A stretch of DNA of 61,077 nucleotides, counting the filler. It is 12 parts of 12 records of this genome, joined end to end, with 100 filler letters (N's around TTAATTAATTAA, not from the genome) between each part and the next. Parts side by side here need not be neighbours in the genome. Positions count along the whole stretch, not along the records: positions 18,499 to 21,650 come from SRR15195285_10018; 11 more parts are not named here. One strand, 5' to 3'. Numbering within the stretch: position 1 is the stretch's first letter; each line of letters opens with the position of its first letter. Shown here in pieces: positions 1 to 61,077 of this stretch. The notes beneath the pieces are model-generated. The model saw only the letters and a program-made list of their open reading frames with translations. It was not told where the DNA came from and ran no database searches. Both the position numbers and the translations under genes were made by a program.

Positions 1-513
1 AGTGTGCGAGGGAAGAAGGAATTCGAGCCTGGCTGCCGGGCGCGTTCCGGTGGTCACGCGACGGAAGTTTCCTCTGCGCGCCGCCCCCCGGGAGGCGACT
101 TAGCATCACACGACCTGCGCCAATTGCTGCGAGATAATTGCGATTTTCACCGAGGTGTAAGCGCAGGAAGGACTATGGGAGTCTACGTGTAGGTAGGGCT
201 AAAGGGAATGGGCTGAGTGTGCTATCGAGGCAATACTACAGTACACCGGTACATGTACCGTACTATGGTCCTAGATATCGTACTATAATGTATACTGTGT
301 CACGGATGCGAATCCTCCAGCGCTTGAGCCGGAGCGACCTGAGGCAGTCAGTTTCAACTGGAACACGTCGGTGACGCCACGCCCACTATACCACCTGTGA
401 TATTCGCAAACTAACTAAAGGAAGCGGAGCGTCGGAGAAGGAGAGAGGAACATACCGAGGAGCATAAATGAACAATCGTTTCGCTTGAAGCCACACATAC
501 CTAGCGTCGACAC

Positions 514-2299
514 TCAGATCGCCATAGGCGGACCGCAAGCCGCCCAAGCGGGTAGTGGCGCCTCCACGTCGATCCCACTCTCAGGAACCTTGTAGCTGCA
601 TGCCAAGCCCACGAGCAGTATGGCATGAGATAGAGCACCACAGACAAGGCACCAACGGGAAGGGACTTTATCACCAAATTGCCAAGCAAATAGACCAAGT
701 GACGTAACAGCCCGAGAGATGAGACAGTGCACCTCACCGGTGAGCATGTAGCCAAATGCCACCTAGATCATCCAACGATGGCGAGCTGCTACCATCGTCG
801 CGCCCAGTGGTAGCATCGCAGATTTGTTGTTGAGTCCACTTGCAGCGAGGGCACCAATCGCGCCAGTGCTGTGAAGACGTGTACATCTTCATCAACGTGC
901 CTTGGGCGTCGTCACGGTAGGCAGTTACACCAGGACGAACCTCTGCAGGTAGTGTCCCGCCTATCAAATCAAACAGAAAGCGGACAAGTGCTCGTTCGGT
1001 TCGTAACCATGCAAGTTCTCAAACAATCAAAGAGGATACGAGTTGCTGTCTACTGCATGCAATTCCAACAGGGAGAACCGTACCGTAGAGAGAATCGTTT
1101 GCGATTGGCCAACCGATATGCGCCAAGTGGACGCGTATCTGATGACGCTGGCCGGTCTTCGGACGGCAAGCCACTAGCACGGTTCCGTCCGGCAGTGCTG
1201 ATGCGTCGCAGTCTAGCCTCTTAAAGTGTGTAACCGCTAGAGCAGCAGCATCTGAGCCCTCGCTGCTGGTGACAGCACCCTCAGCATGAACGTACGCTTT
1301 GCTGTCTGCACTTCGCCAGCCAATCGGCGCAGCCACAGTGAACTCCTCAGCTGGAAATTCGTCTGCGCCGCCACCAGCAGCGTCAAAACTTTGCGACCCT
1401 TGCAGGCGTCTCCCTCGCTGTACTCTAGCGACATACACCTTTTCGACCATATCCTTCTTCTGAATCTTATCTAACAGCCTCGCCGCCTGCCGCCGCGACT
1501 TGCCCAGCAGTAGCACGCCGCTCACGGGTTTATCGAGCCGGTGACCAGGCTCTGCACCAAAAAATCCAGTTTGACGCCGAACAATTCCCATTAGGCTGTT
1601 CGGGCCCATAGTCTCGCCAATCGTGGCAATGCCCGCGGGTTTGTCAATTGCCAGCATGGACTCGTTCTCGAACAGGACGCGCACCGTCACAGCGGGCACC
1701 ACCCGCTCGTGGACGTGTCGCACGATCTGCACCGCGCTCCCTATCTCAACCTCGGTATCCGGATCGGGAGTAATGAACTGGTAAGGGTCGTCGATTGAGC
1801 GCTTTCGTTTTCGGTACAGCACACGGCCTGCTGCTAGCTCGCCACGCCAGTGCGCCACGGCTTCCTCTAATGGCTGCTCACCCCGGTGCAGCCGCCACAT
1901 CTCGGCCAGCACTTGGCTCAGTGGGAGGTCAGCGTACCGCTCTTTCAACCACGTGATCTTGCTTTCGTCATACGGTGCTGCGTACTGCAAACCATGTGCG
2001 ACAACTGACGTTCCTGATGGTGGCGGCGGACCACCTCGTGCCGCTGCACCCGCTGCCCTCCTGTCAGCAGCTCTGGCTTTGAGCCGTTCTAGAGTCTCTG
2101 GGTCAGGCGTTCCATGAGAACGAAAGCACGCGTCTCCGTTCCGGCACTTGCCCTTCTGAAAACCTGCAAACTTGAGACACAACTCTTTCCCTTCCACGTC
2201 GAAGTACACGGGCTCGCGCTGTGAACGCTGTTGCTGCTGGATCGGCAGTACCTGTGGGTCTCCTGCTACCGCAGCCGCTGCTGCCTCGGGCTCAGCCAT
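514..2299 (-). CDS. RluA-family (RPUSD2/Pus9-like) pseudouridine synthase with N-terminal CCCH zinc finger; 3 exons (2299-1084, 960-738, 595-514)
   Basis: Motifs IDKPAG, catalytic HRLD, KVYVARV, PKTGQRHQIRVHLAHIGWPIANDSLYG. GT-AG introns 1083-961 and 737-596 restore the frame to WCPRC...GIWLHAHRY...APLPAWA. N-terminal C-x10-C-x5-C-x3-H. Confidence 0.9.
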
Positions 2300-2615
2300 T
2301 GGTGTCCGGGTCGCGGCGTGCGCTCGCGCCGCGGGCGCGCGTGTACATATACACTTATACAGTACCGCGCGTGCGGCCGCCACTTACATCATACTCGACA
2401 TACATGCAATTACAAAATACGATATAGCATATACCCAGGTACCGTCGTAGCCATGTAGGATCCTAGCGCTTGCGCGCGCGCCGGCGGCATACGTGTATAC
2501 AAATTGGCATTTATTTTACGGAGCACGAGGTAGATATCGCGCAGCAATAAATCGCCGCCGCGCGCCGCCGCCGCGCCGCCGCGCCGCCGGGAGCGTCTGT
2601 ACCGTACGTACTGGT
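2300..2615. promoter_or_regulatory. Probable bidirectional promoter region, TA/GTAC-rich
   Basis: Short gap between divergent starts; AT-rich core with TAGGATCCTA, also found in the divergent gap at 50883. Confidence 0.5.
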
Positions 2616-5600
2616 ATGTTCTTGGCGATGGTGCCTCAGCTGGGTCGTCGCTTTGTGCCGCTGCTGCCGCCGCCGCTGGTGGTGCTGGTGCTGGTGCTGT
2701 CAGCTTCCAACCCCACCAGCGCCTCCTTACCCGAATATCCACACAAGCTCCCAGTCCATGCAGCAGGAGAGTCTACAAGTGGAGAGCCTCTGCTCGTGCA
2801 AGAGCCTGCACCCCAATCACAAGTGCGCCAATTTGTCAGCTATAGCTATACACACTGTGGGATTAGATGTGTGGCTGGCAATCTCCGGGCTGGGCCCGGA
2901 CCACCCTCGCTTTGCGGCGCTCACAATTAACGTCGATGGGTGGCTGTACGGGCAGGCTGCGTCGGTTGCGACACAGCACAACTGGGCAGGGATTAGCAAC
3001 TACTACCTCTGGTCGTGCAATGCCACGGTACGGGCGGAGGCGCTCAATGCAGTACGCGCCGCTGGCCTGCGGGTAGTGCGCGTGTTCTTGGTTTCGACGA
3101 TAGGTGGGGGTGCCGTCGCCGCCTGCGCCGACACTCCAACACCGGATGTGGAACCACACTCCGTCGGCTCCTACGACGATACAATCCTCGCGCGGCTGGA
3201 CCAGCTGATGTACGAGGCTGCCGAGCGCGGCCTGAAGCTTACAGTAGCGCTTCATGATCGCTGGAGCCTCGGGTGCTGGCGGACAGACGCGTACGCGCAG
3301 AAGTACAACTTGACACGCGCCCCGTGCGGCTCTGAGCCTGGCCTCAACGATCCGACGGCATTCTACGAGAGTTCCGAAGCGTTGGACGATTTCAACCGTC
3401 GGATACACCATATTTTGACCTACCGCTCGGTGCGCTGCGTGGACTCGCGCATAGTGGATTGAGTGTCACATTCCAGCTGCGCTATCGTCATGTTCTGGGA
3501 AGTAGAAATGCTTGCCTGTCGGGTTTGCAGGCGCATACCGGCCGACCGTTAGGCGAGTGGTCTCAGGCGCTCTTTTCAGTCGAGGCGGAGAATGAGGCCT
3601 TCGGGCATGCTGAGGTTACGACAAAGTCAGCCAACTGGATGTGCAGGTGAGCTCACCTGCACTGGCCAGGCACACACAGTCGTCACGATATCGAAGAGTT
3701 GTAGAGCCCAACTTGAACAAACGAAACCATCGCAAACCATCATCTTTGAAATGGGAAGTGTAGGTGAAAGTCACCCTGCATGATTGTGCTTGGTGCATGT
3801 ATGAGCAGTACTGCTGCAACGATCCGGTCGCTTGTAGACCCCGCCGTGCTGGTGACGTCGGTATGTGGCCAAACGCACGCACGCTATGGCCACAGACATG
3901 CCTACGGATATTCCACCCCTCTCCCGACCAAATACAAAGTGTGCACCCAACATCATCAACCTAAGAGTTGCTCTGACAGGGTGGTGGTGGAGTGGGCAAC
4001 GCGACTGGCTTCGAGGAGCTCAAACTGGCAAGCTCATAGGCTATGTCGAACATGCCCGACTCAATTTCAATTGACCTCAAAAATCAGTCTCAGAACATTG
4101 CTGATCGGAATTGGAACAGGTGACAACAATGGCTGAGTGCAAGGCGATAGACGTAATCGCGCTCCACTCCTATGCGAGCAGTGGGAGCATCAGTGCTTCA
4201 ACGTTGGACAAGCAGCTATCCACGTATGGTCAGACACTTCGGAGTGCGAGTGCAAAAGGTGACATGGCGCGGCTCATCTTGCAGGAGTGGGGTGCTCAGT
4301 CCGCGGATGGCAATCGTACGAGACAAGCAGAGATATTCAGCGCGCAGGTGTGATCGTACATGTTCTCGGGTCTAGTCTTCTTGCCGGGTCGAGCTAGACT
4401 GACCAGTAATTTTTTTCGTTATCGCTCTGTTGGATTATCGTGTGAGCCGTCTGTAGGCACAAGTGGCTGCAAGGCACGAAGTGCCGCAAATATACTGGGG
4501 TCTGCAGCCGGCAAACCTTCCAACGCCTGCCTCAGACTTCGGTATCTGCCCTCCAGCACCAGCACCTACGCACTCTGGCACGCAAACTGTGTGGCAGACA
4601 GCGCTCTATCCAGCTACACAGGCTGCAGTCTTGCAGAGTGTTTCGGTGGACTGGCCTGAGATATGGGGATGCAGCATCAATCATGGCAACAACCACAGTG
4701 GGCTCAGCCAAGAATGCGAAATGAATGGTCGCTGCGTCACCGTCGATAGCCAGACAAGATTGGCATCATCATCAGGCCGTCAGTTTGGCAGCCACTCTGG
4801 CCATGGGTACTGCTTGTGCGAGCCGGGGTGGCGCGGGCCGACATGCGCCTCATTAAAGCTTGGCGCGACTCCACGCATGTCAGGATTTCGACATGAGAAC
4901 CACAGCTCTTGGGGCGGTTCCATTGTGAAGGACCCGCCGCTCCCAGGCGCAACAGGTGAGTGGGTGCTGTTGCCGCTACGCTGTGGGATTTGTAGCACCT
5001 TTGGTCAGAATCACGCGATCAGAGATCACACGTGTTTTTGTTATGTCGCGTGGTATCACCATTATGCTGGCTGTGGCTTCAACACAGATTCACCCGGACA
5101 GTGGAGCATGTTTTCATCATTCATGCTCGGGGAATGTGGCCTGAATGACTGGAACATCAACAGCGAAATTGTGCGTGCGGTGGCCTCCGACCCGGTGGGA
5201 CCTTACAAGATGGTGGAGCGAGTGGCTGGACCGTTCGTGAGTGGTTTTTGTGTGAAGGCACTGATATGTGTAGTGGCTGTTATAACGTTGGTTGTAGCGC
5301 CCATAGTGTTGATGTCGCTGTTGTGGCTGCTGCTGCTGTGGCTTTGTGGGGTGTGGCGGGTCCTACGCAGGCACACGAGCCAAACGTCGTGCAGGGGAGG
5401 ACACAGGACGGCCAGTACATTCTACTTGGCACCATGAATGCCCATACTGTCGCACCACCGGCAGGAATTGTCAACTGCAGCCATAATAACGAGCAGAGTG
5501 ACGGGCGCATGCTCGAGCAGCAGCGTGGTAGTTTGGATCCGCTACCACCGCCAAAGGACACGTACGCTTGGATTGCGTCGAGCCCTGCTGAGATGGCAAA

Positions 5601-6769
5601 GTCGAAGCCGTTCATGGTGGTCAACTCTACGCAGTGGGATGCAGATCCGGGTGTCCATCATACCAACCGCACTGCGGTGAGCACTCTTGCTCACTCAGTT
5701 CTAGTGCAGCATAGTGCTTTGGATTTTTGATTTCATAACACCACAACGGGAGTGAACACAATACTCGTGCCATCGAAATTGTGTGCTTGCTTACCTTAGG
5801 TCTGCGACACCAATCTCGCTGGCGCTTTGCTCCCGAATGGCACATTGGTTGGCGTCTGGCGCCACTGTGAAACCATCAATTTGCACACAGAGCCGCACTC
5901 GCTAATCGCGACTGACCCGGTGCGCTCGTGATATCTCTGAAGTTGTGAGCTGTTTTTTCAAGAGTTCAGGTGCATTGTGTGTGGTGACAGGCTGATATGC
6001 GAACGTATAAACCTTGCGTCGCGACCGACACGGATAACGTATCTCCGCCAGCTGATGACTACCAGCCGTGCGCATCATCACAGTTTGTCAACTTTCCATT
6101 TCTGTCACATGCAGGCGCAGAGGACCCGTGAGTGCCGTTCGTGCACTCGTCATCGCCACCAATCTGCCAGCAACAAAACTCAAAGCGACAGGAAGTTCGA
6201 AGCATCTGCGTGCACCCAGCATGATCATCAGAAACTGTGCTTGACTGTTTGGCACGGCCTGATCGGCTGGTTGGCTGGACTGCAGCTATGTTTATGCGAC
6301 GGCCGATGGAGTGGTTCATGCAGTTATGCACGACGAGCAGATCACGCGCTGTGCCGATGGCCCCGTAGGATGCTGGCCAGGTATGAGAATTCACAGTCGA
6401 TCAGCATGGTGCTGGTTATGCCTCATCACAATTTCTGTGTGCATCGCAACTTCAGGGGGGCGTCATGCGTTCTCCCTCGATTATGGGAGGACCTGGTCTT
6501 ACTCGGCTTTCGACGCTTACAATGGAACGGTGGAGTGGCTCTCTTCGGGCATGGACGAGGCTAACGCCACGGCTAGCAGCAACGGTAGAAACAGCATCGG
6601 TGCTGAAAGGTCGACCGAAACAGTAGTGGAGGTGGAGGAGTTGTACCTTCGAGCGAGGCCTCACCTACTACTAGACGAGCATGGTCAGATAACGCATTTG
6701 AGTACGGGGGCGCGGCCGACGAAACAGAGTGACTACGTATATACCCTCGTGGTTCCAGTGCTTGCGTAG
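2616..6769 (+). CDS. Secreted glycoside hydrolase fusion: signal peptide + GH5 domain + EGF-like linker + GH43-like beta-propeller; about 13 exons
   Basis: Hydrophobic N-terminus. GH5-like motifs GLRVVRVF, GLKLTVALHDRWSLG, acid/base AENEA, IDVIALHSY, nucleophile LILQEWG. EGF CLCEPGWRGPTC. Propeller motifs SSWGGSIV, NSEIVRAVASDPVGPY, AHEPNVV, AEDPYVY, RARPHL, YTLVVP. In-frame splice sites traced by eye. Start is ATG 2616 or 2628. Confidence 0.78.
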
Positions 6770-6904
6770 AAAAGGCCAGGGCTTAGATGAGTCGAACTTG
6801 GTTACTTCGTGCAATGAAATTCCGCAGGCGTTCGATTCGTACCGGTACTCAATAGCGTCGCTTGGCTCGCACTCGTATCTTTAATTCCGAATCACGCATG
6901 TTAC

Positions 6905-7004
6905 NNNNNNNNNNNNNNNNNNNNNNNNNNNNNNNNNNNNNNNNNNNNTTAATTAATTAANNNNNNNNNNNNNNNNNNNNNNNNNNNNNNNNNNNNNNNN
7001 NNNN
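6905..7004. other. Artificial contig spacer (N44-TTAATTAATTAA-N44); identical copies at 18399, 21651, 25495, 29712, 35364, 39228, 43812, 48380, 53260 and 56685
   Basis: Same 100-nt structure 11 times; the core puts stop codons in all six frames. Confidence 0.99.
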
Positions 7005-7007
7005 GAC

Positions 7008-8672
7008 ATGTCGGAGGACGACGAGCTGCTCGGTGGCGCCGGTGGGGGCAGCCCGCCGCCGGCTGCAGGCACAGGTGGCGCTGGCGGAGGCGGGGAACCG
7101 GAGGATGGCAGTGAGGATTCTGACGAGGAGTTCGACGATGTGCCGATGGGAACGTCGCGCGTGTGTGGAATTGAGTGCACGCACAGCACGCTCGCGTGTC
7201 TGCTCTGTCAGCTGGTGTGCACCATCCCGGCGTTGCTTCTGGTGCCTACCATCGCTGGCGTAGACAGAACGGGTTGGGCGATCACAACTGCAGCGCTGGG
7301 TCTGCTTGTGCTGTGCGGATGCACCGTGCTGTGCTCCTGCCTCTGGTCGGCGCTGTGCGATGATGGCTTCGAGGAGAAAGGCGAGGTCAATCTGCACGAG
7401 CAGCACGAGAGGATCATGGCGATGACGGAGCAGGATCTCGAGGCGCAGGTCTTCGTCGACCCGTACAGACTCGCCGACCAGAGCCGCGGCTCCAGCGATG
7501 GCAGCTCTACTGCACTGTCCACCGCCCTGGCGCGCCCACCGGGAGGAATGGCTCCTGGCGGGGGGGCTGTCACCGACACTTCCTACTACGACCTGCTCGG
7601 TGTCCCTCATGACGCCAGCACTGCAGCAATCAAGAAGGCGTACTACAAGCTAGCAGTGCAAGTGCACCCAGACAAGAATCCAGATGACCCAGAAGCTCAG
7701 TCCAAGTTCCAGGCAATAGGTCAGGCTTACCAGGTGCTATCCAACGAGCAGCTCCGTAAACGATACGACGCGCGCGGTGCTGCGGCAGTCGAGGGCGAAG
7801 AGTTCATGGACTCGTCAATGCTCTTCGTCATGATCTTCGGCAATGAAAGATTCGAGGAATATGTCGGTGAGCTGCCGATGATTGCGGAGATGGACCCTGG
7901 CGCCACGCACACGGCTGCTGGCCAAATGCTGCGGCAGAAGCAGCGCGAGGCTCGGGTTGCTTACAGACTGTCCGAGAAACTGTCTGGCGTGACGGCGGGC
8001 ACCACACCGATGAGTGAGTTTGTCACGGCAGCAAGAGAGGAGGCGGTCGAACTCTCTGCGTCGCCATTCGGTGCGTCACTACTGTACCATATCGGGCGGG
8101 TGTACTGTGCCATGTCAGATCGCCATCTAGGCTACGAGTCTGGGCTCGGTTTTGCTGGTCATCGCGCGGCCTGGAAAGAGCGGCGGCACGCTATGAAGCA
8201 AACGGCGGGTGCGATGGTCGATGTGGCGAAAGTAGCAAGCGCGGTGCACAAAACAGTTGGGGCAGAGGAACCAGATGAGGAACTCGTGCCTGATGCAGAG
8301 CAGATTCCGCAATTCCTCAAGGTTGTGTTTCAGATGACAGTATTGGACGTTGAGAACACGTTACGGCGCTCCTGTGACCTTGTTTTGCGGGATACAGACC
8401 CACAGGACAAAGCCGCGCGACGAAGACGTGGAGAGGCGATGCAGGCTCTCGGGCTGCTGTTCCAGGAAGTGGCTGATGGGACGAATCGCGAAGAGAGGCA
8501 CGCCGAAGCCTTCGATCAGATGGCAGAGCAGATGCAATCGGCGGTTGCTGCGGCACAGTCGGCAGAGGCTGGCGACGCAGATGGACAATCAGAGCTTGGG
8601 GCCCAGGGCGACGAGGCAATTGTACCACCAGGCACACAGGCACCAGCTGGGCAAGGCGACGCCCGGCCGTGA
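7008..8672 (+). CDS. J-domain + DnaJ-X domain protein (Djp1/Caj1/ATJ10-like) with two N-terminal hydrophobic segments
   Basis: TSYYDLLGV...YYKLAVQVHPDKNP...FQAIGQAYQVLS; X-domain FGASLLYHIGRVY and DVENTLRRSCDLVLRD...RRRRGEAM. ATG is 3 nt from the contig edge, so it may be 5'-partial. Confidence 0.88.
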   Translation: MSEDDELLGGAGGGSPPPAAGTGGAGGGGEPEDGSEDSDEEFDDVPMGTSRVCGIECTHSTLACLLCQLVCTIPALLLVPTIAGVDRTGWAITTAALGLLVLCGCTVLCSCLWSALCDDGFEEKGEVNLHEQHERIMAMTEQDLEAQVFVDPYRLADQSRGSSDGSSTALSTALARPPGGMAPGGGAVTDTSYYDLLGVPHDASTAAIKKAYYKLAVQVHPDKNPDDPEAQSKFQAIGQAYQVLSNEQLRKRYDARGAAAVEGEEFMDSSMLFVMIFGNERFEEYVGELPMIAEMDPGATHTAAGQMLRQKQREARVAYRLSEKLSGVTAGTTPMSEFVTAAREEAVELSASPFGASLLYHIGRVYCAMSDRHLGYESGLGFAGHRAAWKERRHAMKQTAGAMVDVAKVASAVHKTVGAEEPDEELVPDAEQIPQFLKVVFQMTVLDVENTLRRSCDLVLRDTDPQDKAARRRRGEAMQALGLLFQEVADGTNREERHAEAFDQMAEQMQSAVAAAQSAEAGDADGQSELGAQGDEAIVPPGTQAPAGQGDARP

Positions 8673-8757
8673 CCTGTTGATGCACAACTGTAAGTCAATG
8701 AAGCAGTTTGATCATTTTGCTACGGCAAGACATTCACTCGCGTGACAGTAGGAAGCA

Positions 8758-11700
8758 CTAGGAAGCCTGCAGCGAGGCCTGCACCGCTTCCGGTGTTTGC
8801 AGGAACCGTATGTGCGGAAGTAATTTGGCGGCTGCTGCTAACTTTCTAGGGGAGTGCCTGTGCACTGCAACGGGCTTGTCGATGAGGTTTCTCGGGTTTG
8901 CGCGAGCTTCCCAGAACCTGCCGTCAGCTAGTGCCGCCTCGAGTCTGCCATGTCCAGAGTCATAATACTCCGAGTCAGGGTCTACTATGTGTATGTTGCC
9001 CGTGGCTGTCGCTGCATGTGGGTTCGATTCGATGAACCAGCGCGCAGGATCGCGGCCGAGCTCACTCATCTCCTCGTCTGAGAGATCGTCGTTTGAAACA
9101 GCGCTGCCGAATTCATCCGTTGCATCGATTATGTCTGGGTCAGCCAGGTTCGGCATTGCTAGCATCTCCGATGGGACCAGCCGCCAAGGTTCACCTTGCT
9201 GTATCGAATCGATGGTGTGGCGATCACCGCGTGTCGCGTGCTGGTGGGTTGCTGCCATCTCTTCAAACTCTGCGCGCTGCAGGTCCTCCTTAGCCATCGC
9301 CGTATATCTACCATCTAGCTTCCATCCCATCTTGTAAAGAAATTTTGTAGACCAGTCGCTCACGTACTTGGCATAAGTGAACCGGCCACGTTCGACGTAC
9401 ATCCGTGCGGCGTCCGCCATCTCTGCGTCAAGCCAGTCAAAAGGGCCGTACTGCACCGCGATTCGAACGAGGTAGTCAAATTTCTTCTCGTCAGTGAGAC
9501 TCGGCCACGGCGGGATCTGATGCTCCGTTTGAAAAGTACGTAGTTCTTCTGAAACCATGGCAATGATCGTGGCGCGCAACGAATCTCGTTCCTGCCAGTG
9601 TGGTAACGCTGGGGGCGTGCGAGAGACTCGCGCTAGCTGCTCCGGCGTCGGTGTACGCGGCGGCGGTAGATCATTGGGCTGGCAGGTCACCTCGAGCTCG
9701 ATTAACCCGTACGGATTAGGGACCGAATACTTTCCCTGTATTCTCAGCACCTCCAGCCAATTCTCCAACAGTGCTGTTGACACCTCTGTGGTCCTACCTT
9801 GCGCGCTCTGTGCGGTGTCAGTCAGCGGCCACCGCTGTGTAAACGTAAAGGCACCCCAGCCTCCGACCTCCCTGAGAAAGGGGCGCAAATCGATGTCGAT
9901 TCCGCCGAGAAGATCGTCGGCGTCCATGTCCTTGTCTTTTACTGCCACTGAGAGCACCCAGTCTTCCTGTCTGTGCATCGAAAACTGGAAGAGCTCCCCA
10001 TACACAGGATCGAGGTTCTTCTTCTGCACGCTGCTCTTGAAAGTCGGATGGTTGCCGCCACAGTTCAGCTCAACGTAAGGGTCCGAGGTGCGAGACGAGT
10101 CTGCCCCGATCAGCTTCACGCACTTAACAACCCGGATAGTAAGGGTCGCGTCACGCTTCACGTTCTCGCAGTTGGCGTCAGGAATCTGTTCCGTTTCAAG
10201 TGACTTTGGTGCGGGCTCTGGCTCAGGTTGTGTCAGGGGCACTAGTTCGCCTCCGTACTCGTCGCCTGAAACGCTGTTAGACTCGTCTGACTGCGAGAAG
10301 TCTGAAAGGTCCGAAAACTCATCATCGTCGATAGCCCGTGTGAAGTACTGCAGAAACTCCTCGTAGGAGACGTCGGCGTCATCGTCATCGTCCATTGACT
10401 GCAACAACCATTTGAGCTCGTTCTGCTCAATGTGCTTCACACCAAACTCAGCCAGGATTGAAGCGAGTTCGTTGGTATCCAAAGTACCGGACTCGTCTGT
10501 GTCTGAACGCTTGAATGCTATCGTAAGCTGCACGCGGTTGACTTGAACGGCCCGACGAATCTTTGCTTCGAGCCTGCGCAACCGTTTCTCTTCAGCCGCC
10601 CTGCGCTCCGCACGTGCCTGTTGGATGTCCGAAAAAGGTTTGACAACGCTCTGGCAAATGGCCTTTCGACGCTTCTGAATGTAGGTACACACCGCGTAGG
10701 TGATGCAAGGGATGCCTACCACACCGAGGAAGGAAAATATAGAACCCCAAATTAGCCACCAGACACATTCTGGGTCTTGGAGGCACGGGTCATACGAGTC
10801 CACCCACCGGTCACAGTTCTTTCCGCCTGTACCTGGGCGGCAAGTGCAGACATAGTCCCCTGGACCGTCGTTGCACACCGGAGGGTCACATACGTTCGGG
10901 TCCTTGCACGGTTCCATATGAATGCACGGATTTGATGCGCATTCATTAAAATTGGATTCGCAGTTACCAGTGAACAAGTGTGTCGGGTCACCGAGAGGCA
11001 CTCCATCTGCTGTGAAGCCCAATGGACCGTGGAAACCAACGCGACAAGTACAGCTATATATATCCACCTGGGTCATCTCGTCAAACATACAGGAGGAGCG
11101 ATCCAAACAAGACGACTGGTCACTGCACCAGGCATTGTTTCGGCACGGGTTCGATCGGCACTCGTCTATATCGGCTTGGCAGCGAACACCTGCCCAGCCT
11201 GCAACACAGTGGCACTTGTACGCATCAACCTCATCCTCACATCTGCCACCGCGATAGCACGGTCTACTTTCACAGTCGTCTACATCTGTTTCGCACTGGT
11301 GCCCGATAAAGCCTGTCGGACAGTCGCACGTGAATGCTGGTACACCGAACTCGTGGCTACATCTACCACCATTGAAACATGGGCTCGACTCGCACTCGTC
11401 ATAATCCTCCTCACAATTGTGACCTTGAAATCCATCAGCACAAGCACAAATGTAAGCATCTACATGATCAACACAATTGTTGAGGATTAGACCAACACAC
11501 GGATCACTTATGCATTCATCAATATCGATCTCGCAGTTCAGTCCCTCATAGCCCTGGGAACAGCTGCAACCATAACTGTCAACTGGTATCTGCGAATTGG
11601 TCGTTGACTCGGAGCATTCTCCGTCATTGTTGCACGGACTGCTGTCGCATTCAACTATATCGACGTCACAGTCAACTCCCGTCCATCCCGGTCGGCACTC

Positions 11701-14700
11701 GCACTGATAGGCCAGCACGGGCACTTCACAATACGGAAAGGCTTCTGAGTCTGGGACGCAGGCCCGACTGTACTGGCAAGTCTGCCAGTCAGCATCAAGC
11801 CGTTTGCCCGTCGCATTGATTTCTGCGTAGCAAGCTCCAGCTTTCAGATACATGCAGGAGTCACGGCTATTAGGCTTGAACTCGGCCTCCGCTGCAGAGC
11901 AGGCAACCCATTCGTCTACGTCATCACATGACTGATCATAAATGGATTTGCACTCCTCCAGAACTGTGCACGCAGCTTCCGCTTCAGCGCGGGATGCATA
12001 CGAACCAAGTACATGTTGGTCCCCGCACCAAAAACCGTAGTACTGTGTCCAACGAGGGGCCACGGCAGCATATGTTGCTCCGTTTGCCTCTGGGTGTGAT
12101 ACGCGGACCAACTCAGCACACTCTGTTGGCCCAGGTGCATCGCCCATGAACACATCGCTGCCGCCAGCTCCATCCCCAGCACTATAGACGCACGACAAGC
12201 ACGACACCATGCCAACAACTGAACAATCAGGATCGCCGCTAGAGTCTGTGCACTCCGCGCCATACCTGCACGGCGCACTTGCACACTCATCAAAGTCAAC
12301 CTCGCATTGATGTGTGACGCCGTACCCAGGCATGCAAGTGCACGTGTACTCGTCGATGGCAGGGCCATCAGAACAGGGTGCATTATTGTCACAGGGATGA
12401 GATCGGCACTCGTCAATGTCTAGTTCACAGTTGTGCCCTTCCCACCCTGGCAAACATATACACCCGTACATGTCTACCATGCCTTCAGTGTAACAAGTAG
12501 CTCCGTTTTTACATGGGTCGGAGTAGCACTCATCGATATCAATGTCACAGGTCCCGTTGATGGAACTTGTGTAACCTGCAGCACAAGTACAGTTGAACGC
12601 GTTGATGGCGCTGACGGGAATCCATTGGCGTTGAGTCGGATTCCATTTTAGATCAAGAGAATCCTGGCAAGAGCCACCATTCATGCATGGGTGACTAGAA
12701 CACTCGTCCTTGTCACATTCACAGTTGTGACACTCCCATCCTGGAACACAGTCGCATGCGTACGCATCCACCAACTTCATAGAATGCCATTCAGTGACGG
12801 TCTCATTAAACGTCGACGACGTGTTGTCTAGATCGAGGTAAGGTATTGGAGTCAGTGTGAGGTTGTACTCTCCACAAGTTGCGCCGTTTTGACATGGGGC
12901 AGATAAACATTCGTTGATGTCAATGTCACAGTGAAAACCTTCCCAACCAGGATCGCAGCGACATGAATAGCTCCCAATACGTTGGAGGCAAGTTCCGTGG
13001 GCACACGGTCGGTCGTCGACGCACTCATTGACGTTCCCAACAAGTACAATCACACTCAACGAGTATGGTTGCGAAATGCCAAAGCCAGCGAAAGTACTTG
13101 ATGGAGTCAATGTGCTCTGAAAATTCAGCAAAGCATCTGGCGGCTGAACTCCAGATGGATGAAGATGGCCTCCGATGATGGTTCCTGAAGGGATCACCTC
13201 CCAAATCACGACTGTAGAACCGGCATGAAGTTCGAGGATTCGAATTCGGCTCGGCGGAACGCCTGCTAGACGCGCTGCATCTTCTGCAAACTCAATTTCA
13301 AATGTGCGGCGTGTCTCGTCGTCCCACGTGGAGATATCGACAGCGAGCGTCAGCTCAACGTGCATAAGCTCGCAGTACATACCTTCCGTCCGGATTTGCC
13401 AAGCATTTCGCCCCGGAAGCATTCCGCTGGGGCATTGCTCGCACTGAGTGCCATCACTGATCTCCCACAAGCCACATTCGAGGCATTCTCCTCTGTCTTC
13501 GCGTGGCATCTGCCCTGGAACGCAGAATTCACACCGCATTCCGAATTCACTCGCTGATTTGTTGCCCAGTGTCGTACAAGAGATGCAGGAGACGCCGCCT
13601 GCCAGCCAGTTGGGTTGGAATCCAGGCTCACAAGGACGACACACTTCGCCGTCTGCAGAATACTTGGAGACACAGGTCTCACACTGCGATCGCTCCTCGT
13701 TAGCACCTCTACCAGGCGTACAGCGCTTGCACTGTGCGCCCATTTCGCTAACGCACCCACCGTCTACACAAGATGCGTTTACACAGTGAGCGTCTCGAGT
13801 CCACGCAGGTTGCTCTTCACTGATAGGTTGCGTTTCGTGCAAATCACCCAAACAGAAAATCTCAGTAATGTCGCTACATAATATGCAATCCAAACGATCG
13901 GCTGTAGGCATGCTGCCCGGCGGACAAACTACATTTGGTTCTGGCTCCGGCTCTGGCTCCGGTAGTGGTTGCGTTGGTTGATACTCAAGAAAGAACCCGG
14001 GCATTTGCGCAACTCCAGCGTAGCTCCCATACACCTTCGTCCACTCTCCTGGATTGTAGCCTTCGGCAAAGTTAAGAGCAATGTAGTCTTTGCCAGGAGT
14101 GTCAAAGAAGAGCTCATACTTGCCCCAGTTCGTAAAATTGAATACCTCTCCGACAGGATCGCCACGATAGGTCACACGCCTTACCCCTTCAAGCGTGTCT
14201 TTTTCCCACCACCAACGGCCTTCTGAGTTGTTGCCGCGTCCACCGGTCCAGCCAGTGGGTGGATTACCATCTGCATCCAGGAGCTGGTTGATGCACTCTT
14301 GCTCAAGCTCATTGACGATCGTAGCTAGGTATGCTATTCCACGAGTCTCTTGGTCAGGATCGTAACTATGTGACCTCGCCGCACCCATACGCTCTGCCTC
14401 AGCTCTAGCTTCGTCCCAAGATGAAGGAAATGGTACGTACTCGTACACGTGCCCGTTGTCGCAATACATGTCGTTCGGTTCTGGCTCGGGTTCTGGTTCT
14501 GGCTCCGGCCTGTATGAGCTGCACACGTTATCGTAGCATGCATCGCCAGCTGTTGTGTTACACAGGCCACAAAACACTTGTCCACCGCAGTCGTCATCAA
14601 TGTGCCCACAGTCGAATTCTTGTAAAGCACACGTGGTCGGAGAGCACGAACATGTGCCTGGACCGCTGTAACCGATCAATGGAATTGTATCTGCCGGATG

Positions 14701-17700
14701 GCACGACTCGGGTTCAGTGAGCCGACGGTAGCACAATCGGGCGGTAGCATCACCATCTTCTTCTCCACCTTCATCGATATGGAGTATTGATTTCGTTGCG
14801 ATCGTGACGACGGTCTGCCCGTCTATATAGATGCAGTTGTTTGTTTCATACTGGTCAGTAGCAGTATTGAAAGTCGTTTCACAATCCTCCGCATTTTGCG
14901 CTGGCTCGCCAGTGAGAGGCAAAGAGAGCATACGTAAAGCACCAGACGCCTCTCGGCCGATTGGGTGAGAACACGCCCTGTATATTGTTGGGCTGAGTTT
15001 TTCATAACAGCTTTCCGCCGGGATGTGCTGAGATGTCACGACAATCTGATTCACGCTGGTCGCATAATATAAGTTCCCGTCGTGATTAGACAGTGAATGA
15101 AGAGCGCATACACCGCCCTGATTGACAAGAATTGTGAATCCAGCGCAATCGGCGTCTGCGGAGCACATTGCACTGCATTCATCGGCGCCGACAACTTCTG
15201 GGCTGGGAATGACCATTCGCACATTTTCGCCTTCGGAGTTAACACACCATCCAGGTAGTGGAGGAGCGTATGATGAGTTCAAACTGACAGACGATTCCCA
15301 GTCGAACGGCGTATACGTGCAGATGGGTGAATCGTGCCACTGCACTCCTGCAAACTCGCAAGCCCGGCGACTGCTCGGCTCGTCTCCAGATATATCAGCT
15401 GCTGCACATTGGTCTACGGTATAATTCCTTTCTTGGAAGCTGCCAGGAGGCTGGCCCCAATCAATCCACGGCGATGTGCCGTTGCTTATCTCCGGGGTGC
15501 AGGTTTCTCCACCGCTGTCGAATGCAGCGATGCGCCGCACAACACACTCACGGGTCTCATCTGGCCACACCCAGGACATATGGCAGGTGTCGTTCTGTAA
15601 GTGGCATGTCTCTGAGCTGATACCATAGTCATTTTCGTCCACTTCGAGATGTGGACAGAGGCCGCAAGTGATGGGACAGAGCGATTGCAGAGTGCCATCT
15701 CCTCCATTGCGCTGCATGAGCTCTGGCACTGCACGAGAGATGTCCGAATCGCACTGGACACCGAAATAGCTTAGCAGTACCTTCAACTCCTCGCATGTGG
15801 AATTCGAAAACAGTGGCTCCAACGGTGCCAAGCTTGGCAGAAGAATGAAAGGAACTTCGGTAGTGTTGCATACTGGCAGTTGCAGATCGCACGGCGACCC
15901 ACGGCCTACACGCGTGATGTCGCATTCGTGTACTACAACACGAAGTGTCAGACGAATCGTGGGATTTGTGACCGTCCCTACACAGTACGTGCCAGCCATC
16001 GACTGGGTTGGAGGCGTTTGTGGTTCGTAGGTCAAGATCGGCGGATCCGGCCAGTGGTACTGCACCGCTTCCAGTCGCGGCAGTGAAGGCAATTCGATTG
16101 ACGGAAAGTACTGCGTGGCCAAGGTGCACTCTACACGTCCTGTGTCCGTGTTGCAAAATTCGCTGGTTCGGCCCGCGCTTCCGAAGTGATGCGCATCTTC
16201 GGAGTCCATCGGAAAGCTTAAGTCCGAGGGACACTCCGCCATGGGGTCCGGAAAGTATGCGGCAACATGCAGGTGGTCAGGTGAGCGCGGGCTCCAACTT
16301 ATGTCCAGTGAATCGCCCACATATATAGTCAGCTCGGATGGCACCAGAGACCGCTCAGATGCCTCTCGTGCAGCGGGCACGACTACATGATGCCGCGCAG
16401 GAAGATGAGGAGCAAGCAGGTGCGCTACTTGCGGCATGCCCTCCTGAAACAGTGTCATTCGACATGCATTTTCGCCATTCTGTCGCGGACCATTCCCGCA
16501 TTTGCCACACTCCAGTGTGCCACCACATCTGTCGCCTAACGTCCCACAGTTGACACCTTCCTGCTCGCACGTCGTTGGCACACATTCGCACTTGTGCTCG
16601 ATCGAACACACCTCCTCATATCCCGTGGTAGCATTTGAAACGCATGTGCCACACTCCAAGTCGATCCCACACCCGTCTGTGATTGTCCCGCAGGTCGCAC
16701 CTTTTGTCACGCACTTCGCTTCCACACGGCCAGCACTTGCACCACATTCTTCACGAACAGGCGCAGTGTCGCACGTGAACGGAGTACAGACGCAAACGTT
16801 GTCTTCACACGCGTTTTGGCCGCCCCATGTGTTCGTGCCGCACACTCCGCAATCCAATTCGCCGCCACACCCGTCCGCGCGAGCTCCGCACGTGGCCCCC
16901 ACCTCTTCGCAGGTGACTGGAATGCACACACAGTAGCTTGCCCGAGGCACGGCTGGTTGATATGCAACCGCTTCGACAGTAGGCGTAGTGGCCGTACCGC
17001 GCACGTACTCCACCGCCTGCACCTCGGGAATGTACTCGTTCGGCACGTGCTGTGATGATTCCAGCGAGCATGCAGCACATGCTCCACCAGTTCCTGCAAA
17101 CCCAGGCGGACAAGGGTCGCACCCAGTCTGATCGGGATTGGGCTGATGGCCATCTCCGCATTGAACGCAGCTTGTCTTGCCTACGTACACAGGAGCCGTA
17201 GCCCCTCCCAATTCCCGCAGTGTTGCATTGATCGTACCGTTGCAGAACGACGCCTCGGCACAGGTGCCGCAGCTGCTGATAACCAGCGGCCGCAGCCACA
17301 TTGGGTCGTCGCGGTAGTCTCCGAAACTCCCGATGTGGGTCTGGTGAGGGTAACCACACCCATCGCTCATCAGCCCACACTCTGCTTGTTCAGTTTCACA
17401 CGTGGACTCTACGCACTCGCAAACCTTCTCGTCGTTGCAGACCTCATTCGCAGCGCATGTCCCACATGTCAGTGCTCCTGGCCCTGGGCAGCCGTCGCTA
17501 ATCCGCCCACAGTTTTTCTGCTCAATCTCGCAAGTTGTAGGAGTGCACGTGCACCGGTAGTCCTCGCTGCACGCCTGCTGAGTCCCGTAACAGGACCCGC
17601 AATCAAGCGTCCCACCACAACCGTCGCTTAGTGCAGCAGTTGCAACGAAATCCGCTCGGAAGTCCGAGGCCTTAGGGGAGCACAACGCTCCAGCTGGGAT

Positions 17701-18315
17701 GCCCCCAGCCAAGACAGTGCCCTTCTCCTCGCATGTGGCTGGCTTGCAGGTGCACTCGCGCTGACCCGGAGCGGCATCCGGGTCGCACCATTCGCCAGGG
17801 GTGCGAACCCCGTAATCCATCGTCGGATTGTCGCACCCATCCCAGCTGAGTGTGGCGTTGCCGCATCGGACCAGCCCGTCGCAGCCGTTGTCCCAGGAGC
17901 CGCAGGTTGCTGTCAGCTCTTCGCACGTCGTCGGGATGCAGGTGCACACATTATCGACGCAGAGCTTGTCCTCCGGGCACGTGCCGCAGTGCAAGATCTC
18001 GCCGCATGGCGCGCCGCTTGTGTCAAACCCGGCGCTGCTGAGGAACTCGCCGCAGTCGTAGCCTTCTCTTTCGCACGTAGATGCATCACACACGCACGCA
18101 TTGTTGACGCAAGCTTGCCCAACGTCGCAGGTGCCGCAGTCAAGCTGCCCCCCGCACCCATCGTCCACAGACCCGCACGCGTACGCACAGGCAATCACAG
18201 AGACGGGCACGCACGGCGGCGGCGGCGGCGGCTGCGCCCGCGCCAGCGTGTTCGGGCGCAGCGCAGCAATTCCCAGGCTGACACTGAACACCAGCCGGAA
18301 TGTATATCTGTCCAT
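8758..18315 (-). CDS. Giant single-pass membrane protein (about 3185 aa, one uninterrupted ORF): Cys-rich repeats, C-type lectin, 12 Ca-binding EGF repeats, TM helix, EF-hand pair, C2 domain
   Basis: Signal-like N-terminus from ATG 18315; CGxxxDGCGGxLxCGxC repeats; NGHVYEYV...SWDEARAEA...YLATI; DIDECxSxPCxNG repeats; TM WWLIWGSIFSFLGVVGIPCITYAV; EF loops DTDESGTLDTNE and DDDDDADVSYEE; C2 SDPYVEL...KKNLDPVYGELF...KDKDMDADDLLG. Confidence 0.88.
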   Translation of the reverse strand: MDRYTFRLVFSVSLGIAALRPNTLARAQPPPPPPCVPVSVIACAYACGSVDDGCGGQLDCGTCDVGQACVNNACVCDASTCEREGYDCGEFLSSAGFDTSGAPCGEILHCGTCPEDKLCVDNVCTCIPTTCEELTATCGSWDNGCDGLVRCGNATLSWDGCDNPTMDYGVRTPGEWCDPDAAPGQRECTCKPATCEEKGTVLAGGIPAGALCSPKASDFRADFVATAALSDGCGGTLDCGSCYGTQQACSEDYRCTCTPTTCEIEQKNCGRISDGCPGPGALTCGTCAANEVCNDEKVCECVESTCETEQAECGLMSDGCGYPHQTHIGSFGDYRDDPMWLRPLVISSCGTCAEASFCNGTINATLRELGGATAPVYVGKTSCVQCGDGHQPNPDQTGCDPCPPGFAGTGGACAACSLESSQHVPNEYIPEVQAVEYVRGTATTPTVEAVAYQPAVPRASYCVCIPVTCEEVGATCGARADGCGGELDCGVCGTNTWGGQNACEDNVCVCTPFTCDTAPVREECGASAGRVEAKCVTKGATCGTITDGCGIDLECGTCVSNATTGYEEVCSIEHKCECVPTTCEQEGVNCGTLGDRCGGTLECGKCGNGPRQNGENACRMTLFQEGMPQVAHLLAPHLPARHHVVVPAAREASERSLVPSELTIYVGDSLDISWSPRSPDHLHVAAYFPDPMAECPSDLSFPMDSEDAHHFGSAGRTSEFCNTDTGRVECTLATQYFPSIELPSLPRLEAVQYHWPDPPILTYEPQTPPTQSMAGTYCVGTVTNPTIRLTLRVVVHECDITRVGRGSPCDLQLPVCNTTEVPFILLPSLAPLEPLFSNSTCEELKVLLSYFGVQCDSDISRAVPELMQRNGGDGTLQSLCPITCGLCPHLEVDENDYGISSETCHLQNDTCHMSWVWPDETRECVVRRIAAFDSGGETCTPEISNGTSPWIDWGQPPGSFQERNYTVDQCAAADISGDEPSSRRACEFAGVQWHDSPICTYTPFDWESSVSLNSSYAPPLPGWCVNSEGENVRMVIPSPEVVGADECSAMCSADADCAGFTILVNQGGVCALHSLSNHDGNLYYATSVNQIVVTSQHIPAESCYEKLSPTIYRACSHPIGREASGALRMLSLPLTGEPAQNAEDCETTFNTATDQYETNNCIYIDGQTVVTIATKSILHIDEGGEEDGDATARLCYRRLTEPESCHPADTIPLIGYSGPGTCSCSPTTCALQEFDCGHIDDDCGGQVFCGLCNTTAGDACYDNVCSSYRPEPEPEPEPEPNDMYCDNGHVYEYVPFPSSWDEARAEAERMGAARSHSYDPDQETRGIAYLATIVNELEQECINQLLDADGNPPTGWTGGRGNNSEGRWWWEKDTLEGVRRVTYRGDPVGEVFNFTNWGKYELFFDTPGKDYIALNFAEGYNPGEWTKVYGSYAGVAQMPGFFLEYQPTQPLPEPEPEPEPNVVCPPGSMPTADRLDCILCSDITEIFCLGDLHETQPISEEQPAWTRDAHCVNASCVDGGCVSEMGAQCKRCTPGRGANEERSQCETCVSKYSADGEVCRPCEPGFQPNWLAGGVSCISCTTLGNKSASEFGMRCEFCVPGQMPREDRGECLECGLWEISDGTQCEQCPSGMLPGRNAWQIRTEGMYCELMHVELTLAVDISTWDDETRRTFEIEFAEDAARLAGVPPSRIRILELHAGSTVVIWEVIPSGTIIGGHLHPSGVQPPDALLNFQSTLTPSSTFAGFGISQPYSLSVIVLVGNVNECVDDRPCAHGTCLQRIGSYSCRCDPGWEGFHCDIDINECLSAPCQNGATCGEYNLTLTPIPYLDLDNTSSTFNETVTEWHSMKLVDAYACDCVPGWECHNCECDKDECSSHPCMNGGSCQDSLDLKWNPTQRQWIPVSAINAFNCTCAAGYTSSINGTCDIDIDECYSDPCKNGATCYTEGMVDMYGCICLPGWEGHNCELDIDECRSHPCDNNAPCSDGPAIDEYTCTCMPGYGVTHQCEVDFDECASAPCRYGAECTDSSGDPDCSVVGMVSCLSCVYSAGDGAGGSDVFMGDAPGPTECAELVRVSHPEANGATYAAVAPRWTQYYGFWCGDQHVLGSYASRAEAEAACTVLEECKSIYDQSCDDVDEWVACSAAEAEFKPNSRDSCMYLKAGACYAEINATGKRLDADWQTCQYSRACVPDSEAFPYCEVPVLAYQCECRPGWTGVDCDVDIVECDSSPCNNDGECSESTTNSQIPVDSYGCSCSQGYEGLNCEIDIDECISDPCVGLILNNCVDHVDAYICACADGFQGHNCEEDYDECESSPCFNGGRCSHEFGVPAFTCDCPTGFIGHQCETDVDDCESRPCYRGGRCEDEVDAYKCHCVAGWAGVRCQADIDECRSNPCRNNAWCSDQSSCLDRSSCMFDEMTQVDIYSCTCRVGFHGPLGFTADGVPLGDPTHLFTGNCESNFNECASNPCIHMEPCKDPNVCDPPVCNDGPGDYVCTCRPGTGGKNCDRWVDSYDPCLQDPECVWWLIWGSIFSFLGVVGIPCITYAVCTYIQKRRKAICQSVVKPFSDIQQARAERRAAEEKRLRRLEAKIRRAVQVNRVQLTIAFKRSDTDESGTLDTNELASILAEFGVKHIEQNELKWLLQSMDDDDDADVSYEEFLQYFTRAIDDDEFSDLSDFSQSDESNSVSGDEYGGELVPLTQPEPEPAPKSLETEQIPDANCENVKRDATLTIRVVKCVKLIGADSSRTSDPYVELNCGGNHPTFKSSVQKKNLDPVYGELFQFSMHRQEDWVLSVAVKDKDMDADDLLGGIDIDLRPFLREVGGWGAFTFTQRWPLTDTAQSAQGRTTEVSTALLENWLEVLRIQGKYSVPNPYGLIELEVTCQPNDLPPPRTPTPEQLARVSRTPPALPHWQERDSLRATIIAMVSEELRTFQTEHQIPPWPSLTDEKKFDYLVRIAVQYGPFDWLDAEMADAARMYVERGRFTYAKYVSDWSTKFLYKMGWKLDGRYTAMAKEDLQRAEFEEMAATHQHATRGDRHTIDSIQQGEPWRLVPSEMLAMPNLADPDIIDATDEFGSAVSNDDLSDEEMSELGRDPARWFIESNPHAATATGNIHIVDPDSEYYDSGHGRLEAALADGRFWEARANPRNLIDKPVAVHRHSPRKLAAAAKLLPHIRFLQTPEAVQASLQAS

Positions 18316-18498
18316 GCCAGACCCCAGCCACTCAGCCAGAGTCACTCACTCAGCGCCCCTGCTGCGTGCCGACCAGCTGCACCAGCTGCACCAGCTGCNN
18401 NNNNNNNNNNNNNNNNNNNNNNNNNNNNNNNNNNNNNNNNNNTTAATTAATTAANNNNNNNNNNNNNNNNNNNNNNNNNNNNNNNNNNNNNNNNNNNN

Positions 18499-21360
18499 GC
18501 TCTGGCTCTGACTCTGGCTCTGGCTCTGACATCGGCGGTGCCGCTCCCACCAGCAGCTGTCTCATTGAGCGACGCAGCACGTACACTCCTCCATAGACTG
18601 CGCAGCATCGGCAGAAAGACTGAGGAATTTCACCAGCTCCATACATTGTGGTGATGAAGGCTGTATGGGTATCCGCAAAGCGCCCGAGGCAACTCATGTA
18701 ACGGTGTAGCGATGCCAGGCCATCCTCAGTTGTCACCACTCCGCCGCCGTCCTTGGTTGGAGCGCGGTCTTCGAGTGCAAGAGCATACAGAATGAACGTG
18801 ATCAACGTCTCTGTGAGTTGACGATGCTCCAAGAAGTCAACAAATGGTCGGCTAAGCCACTCGTCCAGTTCTGAAGTCGCAGCTGATGCTGCTGCAGAGG
18901 TTGCGGCAGTACTTGCCTCCGCCCGACGAACGCCAACAGCTTTTTGGCGCAGAACTTCGGCTTCGTTCGTTTGCAAGCCGCCAGACTTCGACGCCAGTGT
19001 GCTCACAGCTGCTGCATCGGACAATGGCTCATAGCTGAGTACAGTTTGCATGAATTTCATGAGAAGGCGCTTCTCCTTCATTCCAATGAATTTGTCTTTG
19101 AAGACCTCGCCCTTGGAACATGGCACGCGCTGCAGCCCTCCGTCGACGAAGAGGTAGCTTCCCTGCACGGAGATGAATTCAGAATAGCGGTGCAACCCAC
19201 TGTCAACGATCAAGTCTACAAGCGGCCCACGACAGAACGCAAGCCGAGGTACAATATCCAAACTATATTCTCGGCTGCGAGCCGTCAGGTTAGTCCATGA
19301 CCTCAGACGCATCCTTTCTTCCTCCTTGCGTGCATTTGACTCTTCCTGCATCTCTGAGATGAGAAAAGAAAACAATTCCCTGGACTCGCGGGCCTGGCCT
19401 GGGCTTTTTGGCGTACCGAATCTGATGAGCGCACGGAACGTCCAACCAACCGTCACGAAATCTCCAGCTTCACGCACTGCGCCAGCTAGGCGCTGCAAGC
19501 TTTCATCGAGGTCGTGATCATCGAAAGGGTGATAGACCACGTCTCGATTAGCTTCGGACGCTGCCATCCATTGCAGCACAGCCTTCAACGGGGCAAATCC
19601 ACCGAACACACCGCAACCCCAGTTCCCAGTGGCAACCTTCGTAAAATGGTTCGGCGATGCATCAGCGTCGTTTCCTGCATCTTTGAATCCAGCGTAGGCC
19701 TTGCCGAGCTCTCGCCTCAGCATGTGTTGCTGAAATTGCTGATCGACCGACTCGTCTCTAAATCTCAAAGCATCGATGGCTGTGAGAGTGGTCCGAATGC
19801 TGCCGTCTTCTGTGCGCGGAGAGCTGTCAACACAATCTCCGCCATATCGAAGAGTGCGTGCATAACCGTCGTACACAGAAAACTGCTCTGCGCCTACCAT
19901 AACGATTGCCTCTGATACACTATCCTCCTGCGTTTCAGCCAACATGGACTGGCAGATGAGCATGGACACGCACAGCTCCGGGCAGACCGCGAATTTGATT
20001 TCCTCCTGCACAGAGCCAGAGCCGAGCACCCCACCCCCTATGAATTCGTTCGCAAAGTCAACCTGTAAACACCCGGCCGACGCTTCGATTCCCGAAGCTT
20101 CTGTCGTCAAGGCACGGAGCGGCACAGCACTGCGTAACCAACTCGGAGGAGCGTCCACGACGTTACGCCGAATCTGGAGGGTACCCCGAGGCTCGTCTTT
20201 TCCTGCAGCCTGGAGGCGTTCAAAATAATGAATGAACATCCGTAGTTTTGCCACACCGGATTCCGTCGATATTCCCAGCAGCCGGCTGAAGTCGCCCCTG
20301 GGCATGTGGGTACGACGATACGCGAGTCCACCTTCCGGCGGCTTGAATGTGCAGAGAAACATATTCGCCAGTAGACTTGCGACTGCGGTCCGTGGCAACT
20401 CTACAACTCCAGCCTTTCGCTGCTCGAGCAGCGTAATCGGCTGCGGGCATAGCTCAGGCAGTGCCAACGCCAGTGTCACCACGTGGGGCAGCGTAGAATC
20501 AAAGAAGTTGGCCTCGCTGAAGTCTCCATCGTACAATATTTCGAGTGCGCGCAATCCACAAGCATCGACTGGCTCGCCATGCAAATCCTGCAGCCTGTCT
20601 TCGAAATCAGCAAAACTCTGGACGGGGGGTTGCCACGCTTGCTGGACCCGCTCCCACCACTCGTGGTCGGCGTGAGGAAGCTCCACGCACGGGCTGACGT
20701 CGTCCTGCGGTCCTGGCAGCACAGCAGGAGGCGCTGTGGTGGAAGCATCGCTAGACGACTTCGTGGCCGGCGCAGCGCTGGACAGGGTTGCACGAAGGCC
20801 AAGCTCTGCAGACACCCGCTGCAGAAGCGCGCTTTGGTCGGAGGGGTCAACACCACCGAGGCCAAGCATCTCTGCGGCATGCTGTGCCTGCAAGGTCATA
20901 TCGTACTGCATGTCAGATTCCAGCGATGCGACTCTACACGGTCCAAGACATGACTTACCGTATCCTCCGCGCTCAGATCTGCAGCTAGGCTGAGCTCACG
21001 CCGTACTTCTGGTATCAGCTCGTCATCAGTCGGGACTCCTGGCTCAGGCACGCGCCATTCCTCGACGTTGCTGAACCGCGGGACGGCGTCGGGCAGCAAT
21101 GGCTGCAGTGCCGAGACATCGCCGAGATCTGGCGCTGCCGCTGTAGCACCCTCGGTCGCCACGGCCCGCGTAGAGCGTATGTACTTCACGAACTCCTGCA
21201 GCTGAAACGAGGCCCAATCCTCGCCATAGAAGTCGTTCGGGTCCAGGTGCACCACCTTCTTCGACACCCGCGCTGCGGCACCCGCAACAATGCACTCGAC
21301 CAGCCCCGTTCCAACGACGACCACTTCATACTGATCCTCCGGCAGGTGCTCCTCGTCCAT
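18499..21360 (-). CDS. Rab escort protein (REP/CHM family) with an internal PARG domain; intron 20958-20906; 3'-truncated by the contig end
   Basis: Exon 1 YEVVVVGTGLVECIVAGAAARVSKKVVHLDPNDFYG. A 53-nt GTAAGT...CAG phase-0 intron joins it in frame to exon 2, which has PARG motifs and then REP motifs SREYSLDIVPR, VPCSKGEVF, YGAGEIPQSFCRCCAVYGGVYVLR. Confidence 0.9.
19400..20680 (-). other. PARG catalytic domain nested within the REP gene (boundaries approximate)
   Basis: ASLLANMFLCTF, KLRMFIHYF, LQVDFANEFIGGGVLGSGSVQEEIKFAVCPEL, GAEQFSVYDGY, AIDAL, RELGKAYAGF, VATGNWGCGVFGG, LQWMAAS. Confidence 0.92.
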
Positions 21361-22215
21361 CACCGTGGCAGCTCGCCTCCGCTGGGGCTGCCGTTCAAAT
21401 AGCCCACGTGCACTCCGTCGCCTGCGCTGCAGCTGCCTCCACGCAGGCTCGTGAGCTCAGGGCTGCGCAGAGTCCTCGCGAGACGTGCTTGGTCCCCTGG
21501 CGGCGCGCAGGCCGGCGCAGCGCCGCCAGCGCTGGCGGCGGCGGGTTGCTTTTAATTACTCGTTTAGTCGATTTAGTCGAGATTATCAATAATCAAAGAT
21601 CTACTGTCGTAATCAATTTCATCAAAATGAAAAGAACAAATGTGTCCTCCNNNNNNNNNNNNNNNNNNNNNNNNNNNNNNNNNNNNNNNNNNNNTTAATT
21701 AATTAANNNNNNNNNNNNNNNNNNNNNNNNNNNNNNNNNNNNNNNNNNNNTAAACAGCATGTCGTGGATTTGCAGCTCAAGTTACACTGATCTGCGATGA
21801 CGGTGACACTATTGGCGTAACTTTGGCGTGTTGGCCGACCTCAGTGGCTACAGTCACATTCGTACCCGCGTACTCGGCTGCTAGGACGTTCTCTCTATCG
21901 GCTGTGCGCGTATTTGGGTGGTTGCCACCATGTAACAGCTACTGGTTCCTGGTGTAGCAAATAGTATTCTCAACTCTGGCGGGAAAGAGGCTCGCACTAG
22001 ATGAGCACATGGGAAGACCACGTGGTGGCCCCACAGTACGCTTTATGCAGTGCTCGTTGGTCCATCCAAGTTACGGGGAGGACAACAGCAGCAGCTACAC
22101 TGATTACGATCCTGTCGCGATAAACCGTGCTGTTTGTGGTGGAGCCGAATGTAGCAATGTGTAGATGATGAGTGATAGACGAGTGCTAGATTCTGCAATC
22201 TTCTCGCACTTTCGC

Positions 22216-25200
22216 TCACTCCGTCGCTAGCCTAGCCACCCTCTCTTCCCTCGCAATCGCCGCTTCCTCTTGCACAATCGATCCTGCGGGCGCTGGGGCT
22301 GGGGCAGAGTCTTTAAGCGCCGTCCACGCGATATCGCACGGTCCCTTTCCTGCTGCTTTCCTCTCCGCAGCCCCCACCCATAGATGCTCCCGCACATCAG
22401 ACAGGGCCGCCACCACACCTTAGATCCCACAGGTTCGCACAGGACAGTGACTAGTTTCAGCTGGCATCCAGGCAGTATGCTTGCAGATCTAGATCTGAGG
22501 ATTAGCGTGGAGACTCACCGTCCTCGTCGTGATTGTTGCCGAACAGCTCAAGCGCCTCGAGCTGACACCCTGCAGAAGCTGCTTTGTACGCAGCACAAAT
22601 TGGAAGGAGGCTGATAGCGCCGAGATCATTGCCTCCGAGATCAAGGCTGGCCAGAGTAGAACTCGTTAAAGCCCCTGGTCCGTCACACAGGGGCATTTTA
22701 ATACCGCAGCGAAAAATTCCTCTGGACAATGTCCAGGTTTTGCCCAAATGGTCAACAGAATTGCAAATCAAATACCAAGCGCGAACATCTCTACAAGGCC
22801 AGCCTACAAGAGCACAACACAGTCGCGGTGAGGACATTCTTAGCGACTGCCATAGGAATAGACATTGGGATAGTGAACAACCCAAGGAAAGCGCCGGGCA
22901 ATCATCACCTGATCGCCAACTCGATTGCCGAACAAATTCAAGCGACTTAGTCTGTTCCTTGTCCCTGCTGCTGGCCCTGTCGTGGAGTTGCCGCCACTTT
23001 CCATGGCACTGTCACTAGGGGCAGGCATCAGCAATGCACTGCACGCCGCTGCGCCGAGCTGATTCTTGGACACGTCAAGATCGTCAAGGCTCGCTGTGAG
23101 TGCAGCTGCCTGCAACTGTAGCGCCTTGCCTAGTGCGACACCACCCTCGTCGCCGATAGCGTTCATCGACAGTCCAAGCGTACGCAGAGCTGTCGCACCG
23201 CTGAGGGCGGCCGCAAGAGCAGCTGCACCGCTGGCCCCAGCTCGATTACCGTCAAGCTGTAACATAGTGATTGTCGGGATTGTCTGTGGTTCGGAGACAA
23301 TAGCGACACGACATTCAGACGCCGAAGTCGAATCTGCAGAAAAGCACTAACAGCGCAGTGTGCTCTCACCTGTTCGGATATTGCCGCCGCCAACATCACG
23401 ACTGCCTTTGGTGTCAGAGCACACTCACGCAAGGTGAGGGTCGTGATTCTGCTGGCGGCCAGCCCACCACTAGCGCCAGTTCCCACGCCACAGAACAGCG
23501 CGAACCCATCCGGCACTGCACGCCGCTCCTCTTCTGCCTGTTCGGCCTCGGCCTCCTCAAACTCCTGCGTCTTGGCAGCAGCGGTTTGATCTGCCTCCGC
23601 CTCGGCATCCTCCTGCGCACCTGCAAGCGGGGCGCACGAGAGAGATAGTGAGAAAACATCCTGCAAAGGTTATGACAGATAGACTGTTGTTGATCAAAGG
23701 AAGAACAGTTCTGAGTTGGAAAACGGGAGTACCAGGAGCCTCGCCAAAAACAGCCTCGTAGTCCGCCTCTCGGCTCTCCGCCCATGCGCCCTCCTCACAG
23801 TATAGTTCTGATAGTTCGGCAAGTCTGTGACGGGCAGTCAGCCAGCCAGCAAACGAGCAAGTCAGTATAATTCAGCAATCTCAACTCGAGTGAAGTCGAG
23901 TTGAACTCGAGTTCAACTCGAGTGAAGTCGTTGTTGGCATGAGCAACATACCCCAGCCCAGCGACCGGGTCGACAGCCAAAGCTTCGCACGTCTCCATCC
24001 AGTACTCCTCATTCACTGGCGCTGACCCAGTAGCTACGCTGAGCTCAGAAAGCTCTGCGCGTCCCATGACAGCATGCCTGTCCTCTGCACCATCCATATG
24101 GCTGGCGAAGCGGTCAAACAACCGCTTCACAGATCTCACAGTGCGCTGTGATGCAACCAGCGCAGCGACAGACTCATGGGCGCGCTTGAGCCGCGAGGTA
24201 GACTTTTCGTGGCCCGGATCGAGCGCAAGAGCACGGCGCGCAAGATAAGCGGCGGCACCGAATCGATTCGTCCGCAAGGCGACCTCGGCACGGTTGGAGA
24301 GAGCGGTGATGCGCAGCGATGTGTCTCCACTGCACTGCATCGCCGCCACGTATGATGCAGCAGCTAAGCTGTAGTCTGATTCGCTGAATGCACAGTTGCC
24401 CTCGTCTTTCAGCTGCTCGGCGGCGGTCATGCCGCCGAGAGGGTTTGAAGAGGCGTCGAGAGAGCTCAGCTGTCCCTTCATACCAAGGACATCTCCAAGC
24501 GCAGCGGCTCCGCTGCTGCTGCTCCCGTTCTCTTCGCTCTCGCCGCCGTTTGCACCGCAAATGCCGTTCGAAACCAGGCTCAGCGATGCGACAGTGCCAA
24601 GGGGCGCCAGCTCGCGGGGAGCAGACCGCGCGGCCTGCGCTAGTGCGCGCACACCGGCGCAACCGAATCCGTTCTGACCGAGCTTGAGTTCTGCCAGCCG
24701 CTGGTGCTGCGTCAAGTGTGGCAGGATCGCAGCGAGCGTGACCGGTCCGATGCCCTTGTGTTCGCAGTCAAGCGTGGTGAGCGAGCTGTTCTGCGGTAGC
24801 TGACGCGCCAGCGCCACCAGTGCCGCAGACGGTGTTCCATCCGCACCGTCCGCTCCGAAGGTCTCGTCCCCAAGACAGAGCACGCGCAGCGCTGGGTGAC
24901 GAGCGATCGCCGCACCAAGCGCCTCGGCGCCCGCCAGCCCTAGCGCATGGCCCGACGCATACAGCTCCTCCAGGCTGCTGTTCAGCTCCATCTCGCGCGC
25001 CAGCGCCAGGGCCTGCGTCTCACCGAACGTACGCCCGGGCAGGACATAGACCGAGCGACAGGGCTCGCCGCTCGCGTCGAGCTTGTTCAGATGATCGAAA
25101 CTCGCCGCACGCCGCGCACCCCAGAACGAAGCGGCCGCAGGATTCGGGTTCTCGAGCCCGGGCTGAGCAGCACTCTGCCCGCTGCGCCGCAGCGCCGCTG

Positions 25201-25237
25201 CGAGAGCATCAGGCGGCTGCATCTCCACGGGCTGCAT
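22216..25237 (-). CDS. Multi-exon RNI-like leucine-rich repeat protein with an internal TPR block and a degenerate EF-hand-like module
   Basis: LRRs NSSLEELYASGH, LAELKLGQNGFG, LRTLGLSMNAIGDEGG, LASLDLGGNDLG; TPR AEQLKDEGNCAF...ALSNRAEVALR...ALALDPGHEKS. Intron 23951-23825 checked; other exon boundaries approximate. Confidence 0.75.
23881..23930. repeat. 26-bp perfect palindrome overlapping an 18-bp direct repeat, inside an intron
   Basis: TCGAGTTGAACTCGAGTTCAACTCGA at 23896-23921; TCAACTCGAGTGAAGTCG at 23881 and 23913. Confidence 0.85.
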
Positions 25238-25858
25238 TCGCAAATTTAAGAATGCCACGACACGCCACGCACGACACGCCACGACACGCAGCAGCTGCCG
25301 CCCACAAACGACCCAGTGAATTTCTCGTTGGCTGCCCCGGCTGGGTCGCAGAGAGCTCCAGCTCGTTATTCCACCAGCTGGGTTGGGCGTAGGAAGTTCC
25401 TACACCACTGCCAGCCGTACTAGGCATGCACGCGCAGGGGGCGGGTACCCGCGGTACCGATGCACATCACGGGCGTAGGTGCAATATCTGTCCCNNNNNN
25501 NNNNNNNNNNNNNNNNNNNNNNNNNNNNNNNNNNNNNNTTAATTAATTAANNNNNNNNNNNNNNNNNNNNNNNNNNNNNNNNNNNNNNNNNNNNACCTCG
25601 AATCGCTGCTTTTTCTCGCGGATTGATGAATTCTGCTGGGGATCGAATTCTGACCCAGCCTGTCCTGCCACTGTCACCCAGTGTGACTCTCAGTGTGACC
25701 ATGCACGATACAGTGCAGGGAGGGCGCGCCCCGCGGCCGCGGGGTGAAACTCGCTCGCTTCCGCCCGTGGGTAGAACAAAGTGACCCTTCTGGGAGCGGT
25801 CGCCCCGTCTCTCTGCCATACAGCCAGTTGATCCGCGAGTGTGGACTGTTCTCCGACG

Positions 25859-27485
25859 ATGCGCCATCTGGGCTCGATGGCGCTCCTGGTGACTGAGGCG
25901 GCCGGCCACGGCATGATGAGCTTCCCGCCGCCGCGCAACGCGCTAGACCGCGTGCTGGCACCGTGGAATGGCACCGTGCCGCCGTTCCCGCTGCCGTTCG
26001 ACCACCCGAACTGGTGTGCGGTGCCGGATGCGGACTCGAAGGACGCAAGGAAGATTTCTGGGGGCGGTGGGCAGGCGTGTGAGTGCATCGCTTAGCTAGT
26101 CCGCAAAGGCATTGCTGTGTGTGGCCTGACAGCGTTGTTTGCTCGGGTGTTCGGCCGCTGCAGGTTTTTGGTTTAACAATGGCTGCGATATCGGCAGTGA
26201 GAAGTGCGATGGCGTCACTGGACAGGCGCCCGGAACGAACGCCGGCAAGTTCAAGTACACCGGGAAGGGCGAACCCCCGAACTGGGGGGCGGATGGGATT
26301 GAGGTGGACCCTGCGACGCCGTACCTGTCCAAGCGGATTCCGCGACCCAAGTTCCTCAAGTATCCCGAGCGGAAAGCCACCAACTGTGACCCCAGAGCAA
26401 GGACGATCAATGTCAACGCAGAGTGTGGCTCGCCGGAGGACTTCTATTACTTCATGCCGTGGAGATACCCAGGCATCACTCCGGTCACGGATAGCTGTGG
26501 TGTGGCTGGTGGCATCGTCCCAGGGCAGCCGAAGGGTACTGCAGGCGCTGACTATACAGAAACGCCGCTCGCAAAGCTGGGCGACCTGGGATCCAACCTG
26601 CCCCCAATGCCCACCGGCACGGTTTGGACAGCGGGTGGGACTGCGGAGGTCGGATGGACTTTGAAAGCGTGGCACGGTGGCGGGTGCGTCGTGGCCACAC
26701 CAGGAAGATCTGCTGATGTCCACCCTCTCCAAGCTTTTGCCACGCCTCCCGTGTATACCGCGCGTTTTCATTCTGCAGAATTCTCACACGGTGACCAACC
26801 GATACCCCTGGGTGGTTAAACGTAGGTACCAGTATCGCCTATGTCCGCGTTCTGTTGACGGCCATGAGGTTGAGCTGAACGAAGAGTGTTTCCAAAAGAT
26901 GCCCCTCGAGTTTGTCGGCAACTCGTCCCTCCGATGGGGTGGTGAAGGCGGGCACCGCATCTATTTCAACACAACTGAACGAGGATGGGAAGCGCGTGGC
27001 GTCGAAGGTGGCATCTGGCGCAAAAATCCTCTGCCCCGTGGCCCGTGGAGCTGGCAAGCATATGGCCCTTCTTTTGAGCCGGTTTGCGACGAGCCAGCGG
27101 TGTGCGCTAACGGCCAATCTAGGAACCCTGGGGGTATCTCGCCGTGCAAGTGCTCAGGAAGCGGGGTGTGCGCCTTGCCTGGGCACATCGAGTCGAACTG
27201 CGCCGATATGCCGCAGATGGAGGTAGTCGACACCGTCCGTATACCAGCGGGATTGACGCCGGGCGAATATGTCTTGGGGTACGCACAGCCTCTGCCCCTT
27301 ATGCATGCGTCTGCCGCCTCGGTTGCCGCGTAGCAATTATGCCCGAGGCTTGCTGTACCGTGCCCAGCACCTGCCTAGTTTCGAAGCGAGCGATTGACAT
27401 CTGCGCGATCAGGTGGAGGTGGGATTGTGAACAATCCACGCAAGTGTGGGCTTCATGCGCGGACATTACGGTCAAGTCGGCGTAG
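25859..27485 (+). CDS. Secreted lytic polysaccharide monooxygenase-like protein (histidine brace); 4 exons
   Basis: Signal peptide ending AAG then HGMMSFPPPRN (His1). Splicing gives GQACFWFNNGC, PWRYPG...DSCG, AWHGGGYQYRLCP and VVDTVRIP...GEYVLGWRWDCEQSTQVWASCADI. Confidence 0.85.
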
Positions 27486-27671
27486 GAGTGAAGCCAGCAA
27501 AGCTATGAGTATGTTGTGTGATGCATCGTGGTGTATCCGAAGGTGTTTTCTGTGTCGTGTGGTTGCTGTTTGCCGAAGGCACTGCGCGGTGTTGCGAGTG
27601 TTAGTACACAGTTACTGATAATCTGAGATTTTATACAAGCACATGCGAGTTTAAAGCCGACAAACAGCCGG

Positions 27672-29201
27672 TTAGTCTTCGTCTTCCTTGCCAAGCGGAT
27701 TGGCGACAATATCTTCGCTTCGTAATTCAAACGGGAAAAGAGACTCTTCGCAGGCCTTCGACAGCTCCTTTGCTGTAACTGGTGCTTGATCCTCGTACTC
27801 AGACATGTCCGGGTAGCTCGGCTCATCGAGGCGACGTTCCATATTACTTTCCCGTTCTCGCGCCCACTCGCGGATCACAAGCTCGCGGAGCCGGTCCTTG
27901 TGCATCACCTGCAGGTAGTCCACGAGGTCGTCAGCAAACGTGTTGATCTGTTCAACGATTTGGTCGAGCTTGCCGTCTGATAGCGCGTCCTCCTCCGTCT
28001 CAGCCTCCATCAAGCCTTTGAGTGGGGACGCCGACTTATACAGTTGGGCCAGAAGCTTGATCATCGCGCCCTTCTGGAAGCCCAGCTCGTCCGGGGAAAG
28101 TGTTTCGGCGACGTCACCCTCTTTCATCAGCCGCTCCAGCTCTCGCTGCTCCACGTACAGAGACCACGCGTGCCAGAACGACCCACCTGAGACCGCGAAA
28201 GGCATGGCGATGAAGAACACTCCGATCTTTGCGGTAAAGGCTGCAGTGACCATACCCAGGAACCCGGATGGGTAGAAGTCGCCGTACCCAGTTCCCGTCA
28301 TCGTGACCAGGCACCACCAGATGGACACCGGCAGATCGTCGAATGGCGGGCGGTCGTGGGCGTTCCAGCCCTCATCCTCGGAACTGAACGGAATAGCTTC
28401 CGAGTACGCACACGCAGGCTCGCCTGAGCCGTCCGATTTGACGACTGCCTCGCACTCCGAGGAGGTGTCCAGCCGCGTGACCGCCTTGCAGAGCTCTGCG
28501 TCCGCCGGGACAGGGGCGCAATCTTCCGCCACGCAGTTGGGCCACTGTGCAGCCTCCGTGCACGTGTTATCCGCGTCCGGGGTCATCTCCAGGAAGTAGC
28601 ACAGCGAGGACAGAACCACGAGCGCCAGCGCCATGTAGAAGATCGGGACGACCAGCGCTGAGAGCGACTTGATCATGGCCCGTTCCAGCTCCACCATGAC
28701 TGTGCCGAACTTGGTGACCTTGATCATCTTCATGTGACGAGCCGCACGCAGGCAGCGCAGCATGCCGCTCGACGTGTTGTACATCGGGCCGAGCGGCACC
28801 TGAAGAAAGTATGGCGCAGTCGTGATGAAGTCCAGCCAGTTCAGCCAGTCGCTCCAGAACACTGTAATGCTCTTGGCGGAGAGCATCCGCACAACGAGAT
28901 CGAACGTGAACGCAGAGGCGAAGACTGTATCCATCATGAACCACAGGTAGTTGTAGCTCAATGAGTCTCTCCCCTGAAAGAGTGTCTCGAACACCATCAC
29001 CCAGGACGACACGAACACGGCCGCATTCTGCAGCATCATGTACACATAGGCGGCCTTGCACGAGCGCGGGTCGCTGAACAGCGTGTACACGTACTCTTTT
29101 CCCTGCATCTCGCTGATGGGGGTCTTCAGCTCGATGGTCGGCAACTTCCGCTTGCGCACCACGCTCGGCCCCGACGTCACGACGCCGCCCGCGCCGGACA
29201 T
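27672..29201 (-). CDS. Voltage-gated potassium channel-like subunit (6 TM), single ORF
   Basis: NWLDFITTAPYF (S3), basic S4 LRCLRAARHMKMIK, pore SIWWCLVTMTGTGYGDFYP, S6 GVFFIAMP. Confidence 0.88.
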   Translation of the reverse strand: MSGAGGVVTSGPSVVRKRKLPTIELKTPISEMQGKEYVYTLFSDPRSCKAAYVYMMLQNAAVFVSSWVMVFETLFQGRDSLSYNYLWFMMDTVFASAFTFDLVVRMLSAKSITVFWSDWLNWLDFITTAPYFLQVPLGPMYNTSSGMLRCLRAARHMKMIKVTKFGTVMVELERAMIKSLSALVVPIFYMALALVVLSSLCYFLEMTPDADNTCTEAAQWPNCVAEDCAPVPADAELCKAVTRLDTSSECEAVVKSDGSGEPACAYSEAIPFSSEDEGWNAHDRPPFDDLPVSIWWCLVTMTGTGYGDFYPSGFLGMVTAAFTAKIGVFFIAMPFAVSGGSFWHAWSLYVEQRELERLMKEGDVAETLSPDELGFQKGAMIKLLAQLYKSASPLKGLMEAETEEDALSDGKLDQIVEQINTFADDLVDYLQVMHKDRLRELVIREWARERESNMERRLDEPSYPDMSEYEDQAPVTAKELSKACEESLFPFELRSEDIVANPLGKEDED

Positions 29202-29819
29202 CCCAAGCCCCTCCTAACACAGAGCAAGAGAGCGCGGCCCACAAGCGCAACCGCGCCGCGCCCCGGCAGAACGGGCCAAAAACACCTCCAACTGCCACGC
29301 TCCTGCACAAACAACCCACCCCACCCCGCCACCCCCCGACGCGCCCGCCGCGGCTTCCGCAGCTTCCACCGCTCTTGCACTCGCCGTGAGCGCGTCCGTA
29401 ACGGCTGCGTAACGGCTTTGCCCCGGGGCCCGCCCGCCCGCTGACCAACCAACCCCCCTACGCCCACTGTGTCCTGCCCTGTGAAAGACACAATCCATAT
29501 CTGGGTATTCGCCATTCCCGCCAAATACACGGTGCATAATCCACCATATGATTGATATATTATTGCATATTACGTGGTGATGGCGAAAAGAGCGGGTGGG
29601 TCCCCGAGGACGCGGCGTGTTGACCACCAGCAAATGACCGCTCTCGCCTGTCTCTCGCCTGTTGACGTGGCGGAAATTTTTCCCACAGTCATTTAGACAT
29701 GAAATTATATANNNNNNNNNNNNNNNNNNNNNNNNNNNNNNNNNNNNNNNNNNNNTTAATTAATTAANNNNNNNNNNNNNNNNNNNNNNNNNNNNNNNNN
29801 NNNNNNNNNNNGACCGCCG

Positions 29820-29854
29820 CGAGCCGCTGGTTTTCTTCGCACACCACACCTGAC
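29820..29854 (+). repeat. Dispersed repeat motif shared with 35504-35536
   Basis: CGAGCCGCTGGTT-n5/6-GCACACCAC lies near the start of two separate contigs. Confidence 0.7.
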
Positions 29855-30338
29855 ATTTCACATTAGCCGGCTGGTTCTGGCCCCGCCCCGTGGATTCGAT
29901 GGATTATTGCCCGACCGTGTCTGCGACTGCGTGTGCCGCCGGTGGAGGTGGAGGTGGGCAACAACGCTCAGCTCCGCCAGGTGGCCGGGTAGAGGCCGTC
30001 GGGCCGTCGGCTGTCCAGCCCTACGCCGTAGGGCCGTCGGCTGTCGCGCAGTCAGTCGATCGGTGCGTGGACTGTTGAGCTCTCGCGGGTGGATAGCTAG
30101 CTGGCGTCCCATCGATGCGGTCCGTCTGATCCCTCGGCCACTCCCGCCACAACGACAGGGTTGGTTGTGTGTGGCTGTCGGCCATTGTTCCGCTGGCTCA
30201 TACACTGTGGCTTGACGACGCGCTGGTGTCCGCATGGTGAAGTTTTCCTCTGCGATGACAATGGATCCGTTGTGCGTGTCTCGTTCGTAAGGTGCAGCCG
30301 TCTGCTCCGCTGCAGCGGCCCGCTCCGCTCCGTTGATC

Positions 30339-32402
30339 ATGTATACTAGTGGTACGGGAGGGCGTCGACGCACGGCAGGAGCTGTCAAGGAGCCCGGCAG
30401 CGTGCTACGGGAGAGCCGCCGCAGCTCCCGGTTCGAGCTCGGAGCGTCGCCCCGGCCGCGTCGGTTCGCCGATGTCGTGCACGATGACAGCGTAGGCAGG
30501 AGGGTTTTCCGTGGCGGACGTCCCAGTCTCAGCGGGACTCGAGTTTCGCTGCGAGAGAGAGTTTCTACGGAGGATGCGCTCGCGGAGGTGCTGGCCATGC
30601 GGGCTGAGGGACAGGCGGAGCGAAGAAGAGCTCTCGAGAAGGACGGCGGGATCGCTGCATCTGCGTGGGCAGGAGTGGACGCGCTGCAGCGCACACACGT
30701 GCTCCTGCACGAGGCAACCACGCCAGTTTCCGCAGCAAAAGACACGGAGCTGGGACATGCAAAGGCATCATTAGCCCGCAGCACGTCGTTGCCTCATGCC
30801 AACGACAGCCACAGCGGAGATTTGACCGACGACAGCACGAGCACAGACGGCAGCGCCGATGGCATCGGCAGTGACTGCAATCATAGTGGCACGAACGGGA
30901 GCGATCCTGCAGATCAGACAACTTTACTGGCTCACCAGATCCATTCTCGGCTCACCGCGGCGCAGCAGAAGGTCAACATAGCTGAACAGCGCAAGAGAGC
31001 TGCTATAGAGGCACGGCAGCAGCAAAAGAGAGCTGATGATCCGTGCAGGCTCGAACATCTATGTCAGCGCTCAGCAACCGTAACGGGAAAGATACCACCC
31101 GAGCTGCCGACCCGAGCGATAGATGCTGGCGCAACATCGGCGCCACAAAGCCCACCCAGTGAGCAGGCATCCCCCGAGAAAGCTGAACCGACAGTCTGGG
31201 GATTCTCCAAGTGGACATTAGAGCCAGAAGGCGAGAGTGAGCTCGCGACACAGGTAGGTGACTGTGTCGAGGTTCTCGATTCGGATGTCGAAGAATGGTG
31301 GTACTGCCGCCATCGGGGATCAGGTGCGGAGGGATGGGTACCCAGTGAATGCGTGCTCGTGTATGCTGCAACGTCGGAGACACTAGATGAGCACGAAACG
31401 CAAAACGCCACAGATGCGGACCAGTATAAAGGTAAGGAGAGCCATCATGATGGAAAAGACACTGAGAACACGAACGAGGGAGGCGCAGGAGAACAGGAGG
31501 GCACACAAGAATGCACAGCAGACGCCGACACGAAGTTGCTGACAACAGCTGTGACAGATGAGAGCAGCATGGTTCAGCTCAGCAATACAGAGACACGCGA
31601 GCTTCCTGCCGAGAAACAACTTCTGGTCAACATGTTCGCAGAGGCACGTGAAGAACGACAAAGAGAGCGGCACAGGAAAGAGACGACGTTTGGACGGTCA
31701 ACAAACAGTGACAGTAGGAATAGCAGCTACACGGGAAGGGCGCTCGCTGTGGATTGTGGCGTTGCTAAGCCCTCTGATTCAAGTGCAACTAGGCTGAGCT
31801 CGCGTGAGACGGTTATCTCAGCTGAGAAGCGGAAGAGAGCTGCTGTGGAGGCACGTCAGAGGCAAAAGAGGGCTGATGATCTTGCTGTCGAAGCACGGAT
31901 ATTGGAGATGTACAGAGTGAAGCAGGCGAAGCGTGAGTTCATCCTTCGGCAAACAGATCAAAAGCACGTCAAAGTGAACGCACCAAACGATTTTTCAGCA
32001 GTAGACACTGAAATGTCGGAGCTGATGGATCTTGCAGAGCACGAAGGCTTGGTCACTCAAGTGTGCGACGCCCAACTGCTTGACACTGAAGAAGTCTTTG
32101 CACCAGTGGCAGTGATGCAGCCAAATCAGGCAGTCCACAAGCCAAAACCACTTCACCTCACTGCCAAAGCAGGTCAGCAGACAGGCCTGAACGAAGCCCC
32201 AACAAAGCTGGAGCAGCGACTGGAGGAGAACTCAGAGCCAGAGCCAGAGCTAGAGACAACGACAGAGACAGAGCCAGCAACAACTCCTGACCAGACGAAA
32301 GGGAAGAAGAAAAGAAAGAAGAAGAAGAAGCAGAAGAAGAAACAAGCTGCTGCTCCGGCAGGCTGGGCTGCGCTTTTAGCTCACGCAGCTGCTGGCCAAT
32401 GA
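30339..32402 (+). CDS. Low-complexity protein with one SH3 domain and a poly-Lys C-terminus
   Basis: SH3-like ESELATQVGDCVEVLDSDVEEWWYCRHRGSGAEGWVPSECV in a long ORF; introns cannot be excluded. Confidence 0.65.
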   Translation: MYTSGTGGRRRTAGAVKEPGSVLRESRRSSRFELGASPRPRRFADVVHDDSVGRRVFRGGRPSLSGTRVSLRERVSTEDALAEVLAMRAEGQAERRRALEKDGGIAASAWAGVDALQRTHVLLHEATTPVSAAKDTELGHAKASLARSTSLPHANDSHSGDLTDDSTSTDGSADGIGSDCNHSGTNGSDPADQTTLLAHQIHSRLTAAQQKVNIAEQRKRAAIEARQQQKRADDPCRLEHLCQRSATVTGKIPPELPTRAIDAGATSAPQSPPSEQASPEKAEPTVWGFSKWTLEPEGESELATQVGDCVEVLDSDVEEWWYCRHRGSGAEGWVPSECVLVYAATSETLDEHETQNATDADQYKGKESHHDGKDTENTNEGGAGEQEGTQECTADADTKLLTTAVTDESSMVQLSNTETRELPAEKQLLVNMFAEAREERQRERHRKETTFGRSTNSDSRNSSYTGRALAVDCGVAKPSDSSATRLSSRETVISAEKRKRAAVEARQRQKRADDLAVEARILEMYRVKQAKREFILRQTDQKHVKVNAPNDFSAVDTEMSELMDLAEHEGLVTQVCDAQLLDTEEVFAPVAVMQPNQAVHKPKPLHLTAKAGQQTGLNEAPTKLEQRLEENSEPEPELETTTETEPATTPDQTKGKKKRKKKKKQKKKQAAAPAGWAALLAHAAAGQ

Positions 32403-32547
32403 GCTGTGGAGGTGGGCTGGCGCAGGTCTGTCAGTAATGCAAGACATGCTTCCACATGTAGTGCATTCATGTGGGGCAGAAGTCAGCGCAAAAGGGTCCA
32501 ATTTCGGGGGTTTTTTGATGCACACACAGCCGTAAAAGGCGATCTGA

Positions 32548-35152
32548 CTACTTGTCACGTCGGCGAATACGTGCCACGGCATAGACGTCTCCTGTTGTCC
32601 CCTCTCGAATGACGCAAGTCTCCAAGAGCTTGCCCAGTCTGGACTGTGTCTCAACCCCAGCTTTGTGTGTCAGCGATGCGCCTTCGCACACTCCTTCGCT
32701 GGCTGCCATGGTGTCCGTAGAGACTTGGCCAAGGCTGCCCAATCGTTCAAACCAGCGCTCGGTCGCAGGATCCCACACGTCAACTAACCCAGATGTACCA
32801 TCAGGTTGGTCACTCACCATCTTCAGCTCTTTCAGCATATTTTCTTGCATCGGCAAGATGGACAAAGGCTGAGACTGTACAACTGTCTCGTTCTTGATGA
32901 GCCCAAAGAACTTTGGGTCTATGCTGCAGTGCACGAAGAAGTCAGAGAAGCGAATTGTTCCTTCCTTGCGGGTGTCAATGGCATCGAACTTATCCTGAAG
33001 GTTGTCCTTGCCAAGTAAAATTGCGACCATCTCGCGCGAAAAGGCAGTATAGATTGCTAACTCGACATCGCGGAAATTCAACACTCCTTTGCGATTGACG
33101 TCCCATCTCTGAAATGCTGCAACTCGACGCCACAGTTTCTGCAGTGCTGTTGACGCTGCCGTTGTAGTCGTAAGCTTGTCGCCTTGCCTATCCTCTAAGG
33201 ATGATGGTGGTAGCACTGGTTGTTGCATGGCAAGCTTTGTCGCCAGCTCGTCAACATGCTCTTGGGTCATTCGGTAGCAGTCGTTAAGGTGGTTGAGCTC
33301 ACTCCGCTGCATGTAAGTCCTCACTGCCGGGAATGCCACTAGTGGCTCTAGCTCTGCAGGCCAGGATTGCACCCACGAGGCCGCCGCCTTGGCCTCGCGT
33401 TTGAGTGGTTCCAGTGCTGAGGATGTACGCCTTGGAGTATGGCCAGTCCCAGAAAGTCGTACGATACCTTGTGGTGGGGAGGGCTTACTATAGGTTGGCA
33501 GCCGTGAAAGCTTCTTTGCCCTGTCTGCCTCCGCCTGCGCAGCGGCTTCCTTCGCGGCTAGTGCTGCTAGTCTGTCCTCCTCTCGCTTGGCCACAGCTGC
33601 TGCGGCCTCCGCCGCCTGGCGCGCTGCTTCTTTTTTGGCGGCTATTTTGGCATCTCGAGCTTCTGCAGCCGCCGCACTCTCTTTTTCAATGTCCTCTGTT
33701 ACTCTACGCACGGCAGCAGCGGCCACTGCTATCGCATCATCCGTCGCCTGCGTGTGGGCTTGTAGTGCAATAGACTCTTTTTCATCTGCAGGGCGCTTGC
33801 TGCTTTGCACTCCAGCGTCCGCCACTGCTTCTTCGTTCCTGTCGTTGTTGACGGCATCTGGCCAAATCGTTTCTTTGCTGCCATCGGTGTGTGTGATTTG
33901 CTGCTGGCCATCTGGAAACTCCACCACCTTCTTCCCATCAGGATAAGATGTCTGCCGCTGCCCGTTGGGCAGGACTGTCTCGTGCGAACTGTCCGGCCAC
34001 GTAGTCTGACGTTGTCCGTCGGGGAACGCAACCCTTTTCTTACCATTTGGATATAGCGTTTGACGTGTTCCATTCGGGAGAATCGTCTCCTCCGTTCCGT
34101 CAACAAATACGATTTGGATCTGACCGTCTGCAAACACGGTGACTGAAGTACCGTCTGGCAAGGCTGCACGGTCGTGCTGGTTCGGAGTAATGCTGACCTC
34201 AGTACCGTCGGGCCATGTCACAAGCCGCATGCCCGATGGCGTCAGTGTTTCTGTTTTGCCTCCTTTCCACGATGTCTGCCGCTGACCATCATCAAACTCC
34301 GTCACTTTCTTTCCGTCCGGAAACGTCGTCTGTGTCTGCCCACTCGGCAGGACAACTTCTTCAGTTCCGTCTGGAAAATTTGTTTGGCGCCCCCCTCCCC
34401 CGCCGAATTCGATGATCTCTGTACCATCGGGTTTCACGGTCCGCTTTTGTCCACTAGGGAACTCCGTGATCTGAAGAAATGCACAGGTCGCCTTTAGCAA
34501 GCCACGTGCTGGCGTGCACACAATCGACAGGATAGGGTGGCACACCGATGTGTTGGCGTGATGGTAGATATGGGCACACGTAGCGCGCACCTCAGTCCCA
34601 TCGGGTTCAGAAAGCTGCCTCTGTCCGCTGCTCAAAATTGTCTCCTCCTTTCCCGACGGCCACTTGGTCTGTCGCTGGCCATCAGCCCATTCCGTACATC
34701 GCTTGCCATCTGGCCACACCATAGCTGCACAAGCAGGAAAGCGACACGCAGGCAAGCGCTTATCAGCCGTTGCGGTGTGGGTACGCAGGCATGGGAGGCG
34801 CTGACAACGAACAAGGCCGCGCGAGCGCACTCTTTTGGCCATCCGGATTGGTAGTTTCCTCCCGCCCATCTGGCCACACGATGACTCGGATCCCGCTCGG
34901 GTTTACAGTCTGTGTCTTCCCCGAAGGCCACGTCGATTTACGCTGTCCCGAGGCCATTGCAGTCTCAGTCCTGCCGTCTGGCCAGACCATGCGAATCTGC
35001 CCGTTTGGGAAACTGGTCTCCTCACGACCATCCAGCCATGTCGTTTGCGATACCCCATCTGGGAACTTGACTACGCGCCGCCCGTCCTCGTAGACAGTGC
35101 TCACCTGGCCATCACTGGTCGATGTCTGGTTAAGCACGTTGTTGGGGTCCAT
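32548..35152 (-). CDS. Protein with extended PDG/PSG/PNG beta-repeats (TCP10/CENPJ G-box-like), coiled coil and EF-hand pair; multi-exon, possibly 5'-partial
   Basis: About 9-aa repeats (VVKFPDG, QTTWLDG, ETSFPNG, ETILPNG) continue across ORFs 34763-35164 and 32548-34869 with intron-like interruptions; EF-like DVNRKGVLNFRD and DTRKEGTIRFSD. Confidence 0.7.
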
Positions 35153-35731
35153 TGCCCACTGCAACCGGCGAGAGGCGCGACGCCTCGGCGACGGAGACCG
35201 TTCCGCTGCCGGGTCGACCTACAAGGCCCCCATCCCCAATCTTTCTGCCCAGGATCTGTAGCACCGCAGGCCAGCTGCACGTGGTCTATAGAACCCCACA
35301 GTCTCAACAGCGAGGGGGCTCCGACGGAACAACGCCAGAACCACTCCCGACTCCGCTCCGTCTNNNNNNNNNNNNNNNNNNNNNNNNNNNNNNNNNNNNN
35401 NNNNNNNTTAATTAATTAANNNNNNNNNNNNNNNNNNNNNNNNNNNNNNNNNNNNNNNNNNNNGTGGAGTACATAGAACTCACTGATCAATGCGGCAGAC
35501 TCCCGAGCCGCTGGTTGTTTTGCACACCACCCAGACTCACGAACAGCTGTTTACGCTACTAAATCAAAATAGCAGCACACCGGCGCTTGATTATGATTTT
35601 TGCGTGCGAACGAGAATCGACCTGCAACGCTCCGCGGTCGGTCGCACCGCCACCGGTCGTCAGGAGGTGCACCGCGCGTGGCGCTTCCGGCTGCTGGCTG
35701 CCCGAGGCTGGCTGCAGGGCAGGAAGTGTCG

Positions 35732-37934
35732 ATGTCGGCGAGCTGGGGCGCGCCGTCGCGCCCGCCGACGTTGGAGCGGGCGGAGGGGATGTTGAAGGAG
35801 CGTGCGCGTGAGAAGCTGCTCTCGCACGCAGGGACGATTCGCGGTTCGATGATGGACGCGGCCGACTCGCACGGCCAGATGCGGGCCGATGACGTCGCAG
35901 CGTGCCTGAGCTCGCTGGGCTTGGATGCGCAGCGCCCACCAATTGCGACGATTGTTGATGCACACACGACTGCGCGCGGGCTCGTGAGCTGCCGGCCCCT
36001 GCTCGACGAGATTCTTGGCGCTCCGATACAACCAGCTCCTCGTGCTACGAGACAGCCGCCGCGAGAGGCGCCGGAGCTAGCTCAGACAGCGCCGGCACCA
36101 CAGCCACGCGCACGCCAGCTCAGAGGACAAACACCACAGGAGACCTACAGGTATACCGGGCGTCAGGATCGAGGCGGGTTTTCCGCGTCACCGCTGCAGC
36201 GGCTGCGGCAAAAGTGGCGAGCTGCGGCGTACCAGAACGGCCGGATGGACATCGCAAGGCTGTTCCGGTACTACGACCGAGATAACAGCGGCGAGCTCGA
36301 TTTTAACGAGTTCAGGATAGCCGCCCGTAAGGATGCAAAACTCACAAAACAGGAGGTGTCTGACGCGGGTCTTCGAAAGCTGTTCGACCGCGTAGACATA
36401 GACAAGGGCGGTACAATTGGGCTAAACGAGTTTCAGCAGCTGCTCGAGGGCGACATGTCACCGCGCGAGGAAGCGCGCGGCACAGACCCAAAAGCAGGGT
36501 CAGCTCAGGCTGAAGCAAGTCAACATGGAAAAGGTTCGAGCGGTGGGAGTTCTGCCGCCAAAAGGCAAAGGCAGCCGTCTGCAGGTCTGCAGGTGCTGGT
36601 GCGACTACGGAATTTTCCCACCGAGCGAGTGCTCAAGGCACTGCGTAAATTTGACCCAGACGAGACGGGTGAAGTGCCAGTGGAAGCCTTTGTGTCGGTC
36701 TGCAAGACTGTGGGCCTTTCGACGGACCAGATTAGCGTGCTTCTCAAAGAGTACCCCCGTACTGAGCTCAGTAGTGGGCGCGGCAGAACTGTCAAGTACC
36801 AGGAATTCATCCAGCACCTGATCACACCGCTGGGAGAAGTTCAAGCACAAGAGCAGCTGCAGACGATGCTCAAGCTCGCCCAGCAGCCTCCGTACGCTCT
36901 ACCCCCACCCTCAGGCTCACTGTCAAGCGAGCAAGGCGACAGAGAGCCGGAGCGCGCGCCGTCAGTGTCAACCGCGGGAGCTACAATGGCGGAGTCGGAG
37001 AATTCTCGGAGACTCCTGGAACAGATACACGGGCTGAGCGAGGATGAGAGAACGTTATCTCTGGAGCTGTGGAAAAGGTGTGAGGAGCTGGAGCAGGAGG
37101 TCAAAGCATCTCGGCGGCAGCTGGCCGAGGGCGGGGAGGATATGGTTGCCGAGAGCCAGCAGCTGATGCGTCAGATGCGTGAGTATCAGCAGCAATGCAA
37201 ACGGGAGACCGGAGAGAGTCTCACCATGGTGGTGGAGTCTCGGCGGATGCTATCGCTTGTGACCAAAGAGAAGGAGCAGGTCAGCCAAGAACGTGATGCT
37301 CTCGCAACGGAGCTCGCCGACCTCAAGCTGCAGTTGGCCAAGGCCACGGTGCGCATGAGAGAGCGTCCCTGCTTTTCAGTTGCTATGCCCGTAGCTCTAG
37401 CTCGCGAGGAGAGTACGCGAGTATGCGACCCGAGGCGGTGCGCCATCGCAGACATGTAATCTCTCTGTGCCATGCTGTGTCATGTTCGCTGCCGCGCAGG
37501 ACGGTGTGAGTCTGACGAGCGCCAAGGCGAACCAGGCGGAGCTAAGCACCGTGCAGCTGCGCGGGGAGCTCGCAAACGCGCGATCAGAGGCTGGCTACAT
37601 GAAAAACAGAGTGCGCGAGCTGGACGACGAGCTGGCCGCAGCAAGCTTCCATCTGGCGAGCGTCCAGGACGAAAACGCGACGCTACTCGAGGAGTGCGAA
37701 AGGCTGCGAGCCGCGAACAAAGCTGCCCGGGTGGACGCGGGGAGATCGGTAGCGACTGAGCGGACCCTGCAGGACGCGGCGCGACGGGCGTGGGAGGACC
37801 ACGCCGCCGATGGCCCGCCGGCGCCGGCCACCCTCGACAATGGCAAGAGCCGGCGCCGCAGTCACGGGCGGGCAGACGACAGGCGGTACCTCCACGAGCA
37901 ACCGCGGCACCTCCACGAGCCCCCGCAGCGGTAG
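35732..37934 (+). CDS. EF-hand and coiled-coil protein; intron 37349-37499
   Basis: EF loops DRDNSGELDFNE, DIDKGGTIGLNE, DPDETGEVPVEA; E/Q/R-rich tail; phase-0 GTGCGC...CAG intron joins the two ORFs in frame. Confidence 0.78.
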
Positions 37935-38110
37935 CAGAGATGTCGCGGCGCGAGTGGCCGTGATAATTTCAGCGTGCCTCCTGCTCGACACACAGAATTT
38001 GTTTTTCTGCCACACACGCGTCCCGACCCCGGCCTGACGATTTCGAGCGTTCGGCTCCCGCCCGCAGCCGCTCGCGCCACGGAGCCCAGGCCCCGCTCTC
38101 CCCGGTCGGC

Positions 38111-38608
38111 TTAGTGGTGACCGTCCTTCCCGTGGGCATCCTTTCCGTGGTCCCCGTGGCCATGGTCCCCGTGGCCGTGGTCCCCGTGGCCGTGGCCGCC
38201 CCCAAACTCCGGGATGACCGTGTCCGCAACTACGTACGCGGCAAAGATGCACGCGGCGGTGCCGAGCCCGGGGAACTGCCGCCAGACGTTGTTCTTCAGC
38301 AGCATATCCGGGTGTGTCCGCCTGCATTCGCGCATCAGCAGCGGGGCGTACGGTAAGTTGGCTGTGCGGCGAACGGCGAGCGACGACCTGAGCACGCGGG
38401 CAAGCATGCGACGGATAACGCGCCCGGCTACTCCCTCCGCCCTCCCTACCTCCCTCCCTCGCAGCCGGGCGCGCAACGCCCCTCCATCCCGGAATGTGCG
38501 CAGAGGGGTCTTTGCCACCAAGGGCAGGAGACAGACAGCCCACACCCCAGGGCCCCCGTCCACTACTCCGTACAGCCACGCGTTCTCCTTTTGTGGCCCC
38601 CCTCCCAT
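38111..38608 (-). CDS. NDUFB3: Mitochondrial complex I subunit B12 (NDUFB3)-like with His-rich tail; intron 38573-38322
   Basis: Spliced product ENAWLRTHPDMLLKNNVWRQFPGLGTAACIFAAYVVAD fits the W-x-x-HP...PG-x-G-x-A-x-x-F-x-x-Y pattern of NDUFB3. An extra upstream exon is possible. Confidence 0.72.
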   Translation of the reverse strand: MGGGPQKENAWLYGVVDGGPGVWAVCLLPLVAKTPLRTFRDGGALRARLRGREVGRAEGVAGRVIRRMLARVLRSSLAVRRTANLPYAPLLMRECRRTHPDMLLKNNVWRQFPGLGTAACIFAAYVVADTVIPEFGGGHGHGDHGHGDHGHGDHGKDAHGKDGHH

Positions 38609-39817
38609 ATAATTGCCTGTGCCCCGCCCCGCCCCGCCCCGAGCTCATCGTGCCCCAGTAGCTGCTCGAACGGCACGGCGCAGCCGCCTCCGTTCCGACA
38701 CGCAAGACTGCGCCTTGACCCTCCCTCCTGCACACACGACCGCCCTCCCCCGCCCCCCCCCCCTCCGCCCCCACCCGTATATCCCCCCACACACTCACCC
38801 CCACGCAACTGCTACAGCTGCCCCCGCCCCCTTGCTCCTTCCCGCAAGAATGTGAGCGCCGCCGCCATCCAGCCCCACCTTCCGTAACACCACGAAAAAA
38901 GCGCTGCTGGCCAGCGGCGCGCAGCTCAATCCCCCCCGTCGGTGCCCTCCCCCCTGCCAGTCTCCCAGTGCTAGTACTACGTGCGCATATAGCGGCTAAC
39001 GGGGGTGGGGGGTGAGATAGTGTCGTCTCACCAGAGGTTCGCCGTCCGCATCTGGAGCACCATCTTGGCCGCCCCCCCCGCCTCTCCTCCTGTCCCTCAC
39101 AGCCCGCTCGATTCTCAGTGAGAATCCGACACCCTGCTGGCTCAGCGACTTTGTAGCCTTCATGAGGATGCCACAGAATGGTAGTGTTTTCCAGTGAAAA
39201 CTGCACAAATGTTGAATAGAAAATGGCNNNNNNNNNNNNNNNNNNNNNNNNNNNNNNNNNNNNNNNNNNNNTTAATTAATTAANNNNNNNNNNNNNNNNN
39301 NNNNNNNNNNNNNNNNNNNNNNNNNNNTGTCTCATCAGCCCCGGTCCCGTTCTACTGTACACTGTGCTGAAACACATGCTGAAAAACAAAATGGGCGGTT
39401 CGTGTTAACTGTTGTTCGAGTTGTACAGATTTGGGTACCGGCGGTACCCAGGTCGGAATACCGTGCACGGCTGGTCGCTCTGCATCTGGCAAGGCAGTGC
39501 CTCTCCCCAGGGAGCCGACGGCCGCTGTCGCACCAGAGCTACGGTAGCTCCAGTGGATGACGGATCGCCCGTGTCGCCCGCCGACGTCTGTGTCGCCCGC
39601 CTTTGGGCGCCCAGTGTTAGGTCGTCCCAATGGGCGATTTCCTGGCCGCTGCGACACCAGTGCAGGTCGCGGGCAGAGGCCAGGCGGACAGGTCTGGCCA
39701 GATCGGCGGCCGCTGGCTGACAGATGCGGACGGCCGGGCAGATCGACTGTCTCTGCCGGCGCTGTCGAGGGAGCTGCTGCCTCCAGCGAGCCCGTGCCTG
39801 ATCGCAAGGGGTTGGCG

Positions 39818-41891
39818 ATGGAAGCGGCGCGGCCCGGCGTGGTCAACATCGTTGTATTGTTGGGCGCCCGTCCCAAGGTCTCGGAGATACTGGACGGAGG
39901 GTTACCACGCTAGTTGATCAACGTCAGCGGCAAATGCGTGCTGCACTGGCTGCTCGAGGCACTGCAGACAAAGCGGATGACCGCATCTACATTGTGCACC
40001 ATGCGGAGATTGCTAAGTGCGAGGCGTTCAAGACAGCGCTGACATCCTGCCGGATGCGCAGCGACGTGCGGGAGGTCCCGCTCTTCGTGGACACACGCGG
40101 CGCGGTAGAAACAGCCCTATCACTGCTGCAGTGTATGGAAGACGCTGAGCTCGCGCGCCCGCTACTCACGGTGGAAGGCAACACATTTTACGAGGAGGAT
40201 ATCGTGACGCAGTTCAGAGAGTACAGCTGCAACTGTACATTCTACGCAGAGCAGCCCGAAGACGACAAGGCGCCAGCGTTCTCGTACATCGACTTCGAAC
40301 GTGATGCCGCGGGCGGGCATAAGATCGTTACGCGCATCGAAGAGAAGGAGCGAATTTTGAAGCACGCGAACACTGGAGCCTACGGGTTCGGAAGTGGGAG
40401 CGAGTTGCTCCGATACTGCCGACGAGTGATCGACACAGATTCCGTTTTGTCGACGGTCGGCCACCAATTCTGGATGAGCTGCGTGTACGAGCTTATGCTG
40501 CAGGACGGAGTGCAAGTTTTGGCGGCCGAAGTGTTGAAGTATCAGAAGATCAGAGACCCGATGAGGCTCGGGACCTTCTATGCGAAGTTCGTGCTGGGAT
40601 CCAAAGAGATACTGCGGATTTGCTTCGACCTGGACGGCACGCTCGTGACTGATCCGCTGCAGCCTGGGGACTTCACGACGGTGAAGCCTCTGCCCGACAA
40701 CATCGGTATCTGCAGGCAGCTAAAGGAACAGGGGCACGTCATCATCATCCACACAGGTCGTGCGATGGGCATTCATAGGGACAATGTTGGGATGGTCTTG
40801 AAGGACATAGCAAAGTTGACCTTCGACCAGTTGGACGAGTTTGGGATTCCCTACGACGAGATACATTTTGGCAAACCCCACGCGGACGTCTACATCGACG
40901 GGAAGTCGGTCAATCCGACAACAGAGTTCGCGGAGACGCTCGGGAACTTGGTCGAGTCCGAGGAGGCGCAGCAGCCCAGAAGCGCGCCAGGCTCACCCAG
41001 CAGCAGAAAGGCCGACGACACCGACAATGACCCGTCGCAGTACGAGATGGTTGAGGCACGGCACTTCAACTCGCTGCAGTTTCGACCGGGCTCCGTCTGC
41101 AAGTACTCACCTTACTACGTCCTGGACGGAGAAGCTTACTGGTACCAGAACGCACCGCTAGCAGCACAGAAGTTCATCCCGGCACTGGTTACGTTAAAGA
41201 TTCAGCCTGACACCACATGCTTCATCGAGCTTGAGCGGCTCAAGGGCCCGACTCTCTGCCACCTCTACACCAACTGCTGTATGACCCCAAACACACTTCG
41301 CGAACACTTTCAGACACTGGACGCAATCCATGAATGCGACGCCGACGAAGATTTCGCCATCGACATCTTGCAAAACTACATCCCGAAGATCCACTCGCGC
41401 TGCAAAACTTCGCGTGAAACTTATGAGTCGTGCTGTGAAGGCTGGGAGGCTGTGCGAGACACGATTGTGCAGTGCCTTGAGGTGTATGCTGCATCAGGCT
41501 TGGCCAAAGAGGGGGTGATTCATGGCGATCCGGTGTTTTCCAATGTGATCGCAACACAATCCGATGGACTGAAGCTGGTGGATATGCGGGGAAAGCAAGG
41601 CGACGTTTTGACACTGCGCGGAGACGCCATGTATGACTATGCGAAAGTGTACCAGTCTGTGTGTGGGTACGACTTCGTCCTACTGGATCGGCCGCGCTGC
41701 AACGCGTACATCGACGCCATGCGCTCTGTCGCGGACCACGAGATGTCTGAGCGACTGGGCGCAGAGGGCCTGCGATTCTTGCGGATTGTCACTGCGAGCT
41801 TGTACTTTCGCTCATACCGCTGCACGAGGAGCCAGCAAAGATGACAAAGTACTTTGAGCTGGTCAAGGACGTGCTGCGCCTTGCTACGTAG
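39818..41891 (+). pseudogene. Disrupted tri-domain gene: sugar nucleotidyltransferase-like + HAD phosphatase (EcbF/BcbF-like) + APH/choline-kinase-like domain
   Basis: LINVSGKCVLHWLLE, VTRIEEK...ANTGAYGF; RICFDLDGTL, IIIHTGR, IPYDEIHFGKP; IHGDPVFSN...LVDMRG...YDYAK. In-frame TAG at 39911 and 1-nt deletions near 39971 and 41807. Could be assembly error. Confidence 0.7.
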
Positions 41892-43152
41892 GTATTGGCC
41901 AGATGTGAATGAGATGCCTTCATAAGTCGGGTAATCACACACGCACGCGCGCGCAGAGCGGTATAGCAGTCAGGGTTGACACCGGGCATTATGCCCGGTG
42001 TCATTGTCGAACGCTTTGTCGCGATCACAGAGGTATAGCATCGATCTCGTCGATCTCGTCTGCGTAGTCAGACGCGGCGATAGTTGCCACTATGCTAAAG
42101 GTACCACCGCCAATGCCCCACTGCTTCGTCGTGCCAGGCAGGAGAGGGCAGCTGTCCTTTGGATATCAACTGCGCCGGTCTCTACGAGCCCTGCGTGAGT
42201 TATTATCATGGTTTGGCAGCTGTCACAGCCCACAGAAGGGGTCGATGTTGTTGCAGACGGGCACTCACGGGCATGAGCGGCCTGATAGAGGTTGGCCTGT
42301 TCTGAGGAAAAGTAGAAGGAAGGAAAAGTAGAAGGAAGAGGAGAGAGAGGAAAGGGTGGCAGAAACTGAGATGGGATTCTGGGTGGTGGCGGCGCGGCAG
42401 AAGGATGGAAACACTGTCGTTTTCCAGGCAAATGAGGCAAACGAGCCCAAATAACCAGGACCTTTGTATGTTGAAGTGCATCATTCTTGAGCCAGCAATA
42501 GGTTTACATGTATGTACGTTTTAGTGAGCTTGCCGTTATCGAAGACCGTGCGAAAGTCGTGATTACTCGTCTGTGCGCCGAACTCATCGCATGAGCTTCA
42601 AACCACTCTGATCGTCGCAAATAAGTGGACCGAAGACAGAATAGTCTTGCGATGTGAATGCTGACCAACGCTTCTCTCAGATAAGGATCACTGAAATTGC
42701 CATGTTCCCGTTCTAGTTCATCGAGACTGTCGCGAATAGCCTCTGCTTGTCGGATCATTTGTACAATTTCCTGTGCGCCTTCCTCGTCTTCTTCAAAATA
42801 GGCATCGACCATGCCACTAATCGCCTGTCCTTCACCCGACATAACAGTGACTGTTTGCGAACGTTTTTTACCCTGTACAGCTCGTTGCTGTCGTCGAGCT
42901 GTCTCGGCCCGATCGCGTTGTCGTTCCTCTCGCTTCCGCCTGATGTTTGCCACGGAGCTCAGTCCGTTCAGATCTTCTCGAAATGTTGCTGAATCCATCT
43001 TTGTTTTTTGTATGTCATATTTTTTGTCTTAGTTGAGAACGTCGTGGTAAAATGGCGTATCGAAACCAATCATCACGGTATTTCGGCCGGAGGTCCGTAA
43101 CGGGGTCGTTGTGTTGATCCACGAGATGTAAGAGTTACACAGTTGCGGCGGT

Positions 43153-43686
43153 GTGGTTTGTCATGGCACTAACCACTACTCAACACTGTACAGGGAATGG
43201 AGTCCTAAGGCCAGTCTCATCGGGAGGACGTCAGATCAGGCTGCCGGAGCAGACTTCGATGGTACGTTGAGTGGGTGGCGCAAATCTATCGTTCAATCTG
43301 TTGATTTGGCTGCGGTAGTTCGGCGGCAGAAGGTATCAAAGATTGATATCTTGAAGATTGACTGTGAAGGCTGTGAGTATGCAGCACTACCGCATCTCGA
43401 AGCAGCAGGAGTGCTTGACATAGTGCAAGTTGGCACTGGTGAGATTCACCCCAGGTGTGCATTGGACAAGAAGTGCAGCGCGGTATCCATCTCAGATTTG
43501 GACCTTATCACGAGCATTAGCTGCAGCCGGTTCAACTGGCCTGTGCCGTGGGGCAAATGTTGCCCTGGCATGGTCAACAAGGCATCAGACCACGAGCATC
43601 ACCTATGCTCCGATCTACCATGTATCCATTCGCAATGTCTGTCCTTGATACACGACGGGCACTTCAAAGGCCTGAGCACTGTATAA
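43153..43686 (+). CDS. FkbM-like methyltransferase C-terminal fragment (partial or degraded)
   Basis: KIDILKIDCEGCEYAAL...GEIH; no clean upstream SAM-binding exon found. Confidence 0.5.
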   Translation: MVCHGTNHYSTLYREWSPKASLIGRTSDQAAGADFDGTLSGWRKSIVQSVDLAAVVRRQKVSKIDILKIDCEGCEYAALPHLEAAGVLDIVQVGTGEIHPRCALDKKCSAVSISDLDLITSISCSRFNWPVPWGKCCPGMVNKASDHEHHLCSDLPCIHSQCLSLIHDGHFKGLSTV

Positions 43687-44034
43687 GAACACAAACGGAC
43701 AACTTAGACGCTGGTCAGTTGTCACAAAGCGCTCCCGTTTGTTACGCCACGAAGCTAATAATCGTCAGCCCGCCACATTTCGGGTTGCACCCACAGAGTT
43801 TTGTCGATATANNNNNNNNNNNNNNNNNNNNNNNNNNNNNNNNNNNNNNNNNNNNTTAATTAATTAANNNNNNNNNNNNNNNNNNNNNNNNNNNNNNNNN
43901 NNNNNNNNNNNAGAGAGACAGCCAGACAGGCAGGCAGGCAGACAGACAGACAGATGGATCAGAGCGAGTGCGCTGTGGCTATCTGTGCGCGCGCGTGGCT
44001 TGACGGGCGCCTGCGGCGCTGCGTGCGCGGGCAG

Positions 44035-45811
44035 GGTGGAGCCGGCGTCCGTGGGCAGCGGGACTTTCGAGGCGGTGGAGATGTTTGAAGGGCGCCAGCC
44101 CGGCGAGCTGAATAAGTACAGCTCCGTCATCACGCAGCAGAAGAAGCAGGGAGCTGGGCAGTCACAGCTCTACGGCACAGGCATGAGCGACACGCAGATG
44201 AACCAGCCGCAGATCGGGATCATGTCCAACTGGTTCGAGGGCAACCCGTGCAACATGCACCTGAATGAGCTGCAGGACATGATCTCGGAGGGCGTGACCA
44301 ACGCCGGTCTCAAGTCGATGCGGTTCGCTGCCATCGGCGTCAGCGACGGCATTAGCAACGGCACCGACGGCATGGCGTACTCCCTGCAGTCGCGCGACCT
44401 GATTGCCGACAGCTACGAGACGGTGATGGGCGCCCAGTTCTACGACGGTGGCATCACGATCCCTGGCTGCGACAAGAACATGCCCGGCGTGATTATGGGC
44501 ATGGCGCGTGTGAACCGCCCCGCGATCATGGTGTACGGTGGCACCATCGCGGCCGGCAAGACCGATCAGCACGACAAACTCGACATCATCTCAGCGTTCC
44601 AGGCATACGGCGAATTTGTGGCCGGGGCTATCGGCGAGGAGGAACGCGCCGACATCGTGCGCAATTCCTGCCCGGGCCCGGGTGCGTGCGGTGGCATGTA
44701 CACGGCGAACACGATGTCGAGCGCTATCGAGACCCTGGGCATGTCACTGCCGTACTCCTCCTCGTCCCCAGCTTTCGCTCCCGAAAAGGCAGCGGAGTGT
44801 GCCGCCGTGGGATCAGCACTGCTGAATCTCATGGAGCTCGATATCAAGCCGCGCGACATTATGACTTTAGAAGCATTCGAGAACGCGATCACGATGGTCA
44901 TGGCCACTGGTGGTTCGACCAACGCCACCATTCACCTGATCGCGATGGCACGCTCAGCCGGCGTGCACGTCACCCTCGAGGATTTCCAGCGCCTGTCTGA
45001 TGCCACGCCTTTCATTTGCGACCTGAAGCCGTCTGGGAAATACGTTATGGAGGATTTACACGCGGTCGGCGGCACGCCAGCGGTAATGAAGCTCCTTCTC
45101 GAAAACGGCTACCTGCACGGGGATTGCCTCACTGTCACCGGCAAAACGGTCGCAGAAAATCTCGAAGATCTGCCCGGCCTGGCCGACGGGCAGCAAATTG
45201 TCGTCGGGTTTGAGAAACCAATCAAACCAGAGGGACACATCCAGGTCCTGAAGGGCTCGCTGGCACCAGAGGGTTCAGTTGCGAAGATTACAGGCAAGGA
45301 AGGACTTTACTTCTGTGGCCCGGCGATGACGTTCGACGCAGAGGAGGATGTCATGGTGGCTGTGGCGGACGGCTCACTCGTGGAACGCGTCAATGCTGCC
45401 AAGGAGGCAGGCCACTCTGGCGCTGTGCTCTGCATCCGCTATGAGGGCCCGAAGGGTGGACCTGGCATGAAGGAGATGCTGAACCCAACCTCTGCGGTGA
45501 TGGGCGCTGGGCTCGGCCAGGACGTGGCAATGCTTACGGACGGTCGGTTTTCTGGCGGTTCCCACGGCTTCATCATCGGACACATTGCACCAGAGGCACA
45601 GGTCGGCGGTCCAATCGCCTTTGTGGAAGACGGCGATATCATTGAGATCGACGCGAGCAAACAGACTCTTGAGCTCGACGTTGATGACGCGACGATGGAG
45701 ACAAGAAAGGCAGGCTGGTCAGCACCTCCGCTGAAATACACTCGGGGCACGATGTACAAGTACATCAAGTGCGTGTCCTCTGCCGCAGCAGGCTGTGTCA
45801 CTGATGAGTAA
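44035..45811 (+). CDS. ILV3: Dihydroxy-acid dehydratase, 5'-partial (last exon)
   Basis: [72 protein letters not shown]. Preceded by an intron-like stretch ending in CAG. Confidence 0.96.
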
Positions 45812-46197
45812 ACGCTGTTGAGCTTCTCATTAATGTGGAACCCGTGTACACGACAGCCGCGTCACAATCGCGTGTTACACTCTATTTTGCGTAGTGCTAG
45901 TATTCGCGTCCCAATCGCGACGATACAATCTGTCTGCGGCTGCGTGGGCTGTTTGCGTTCCACGGACATGTCAGATGCATTCACTACAGCTAAAGATCAG
46001 TTAGTGGATGCGCGGATTGCCTGTTTATGAACCTAGTACTGCGTCAACTGGTATTAGTCGATCGTGCGCCACCATTGCCTTGCAGACACTGTGATCGATC
46101 CAGCAGCCAGGTCAAGGCACAGTTGCCTATGGCCCCAGAAAATCCTGCTGCAATCGTTGCGCGCAGCAAGTAGGAGGTTCTTGCGTGCTCGGTCTTT

Positions 46198-48379
46198 CTA
46201 GCACGAGACCACAGAGAGTATTTTAAACTTCCCAGTCCGCTCAAGCTGGATCAACAACCGTCGTTGACTGAACGGCAGAATGCCGAAACCAACCATTGCC
46301 GCATCACCATGCCTCTGCTGAACCTGAGCCTGCTGAACATTCAGTGCCAGGCTGTGCACCTGGCTGACTCGTCCACCGTCTCCGGGTGGCATGGTGCCCT
46401 GTGGCCAGATCCCGTCGATGCTGTATTTCGCGCCAGCAATTGCGCTCAGGCCATCGCCCTCAGATCCAGCCGCAGCAAATCCAATAGTCACAGCACCAAG
46501 CTGCTCGTACGACCGAAGAAACGAAATTACGACGCGCGGAGAATTGCCGAAGGTAAGGTCGAATCCAAGTGTCGCACCTCGTTCCTGCGCAATCCAGCCA
46601 GGTTTCCCCTCCCTATCCTCAAAAAGTCGCCAGTCACCGCTCACAACATGAGGCAGCCTACCAAGGCCCGATTGCTCTGAATAGAGTTTCTTTGCATCAA
46701 ACGCGCTTTCTGCGTCGCGGCACTGGTCGTAGCTGCAGGACAGCAGAGCACACGTACTCCAGATGAGTGTTGAACAGTGATCGATGGTAGCGTAGGCAAT
46801 CATGGCAATGGTCGCCCGTACCGCTCTAGCAAATCCTCGCTCACAAGGCTTTTCAGAGACGGTGCAAACTGTGGCGCCTCGTGGATAGCGTCTTTGCAAG
46901 CATCTGCTGCAAAGCCTGTCCCTGCAGGTTGCAACCACACACGCATTTGCGAAAGCATGAGTGGGGCCTGAGGGCACTACTGCTGAAATGAGGTTGATAG
47001 ATGTACTGTGTGGCAAAGAAGCCATCGCACATGCATGTGCCAGAACGTCCGCCATGAGCTGATGCGCCTCCCACCTTGGGTGACTCGTGTGGTTGCAGCA
47101 CCAGAACTGCGCCTTTGGTGGACTATGGCGCTCGGACGCTGGCCAAACCACATCGCGGTAGCTCACCACTGGCACTTGGAAGGCGTTTGCAGCTGCAACG
47201 TGCGCCTCTTGGGTGTCGTAACACTGTGCAGTGTCTACCTTGGCGATAGCATGCTCCACCGTACAAAGCGGCTCGAAAAGAAGTAGAGCAGCCTGTGGAT
47301 GCCGCTCACGGAGTCGGCTGAGGAGAATCGATGTCGCCGCCTGAACGATCTCGGTCCGGGAGTGACCTTTGGCATACATTTCTGCTTGCTCAGTGTTCGT
47401 ATATGCGCCACCTTTGGCTGCCAGCCAATCCTGTGCTTCGAACGCATCATTAGCGAGAAAATCGATCAGCACAAGGTCAAGAGGCGGTCTCCCGGGACCT
47501 TCTAAGATGGGGCGCAGCGACGGGAGGATGCCCGCGGTTGTCGTGCCACCAGCACCATGGTTCTCATACTCGATCGATGCGTGTGGATATGCACGATTCA
47601 ACCACCGCACGAAGCGCGCGGACCAGGAGCAGCCAGCGAGCCGGGATGAGCCATCGTCGCAGCCAGTGCCAGCAGCCTCGGAACCACCGAGTACAACCAC
47701 CCGGATCCGCTGTCCTGCCTCCAGCCGACCGAGCAGACGGCGGAACTGTGCATCATATTTCGCGACACAGAATCAGTACGAAGCTTGACAGGTGCTATAT
47801 CAGGCTGAACACGGCGGTATAGGTGGGGGTGACTGCCGTCGCGCCCGTCGTAGGCCAGCGTGGGCCGTACTTTGGGACTGAACCGACCAGGGCTTTCTAA
47901 AGCAAGGCCCGAAAGCCGCCAACAAGGTGCCACTGGCAATGCGTGGAACCGTCCCGAAATCGCCCCGGAATGGTCGGTCCTCAGGACGTGCGTGGGGTAT
48001 GCCGGGTAGGTGGATGCGTACGGGTCTGGCCTCCCACACTCTGTACTCGCCACCTTGTGGCACTCGGGCTCGCTGAAGCATGCTAGCCGTGATCGGATAG
48101 TTCTCAAACAGCCGCGTGACGTCACAGCCTCCGGGCGTCGGGAATTTCCATTCCACACGTACCTGCTCCGACAAGTGACAACTTTGACCAGCAGCAGCCA
48201 TCACAGCACAGAGCAGTGCAAAACCAATCCATGCTCAATCTAGACACATTCGCCAGAGTAGGCACTGGCTGCGGTGGTGGCCAGCTCGGGACAGTATGCA
48301 GCCTGCCTGGGAGCCTATGCGCTCTGCAGTCCGCGCCTGACGCTACTTGCCGACGCACGAGGAGCAGCAGCAGCAGCGG
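46198..48379 (-). CDS. SGNH/GDSL hydrolase-like protein, multi-exon, probably 5'-partial
   Basis: VVLGGSEAAG, NHGAGGTT, DLVLIDFLAND, HPRWEAHQLMAD; C-terminal KPGWIA...FLRSYEQLG...KFKILSVVSC. Confidence 0.65.
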
Positions 48380-48479
48380 NNNNNNNNNNNNNNNNNNNNN
48401 NNNNNNNNNNNNNNNNNNNNNNNTTAATTAATTAANNNNNNNNNNNNNNNNNNNNNNNNNNNNNNNNNNNNNNNNNNNN

Positions 48480-50442
48480 GTCGCACGAGCTATATGTCAA
48501 GCCAGAAAATAGAGCAGCACGATGACCAAGATCGGCAGAACAAGACGGGATGAACCTGTGTGGCACATGTTCGGAAACGCAGGTCAAAGCGTGTGCTCAC
48601 CGCTGCACCTCACAGTATAGCCTTCGTTATGCTTATCCAATAGGCTATCCGGAATGCGACGAGAGCTCACTACCCAAGCAAGGTGTGGTGTCTTCTCTTC
48701 AGAGATCGCGGCCAAAAATCGTGCAAAGATATGCGGTCCGAAGCACGTCGAGAGCATATAGACTGTGGGTTTGCACGCACGACGTTCAGAGCTAATCCAA
48801 CCTGCTAAGACATTGTGTGTCATGACTTACTGTGGGTTGCATCTACAAATGCCCGCGGTGCGAACGCATCGCCGTTGCGAAAGAATATCCGATCGCTTTC
48901 TTCCGCAGCAATCAAGTCGTGCGCGAGTCCGTAGTCTCGCAGACGCAATGCCGCAGCGTAGCGTGATGCATCCAGCTCCACCCCAATGGAACGACCTGCA
49001 CCATACCTTTGGTGGAATCATCATACGTGTGCGCAGTCGGTTAACAGCTGCAGCGTCATTTGTCACTCTGTGCAGATCTAGGAAACAGTCTAGGCACCAG
49101 CCGGACAGTACTACGCACATCGCAAAGAGCACAGTCGCCCTGCCGAATCCAGATCCCAGGTCGTACACTACAGCAGACGGATCCAGCTGCAGCGCGTCTG
49201 ATAGCATCAGACAGCCCTCTGTTGATATTTCACCATACCTGCCACCGCCATGAGGTCGATCACCATCGCACAGAGCACTTCTGGATAGTGATAGTGTTTC
49301 GCGTTTGATGATTGTGAGCACGCAGCCGTGACAAGCAGCGATGATTGTACAACAACAGGCTATCCGGGCTCATTACGCCGGACATTCTTACGTGAAATCA
49401 TAATTTGCACCCACTGTCTCTGGACGCGGCTGCCAAACGCAAACGCGCAGGGAGAAGAGCAAAAGCCCACAAACGAAGCCCATGAGACCTAGCTGCACAA
49501 CCGAATTTTGAACTGACGCCTATCGACGACCACTGGTTGGCAACGCACCCGCTCGGAGTCATCGACAGAGGCGGCCACAGCAGCTTCCGCTCGAAGCTGG
49601 ACCACCAGCTGGTCCATGCGCTCCTGTGTGAGTTCTCCACGAGCTACATCCGCACGCCAGCCTGCCTCGATAAGCGAGTGCGTTTGGGCTAGCTCCTTTG
49701 CGCGGTTGTCCTCCAAGCTCCCCGTAGCCCAGTCTCCACCATAGCTCTGATCCACTCGTGCTTCGACGAGACGCTCGTAGCGAGGCAGCCATTCTGGGGG
49801 TGGCAGCAAATCACAGAGGGTGGGTACACCAATGTGCACCTCCTCTTCACACGCAGGGGGTGCTGTGGAGGGATGTCCATCTGCGCCAAGGAGGGCAGCA
49901 GCCACTGGCGGCAGGCCTCGCATCCACGAAGCTCGTGTCGCCCAGAAGCGCGCCTCTTCAGCAACTCCACTCCATGTGATCGCCGGCTGGTCATCGGTCC
50001 CGCCACCGCAGAAAAATAGCACTCGCCGAGAGCTTAGGCCGCCACCGGCGCAGGCGCTGCCGCGCACGAACCACTTTTGCAGTGCCGGGACCAGCCGTCC
50101 GTCCGCTGTGGTCAACCACTGCTGCACGTGATGCGCAGGGACGCAGCTGTTCGCCGGTTCAGCCCGGCCTACAACACGCCCCAGCACATCTGTTATATCC
50201 TCCCCCACGCAAACACGCTGCTGCAGCGATGTTGGCACAGCTGTGGCTGAGTCGCTGCCTTCGCGGATGCACGGCAGCGAGTCCAGATGGGCCAGCGCAG
50301 TCTGGACGCCGGGCCACCAGCCCTCGTTGGCTGGGTGGCGGCAGTGCTCGTCGCTGCTTGACCCGTGCAGACTGCTCAACGAACCGCCGCTGCCACTGAC
50401 CAGCGCGGACGCCACGATCACGAGCAGCGCTGCCGCTTCCAT
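48480..50442 (-). CDS. Signal-peptide protein with a C-terminal DOT1-like class I SAM methyltransferase domain; multi-exon, 3' end not resolved
   Basis: Hand-spliced exons give YGEIS...VVYDLGSGFGRA...SIGVELDASR...FRNGDAF...ATHIYMLSTCF; N-terminus MEAAALLVIVASALVSG. Confidence 0.68.
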
Positions 50443-51052
50443 CGTGCAGCTCCGATGGCGCTGGCCGCGCGATCCGTCCGTCGCCGACGACAGCCGGCGC
50501 GCGCGCAGGTCGATCCAGGCCGCAGGCGCGCGGCGCGCGTACACGGGCCCCGGGATTGCAATCCGGCGCATTTCATGCCTCAAATTGCAACGTGTGGGTG
50601 GGCTCCTGAAGCCCGGGCTGCCTGCTCGCAAGTTCTAGCTAGCTCTTCATGAGCATATAGTACTGTATTCAATACTGCAATGAATTTGGTATTCCTTACC
50701 AGCACCGAGCACGAACTCGTCCGGATCCCAAATCGTCGCTCGGCGATGGGCATCCGCGCGGGCGATCGAATGATTACGCATTACCCGGGATACCCCTCCC
50801 AGAGTACCGTATTGATAGTAGGATGTAGTACTACAATTTCATGAATTTACTATTTCATAGTTGATAGTACGACGGTAGCCGGTAGGATCCTAAGCGATTC
50901 CCACCGCCGCCGGGCACCGTCCGCAAGAACGCACCGGGACGCGGACAGGCCGAAGAACAGTGACAGGGACAGGCGGTGTGGCTGGAGATGCGGGGCTGAC
51001 GCGGAGCCGAGCGCTCTCGGGCTGGGGCTGGAAGAGGCGCAGCGTGGTGGGG

Positions 51053-52685
51053 ATGCTCGGGCTGCGGGGGTTGCTGGGGGGCTCGCTACGGGAGTTGCCG
51101 AAGGCGGCGGCGGCACAGCGGGCTGCTGCCATTCGGCCGGTGGCAGCGCCGCAACTGTCCACGTACGCGGGCAGTCCGTGGGTGGACGCGACGTGCCTGC
51201 GCAGCCCGCGGGCAGCGTCCAGTGGGCTGCTGGGTTCCCGCGTGCGGAGCTACGGCGGCAGCCACAGACGCGGAATTCACGCGACGAGGCGTGTCGAGGC
51301 CAAGCGAGACTACTACGAAGTGCTGGGTCTCTCGCGCGGCGCGGATGAGAAGGAAGTCAAAAAGGCGTACAGAAAGCTCGGTAAGGCTGCCCTGCCCTGC
51401 GAGCACAGCCGCAGCTTTGGAATGCCTTTTGGGCACCATCGCTCTGAGCATGCCTCTCGCACGCATTGTCGCAGCCATGAAGTACCACCCGGACAAAAAC
51501 GAGGGAGACGAAGATGCGGCCAAGATGTTCGCAGAGGTCTCGGAGGCATTTGACGTGCTCACAGACAAAGAAAAGCGGCCACTGTATGACCAGTACGGCC
51601 ATGCGGGTGTAGACGGCATGGGTGGCGGTGGCGGCGGGGGGGGTGGACCCTTTGGTGGTGGAGGACCATTTGGCGGTGGCATGTCTGCTGAGGACATTTT
51701 CCGAGACTTCTTCGGCCAGCAAGCACAGCAGAGCGGGCCCCGTGGAGCCCGCAAGGGGCAGGATGTCGAAGTTGTCCTCGACCTAGACTTCATGGAGGCT
51801 GCGTTTGGGTGCAACAAGACGGTCCAGCTGAGTGTGGAGGAAAAGTGCGGGGAATGTGATGGCACCGGGGCGGAGGCTGGCTCCTCGGTTGATACCTGCA
51901 CCACATGCGGTGGCGCGGGACAGGTTCGCGCAAGCCAGGGAATGTTTCAGTTCGTGCAAGATTGCCCGACATGCAATGGGGCGGGTGAGGTGATTAAGAA
52001 CAAATGTAAGACGTGCTACGGCTCGGGCACCACCCGCGAGCGGAAGCGTCAGGAGTTCGAGGTACCAGCAGGAGTTGACACCGGAGAGCATCTGAAGATC
52101 ACTGCCGGAGGCAATGCTGGGACGAAAGGGGGTCCGTCCGGCCATCTGTTCGTGGCCTTCCGCGTTGGTCGCGACCCGGTGTTTAAACGAGAGGGTAGTG
52201 ATGTGTTTGTCACTGTACCAATTTCGATCAGTGAGGCAGTTCTCGGTGGCTCCGTGGTGGTTCCCACACTCTCTGGTGACGTCGAGATGAAGGTACCGGC
52301 AGGCACGCAGTCCGGCGTCCAGCGGCGGTTGCGAGGCCGTGGGATTAGGCGACTGCGAGGTGGCGGCGCGGGCGATCAGTACATCCAGTTCAAGGTGATC
52401 ATTCCCAATCCCGAGGATATGGTACGATGCAACCTGATTAGAGCATTGCGGCGGATGCTGGTCCGAAGCCCCCAGACGGCGACTACTTGTAGTTACCGAC
52501 CTTTTTGCACACGTTCACACCTTCGTCTCTGAACGCAAAGTTCCCATGTGGCCGTGCGTGCGTAGGAGGACGATGCGGTAGATCTGTTGCGAAGCTACGG
52601 TGAAGCTCGCAACGAAGCAGACACAAAGGAGAGGGCGGATACGTTTTCGAAGGCGTCCAATCGAATCAAGATGGGCTCGCCGTAA
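51053..52685 (+). CDS. dnaJ: Type I DnaJ/Hsp40, probably mitochondrial (Mdj1/DNAJA3-like); introns 51381-51474 and 52422-52565
   Basis: Arg/Ala-rich presequence; RDYYEVLG...AMKYHPDKN after splicing; G/F region; four CxxCxGxG motifs; VPAGVDTG and VPAGTQSG. Confidence 0.93.
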
Positions 52686-53764
52686 AGGCCGTGGGCAACA
52701 GCGACGATACCAAAGGCTGCCTCATCGCCCAGGGTGGGCCTACTGACTAAAGCATGGTAGCGTTGATACCCACCAGAATCAGGCTGATTACAGTAGTGGA
52801 CGACACAATGGGATTGACGAGTTCCAAGTCAATCTATTGACTGAACTATATAATAGTGTGCCCAATGCTTCCCCACCACTCTTGCGACCATCATTGCCGA
52901 GCCGCAGCCGCGATGACGATGTTCGCAGCCTTAGTGTTGGCGTTCGCGTTGAGTTACGCCTGGCTCAACATCTGGCAACCCTTTACAGACAGCGTTCAAT
53001 TCATTCCAACGACCCATGCCTCAAGGCTATCAGGGGCTGTCCCCGTTGGCTGCCAGTCCGTTGGCAATGTGGCTGCCTCGTAGCCTCGATGCCACTTTCC
53101 CAGACATTCAGCCTGGTTGTTTGGCAGGTGCAAACTTGTGACTGTCGAGCGAGGACTTGTGAGAGCCGTAGCCAGGTTCCGAGGCAACGCTCTTGGCAGC
53201 AGTTTGCCGTTTCTCTTCTAATATCTCCACGCTTTGTGACGGTTGGCGCAAGATGCTTCNNNNNNNNNNNNNNNNNNNNNNNNNNNNNNNNNNNNNNNNN
53301 NNNTTAATTAATTAANNNNNNNNNNNNNNNNNNNNNNNNNNNNNNNNNNNNNNNNNNNNCATTCCACTATTAATGCGGGCGGCCCTTAGACGTCCGCAAA
53401 AATGTGGGGACAGCAGGGCTCGCCGCGAATGCTGGTCAACTGGATTGCCATGCAGTTGGAGGTCCGACGCCTATAACTCGTATTTAGAATTGCCGTCAAT
53501 TCGTCAAAAATCCTTTCAATATCCTCACCGGAGAGTACGGTATGCCACGACATGTACGAGTTTATGGGGTGACACACGTGGACGGACAAAACTGAAGGTG
53601 ATCAGCTGCGAACCTGCGTGCAGAGATCTGGTCAGGAGGCGACCTCGACGGAGGTTGACCAGGAGCGCCTCGTGCCCGCCCGGCGTCTGCAGGCCGTGCC
53701 TTGTCGGTAGTTCGCAGGGTCTGCCTGGGCGCGAACGTGCGAGTCTGCGCGCTGAAGGGAAAAT

Positions 53765-54764
53765 ATGGGCAAGGGAGCGAAGGCCGACGGTGCGAAGCCC
53801 GCGGGGTCGGCAGAGGGGCTGCTGGGCTTCGAGGCCGGATTTTCGAACAAGCTCGGATACACGACTAAGTGCTGCTGCTGTAAACTTTCCATTGGGGTGC
53901 AGCTCATCGCGGTGCTGGTCATCCTCTCGGCTCTGAATTACTTCTTGACGTTTGTGAGCCGCACGGGCGCGCCTTGCTTCTTCTGTGCGTGTGCCACGAG
54001 CTACCAGCCCGTCCCACAACCGTCGCCGCCGTCGCTATGCGGCTCACACGGCGCACACCTTGCCCGGTTGAACAGGGTACAACTATGTGGCTACGACCAT
54101 CACAGTTGTACTCGGAATTGCCGCGCGCCTTGTCGCGATCCCTTGCGCGATCCTCGGTATGCTCGGCGCTCGCAAGGCTGAGGACCGCGGGCCGCGCTTG
54201 TTCTTCTACTGCCTGATGGGGCTCGCCGTTGTCTGCTTCCTGGACCTGTTCCTCTGCCTATTTGAGGTCCACGCTGTGTGTGGCGGCGCTGAGCTCCTAG
54301 ATTGGAACAGCTGCGCTCACGACTGGGGGAAGAATCAGTACGCCTGCGTTGCTGCCAACACTACAGACTCGGATGCACTCAGCGTGTGTGCCGACGTGGA
54401 GCAGCAGCTTGCACAGAACGGTGGCGACGAGGACGAGCTCACGTGCGCTGCGGTTCGCCGCTGCGAGTACATCGCAGTGCCCGAGGCTGATTGGGTGACA
54501 CCGGAGTGTTGCGACCACCCGAACTGGTCAGTTGACAAAGGTCCATGCAACCGTGCGCCAGCCGAGCGCAAAGCGGAGTTCGACTCGGACCACTGCGAGT
54601 TCATCTCCGATGTTTACGACGTCGGGCTCGGTATGGTCTGGACGCTGATGCTCTCCCTGATGGCGTGGTACGTCAATTCATACCGGGTGGATCTCGCGAC
54701 GGACGAGGATGCAGGGCAACCCGAGTTCAAGAATCCCATGACCGCGGAGGATGACGACGAGTAG
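53765..54764 (+). CDS. Hypothetical multi-pass (about 4 TM) membrane protein with a Cys-rich loop
   Basis: TTKCCCCKLSIGVQLIAVLVIL, three more hydrophobic helices, large Cys-rich loop, FKNPM tail. The junction near 53950-54075 is unresolved. Confidence 0.55.
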
Positions 54765-54981
54765 GCAAGGGTCACGGCCACACAGCATAATTATGTATCA
54801 TCACTTATGAAGGTGTACTCTGGTCGTCATCGGTCGCATGACCACTGCACTGCTACAACGCTTCATCTAGCGACAACATGAGCAGTGTGTACAGATCTCG
54901 TCTGTAGATAACACTGGACGCTGCTCGTTCCACTGCCGCCACGACAACACGACATTGCGCCGTCGCTGTCGCTGCTTAGTG

Positions 54982-56481
54982 TCATGCGCTGCCTTTCGCG
55001 GGCAACAAAATGCTCGCAAGCTCAGGGTAGAGCAGCCGCTGAAAATTTCGTGTTAGCTTTCGATGATGCACGTGCTGTCAACCGAGACAACAAGAACCAC
55101 TCGGAACGTTATAGACAATAAGCACTGCACAAGTGGTCTGCCTAGTGGGTCAGATATGAACGATGCTCACACACCACATCCATGAAATCCAACAGCGCGT
55201 TGTAGTCTTCGGCCGCGTGATTGTGACCTCCCTCCCGGTACGCCCAGCCAATGGACCCTGGGGATCCCAGCAGTGCATACACTGGGCGGGTTGCCATGGC
55301 CGCCGCGTACGTGCCAGCTGGGTTGGCGCTGAAGTCCTCGTAGGCATCCGTCAAGAGCAGACAACGAGGCGCGCACAGCGCGTGCAGGAAGTGATTGTCG
55401 TACGGGAGCTCTGCGTCTCGCCCTCGGTGTGCTGCCCACGCCTTACCGAACCAGAAGATATTCTGAGGTGTTCCGTTCCGATCCCAAAATGATGCGACCT
55501 CCTCGCTTCCTTTCATTTTCAGCCGGTTGAGGCCGGCTCCACCAATGCCGGAGTTATTCGGGTTCACCACTGCGATCCTCTCGTCCTTAAAAACATGGTG
55601 GCAACGTGAGAGCAAACGGATAATTTTAGGCCCAAACACAGGCGCCGAGTATATCTAGCTATGAAGTGAAACGGATGATTGAGCAAACGAATGGAGTTGG
55701 TAAGTCTGAATGACACAGTGCATACGCCTCTCACCGTTGCACCAGCAAGCAGTGCGCATTTCCCGCCGCGTGAGTGGCCTGTCAGAGTGATCCCGTCCGT
55801 TCGTACTTCTGGCTGCGAAAGCAAGGCGTCCACAGCCCGGTGGCAGCCCCAGGCCCATGCAGAGGTGACCATGAAATCGGCATCTGGATAATGGCGGTAG
55901 AGCCCAGTATTGCAATACGCGTCCTTATTGTCCGCAGCTGTTTGCGTCCGATCGTAGCTGGCGGCAATGTTCCCACGCTCGAGCACACTGCGCACCACGT
56001 CGTCGTTGAAGTATCGCCAGCACCCATCGCAGTCCAGCAGCACAGGGAAGGGACCTGCACCAGGGGGGATCCACAGCTTGATGGTGAGAGAGAGTGTCCC
56101 TCCTGTTGGAAGCACCACATATGCTTCCAATATTCGATGCTTGACGCCGGGTAGCCACTCCTGCCACTGTCGGATGTTGGCATCAGTCATGACGGTGGTA
56201 TCGACTTGAGTCGGCGCAGGCGGCATGCCACCAAACTCGTGTGATACGATGATGTCGTTCAGCTCTTGGCGTCGTGATGGCCATGCACTCGCGTCCTTGA
56301 CGCTGCTCCCGGCCTGCGTCACCAGGAGCTCAGGTGTGACCTTTGGGAGCAATTCTTGTGCTGCGTCGAGAACCGTCACGAGCTCATCCGCCACGACAGT
56401 GTCGCTGCTGCTGGTGGGGCACACTTGGGCACTCAAACGGCCGAGTCGCCCAGCAGCAGCGGCAGCCGCACAGTTCTGCAT
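54982..56481 (-). CDS. CE15 (glucuronoyl esterase-like) alpha/beta hydrolase; 3 exons
   Basis: SAWAWGCHRAVD, nucleophile elbow GHSRGGK, DERIAVV...SGIGGAG, LPYDNHFLHALCAPR, REGGH. Intron 55734-55586 restores the frame; last exon ends at TGA 54982. Confidence 0.85.
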
Positions 56482-56784
56482 CGCCGTCGCTCAACGAAGC
56501 GGTGGCGCCTCTCTATCGACGCATCGATCGCACGCAGCGATGGAGCCTGCACGCGGGCGCCGGGCGGAGGGGGGTCGCGACGGGTCGCGCGCACCGCCCA
56601 GGCCACACTGACACTCGAGGACAGAAAAAATTCTCTGTCGCGGGATCAATGATGCGCACCAGGGGGTCAGACTGTGGGCCACTGNNNNNNNNNNNNNNNN
56701 NNNNNNNNNNNNNNNNNNNNNNNNNNNNTTAATTAATTAANNNNNNNNNNNNNNNNNNNNNNNNNNNNNNNNNNNNNNNNNNNN

Positions 56785-59700
56785 ACAGATGACAACGACC
56801 GCACGTGCTCTAGCCAAGCAAGCGAAAAGTACCTCTTCTAATGCTGGAAGTCCTGCGGCATCGGACAGTAGTACAACTTCCAAGAGCAACCAGCGTCCAA
56901 GCAGTAGCTCCAAAGCTGATAGCACTTACAGCGATAATATGACTGGCGACGGTGGAGTCGACATAGCCGCAGTCTACGTTGGTACGGGGTTGGTCCAGTA
57001 CGATGTTAAGCGAGAAAGCGCGCGCGGTGCGAAAGGTGGGAACATCCAGCTACAGGTCGGCACCCTCGCCCTTCAGATGTTCAAAGGAGGAAAACCCATC
57101 GAGAATGTTCTTTTGGAACAAGTTGTGAGCTGGGGACCCGAAGGCGTAAGTTCGGACAGAGTGGGAATCAAACTCCACGACGGTTCTATCGAGCGCTTCA
57201 CCTGTAAGGAACCAGACGATGCAAAAGCAATTTGTGAAATGATGACCTTGCGTGCGAAGGAGCTTCGCGAGAGCAAAGATGCCGCGAAGCGCATGAAGCG
57301 GCGCGAGGCATGGGCTGATGAGCTGCAGTTGCTGGTTGGCAAGCGGATGACTGTCACCGTGCTGACTCTGGATCTACGAGAAGAGCAGTCGATTGATGCC
57401 GACGTCTTTCAGGCTCTCAACGAGGGAGACGAGGTGGTTGTTCAACAAGTCGCTCTCTTGCCAGCATCCACATCGGAAGAAAACAGTGCCACCGGTAATG
57501 ATGACATCGAAGATGGGTGTCTTTATGTGAAGAGAGAAACGTCAGAGCCACACTCTGGGTTTGTGTCCGTGAAGTCGGGCTGGGTGAACCTGAAGAATGC
57601 TGCTGGAGAGCAGCAGCTCGAGGTTGCCAAACCCGTTGGTCTCACAGATTTGGGCGACGTGTCCGCCGGGTACGTGTTCCATGCTTACTGCGCGAGTCAC
57701 GTGTTCTAGTCTCCAGTCGTGTGTCCTGCTACTTGCTCCGACTGTCTTTCTGCGAAGTGCTATAAATATGTTGTACTAATGCTTGCATTGGCAGAGATTT
57801 GCTGCGCGTCGTCGTCAAAGCTACGGTCCGTTCGAGCAGCGAAGCGGCTAGCAAACGCACGGGAGATCTTCGCAAAGGCTCCATTTTTGAGGCCTTGGCT
57901 GTAGTTCTTGTCTCAGCAGACGACGGCGATGGTAGTCGATTGCGGGTGGAGTGTGAAAAAGGGTGGCTGAGTACTGTGAGCTCAAATGGCGTTGTGCTGT
58001 GCGAAAATGTCTCTGATTTAGTTGACATTAAGCCCAAGTTACTTTGGGATCCTGTTAAGGCAAAATCCACCGATCGAGGCGAGGCCGCGCTGGAATCTGA
58101 ACCCGATCCAGAGGCAACAGGTATGACAAAGGACGAGTTGACAGGAATCGTAAGCTACGATGCGAAACAAGGGCGCACAAAACTGCAGCTGCAGGTTGGA
58201 AGTATGGCGTTGCAGGTTTTCAAGGGAGGCAAGCCGATCGATAACATTCTATTCAAAGACATGAAGAATTGGCAGGTGCGTAATCTTGCAGTCTTGCAGA
58301 ATTGCCGGTATCACAGAGCCTGACTTTCGACCTGCCCTGTGTTTTGGTGTATTCTCGGTATCGGTTTGGCTGGATGACCACCTGATATTATCATCCCATC
58401 CTGGGTTTCATTTAGACGGATGAAAACTGGCATCCGAACGTACGCAACGTCTCGCTATGGCATCCGTACCTTGCTTTAGTCTATTTCTTGCGTAGATATG
58501 GCCAAAGTATACGGTGTCGCTCCCTCCTCTGCGATCTGCATGTATGCGCGATACGGTTATCACATTCTGTACTGTGCACAGCTGGCATCCTTACTGAACC
58601 CTGTACCTGCGCGCAGGCAAAAAATACTGACAGTGTCATGATAGAGTTGGACAACGGTAAAAAGTACAGCTACAGCACCAACTCTGCCGTGGCTATTATT
58701 GACGAGATGACAAAGGCTGCCACCGCCCTGGCCCAACAGATGGCCTTTGAAATGTCTGCGGGACTCGCCAAGTCTCTGCAGAGTGAGCGGGAGCGATTGG
58801 GTGTCGCTCCTGTTTCAGGTGCACCGGCCGTGCAGGAGCTGGTCGGTAAGATGCTGCATGTGACTGTTGCGGCTGAAGTTCGAGAGGGTATGAAGTTGGC
58901 TAGCAAGCGCTGCGGTAAAGTGCAACCAGGCTCTGTATTCGAAGTCCTGGAGGTGCAGGAGCAAGCCAAACTCGGCTTGCTGCGCGTGCGATGCTCCGGA
59001 GGATGGTTGTCGACTCACTCTCCCACCTCGTTAGAGCGATTTGTTGAAGTTGCCGATGACCAAACTACGCTAGAACAGTTCGCTTTGCAAACGGTCTCGT
59101 CCAGTTTGGATGAAGCCGCTGATGCTTGGTCTGGTGGAGGCTCAGAGCTTGCTGCGACCAGCAGCAACCACCTGGATGGCTCGACACCTACTGCGCCTAG
59201 TGCAGCACCAGCAAAGAAGAACATTCGGCGTCGTATGTCAGTTTCGGTCGGGATGTCCCCACGAAATGAGGAACCACTGAAGAAGCTTAGTGTTAATGGG
59301 CAGACACAGTACGAGGTGAAACACGGTAGCAAACGGTGTGAGCTACAGGTCGGTAGCCTGGGGTTGCAACTGTTCAGGGGCGGCAAGCCGATCGAAAACA
59401 TCCTGTACAAGGATATGGCAGGCTGGAGGCATGCACATGCGGACGATACCAAAGGTAGTGCAAGTGATCAGGTGCAAATTGACCTGGTTGAGCTTACAGG
59501 TTCGAAGAAGAGCAAGACATTGCGCGCTGCACACCGTTTTGAAACGCCTCTGGCGGTAGAGATTATCAATGAGATGGAATCGGCGGCAGGTGCGCTGGCA
59601 ACAGCGGCGAAGGATGATGCGGTGCAAAAGCGAGCTGTTTTGGAGTCCGTAATCTTGGAGTCCGTGAACGGTGGCGAAGATGCCGACAGCGACGAGGACG

Positions 59701-61077
59701 GCACTGAGGTGCGGCTCAAGATTCTGAAGAAGGCGACCGTGCGTGAGACATCCGACCTGGACTCTACAGTGGTCGGCTTCTTGAGGGCCGGCACTGTGAT
59801 TCGAGTACTTGAAGCAATACGGGTGCAACTCGATGCTGACAGAGACGATGATGGCGACAGCGACGACTCGCCTGTCGGTGCAATCGTGCGCGTACGGTTT
59901 GCCTTCGGAGATCTCGTGGGATGGACAAGTGTGAACGCACGAAGCGGCAACCAGCTGGTCGAACAGTCTGACGAGCCACTCTCATCACCTCCGAAGAAGC
60001 CAACGGGTCAAGAGCAGACTACACCTGGACCATCGAAAGCGCCGATCTCTGATGCCGATGCGTCTGCACAGCAGAAGGTAGCTGCTATTGAAAGACAGGT
60101 ATCCGAAGCCAGCGATACCGACGAGGACAGCGACGGAGAGATTGGGAGGGGCAACGATACAGCTGGTGCCAGTGCAAATTTGACTGCTCCGGCAAAGACA
60201 AGCATTCGGCGGCGGATGTCAGTTTCAGTAGGGATGTCTCCTAAGACGGCTGCGCAACCTCTTGGCAAATGTACAGTCAATGGTATTGACCAGTACGACG
60301 TGCGCCAAGGTCGCACCAAGTTGCAGCTGCAGGTGGGAAGCATGGCACTGCAGATCTTCAAAGATAGCAAGCCGCTCGAGAACATTCTTTACCAGTCTGT
60401 ACTTGCCTGGGATACCTCAGCAGACAGCGGCAAAGCCAAGGATCAAGGGTTGAGCACGCTTACGATTGAGCTCGCAAGTGGCAAGTCACGTTCATATCAG
60501 TGCGGTGGAACTCCGACCAACTTTGCCGAGGAGATTCGAGATGCAATTAGTGTGAAGGCCACGGAGCTTGCCGCGCAGAAACTCAAGGAGAAACAAGAGG
60601 ACGCAGGAAAGAAAGTGGCTGCATTGGAAGAGGCGAAGGAGCGAGAGTCTGAGATGGAGAGCAAATTGCTCGCCTCCGGTGAGGGCGAATACCGGTTGAA
60701 AGTGCTGCGCAAAGCTGTGGTGCGCGAGACGCACGAGCTAGACTCTGCGCAACTTGGCAAACTGCTGCCAGACACTGTAATCAGCGCACTAGAGACGCAG
60801 CGTGTCCAGGTTGAGGACAGCGACAGTGTAGACGGGAGCAAAGAGGAGAGTTCCAGTATCGTCCGCGTTCGGTTTACTTACGGCAGCCAGAGTGGGTGGA
60901 CAAGCTTGCGAGCCAAAAGTGGGAAGCTTATGCTCGATCTGACACAGGAGGCGGAGACAGATCATACTTCTGAAGTTGCTGGACAGGACGAGCAGCAGCG
61001 ACAGGACGAGCAGCAGCGGCAGCCAGGGCACGCTGATACCAGCAGTTTTCTTGGCCAGACGATGTATGACGTGAAGC
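56785..61077 (+). CDS. Large repeat protein with alternating PH-like and SH3b-like modules; partial; introns 57670-57794 and 58276-58616
   Basis: Recurrent YDVKxGxxKLQLQVGSMALQxFKGGKPIENIL and L-K/R-V-x-x-KAxVR...GW. The frame from 58617 stays open to the window end, so it is absent from the ORF track. Confidence 0.75.

Follow-up and report, generated by a model that had tools for sequence, protein, structure and literature searches.

Long arrays of EGF repeats placed directly outside a single transmembrane (TM) helix are found in Notch, Delta and Crumbs, and in the engulfment receptors CED-1, Draper and MEGF10. The E-, P- and L-selectins are type I surface glycoproteins in which a C-type-lectin-like domain (CTLD) is combined with EGF and one TM helix. 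In these selectins and in the proteins of CTLD group 14, the CTLD is membrane-distal, the EGF repeats number one to six, and the short tails are not known to contain an EF-hand or C2 domain. On the cytosolic side of membranes, synaptotagmins, extended synaptotagmins (E-Syts) and ferlins carry tandem or multiple C2 domains with SMP or ferlin parts, and have little or no extracellular or luminal domain. Group 14 has been described as type I proteins joining a CTLD, EGF repeats and one TM helix (PMC6852297).

Picozoa, marine heterotrophs of high abundance, have so far been kept in culture only transiently, and a preprint describes their trophic role as unclear (bioRxiv 10.64898/2026.04.17.719054). 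The one described picozoan is reported to feed by fluid-phase bulk flow, not by receptor-mediated capture (PMC3608682). For cells of this kind, the genome gives the most direct access to what is touched and taken up through its large surface proteins.

The window analysed here, that is the whole stretch of DNA of 61,077 nucleotides, is not one continuous piece of genome: it is composed of 12 separate contigs joined by N44-TTAATTAATTAA-N44 spacers, and the contig holding the giant EGF gene extends over positions 7005..18398 only. Positions below are those of the window, and all features of the giant gene lie on the minus strand.

The Gene and Its Probable Transcription

The coding sequence (8758..18315) starts with an ATG at 18315 and runs through 3,185 codons to a stop at 8758-8760. 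The uninterrupted ORF of about 9.5 kb that had been announced was thus borne out, without any internal stop. It is part of a stop-to-stop frame of 9.6 kb (8758..18345) with a stop codon immediately upstream, and the public copy, P0154, begins 10 codons upstream at GTG 18345. The original prediction set this frame against other genes of the genome, with up to 12 introns. Judged from the genes scanned, such a contrast is not a feature of the window: dihydroxy-acid dehydratase, two DnaJ proteins and PARG each match their Pfam profile end to end in one ORF, so that the uninterrupted frame of the giant gene is not odd here.

The same sequence was present in 19 of the 23 listed runs from 15 studies, 6 of them RNA libraries. 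On the gene, the contigs assembled from the DNA of run X1 and from three metatranscriptome studies (X14, X15 and X17) lay in colinear order. Most of the listed contig pieces showed 0-3 differences to the gene, two pieces showing 13 and 18, and metatranscriptome run X14 covered 29 of the 30 bins of the gene, it being understood that RNA libraries can contain DNA and that contigs cannot reveal transcript ends. No GT..AG joint was seen in the DNA and RNA contigs aligned to it. The giant EGF gene is real and intronless, and it is probably transcribed. RNA contigs of X15 and X17 start at 8716 and 8737, 42 and 21 bases beyond the stop, and hint at most weakly at a short 3' UTR. In the RNA of run X17, two skipping joints (11535/11536 to 12907/12893) connect EGF repeats. 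Their ends are non-canonical, each was seen in a single contig, and one side measures 24 letters; they are read as repeat mis-joins or as coming from another organism, not as introns.

Signal Peptide, Membrane Helix and Glycosylation

By sequence reading, the N-terminus (residues 1-28, 18232..18315) appears signal-peptide-like, with a basic start, the hydrophobic LVFSVSLGIAAL and then ARA-Q, and the same pattern was seen in aligned relatives. The single TM helix that had been proposed was supported by hydropathy and is conserved in relatives. Predicted at residues 2518-2546 (10678..10764) and followed by KRRK, it corresponds to the sole hydrophobic peak of the protein (19-residue Kyte-Doolittle > 1.5 at residues 2517-2547, maximum 1.92). 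Cysteines and N-x-S/T sequons lie almost wholly N-terminal of this helix: there are 4-16 Cys per 100 residues up to residue 2500, and a total of 4 in the remainder starting at residue 2601 (3 of which fall within 2701-2800), while 21 sequons precede the helix and 0 follow it. On the basis of hydropathy and sequence reading, the predicted topology is that of a single-pass type I surface glycoprotein.

Ectodomain

The ectodomain begins with nine Cys-rich repeats (C.C.P.TC...CG..DGCGG.L.CG.C; residues 35-616, 16468..18213), delineated by motif scan and alignment of relatives, with a CxxC insert at about residues 380-420. A tenth repeat, located by the same means, stands apart (residues 1221-1266, 14518..14655) and is followed by a (PE)5 linker. 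The figure of about 10 Cys repeats given initially is in line with these ten, read by eye in the sequence and the alignment, seven of which were also found by the strict pattern CG..DGCGG..CGxC. They have no match to any Pfam or NCBIfam family.

Between these repeats, residues 655-900 (15616..16353) form a conserved region that is kept in four lineages, has no Pfam or PDB match and includes the stretch formerly described as cupredoxin-like. That description was not confirmed: a cupredoxin was found neither by Pfam, at E<=1 or E<=10, nor by PDB sequence search at E<=10, and a PDB sequence search with residues 640-839 returned no match. The AF2 model of residues 640-1460 was unusable (mean pLDDT 29.5, no residue at 70), with 5 informative relatives in the alignment. 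Among shorter proteins, a homologue search with residues 600-1760 gave none of 8,000 scored candidates at E<=0.001. A PAN/apple-like stretch (residues 1040-1082, 15070..15198) matched PAN_1 (PF00024) with an E value of 0.0035 over profile positions 20-62 of 76, its 17.6 bits falling under the Pfam cut-off of 21.4, and the insertion that bears it (about residues 955-1215) was present only in the window protein and P0002 in the alignment of relatives.

Between two (PE)n linkers lies a C-type-lectin-like unit (residues 1283-1456, 13948..14469). Its assignment as a C-type lectin is weakly supported, by a weak PDB match to CLEC4D (E 0.084) and by Atlas language-model look-alikes, of which 28 of the 30 best clusters fell in the Lectin_C set (score 0.95, 180-190 shared features), but not by Pfam, since Lectin_C (PF00059) was found at neither E<=1 nor E<=10 in the window protein, P0019 and P0163. 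In C-type lectins, the sugar and Ca2+ site is marked by EPN or QPD, plus WND. By reading of the alignments, these motifs are absent from the window protein, which has NWGKYELFF where P0019 has NWDAFEPN; WND is in neither. The role of glycan receptor that was put forward rests on this unit, and no ligand class can be named from a lectin-like unit that has neither a Pfam match nor the sugar-site motifs.

The CxxC repeats that follow are real (residues 1472-1650, 13366..13902). They are recognised by the positions of CxxC and by a TNF-receptor/ELAPOR-like match (TNFR_ELAPOR1_6th, E 8e-5) whose 22.9 bits are below the cut-off of 33.2. Next comes a Cys-free region (residues 1651-1760, 13036..13365), conserved in the alignment of relatives, for which a PDB search with residues 1641-1760 gave a single chance-level match (E 0.84). 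The membrane-proximal part is made of twelve calcium-binding-type EGF (cbEGF) repeats (residues 1761-2501, 10813..13035), the number stated in the original prediction. Generic Pfam EGF scored far above cut-off in two segments (E 8e-23 and 4e-16), and both the start [DN]-x-[DNKV]-[EQD]-C and the pattern C.C..G..G..C were present in all 12 units; EGF_CA itself (PF07645) reached 22.6-25.5 bits against a cut-off of 27. A Cys-rich insert of about 160 residues (2035-2195, 11731-12213) interrupts the sixth EGF; the best PDB match of this insert, glucosidase II beta-like, was at chance level (E 0.048).

Cytosolic Tail

The tail of 638 residues contains, as proposed, an EF-hand pair and a C2 domain behind the helix, both above their Pfam cut-offs. 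The EF-hand pair (residues 2596-2659, 10339..10530) reached 33-36 bits with EF-hand_7 (PF13499; cut-off 30), matched calmodulin and centrin in PDB at about 1e-10 and was modelled with a pLDDT of about 70-79. Its two 12-residue loops, DTDESGTLDTNE and DDDDDADVSYEE, look canonical, with ligands at positions 1, 3, 5 and 12. Position 6 of an EF-hand loop is usually Gly; it is Ala in loop 2.

The C2 domain (Pfam residues 2724-2812, fold to about residue 2880; 9676..10146) scored 64-67 bits with PF00168 (cut-off 22) and aligned in PDB to synaptotagmin-7 (E 5.5e-14), -3 and -1, otoferlin and E-Syt2 (to 5.7e-10). In the model, strands over tail residues 176-333 fit an eight-stranded beta-sandwich at a confidence of 50-66, and Foldseek gave 65 matches at E<=1e-3, the best of which were C2 domains with probability 1.00. 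In synaptotagmin-1, the calcium ligands of C2 are five acidic positions in loops 1 and 3. All five (two in loop 1, three in loop 3) are Asp in the alignment with synaptotagmin-7 (AD, SDP, D-K-D, DADD).

Further downstream, a conserved helical unit (residues 2927-3017, 9265..9537) was modelled as helices with a pLDDT of 70-83 and is conserved in P0003, P0018 and L001. Residues 2881-3185 had no match in a PDB sequence search, and Foldseek gave C2 only among the matches listed, so that this unit has no known match there. The chain ends with a disordered acidic tail (8788..9198, pLDDT under 50) in which alignments reveal conserved short motifs: EPW.LVP, WF.E.NPHAATATG and PVAV..HSPRK.AAAA.LLPH.RFLQ.PE. 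The mean pLDDT of the whole tail model was 51.8, and only the EF-hand pair, the C2 domain and the helical unit had any confidence.

Pfam gave neither a kinase nor an ankyrin family for the giant protein, in agreement with what had been noted at first. The Atlas language-model search with the whole tail gave a best score of 0.84, below the meaningful level. NCBIfam, applied to four segments, gave a single match (38.7 bits, cut-off 120), to a family of calcium-binding effectors from bacteria, which was rejected as a generic EF-hand match below cut-off.

Relatives and Probable Source Organism

P0002, the P0163 group, P0019 and L001 all show the complete layout. Identities across P0002/P0156, P0163/P0166/P0169, P0019, P0003 and L001 were 87%, about 51-61%, 33-40% and 28-33%, P0002 being 87% identical in the tail and L001 51% identical over residues 2200-3176. 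These marine relatives, together with a Picozoa single-cell record, are true members of the family, with the domains in the same order and the tail motifs in common. They nevertheless differ from the window protein in some respects: P0019 has neither the EGF6 insert nor a detectable C2, and in L001 the EF loop 2 is probably interrupted by an intron of 69 nt, where the window gene has none.

By reading of the alignments, P0003 keeps about 3 of the 5 acidic positions and P0019 almost none, with no Pfam C2 at E<=10; L001 has an insert of roughly 20 residues in loop 3. The Ca2+-dependent membrane-binding output of the original prediction is plausible in the window protein, given its EF loops and five Asp residues, but the C2 positions are lost in distant relatives. 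As the ligand pattern is not family-wide, Ca2+-dependent lipid docking may be lineage-specific or may not occur.

The architecture is not common in the databases searched, which returned it only from marine sequences and the Picozoa record. None of 19 other long proteins matching the tail has EGF (P0004 and P0013, among them, have SMP plus seven C2). In metagenome scans, not one of the 126 pattern matches to a query made of the tail of one protein was confirmed, and query P0170 gave one locus, L001. The combination of EGF, TM helix, EF-hand and C2 was found in no other protein family within these database searches, and in none of the papers that the literature searches listed. Within this scope, the layout occurs only in a few close relatives.

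As regards taxonomy, Rfam gave 0 matches on the whole window, which has no rRNA to draw on. The same contig carries a convergent neighbour that encodes a DnaJ / DnaJ-X protein (554 aa; 7008..8672, plus strand; stop 85 bases from that of the giant gene). This neighbour is not part of the giant-protein system and was used for taxon inference. Its nearest named relatives sit in clusters with two other Picozoa records (44% and 39%; other named taxa <=34%), and the sole named relative of the tail is the Picozoa single-cell record. From these two genes, at identities of 28-44%, the source, an uncultured marine protist, is most likely a picozoan.

Functional Interpretation

The core architecture of the original prediction was recovered by the tools used (ORF, TM helix, EGF, EF-hand and C2), in contrast to the cupredoxin, which was not, the apple-like unit, below cut-off, and the lectin, weakly matched; likewise, its interpretation holds for this core, but not for a Notch-like nature beyond the type of EGF repeat, and the basis for a glycan receptor is weak.

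The domain order runs from a signal-peptide-like start through 9+1 Cys-rich repeats, conserved regions, the lectin-like unit, CxxC repeats and 12 cbEGF to the TM helix, the EF-hand pair and C2, after which come the small helical unit and the disordered end with its conserved short motifs. The reading that we prefer, and to which we give an even chance of being right, is that an uncultured marine protist has here a type I protein for adhesion or ligand capture, whose tail responds to cytosolic calcium. The long, disulphide-rich and calcium-stiffened ectodomain would stand off the cell surface and bind an external ligand or surface, in adhesion or particle capture. A rise in cytosolic Ca2+ would be sensed by the EF-hand pair and, in the window protein, by the C2 domain, which would then dock on the inner leaflet through its acidic phospholipids; partners may be recruited by the helical unit and the short motifs. 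Through such docking and recruitment, calcium would gate the position of the protein or its coupling to membrane traffic (endocytosis/exocytosis), without enzymatic output. Against this stand the reported bulk-flow feeding of the one described picozoan (PMC3608682), the C2 ligands that are not family-wide and the poor tail model.

The protein could also be structural, as a surface-coat, matrix-anchoring or cell-cell (e.g. mating) adhesion protein, the tail only anchoring it or regulating its turnover and calcium sensing being incidental. Indeed, 2,500 of its 3,185 residues are repetitive, disulphide-rich and provided with the 21 N-glycosylation sequons, the gains and losses of domains between relatives are all in the ectodomain, and C2 is degenerate in some relatives. 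This possibility is nonetheless rather unlikely in view of the tail: it is 638 residues long, an EF-hand pair was detected in every relative that reaches that region, and the conserved helical unit and the short motifs are kept at 50% overall identity. This argues for a selected tail function.

Synaptotagmins have a luminal N-terminus, one helix and a cytosolic C2, a topology that the giant protein resembles. It might accordingly reside in vesicles (secretory or extrusome-like) as a calcium sensor, with its Cys-rich part luminal and a synaptotagmin-like tail that triggers or steers Ca2+-dependent fusion and thereby exposes the adhesive part. Synaptotagmin-7, -3 and -1, otoferlin and E-Syt2 are the closest solved sequence relatives of its C2, and all five acidic positions are occupied. 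We consider this unlikely, however, since there is one C2 and not a tandem pair, Pfam gave no SMP or ferlin parts, and the ligand positions are not kept in relatives; moreover, no synaptotagmin is known to have a luminal part as large as 2,500 residues.

The preferred reading of a calcium-responsive adhesion or capture protein can be carried further, to a receptor-sensor hybrid specific to picozoans and their close kin, which would couple the binding of particles or colloids, through its own EF-hand and synaptotagmin-like C2, to Ca2+-triggered uptake or vesicle fusion; this stronger form is distinctly unlikely. Its details would be binding by the lectin-like, Cys-repeat and EGF stalk, a location in the unusual feeding apparatus, and the behaviour of a calcium-gated cargo receptor without a kinase or adaptor cascade.

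A Notch-type receptor, which is cleaved at the membrane once its ligand binds and signals through the tail thus set free, is very improbable and was already disfavoured: twelve cbEGF beside a single TM helix do resemble Notch and its ligands, and weak Pfam EGF_DL_JAG matches reached 29 bits in one segment, but Pfam gave no LNR, NOD/HD, RAM or ankyrin family, EF-hand and C2 modules make up the recognised part of the tail, and no nuclear-localisation or transcription-related module was found. Finally, an assembly or annotation artefact, in which a single frame was read across at least two genes or across a chimeric contig, is hardly credible and likewise already disfavoured, for although the window is made of short contigs and the public copy begins at GTG, as a prokaryote-style ORF caller would give, independent DNA contigs and the RNA contigs of other studies are colinear, orthologues from other assemblies retain the order from signal peptide to C-terminus, and 3,185 codons are free of internal stops.

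As this gene demonstrates, calcium-sensor modules (EF-hand and C2) can be built into an adhesion-type protein with a single membrane pass. Should the tail indeed dock on membranes upon calcium, it would offer a simple, kinase-free link between membrane traffic and the cell surface. For now, the gene stands as an unusual domain shuffle of known parts, in a lineage where such shuffles are expected.

Comparison With Known Systems

With group 14 (thrombomodulin, CD93, CLEC14A and CD248) and the selectins, the giant protein shares EGF repeats, a single TM helix and perhaps a lectin-like unit. It differs from them in that this weakly supported unit lies mid-chain, and in its 638-residue tail with calcium-sensor modules. 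With Notch, Delta, Crumbs and the CED-1/Draper/MEGF10 receptors, it has in common an EGF array of the calcium-binding consensus type, placed beside a single TM helix; it has neither the LNR, HD and ankyrin parts of Notch nor DSL, no NPxY or YxxL engulfment motif of the CED-1/Draper/MEGF10 type was seen in it, and its tail modules differ. Synaptotagmins, E-Syts and ferlins, which are membrane-anchored with cytosolic C2 domains binding Ca2+ and acidic lipids, provide the best sequence and fold matches of its C2. Compared with these, the giant protein has no SMP_LBD or ferlin family by Pfam, and carries a single C2 after an EF-hand pair, behind an ectodomain of 2,500 residues.

Open Reading Frame and Topology of the Protein

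Eleven pairs of N runs (22 runs of 44 N) occur in the window, each pair enclosing TTAATTAATTAA, and the window was thus read as 12 contigs of about 3 to 11 kb joined by spacers (6905-7004, 18399-18498 and nine further sites), so that distance or "neighbourhood" across a spacer is meaningless. The contig at 7005..18398 carries two convergent genes whose stop codons lie 85 bases apart: a plus-strand DnaJ / DnaJ-X protein (7008..8672) and a large minus-strand frame, open from stop to stop over 8758..18345. No RNA gene was matched by Rfam across the whole window. The first ATG of the large frame, at 18315, gives 3,185 residues; a public copy (P0154) is identical except that it starts at a GTG ten codons upstream, and the ATG was taken as the true start because relatives start alike. 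The uninterrupted 9.5-kb frame (8758..18315) of the original prediction was indeed recovered. Its supposed contrast with an intron-rich genome is not supported by the genes scanned: for dihydroxy-acid dehydratase (43913-45811, plus strand, complete), two DnaJ proteins and PARG, the profile is in each case matched over its full length within a single ORF.

Read by eye, the N-terminus, MDRYTFRLVFSVSLGIAALRPNTLARAQ, resembles a signal peptide, with basic residues first, then a hydrophobic core and an ARA-Q site. In a 19-residue Kyte-Doolittle scan, residues 2517-2547 were the sole segment exceeding 1.5 (peak 1.92), with the helix VWWLIWGSIFSFLGVVGIPCITYAVCTYI followed by KRRK. Cysteine density is 4-16 per 100 residues as far as residue 2500, with four cysteines in total from 2601 to the C-terminus, and all 21 N-x-S/T sequons lie N-terminal to the helix. 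Taken together, the single hydropathy peak and the distributions of cysteines and sequons point to a type I topology, in which about 2,490 residues lie outside and 638 inside, and support the one transmembrane helix originally proposed.

Composition of the Ectodomain

In the ectodomain, Pfam EGF matched two segments (E 4e-16 and 8e-23), and the expected number of 12 EGF repeats was found by pattern, each with a calcium-binding-type start motif, the EGF_CA profile itself falling slightly below its Pfam cut-off. A Cys-rich insert of about 160 residues interrupts the sixth EGF; it occurs in three lineages and is missing from the relative P0019. Nine unnamed Cys-rich repeats of about 45-65 residues each (16468-18213, minus strand; consensus C.C.P.TC...CG..DGCGG.L.CG.C) are joined by a tenth at residues 1221-1266; the predicted number of about ten is therefore reached in total, with seven found by strict pattern and the remainder read by eye. 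This repeat had no model match in Pfam or NCBIfam, and the N-terminal repeats may represent an undescribed extracellular family.

The CxxC region exists (residues 1472-1650), its likeness to TNF-receptor/ELAPOR repeats staying below the Pfam cut-off. Three other proposed units fared less well. The "cupredoxin-like" stretch is conserved across four lineages, yet has no match in Pfam or the PDB, and the apple-like unit is a sub-threshold PAN match in Pfam, in an insertion found only in this protein and its closest relative. As for the C-type lectin, Pfam Lectin_C was not found even at E<=10, while the best PDB match was CLEC4D (E 0.084) and a language-model search placed 28 of the 30 best clusters in the Lectin_C-carrying set (score 0.95, 180-190 shared features); the unit is probably a divergent C-type-lectin-like domain. 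It carries neither EPN/QPD nor WND, the sugar-site motifs of such domains; its counterpart in P0019 has EPN. The AF2 model of residues 640-1460 had a mean pLDDT of 29.5.

Cytosolic Tail

Behind the helix, the predicted EF-hand pair and C2 domain both scored above Pfam cut-offs (EF-hand_7, 2596-2659; C2, 2724-2812). At positions 1, 3, 5 and 12 of the EF loops, DTDESGTLDTNE and DDDDDADVSYEE, the residues are acidic or oxygen-bearing, and the nearest solved structures of the pair are a flagellar radial spoke protein (E 4.8e-12), calmodulin and centrin. Those of the C2 are synaptotagmin-7 (E 5.5e-14), synaptotagmin-3 and -1, otoferlin and E-Syt2; when it is aligned to solved structures, Asp fills the two calcium-ligand positions of loop 1 as well as those of loop 3. 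The tail model was poor overall (mean pLDDT 51.8), with EF-hand helices at about 70-79, the beta sandwich at 50-66, a helical unit (2927-3017) at 70-83 and the remainder disordered; Foldseek returned 65 matches to it at E<=1e-3, the best being C2 domains such as those of Munc13 (C2B), E-Syt and ferlins. At 50% overall identity, the last 150 residues keep the short motifs EPW.LVP, WF.E.NPHAATATG and PVAV..HSPRK.AAAA.LLPH.RFLQ.PE.

Relatives of the Protein

When 5.8 billion clusters were searched by word index, restricted to near lengths, the tail matched a single protein, P0002 (3,178 aa, 87% identical). Exhaustive HMMER comparison of the tail with 1.84 billion representatives yielded 2,290 hits (E<=1e-3); among the 150 matches listed of these, P0003, P0019, P0011 and four short fragments alone extend past the generic EF-hand/C2 part. 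Nineteen further long proteins returned for the tail all lack an EGF domain and are multi-C2 or multi-EF-hand proteins instead. P0003 starts with half an EGF repeat; it probably represents a single exon, picked up by an ORF finder, of a longer gene.

The cluster of P0011 includes P0163, P0166 and P0169 (about 2,570 aa each), which share the whole ectodomain layout, and every member reaching the EF-hand ends inside EF loop 2. In the same loop, the orthologous marine metagenome locus L001 has a 69-base in-frame GT..AG insert (1985-2053) containing a TGA stop codon, which explains where those public ORF calls end. Its removal restores a 12-residue loop, DDDGDSTTTYEE, and downstream of it follow the EF-hand, C2, helical unit and end motifs, at 51% identity to our protein. 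Judged from the sequences, the insert is likely an intron missing from the large gene.

DnaJ-X was not found by tblastn beside the orthologue in L001. The public proteins P0304 and P0156 are both recorded on a 15,293-base contig, and P0298 and P0153 on a 4,046-base one, sharing of a contig being judged only by equal length; the position of DnaJ-X beside the large gene may be kept in close relatives.

Occurrence and Probable Transcription

At least part of the large-gene stretch occurs in 19 of the 23 public runs listed, from 15 studies and including six RNA libraries, all marine or seawater except one labelled rhizosphere. The contigs compared came from one DNA run and from three metatranscriptome runs, the latter belonging to three studies. 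They were colinear with the large-gene contig, with 0-3 differences in most pieces listed (13 and 18 in two), and with no insertion, deletion or GT..AG joint; one metatranscriptome run (X14) covers 29 of the contig's 30 bins. This coverage by RNA contigs, a check proposed originally, agrees with an unspliced transcript, although contigs give neither levels nor ends and RNA libraries may contain DNA. The DNA of the (PE)n linker (14477-14509) and of the poly-Pro stretch that follows the signal peptide (18204-18246) attracts contigs of many other organisms; depth in the DNA run (X1) rises there to 102 and 178, respectively, compared with about 5-13 elsewhere, and loose ends are numerous. These peaks are low-complexity repeats, not copy-number signals.

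Source Organism and Other Genes

P0003 is a single-cell record named Picozoa by its source. The neighbouring DnaJ-X protein has marine relatives at 67-100% identity, then clusters including two other Picozoa records (44 and 39%). Among named taxa, these are followed by a transcriptome-collection alga and plants (34-35%). The source organism quite probably lies in or near Picozoa. A Tcp10_C (centriole) protein (32548-34902, minus strand) fits a flagellate. A voltage-gated-type ion channel (27672-29213) and a fungal-type glucuronyl esterase-like protein (55564-56490) are also encoded on other contigs, both on the minus strand; the latter fits the polysaccharide-degrading repertoire of marine heterotrophic protists, as reported in a preprint (bioRxiv 10.64898/2026.04.17.719054). 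A contig-edge ORF (18500-20911, minus strand) holds a complete PARG catalytic region and then a partial GDP-dissociation-inhibitor match (profile 65-150 of 436); it could represent either a fusion or read-through of two neighbouring genes.

Proposed Mechanism and Comparison with Known Systems

The architecture and its conservation are what the sequences show, and the mechanism that follows is a proposal. Synaptotagmin-type C2 domains dock on acidic lipids. From a mechanistic point of view, the ectodomain would form a long binding stalk stiffened by calcium, while the EF-hand pair, conserved in every relative extending that far, would sense cytosolic calcium for the tail. In this protein the C2, with its full acidic ligand set, would act as a second calcium reader and dock on acidic lipids, and partners would be bound by the helical unit together with the short motifs. 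P0003 and L001 have lost some of the C2 ligand positions, and the domain is undetectable in P0019, which argues against calcium-dependent lipid docking throughout the family. EGF-like domains are enriched in heterotrophic marine protists and linked to prey or polysaccharide attachment, according to the same preprint (bioRxiv 10.64898/2026.04.17.719054).

Word matching in the open-access literature found no description of a protein that unites an EGF array, a transmembrane helix, an EF-hand and a C2 domain. The ectodomain would work like surface proteins combining a CTLD with EGF repeats (group 14 CTLD proteins, selectins), and also like EGF-array receptors, while the tail resembles a single-C2 cousin of synaptotagmins. 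The protein belongs to none of these groups and is, on present sequence evidence, a lineage-restricted shuffle of well-known modules, real and conserved.

Follow-up and report, generated by a model that had tools for sequence, protein, structure and literature searches.

A PARG domain nested in the variable insert of a Rab escort protein from an uncultured marine protist lineage

The gene analysed here very probably encodes a Rab escort protein (REP, component A of Rab geranylgeranyltransferase) whose variable insert is filled by a complete PARG, with a C-terminal PDZ domain in complete relatives; the PARG may serve as a module for poly(ADP-ribose) (PAR) clearance at Rab/REP complexes. Eukaryotes studied to date depend on REP as an essential housekeeping chaperone, and PARG is the main eraser of PAR. 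The window, a stretch of 61,077 nucleotides, consists of 12 short contigs with an artificial linker (N44-TTAATTAATTAA-N44) between each and the next, and window genes adjoining the REP-PARG gene are therefore not its physical neighbours. The gene-bearing contig (18499..21650, no strand assigned, 3,152 bp) has such a linker on either side and carries REP-PARG as its sole gene, on the minus strand, as are all features given below. A tblastn search found one PARG and one REP locus in the 12 contigs and no further locus of either kind. The Rfam scan of the window gave no match and no rRNA. The host appears to be an uncultured marine protist lineage; the record of one relative is probably a picozoan single-cell co-assembly.

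Exon 1 (20959..21360, 134 aa, start MDEEHLP) comprises the REP/GDI N-terminal fold motif and a lineage-specific tail. The fold motif (exon 1 aa 8-63, 21172-21339), already recognised in the original prediction, matches the Pfam GDI profile at positions 2-57 (E 8e-13) and aligns with rat REP-1 residues 4-61. Eleven relatives cover the exon in full, all starting at the same Met. A motif search located the conserved RFxxVEEW motif in the tail (21055-21078). Exon 2 (18500..20887, 796 aa) is a single open frame that runs to the contig end and encodes a linker, the PARG, a second linker and the middle part of REP. Relatives share 61-83% identity across 90-100% of this exon. Behind the PARG, the GDI profile resumes at positions 65-150 (19028..19285, E 4e-26) with no stop in between; the nesting of PARG within REP and the return of REP sequence in the same exon were thus read correctly from the letters. 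The counterpart of this segment in the metagenome locus L001 aligns with rat REP-1 residues 208-305. The PARG occupies the site of rat REP-1's own insert, with residues 4-61 before and 208-305 after it, which agrees with the suggested variable insertion.

By score, the protein is REP-type and not GDI-type, as proposed: rat REP-1 reached 122.6 bits versus 67.9 bits for GDI with the window protein, and 145.4 versus 73.5 bits with L001. The resumed REP sequence contains VPCSKGEVFKDKFIGMKEKR (19067-19126, motif search), and the motif VPCSK.EVFK.K.I.M.EKR was found in 8/8 fusions and in the stand-alone REP P0014. The REP-type motif EIPQSFCRCCAVYGG (18587..18631), whose L001 counterpart aligns with elpqcfcrmcavfgg of rat REP-1, shows little or no variation among the seven fusions reaching this region and P0014. 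Counted by hand from the alignment, L001 has Phe and Arg at REP-1 positions 279 and 290; in rat REP-1, Phe279 and Arg290 are presumably the residues contacting Rab geranylgeranyltransferase. In L001, the REP-1 blocks 208-305, 315-408 and 534-610 all align, and the REP part of the window reaches only to about REP-1 residue 408 at the contig end. The profile PF22603 (RAE1_2_domI_C, cut-off 27 bits), which models the C-terminal region of domain I that is specific to REPs, was scored in relatives, as the window contig ends earlier: 32.6 bits in P0001, 30.0 in L001, 24.1 in P0004 and 21.8 in P0003.

The window copy of the gene is truncated: the contig stops at 18499 within a repeat coding for (Pro-Glu)n. 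A Pro-Glu/Ser-Glu coding repeat covers the contig end (18499..18537), where skipped repeats and cut reads were flagged, and probably caused the assembly to break off. At the equivalent protein position, L001 carries a long run of (E-L-E-P)n. Estimated from L001, about 410 residues of the REP remainder would be missing, including a C-terminal PDZ domain; of a full length of about 1,340 residues, the window would then encode the N-terminal 930.

The canonical PARG catalytic domain (19346..20659) was delimited by Pfam and by alignment with solved PARGs. Both Pfam halves (PF20811 and PF05028) are far above their curated cut-offs: PARG_cat_N, the helical half (20165-20515), with 90.0 bits (E 1.7e-25, cut-off 25.6) and PARG_cat_C, the macro fold (19505-20146), with 224 bits (E 1.9e-66, cut-off 26.3). 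The solved PARG 8adj matched query residues 83-520 with E 1.3e-67, and rat, mouse and human PARGs matched with E 1e-64 to 1e-66. The catalytic signature defining PARG is GGG-x6-8-QEE. In the window the loop is GGGVLGSGSVQEE (20000..20038), aligned with gggvlghgcvqee of 8adj; its spacing is GGG-x7-QEE and not the GGG-x6-QEE first reported. The motif search detected QSFCRCCAVYGG in the window protein, together with TGNWGCGVFGG at the expected place (19598..19630, aligned with tgnwgcgafgg of solved PARGs), which we take to be the diphosphate-binding loop. The sVYdGYa of the window aligns with sEYtGYa of rat PARG and keeps the Tyr; the aromatic residue of this xYxGY stretch is presumably the one over the adenine. 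All eight fusions covering the region have the signature loop as GG[GA]-x7-QEE, with GGG in six and GGA in two (L002, P0004). TGNWG.G.F.G, allowing any residue at three positions, is likewise present in 8/8 fusions, with GSG in L002 and P0004 and FCG in P0003.

These variants bear on whether the embedded PARG is still an enzyme. It could have become a PAR-binding reader or a structural spacer in the REP insert, as the GGA and GSG variants of one sublineage, the FCG of another and a Phe in the window after the GG of TGNWGCGxFGG, where the solved PARGs shown have Asp, might suggest. Such a loss of function is quite unlikely: QEE, the Gly-rich loop and the Tyr of xYxGY are all kept, active solved PARGs match with E 1e-67, and dN/dS is 0.12-0.20 across the whole 400-residue domain, which fits a constrained enzyme. 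The middle part of REP had a dN/dS of 0.06 and linker 1 of 0.36-0.97. These ratios and the intact family motifs indicate that both modules, PARG and REP, are under purifying selection. The linkers flanking the PARG, of about 150 and 40-70 residues, appear to be flexible; lenient Pfam scans found no family in three linker pieces and one match with E 0.3 in the fourth.

Continuity of the two exons depends on a short intron. The last codon of exon 1 is complete and is followed directly by GTAAGT, and two CAG acceptors restore the downstream frame. The first possibility is a phase-0 intron of 71 nt (GTAAGT...TTGCAG, 20888..20958; sequence and relatives), for which the predicted junction 20959/20887 connects the exon 1 end ...GAGGATACG to the exon 2 start GCACAGCATGCC. 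The second uses an alternative in-frame acceptor and removes 53 nt (20906-20958), exon 2 then beginning at 20905. The relatives favour the 71-nt form. Introns with GT..AG are located at the same place in L001 (82 nt) and L002 (59 nt), and none of these lengths (71 or 53, 82, 59 nt) is a multiple of three. In 12/12 aligned exon-1 frames, a Val (GTx) codon directly follows the last exon residue, with divergence beyond. P0136 has no intron at the site, and its parts are joined in frame exactly there. Comparison with these relatives points to in-frame splicing of the window gene. This part of the original prediction stood in so far as the in-frame GT..AG is conserved; the RNA-library contigs were unspliced.

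If the intron were retained, two products would result: a fragment of about 155 aa with the REP N-terminus, and a PARG-REP protein that starts at an internal Met and lacks this N-terminus. Both RNA-library contigs over 20888-20958 (X14, 20663-21087; X15, 20903-21170) cross the intron unspliced, no spliced joint was present in contigs from the two RNA-library runs (one study, depth 3-7), and gene callers split all intron-bearing relatives into a short and a long protein. This alternative is nonetheless highly improbable. The window, L001 and L002 share the codon boundary at which GT..AG lies, and their intron lengths are not multiples of three; conservation of the 12 aligned frames extends to the donor and gives way to divergence after it; and the intronless P0136 fuses the parts at the exact site. 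A REP without the first strand-helix motif would also lose part of domain I. The RNA library covered the upstream non-coding region 21404-21638 at a depth similar to the intron region. The unspliced contigs are probably DNA carry-over, or else pre-mRNA. They are not read as absence of splicing because the depth was 3-7, non-coding DNA was covered alike and contigs drop rare forms. Gaps in RNA cover, for example 19665-20300 in X14, carry no meaning. No contig with the PARG segment spliced out was seen in the two thinly covered RNA-library runs, in which contigs cannot show absence. The preferred reading is a spliced gene for one polypeptide.

A PARG gene misjoined into a REP gene during assembly would give the same picture on a short metagenomic contig. 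The contig has just 3,152 bp and stems from a fragmented bin, and the sequence of one X1 contig ceases to follow the window at 20762, in the variable linker 1, with 171 unlike letters. Against this, contigs from three studies cross position 20762, the intron and the PARG-to-REP boundary, so that both domain junctions are spanned, as the original prediction would have it; the stretch was found in 19 runs of 14 studies. The same order recurs in single frames of relatives at 54-83% identity from other assemblies and on two other metagenome contigs. A random misjoin would also not be expected to stop the GDI profile at 57 and restart it at 65. A chimera is given next to no credence, and comparison of the independent assemblies indicates that the nested REP-N/PARG/REP layout is real, in line with the view that nesting is hard to reconcile with chimerism.

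The relatives support this layout individually. PARG and GDI were found in one frame in 4/120 listed proteins (P0001-P0004; 83, 78, 66 and 61% identity), and these four diverged relatives share the order PARG followed by REP. A further search gave two hits, both with a GDI N-terminus followed by PARG. P0136 encodes REP-N, PARG, REP and a PDZ-like tail in one uninterrupted frame of 1,430 aa. P0128, an exon-1 homologue, and P0003 have a longest contig of 6,741 nt in both cases. In each of the metagenome loci L001 and L002, a single contig carries exon 1, the GT..AG intron and the PARG-REP exon, followed in L001 by a 140-nt intron and a PDZ exon. The C-terminal PDZ (PF00595) was detected in L001 exon 3 (E 2e-11), P0004 (E 7e-8) and P0003 (E 6e-7). 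The PDZ-like tail of P0136 was recognised by eye, and its match to the PDZ profile did not pass E 0.001. The PDZ domain at the end of complete relatives, as predicted from these profiles, is new here. Taken together, the alignments show the architecture, as predicted, to be one polypeptide conserved across at least three sublineages.

In a quick tree, a branch with SH-aLRT 92 separates the REP parts of the eight fusions from the other rows, and a single origin of the fusion is suggested. The row nearest to the fusions in this tree is P0014, a stand-alone REP of 698 aa from ENA, with 40-46% identity the nearest non-fusion relative. Like the fusions, it has the ADTHTAF insertion, and RFxxVExW precedes the insert site. 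It differs in having only about 45 residues from RFxxVExW to the next REP block, with neither PARG nor a frame break.

Additional database searches were of limited use. The representative library gave 7,038 matches at E <= 0.001, of which the best 150 were listed, and did not return P0001-P0004 and P0136. It cannot be used to count fusions because these known fusions, expected top scorers, are missing from it. Seven of the 150 listed proteins were scanned with Pfam; for the remaining 143, length and matched range served as the criteria. Only P0139 among those listed extends far enough beyond its PARG match, and it was rejected as a fusion, having tandem PARG; P0137, P0138, P0140 and P0141 were rejected as REP-part fragments by Pfam. 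The best ESM Atlas match (0.75) was to a GDI-fragment cluster and shows neither novelty nor absence.

Among known systems, the REP core resembles REP-1/CHM (rat, PDB 1LTX and 1VG0) and yeast Mrs6, with aligned blocks 4-61, 208-305, 315-408 and 534-610. The fusion has the ELPQxFCRxCAVxGG motif and the equivalents of Phe279 and Arg290. In REP-1 as in the fusion, an insert separates the first block from the second. We know of no enzyme fold in the REP-1 insert (about residues 62-207), whereas the interval of the fusion measures about 600 residues with a whole PARG inside, and complete relatives add the PDZ. A further difference from REP-1 is a two-residue insertion (ADTHTAF) in the fusions, common only to P0014. 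GDIs belong to the same superfamily and share the Pfam model PF00996, but score about half of REP-1 for the fusion. In GDI-type loci among L003-L025, the second block follows the first after about 50-110 nt (L004-L015), without an insert. The PARG domain resembles the canonical PARGs (8ADJ, rat 3UEK, human 4A0D/4B1H, mouse 4FC2, Tetrahymena 4EPP; E 1e-67 to 1e-37) in both Pfam halves, GGG-x7-QEE, TGNWGCGxFGG and xYxGY. It differs in being located inside another fold and not free-standing or N-terminally extended. A full-text literature search found no paper describing a REP-PARG fusion or a physical link between REP and PARG.

We infer a functional coupling of PARG and REP purely from sequence. 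The REP core would bind unprenylated Rab and present it to the transferase, and the tethered PARG would hydrolyse PAR. A PAR-degrading activity may in this way be held in the cytosol at Rab/REP/transferase complexes, a step proposed tentatively. Rabs or the prenylation machinery would be kept free of PAR chains, bound covalently or non-covalently, and the PDZ may anchor it to a partner protein by binding that partner's C-terminal peptide. Bacterial effectors modify Rabs, and the PARG might instead act during escort to erase ADP-ribose that host or pathogen transferases have put on Rabs, consistent with a physical tether to a Rab-binding chaperone. This is very unlikely. The window provides no transferase, Rab or pathogen context for it. 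Reversal of Rab mono-ADP-ribosylation fits poorly because canonical PARG cuts ribose-ribose bonds within PAR, and not the bond of protein-linked mono-ADP-ribose added by toxin-type transferases. Removal of mono-ADP-ribose by the fusion PARG is accordingly considered less likely than PAR clearance.

PAR clearance at Rab/REP complexes could be part of a wider scheme. The PARG-bearing protein might be the only REP of the clade, and PAR signalling upon stress or DNA damage might gate how Rabs are delivered to membranes. PAR on Rabs or on the transferase would be sensed or cleared by the PARG, at a site selected by the PDZ. This scheme is unlikely. If true, PAR metabolism and membrane-traffic biogenesis would be directly linked in a way not known before, and with a sole REP the machine that prenylates every Rab would contain its own PAR hydrolase. 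The conserved nested fusion and the purifying selection hint at PAR turnover meeting Rab prenylation or trafficking. A mammalian study reported that PAR binds a Rab5 motif (PMC9319841).

The fusion illustrates cleanly how a loop of one fold can accommodate an entire enzyme, and it offers, in one protein, a handle on both predicted activities. It may also serve as a lineage marker for poorly known marine picoeukaryotes. Other proteins also combine the PARG catalytic module with further domains: P0159 joins PARG to a PNK 3'-phosphatase, P0006 has EF-hands and PARG, and P0139 is a tandem PARG. These three are arranged end to end, none is nested and none involves REP/GDI.

The REP-PARG gene lies on the minus strand of the contig at 18499-21650 (3,152 bp). 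Exon 1 is an open frame of 134 codons from the ATG at 21360 to 20959. It matches the Pfam GDI profile at positions 2-57 (E 8e-13), also aligns with rat REP-1 residues 4-61 and ends with a whole codon followed by a GTAAGT donor. The long downstream frame can be rejoined at either of two CAG acceptors: the intron is then 53 nt with exon 2 starting at 20905, or 71 nt with exon 2 starting at 20887. Exon 2 is open throughout, up to the contig end at 18500, and encodes PARG_cat_N (E 1.7e-25) and PARG_cat_C (E 1.9e-66). Downstream of PARG, GDI resumes at profile positions 65-150 (E 4.3e-26). A whole PARG thus interrupts the GDI profile between positions 57 and 65, in the nested order of the original prediction, and the E-values place the REP-PARG-REP domain content far beyond chance. 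The start of exon 2 (20642-20887) also codes for a short stretch ahead of PARG, AAxxLGL ... LxIRTG or LGLR. No Pfam family matches this stretch, which is conserved in the same region of the metagenome loci L001 and L002 and of the database protein P0136.

Comparison with solved structures gave 8adj (E 1.3e-67) and the rat, mouse and human PARGs (1e-64 to 1e-66) for the PARG part. For the REP part, rat REP-1 (1ltx, 1vg0) scored 1.5e-34 and GDIs about 5e-18, which supports the earlier assignment to the REP type over the GDI type. The predicted TGNWGCGVFGG and EIPQSFCRCCAVYGG were both found in the sequence; the catalytic loop, previously described as GGG-x6-QEE, is actually GGGVLGSGSVQEE, a GGG-x7-QEE. 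A rival reading has the embedded PARG as a dead reader domain. All eight fusion sequences that span these sites have the TGNWG.G.F.G loop and the PARG signature, with the variants GGA and GSG in L002 and P0004 and FCG in P0003. The REP part of L001 was aligned with rat REP-1 residues 208-305, 315-408 and 534-610. Counted by hand from this alignment, L001 has Phe and Arg at REP-1 positions 279 and 290, which we take to have a role in transferase binding.

An assembly chimera is ruled out by the same layout in relatives, in other metagenome loci and in the one-frame protein P0136. Exon 2 was searched against 5.8 billion proteins. Among the 120 matches listed, four had PARG and GDI in one frame, one was a stand-alone REP (P0014) and 115 were PARG without GDI. 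The four fusions, P0001-P0004, share 83, 78, 66 and 61% identity, have 1,094-1,191 aa and come from sources other than the window. All start just past the window intron position, as expected for genes called on unspliced genomic contigs. A protein search with exon 1 yielded 14 matches, 11 of which (P0121-P0131; 139-195 aa, 49-99% identity) cover it fully. Aligned, these have a common MDEEHLP start and are conserved to the last exon codon; exactly at the window GT donor all have a Val (GTx) codon, and beyond it they diverge completely. The longest contig for both the exon-1 homologue P0128 and the fusion P0003 has 6,741 nt, which suggests that the two lie on one contig.

Both parts were also found together on longer sequences. 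A scan of JGI metagenome contigs yielded 25 loci: 23 ordinary genes for GDI or REP, and two, L001 and L002, that also encode PARG. L001 (5,681 nt; 1,340 aa in total) consists of exon 1 (437-844), an 82-nt GT..AG intron, a PARG-REP exon (927-4211), a 140-nt GT..AG intron and a PDZ exon. In L002 (2,572 nt), exon 1, intron and PARG-REP exon are arranged as in L001, with an intron of 59 nt. The introns of 71 (or 53), 82 and 59 nt are not multiples of three, yet phase and flanking protein sequence are kept. L002 has an additional 63-nt GT..AG intron within exon 1 (245-307), and its removal restores the consensus His-Leu-Asp. Being in frame, it is read through by gene callers (P0130); its presence in one sublineage means that introns have been gained or lost in the clade. 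The exon 1 search for longer proteins gave two matches, both with a GDI N-terminus followed by PARG. P0136 is a single unbroken frame of 1,430 aa on a 4,632-nt contig, in which PARG follows the REP N-terminus and is itself followed by the remainder of REP and a PDZ-like tail. Its junction runs from ...GDT straight into LSQAAGVLGLGG, the exact counterpart of EDT followed by AQHAAEMLGLGG in the window, which favours the 71-nt intron. The uninterrupted frame demonstrates that the REP and PARG parts form one polypeptide.

Words of the REP-PARG contig occur in 19 public runs from 14 studies, all of them metagenomes of marine or seawater origin; the top run may be the source sample. Contigs of two DNA runs (X1, X2) and two RNA-library runs (X14, X15) were compared with the window. 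The PARG-to-REP boundary is crossed by contigs of X1 (18972-20831) and X2 (18538-20127), and the intron with the start of exon 2 by contigs of X1 (20804-21040), X2 (20873-21585) and X14 (20663-21087), so the proposed junctions are spanned by assembled reads. One X1 contig departs from the window at 20762, where it enters 171 unlike letters within the linker of low conservation; this point is passed without a break by three other contigs, from three studies. Both RNA-library contigs that extend over the intron, at 20663-21087 in X14 and 20903-21170 in X15 of the same study, are unspliced, which counts against the spliced reading. The same RNA library has about equal depth over non-coding sequence ahead of the ATG (21404-21638), so DNA carry-over or pre-mRNA is the likelier reading of these contigs. 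The contigs of the two RNA-library runs gave no joints of any kind. An extra isoform skipping PARG is a further rival reading. Removal of the intron after exon 1, unseen in these contigs, remains likelier from the comparison of relatives.

Ratios of dN/dS (Nei-Gojobori; pairs window-L001, window-L002 and L001-L002), with dS near or beyond saturation in some cells, were 0.12-0.20 for PARG (about 400-417 codons), 0.06 for the REP middle part (window-L001), 0.04-0.29 for the REP N-terminus and 0.36-0.97 for the linker before PARG. The PARG and REP modules are conserved as proteins; the linker is not. Within the REP part, a Pro-Glu / Glu-Leu-Glu-Pro coding repeat follows the CAVYGG motif (window 18499-18537, L001 about 3300-3480). 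Its length differs among relatives, and it coincides with the contig break in the window.

The complete fusion relatives end in PDZ: L001 at 4352-4681 (E 2e-11; third exon, behind the 140-nt intron), P0003 at residues 1109-1178 and P0004 at residues 1011-1077. P0004 and P0136 are without the 140-nt intron ahead of PDZ, and P0001 and P0002 stop within an apparent read-through of that intron. The architecture, a REP with PARG embedded and PDZ at the C-terminus, is real and conserved. In agreement with the original prediction, no description of a REP-PARG fusion was found in the full texts searched, which were main texts from outside subscription journals. Its parts belong to two well-known families. 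The fusion proteins found all have sources other than NCBI or UniRef, and UniProt-based catalogues therefore probably lack the architecture. The matches listed from a library of representatives at 50% identity began with P0014 and REP fragments and did not include the known fusions, although these had gone into the profile; neither this library nor the ESM Atlas is suited to counting fusions. Public data also contain other PARG combinations: with a polynucleotide kinase 3'-phosphatase domain (P0159), with EF-hands (P0006) and as two complete PARG domains in tandem (P0139, 1,500 aa).

The alignment with rat REP-1 ends at residue 61 before PARG and resumes at residue 208 after it; PARG thus lies where REP-1 has an insert of its own. 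Among relatives without the fusion, P0014 is nearest (40-46% identity). Like the fusions, it has an RFxxVExW motif ahead of the insertion site; unlike in the fusions, only about 45 residues separate this motif from the REP block that follows. In a quick maximum-likelihood tree with 25 REP rows (8 fusion REP parts, P0014 and 16 REP-type representative-library matches picked by hand), the eight fusions are set apart at a branch of SH-aLRT 92, and the row nearest to them is P0014 (100). This grouping fits a single PARG insertion event. The related protein P0135 is EukProt record COSAG05_NODE_581.... A preprint (10.1101/2025.05.06.652364) counts COSAG05 as one of the co-assembled single-cell genomes of Picozoa from Schön et al. 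2021, so the fusion-bearing clade is probably picozoan or near Picozoa. COSAG labels are also used for a centrohelid, though not COSAG05, in PMC7615077.

At the sequence level, the comparison establishes one conserved protein that combines sequences of REP type and PARG type, retains the family motifs and, in complete relatives, also has PDZ. We infer that REP and PARG activities both persist. Canonical PARG cuts inside poly(ADP-ribose) (PAR) chains and leaves the protein-linked unit in place. This chemistry makes the function first proposed, the reversal of mono-ADP-ribosylation that transferases place on Rabs, unlikely. Simple anchoring of PARG in the cytosol is a rival reading. The purpose we prefer, tentatively, is local PAR clearance at Rab/REP/transferase complexes, because it would suit both PARG chemistry and the reported binding of PAR to Rab5. 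According to PMC9319841, Rab5 binds PAR through a PAR-binding motif in mammalian cells treated with MNNG, and a PARP1-dependent endocytosis block is ascribed to inhibited Rab5 activation.

The window (61,077 bases) is not one molecule; its 12 short contigs are each joined by the same N44-TTAATTAATTAA-N44 linker (6905-7004, 18399-18498, 21651-21750 and eight further sites). Because of this artificial joining, genes on adjacent contigs are not physical neighbours of the REP-PARG gene, and features or gene-neighbourhood claims across a linker are artefacts. GC content is 53-64% in 3-kb bins, and an Rfam scan of the window gave no RNA gene. The other contigs encode ordinary eukaryotic genes, i.e., a Tcp10_C/CPAP-type centriole protein, a DnaJ protein, an ion channel and a dihydroxy-acid dehydratase. 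Most of the contig beside the REP-PARG contig is one open frame of 3,195 codons (8758-18345, minus strand), by eye with cysteine-rich EGF-like repeats and a C-terminal cytoplasmic part.
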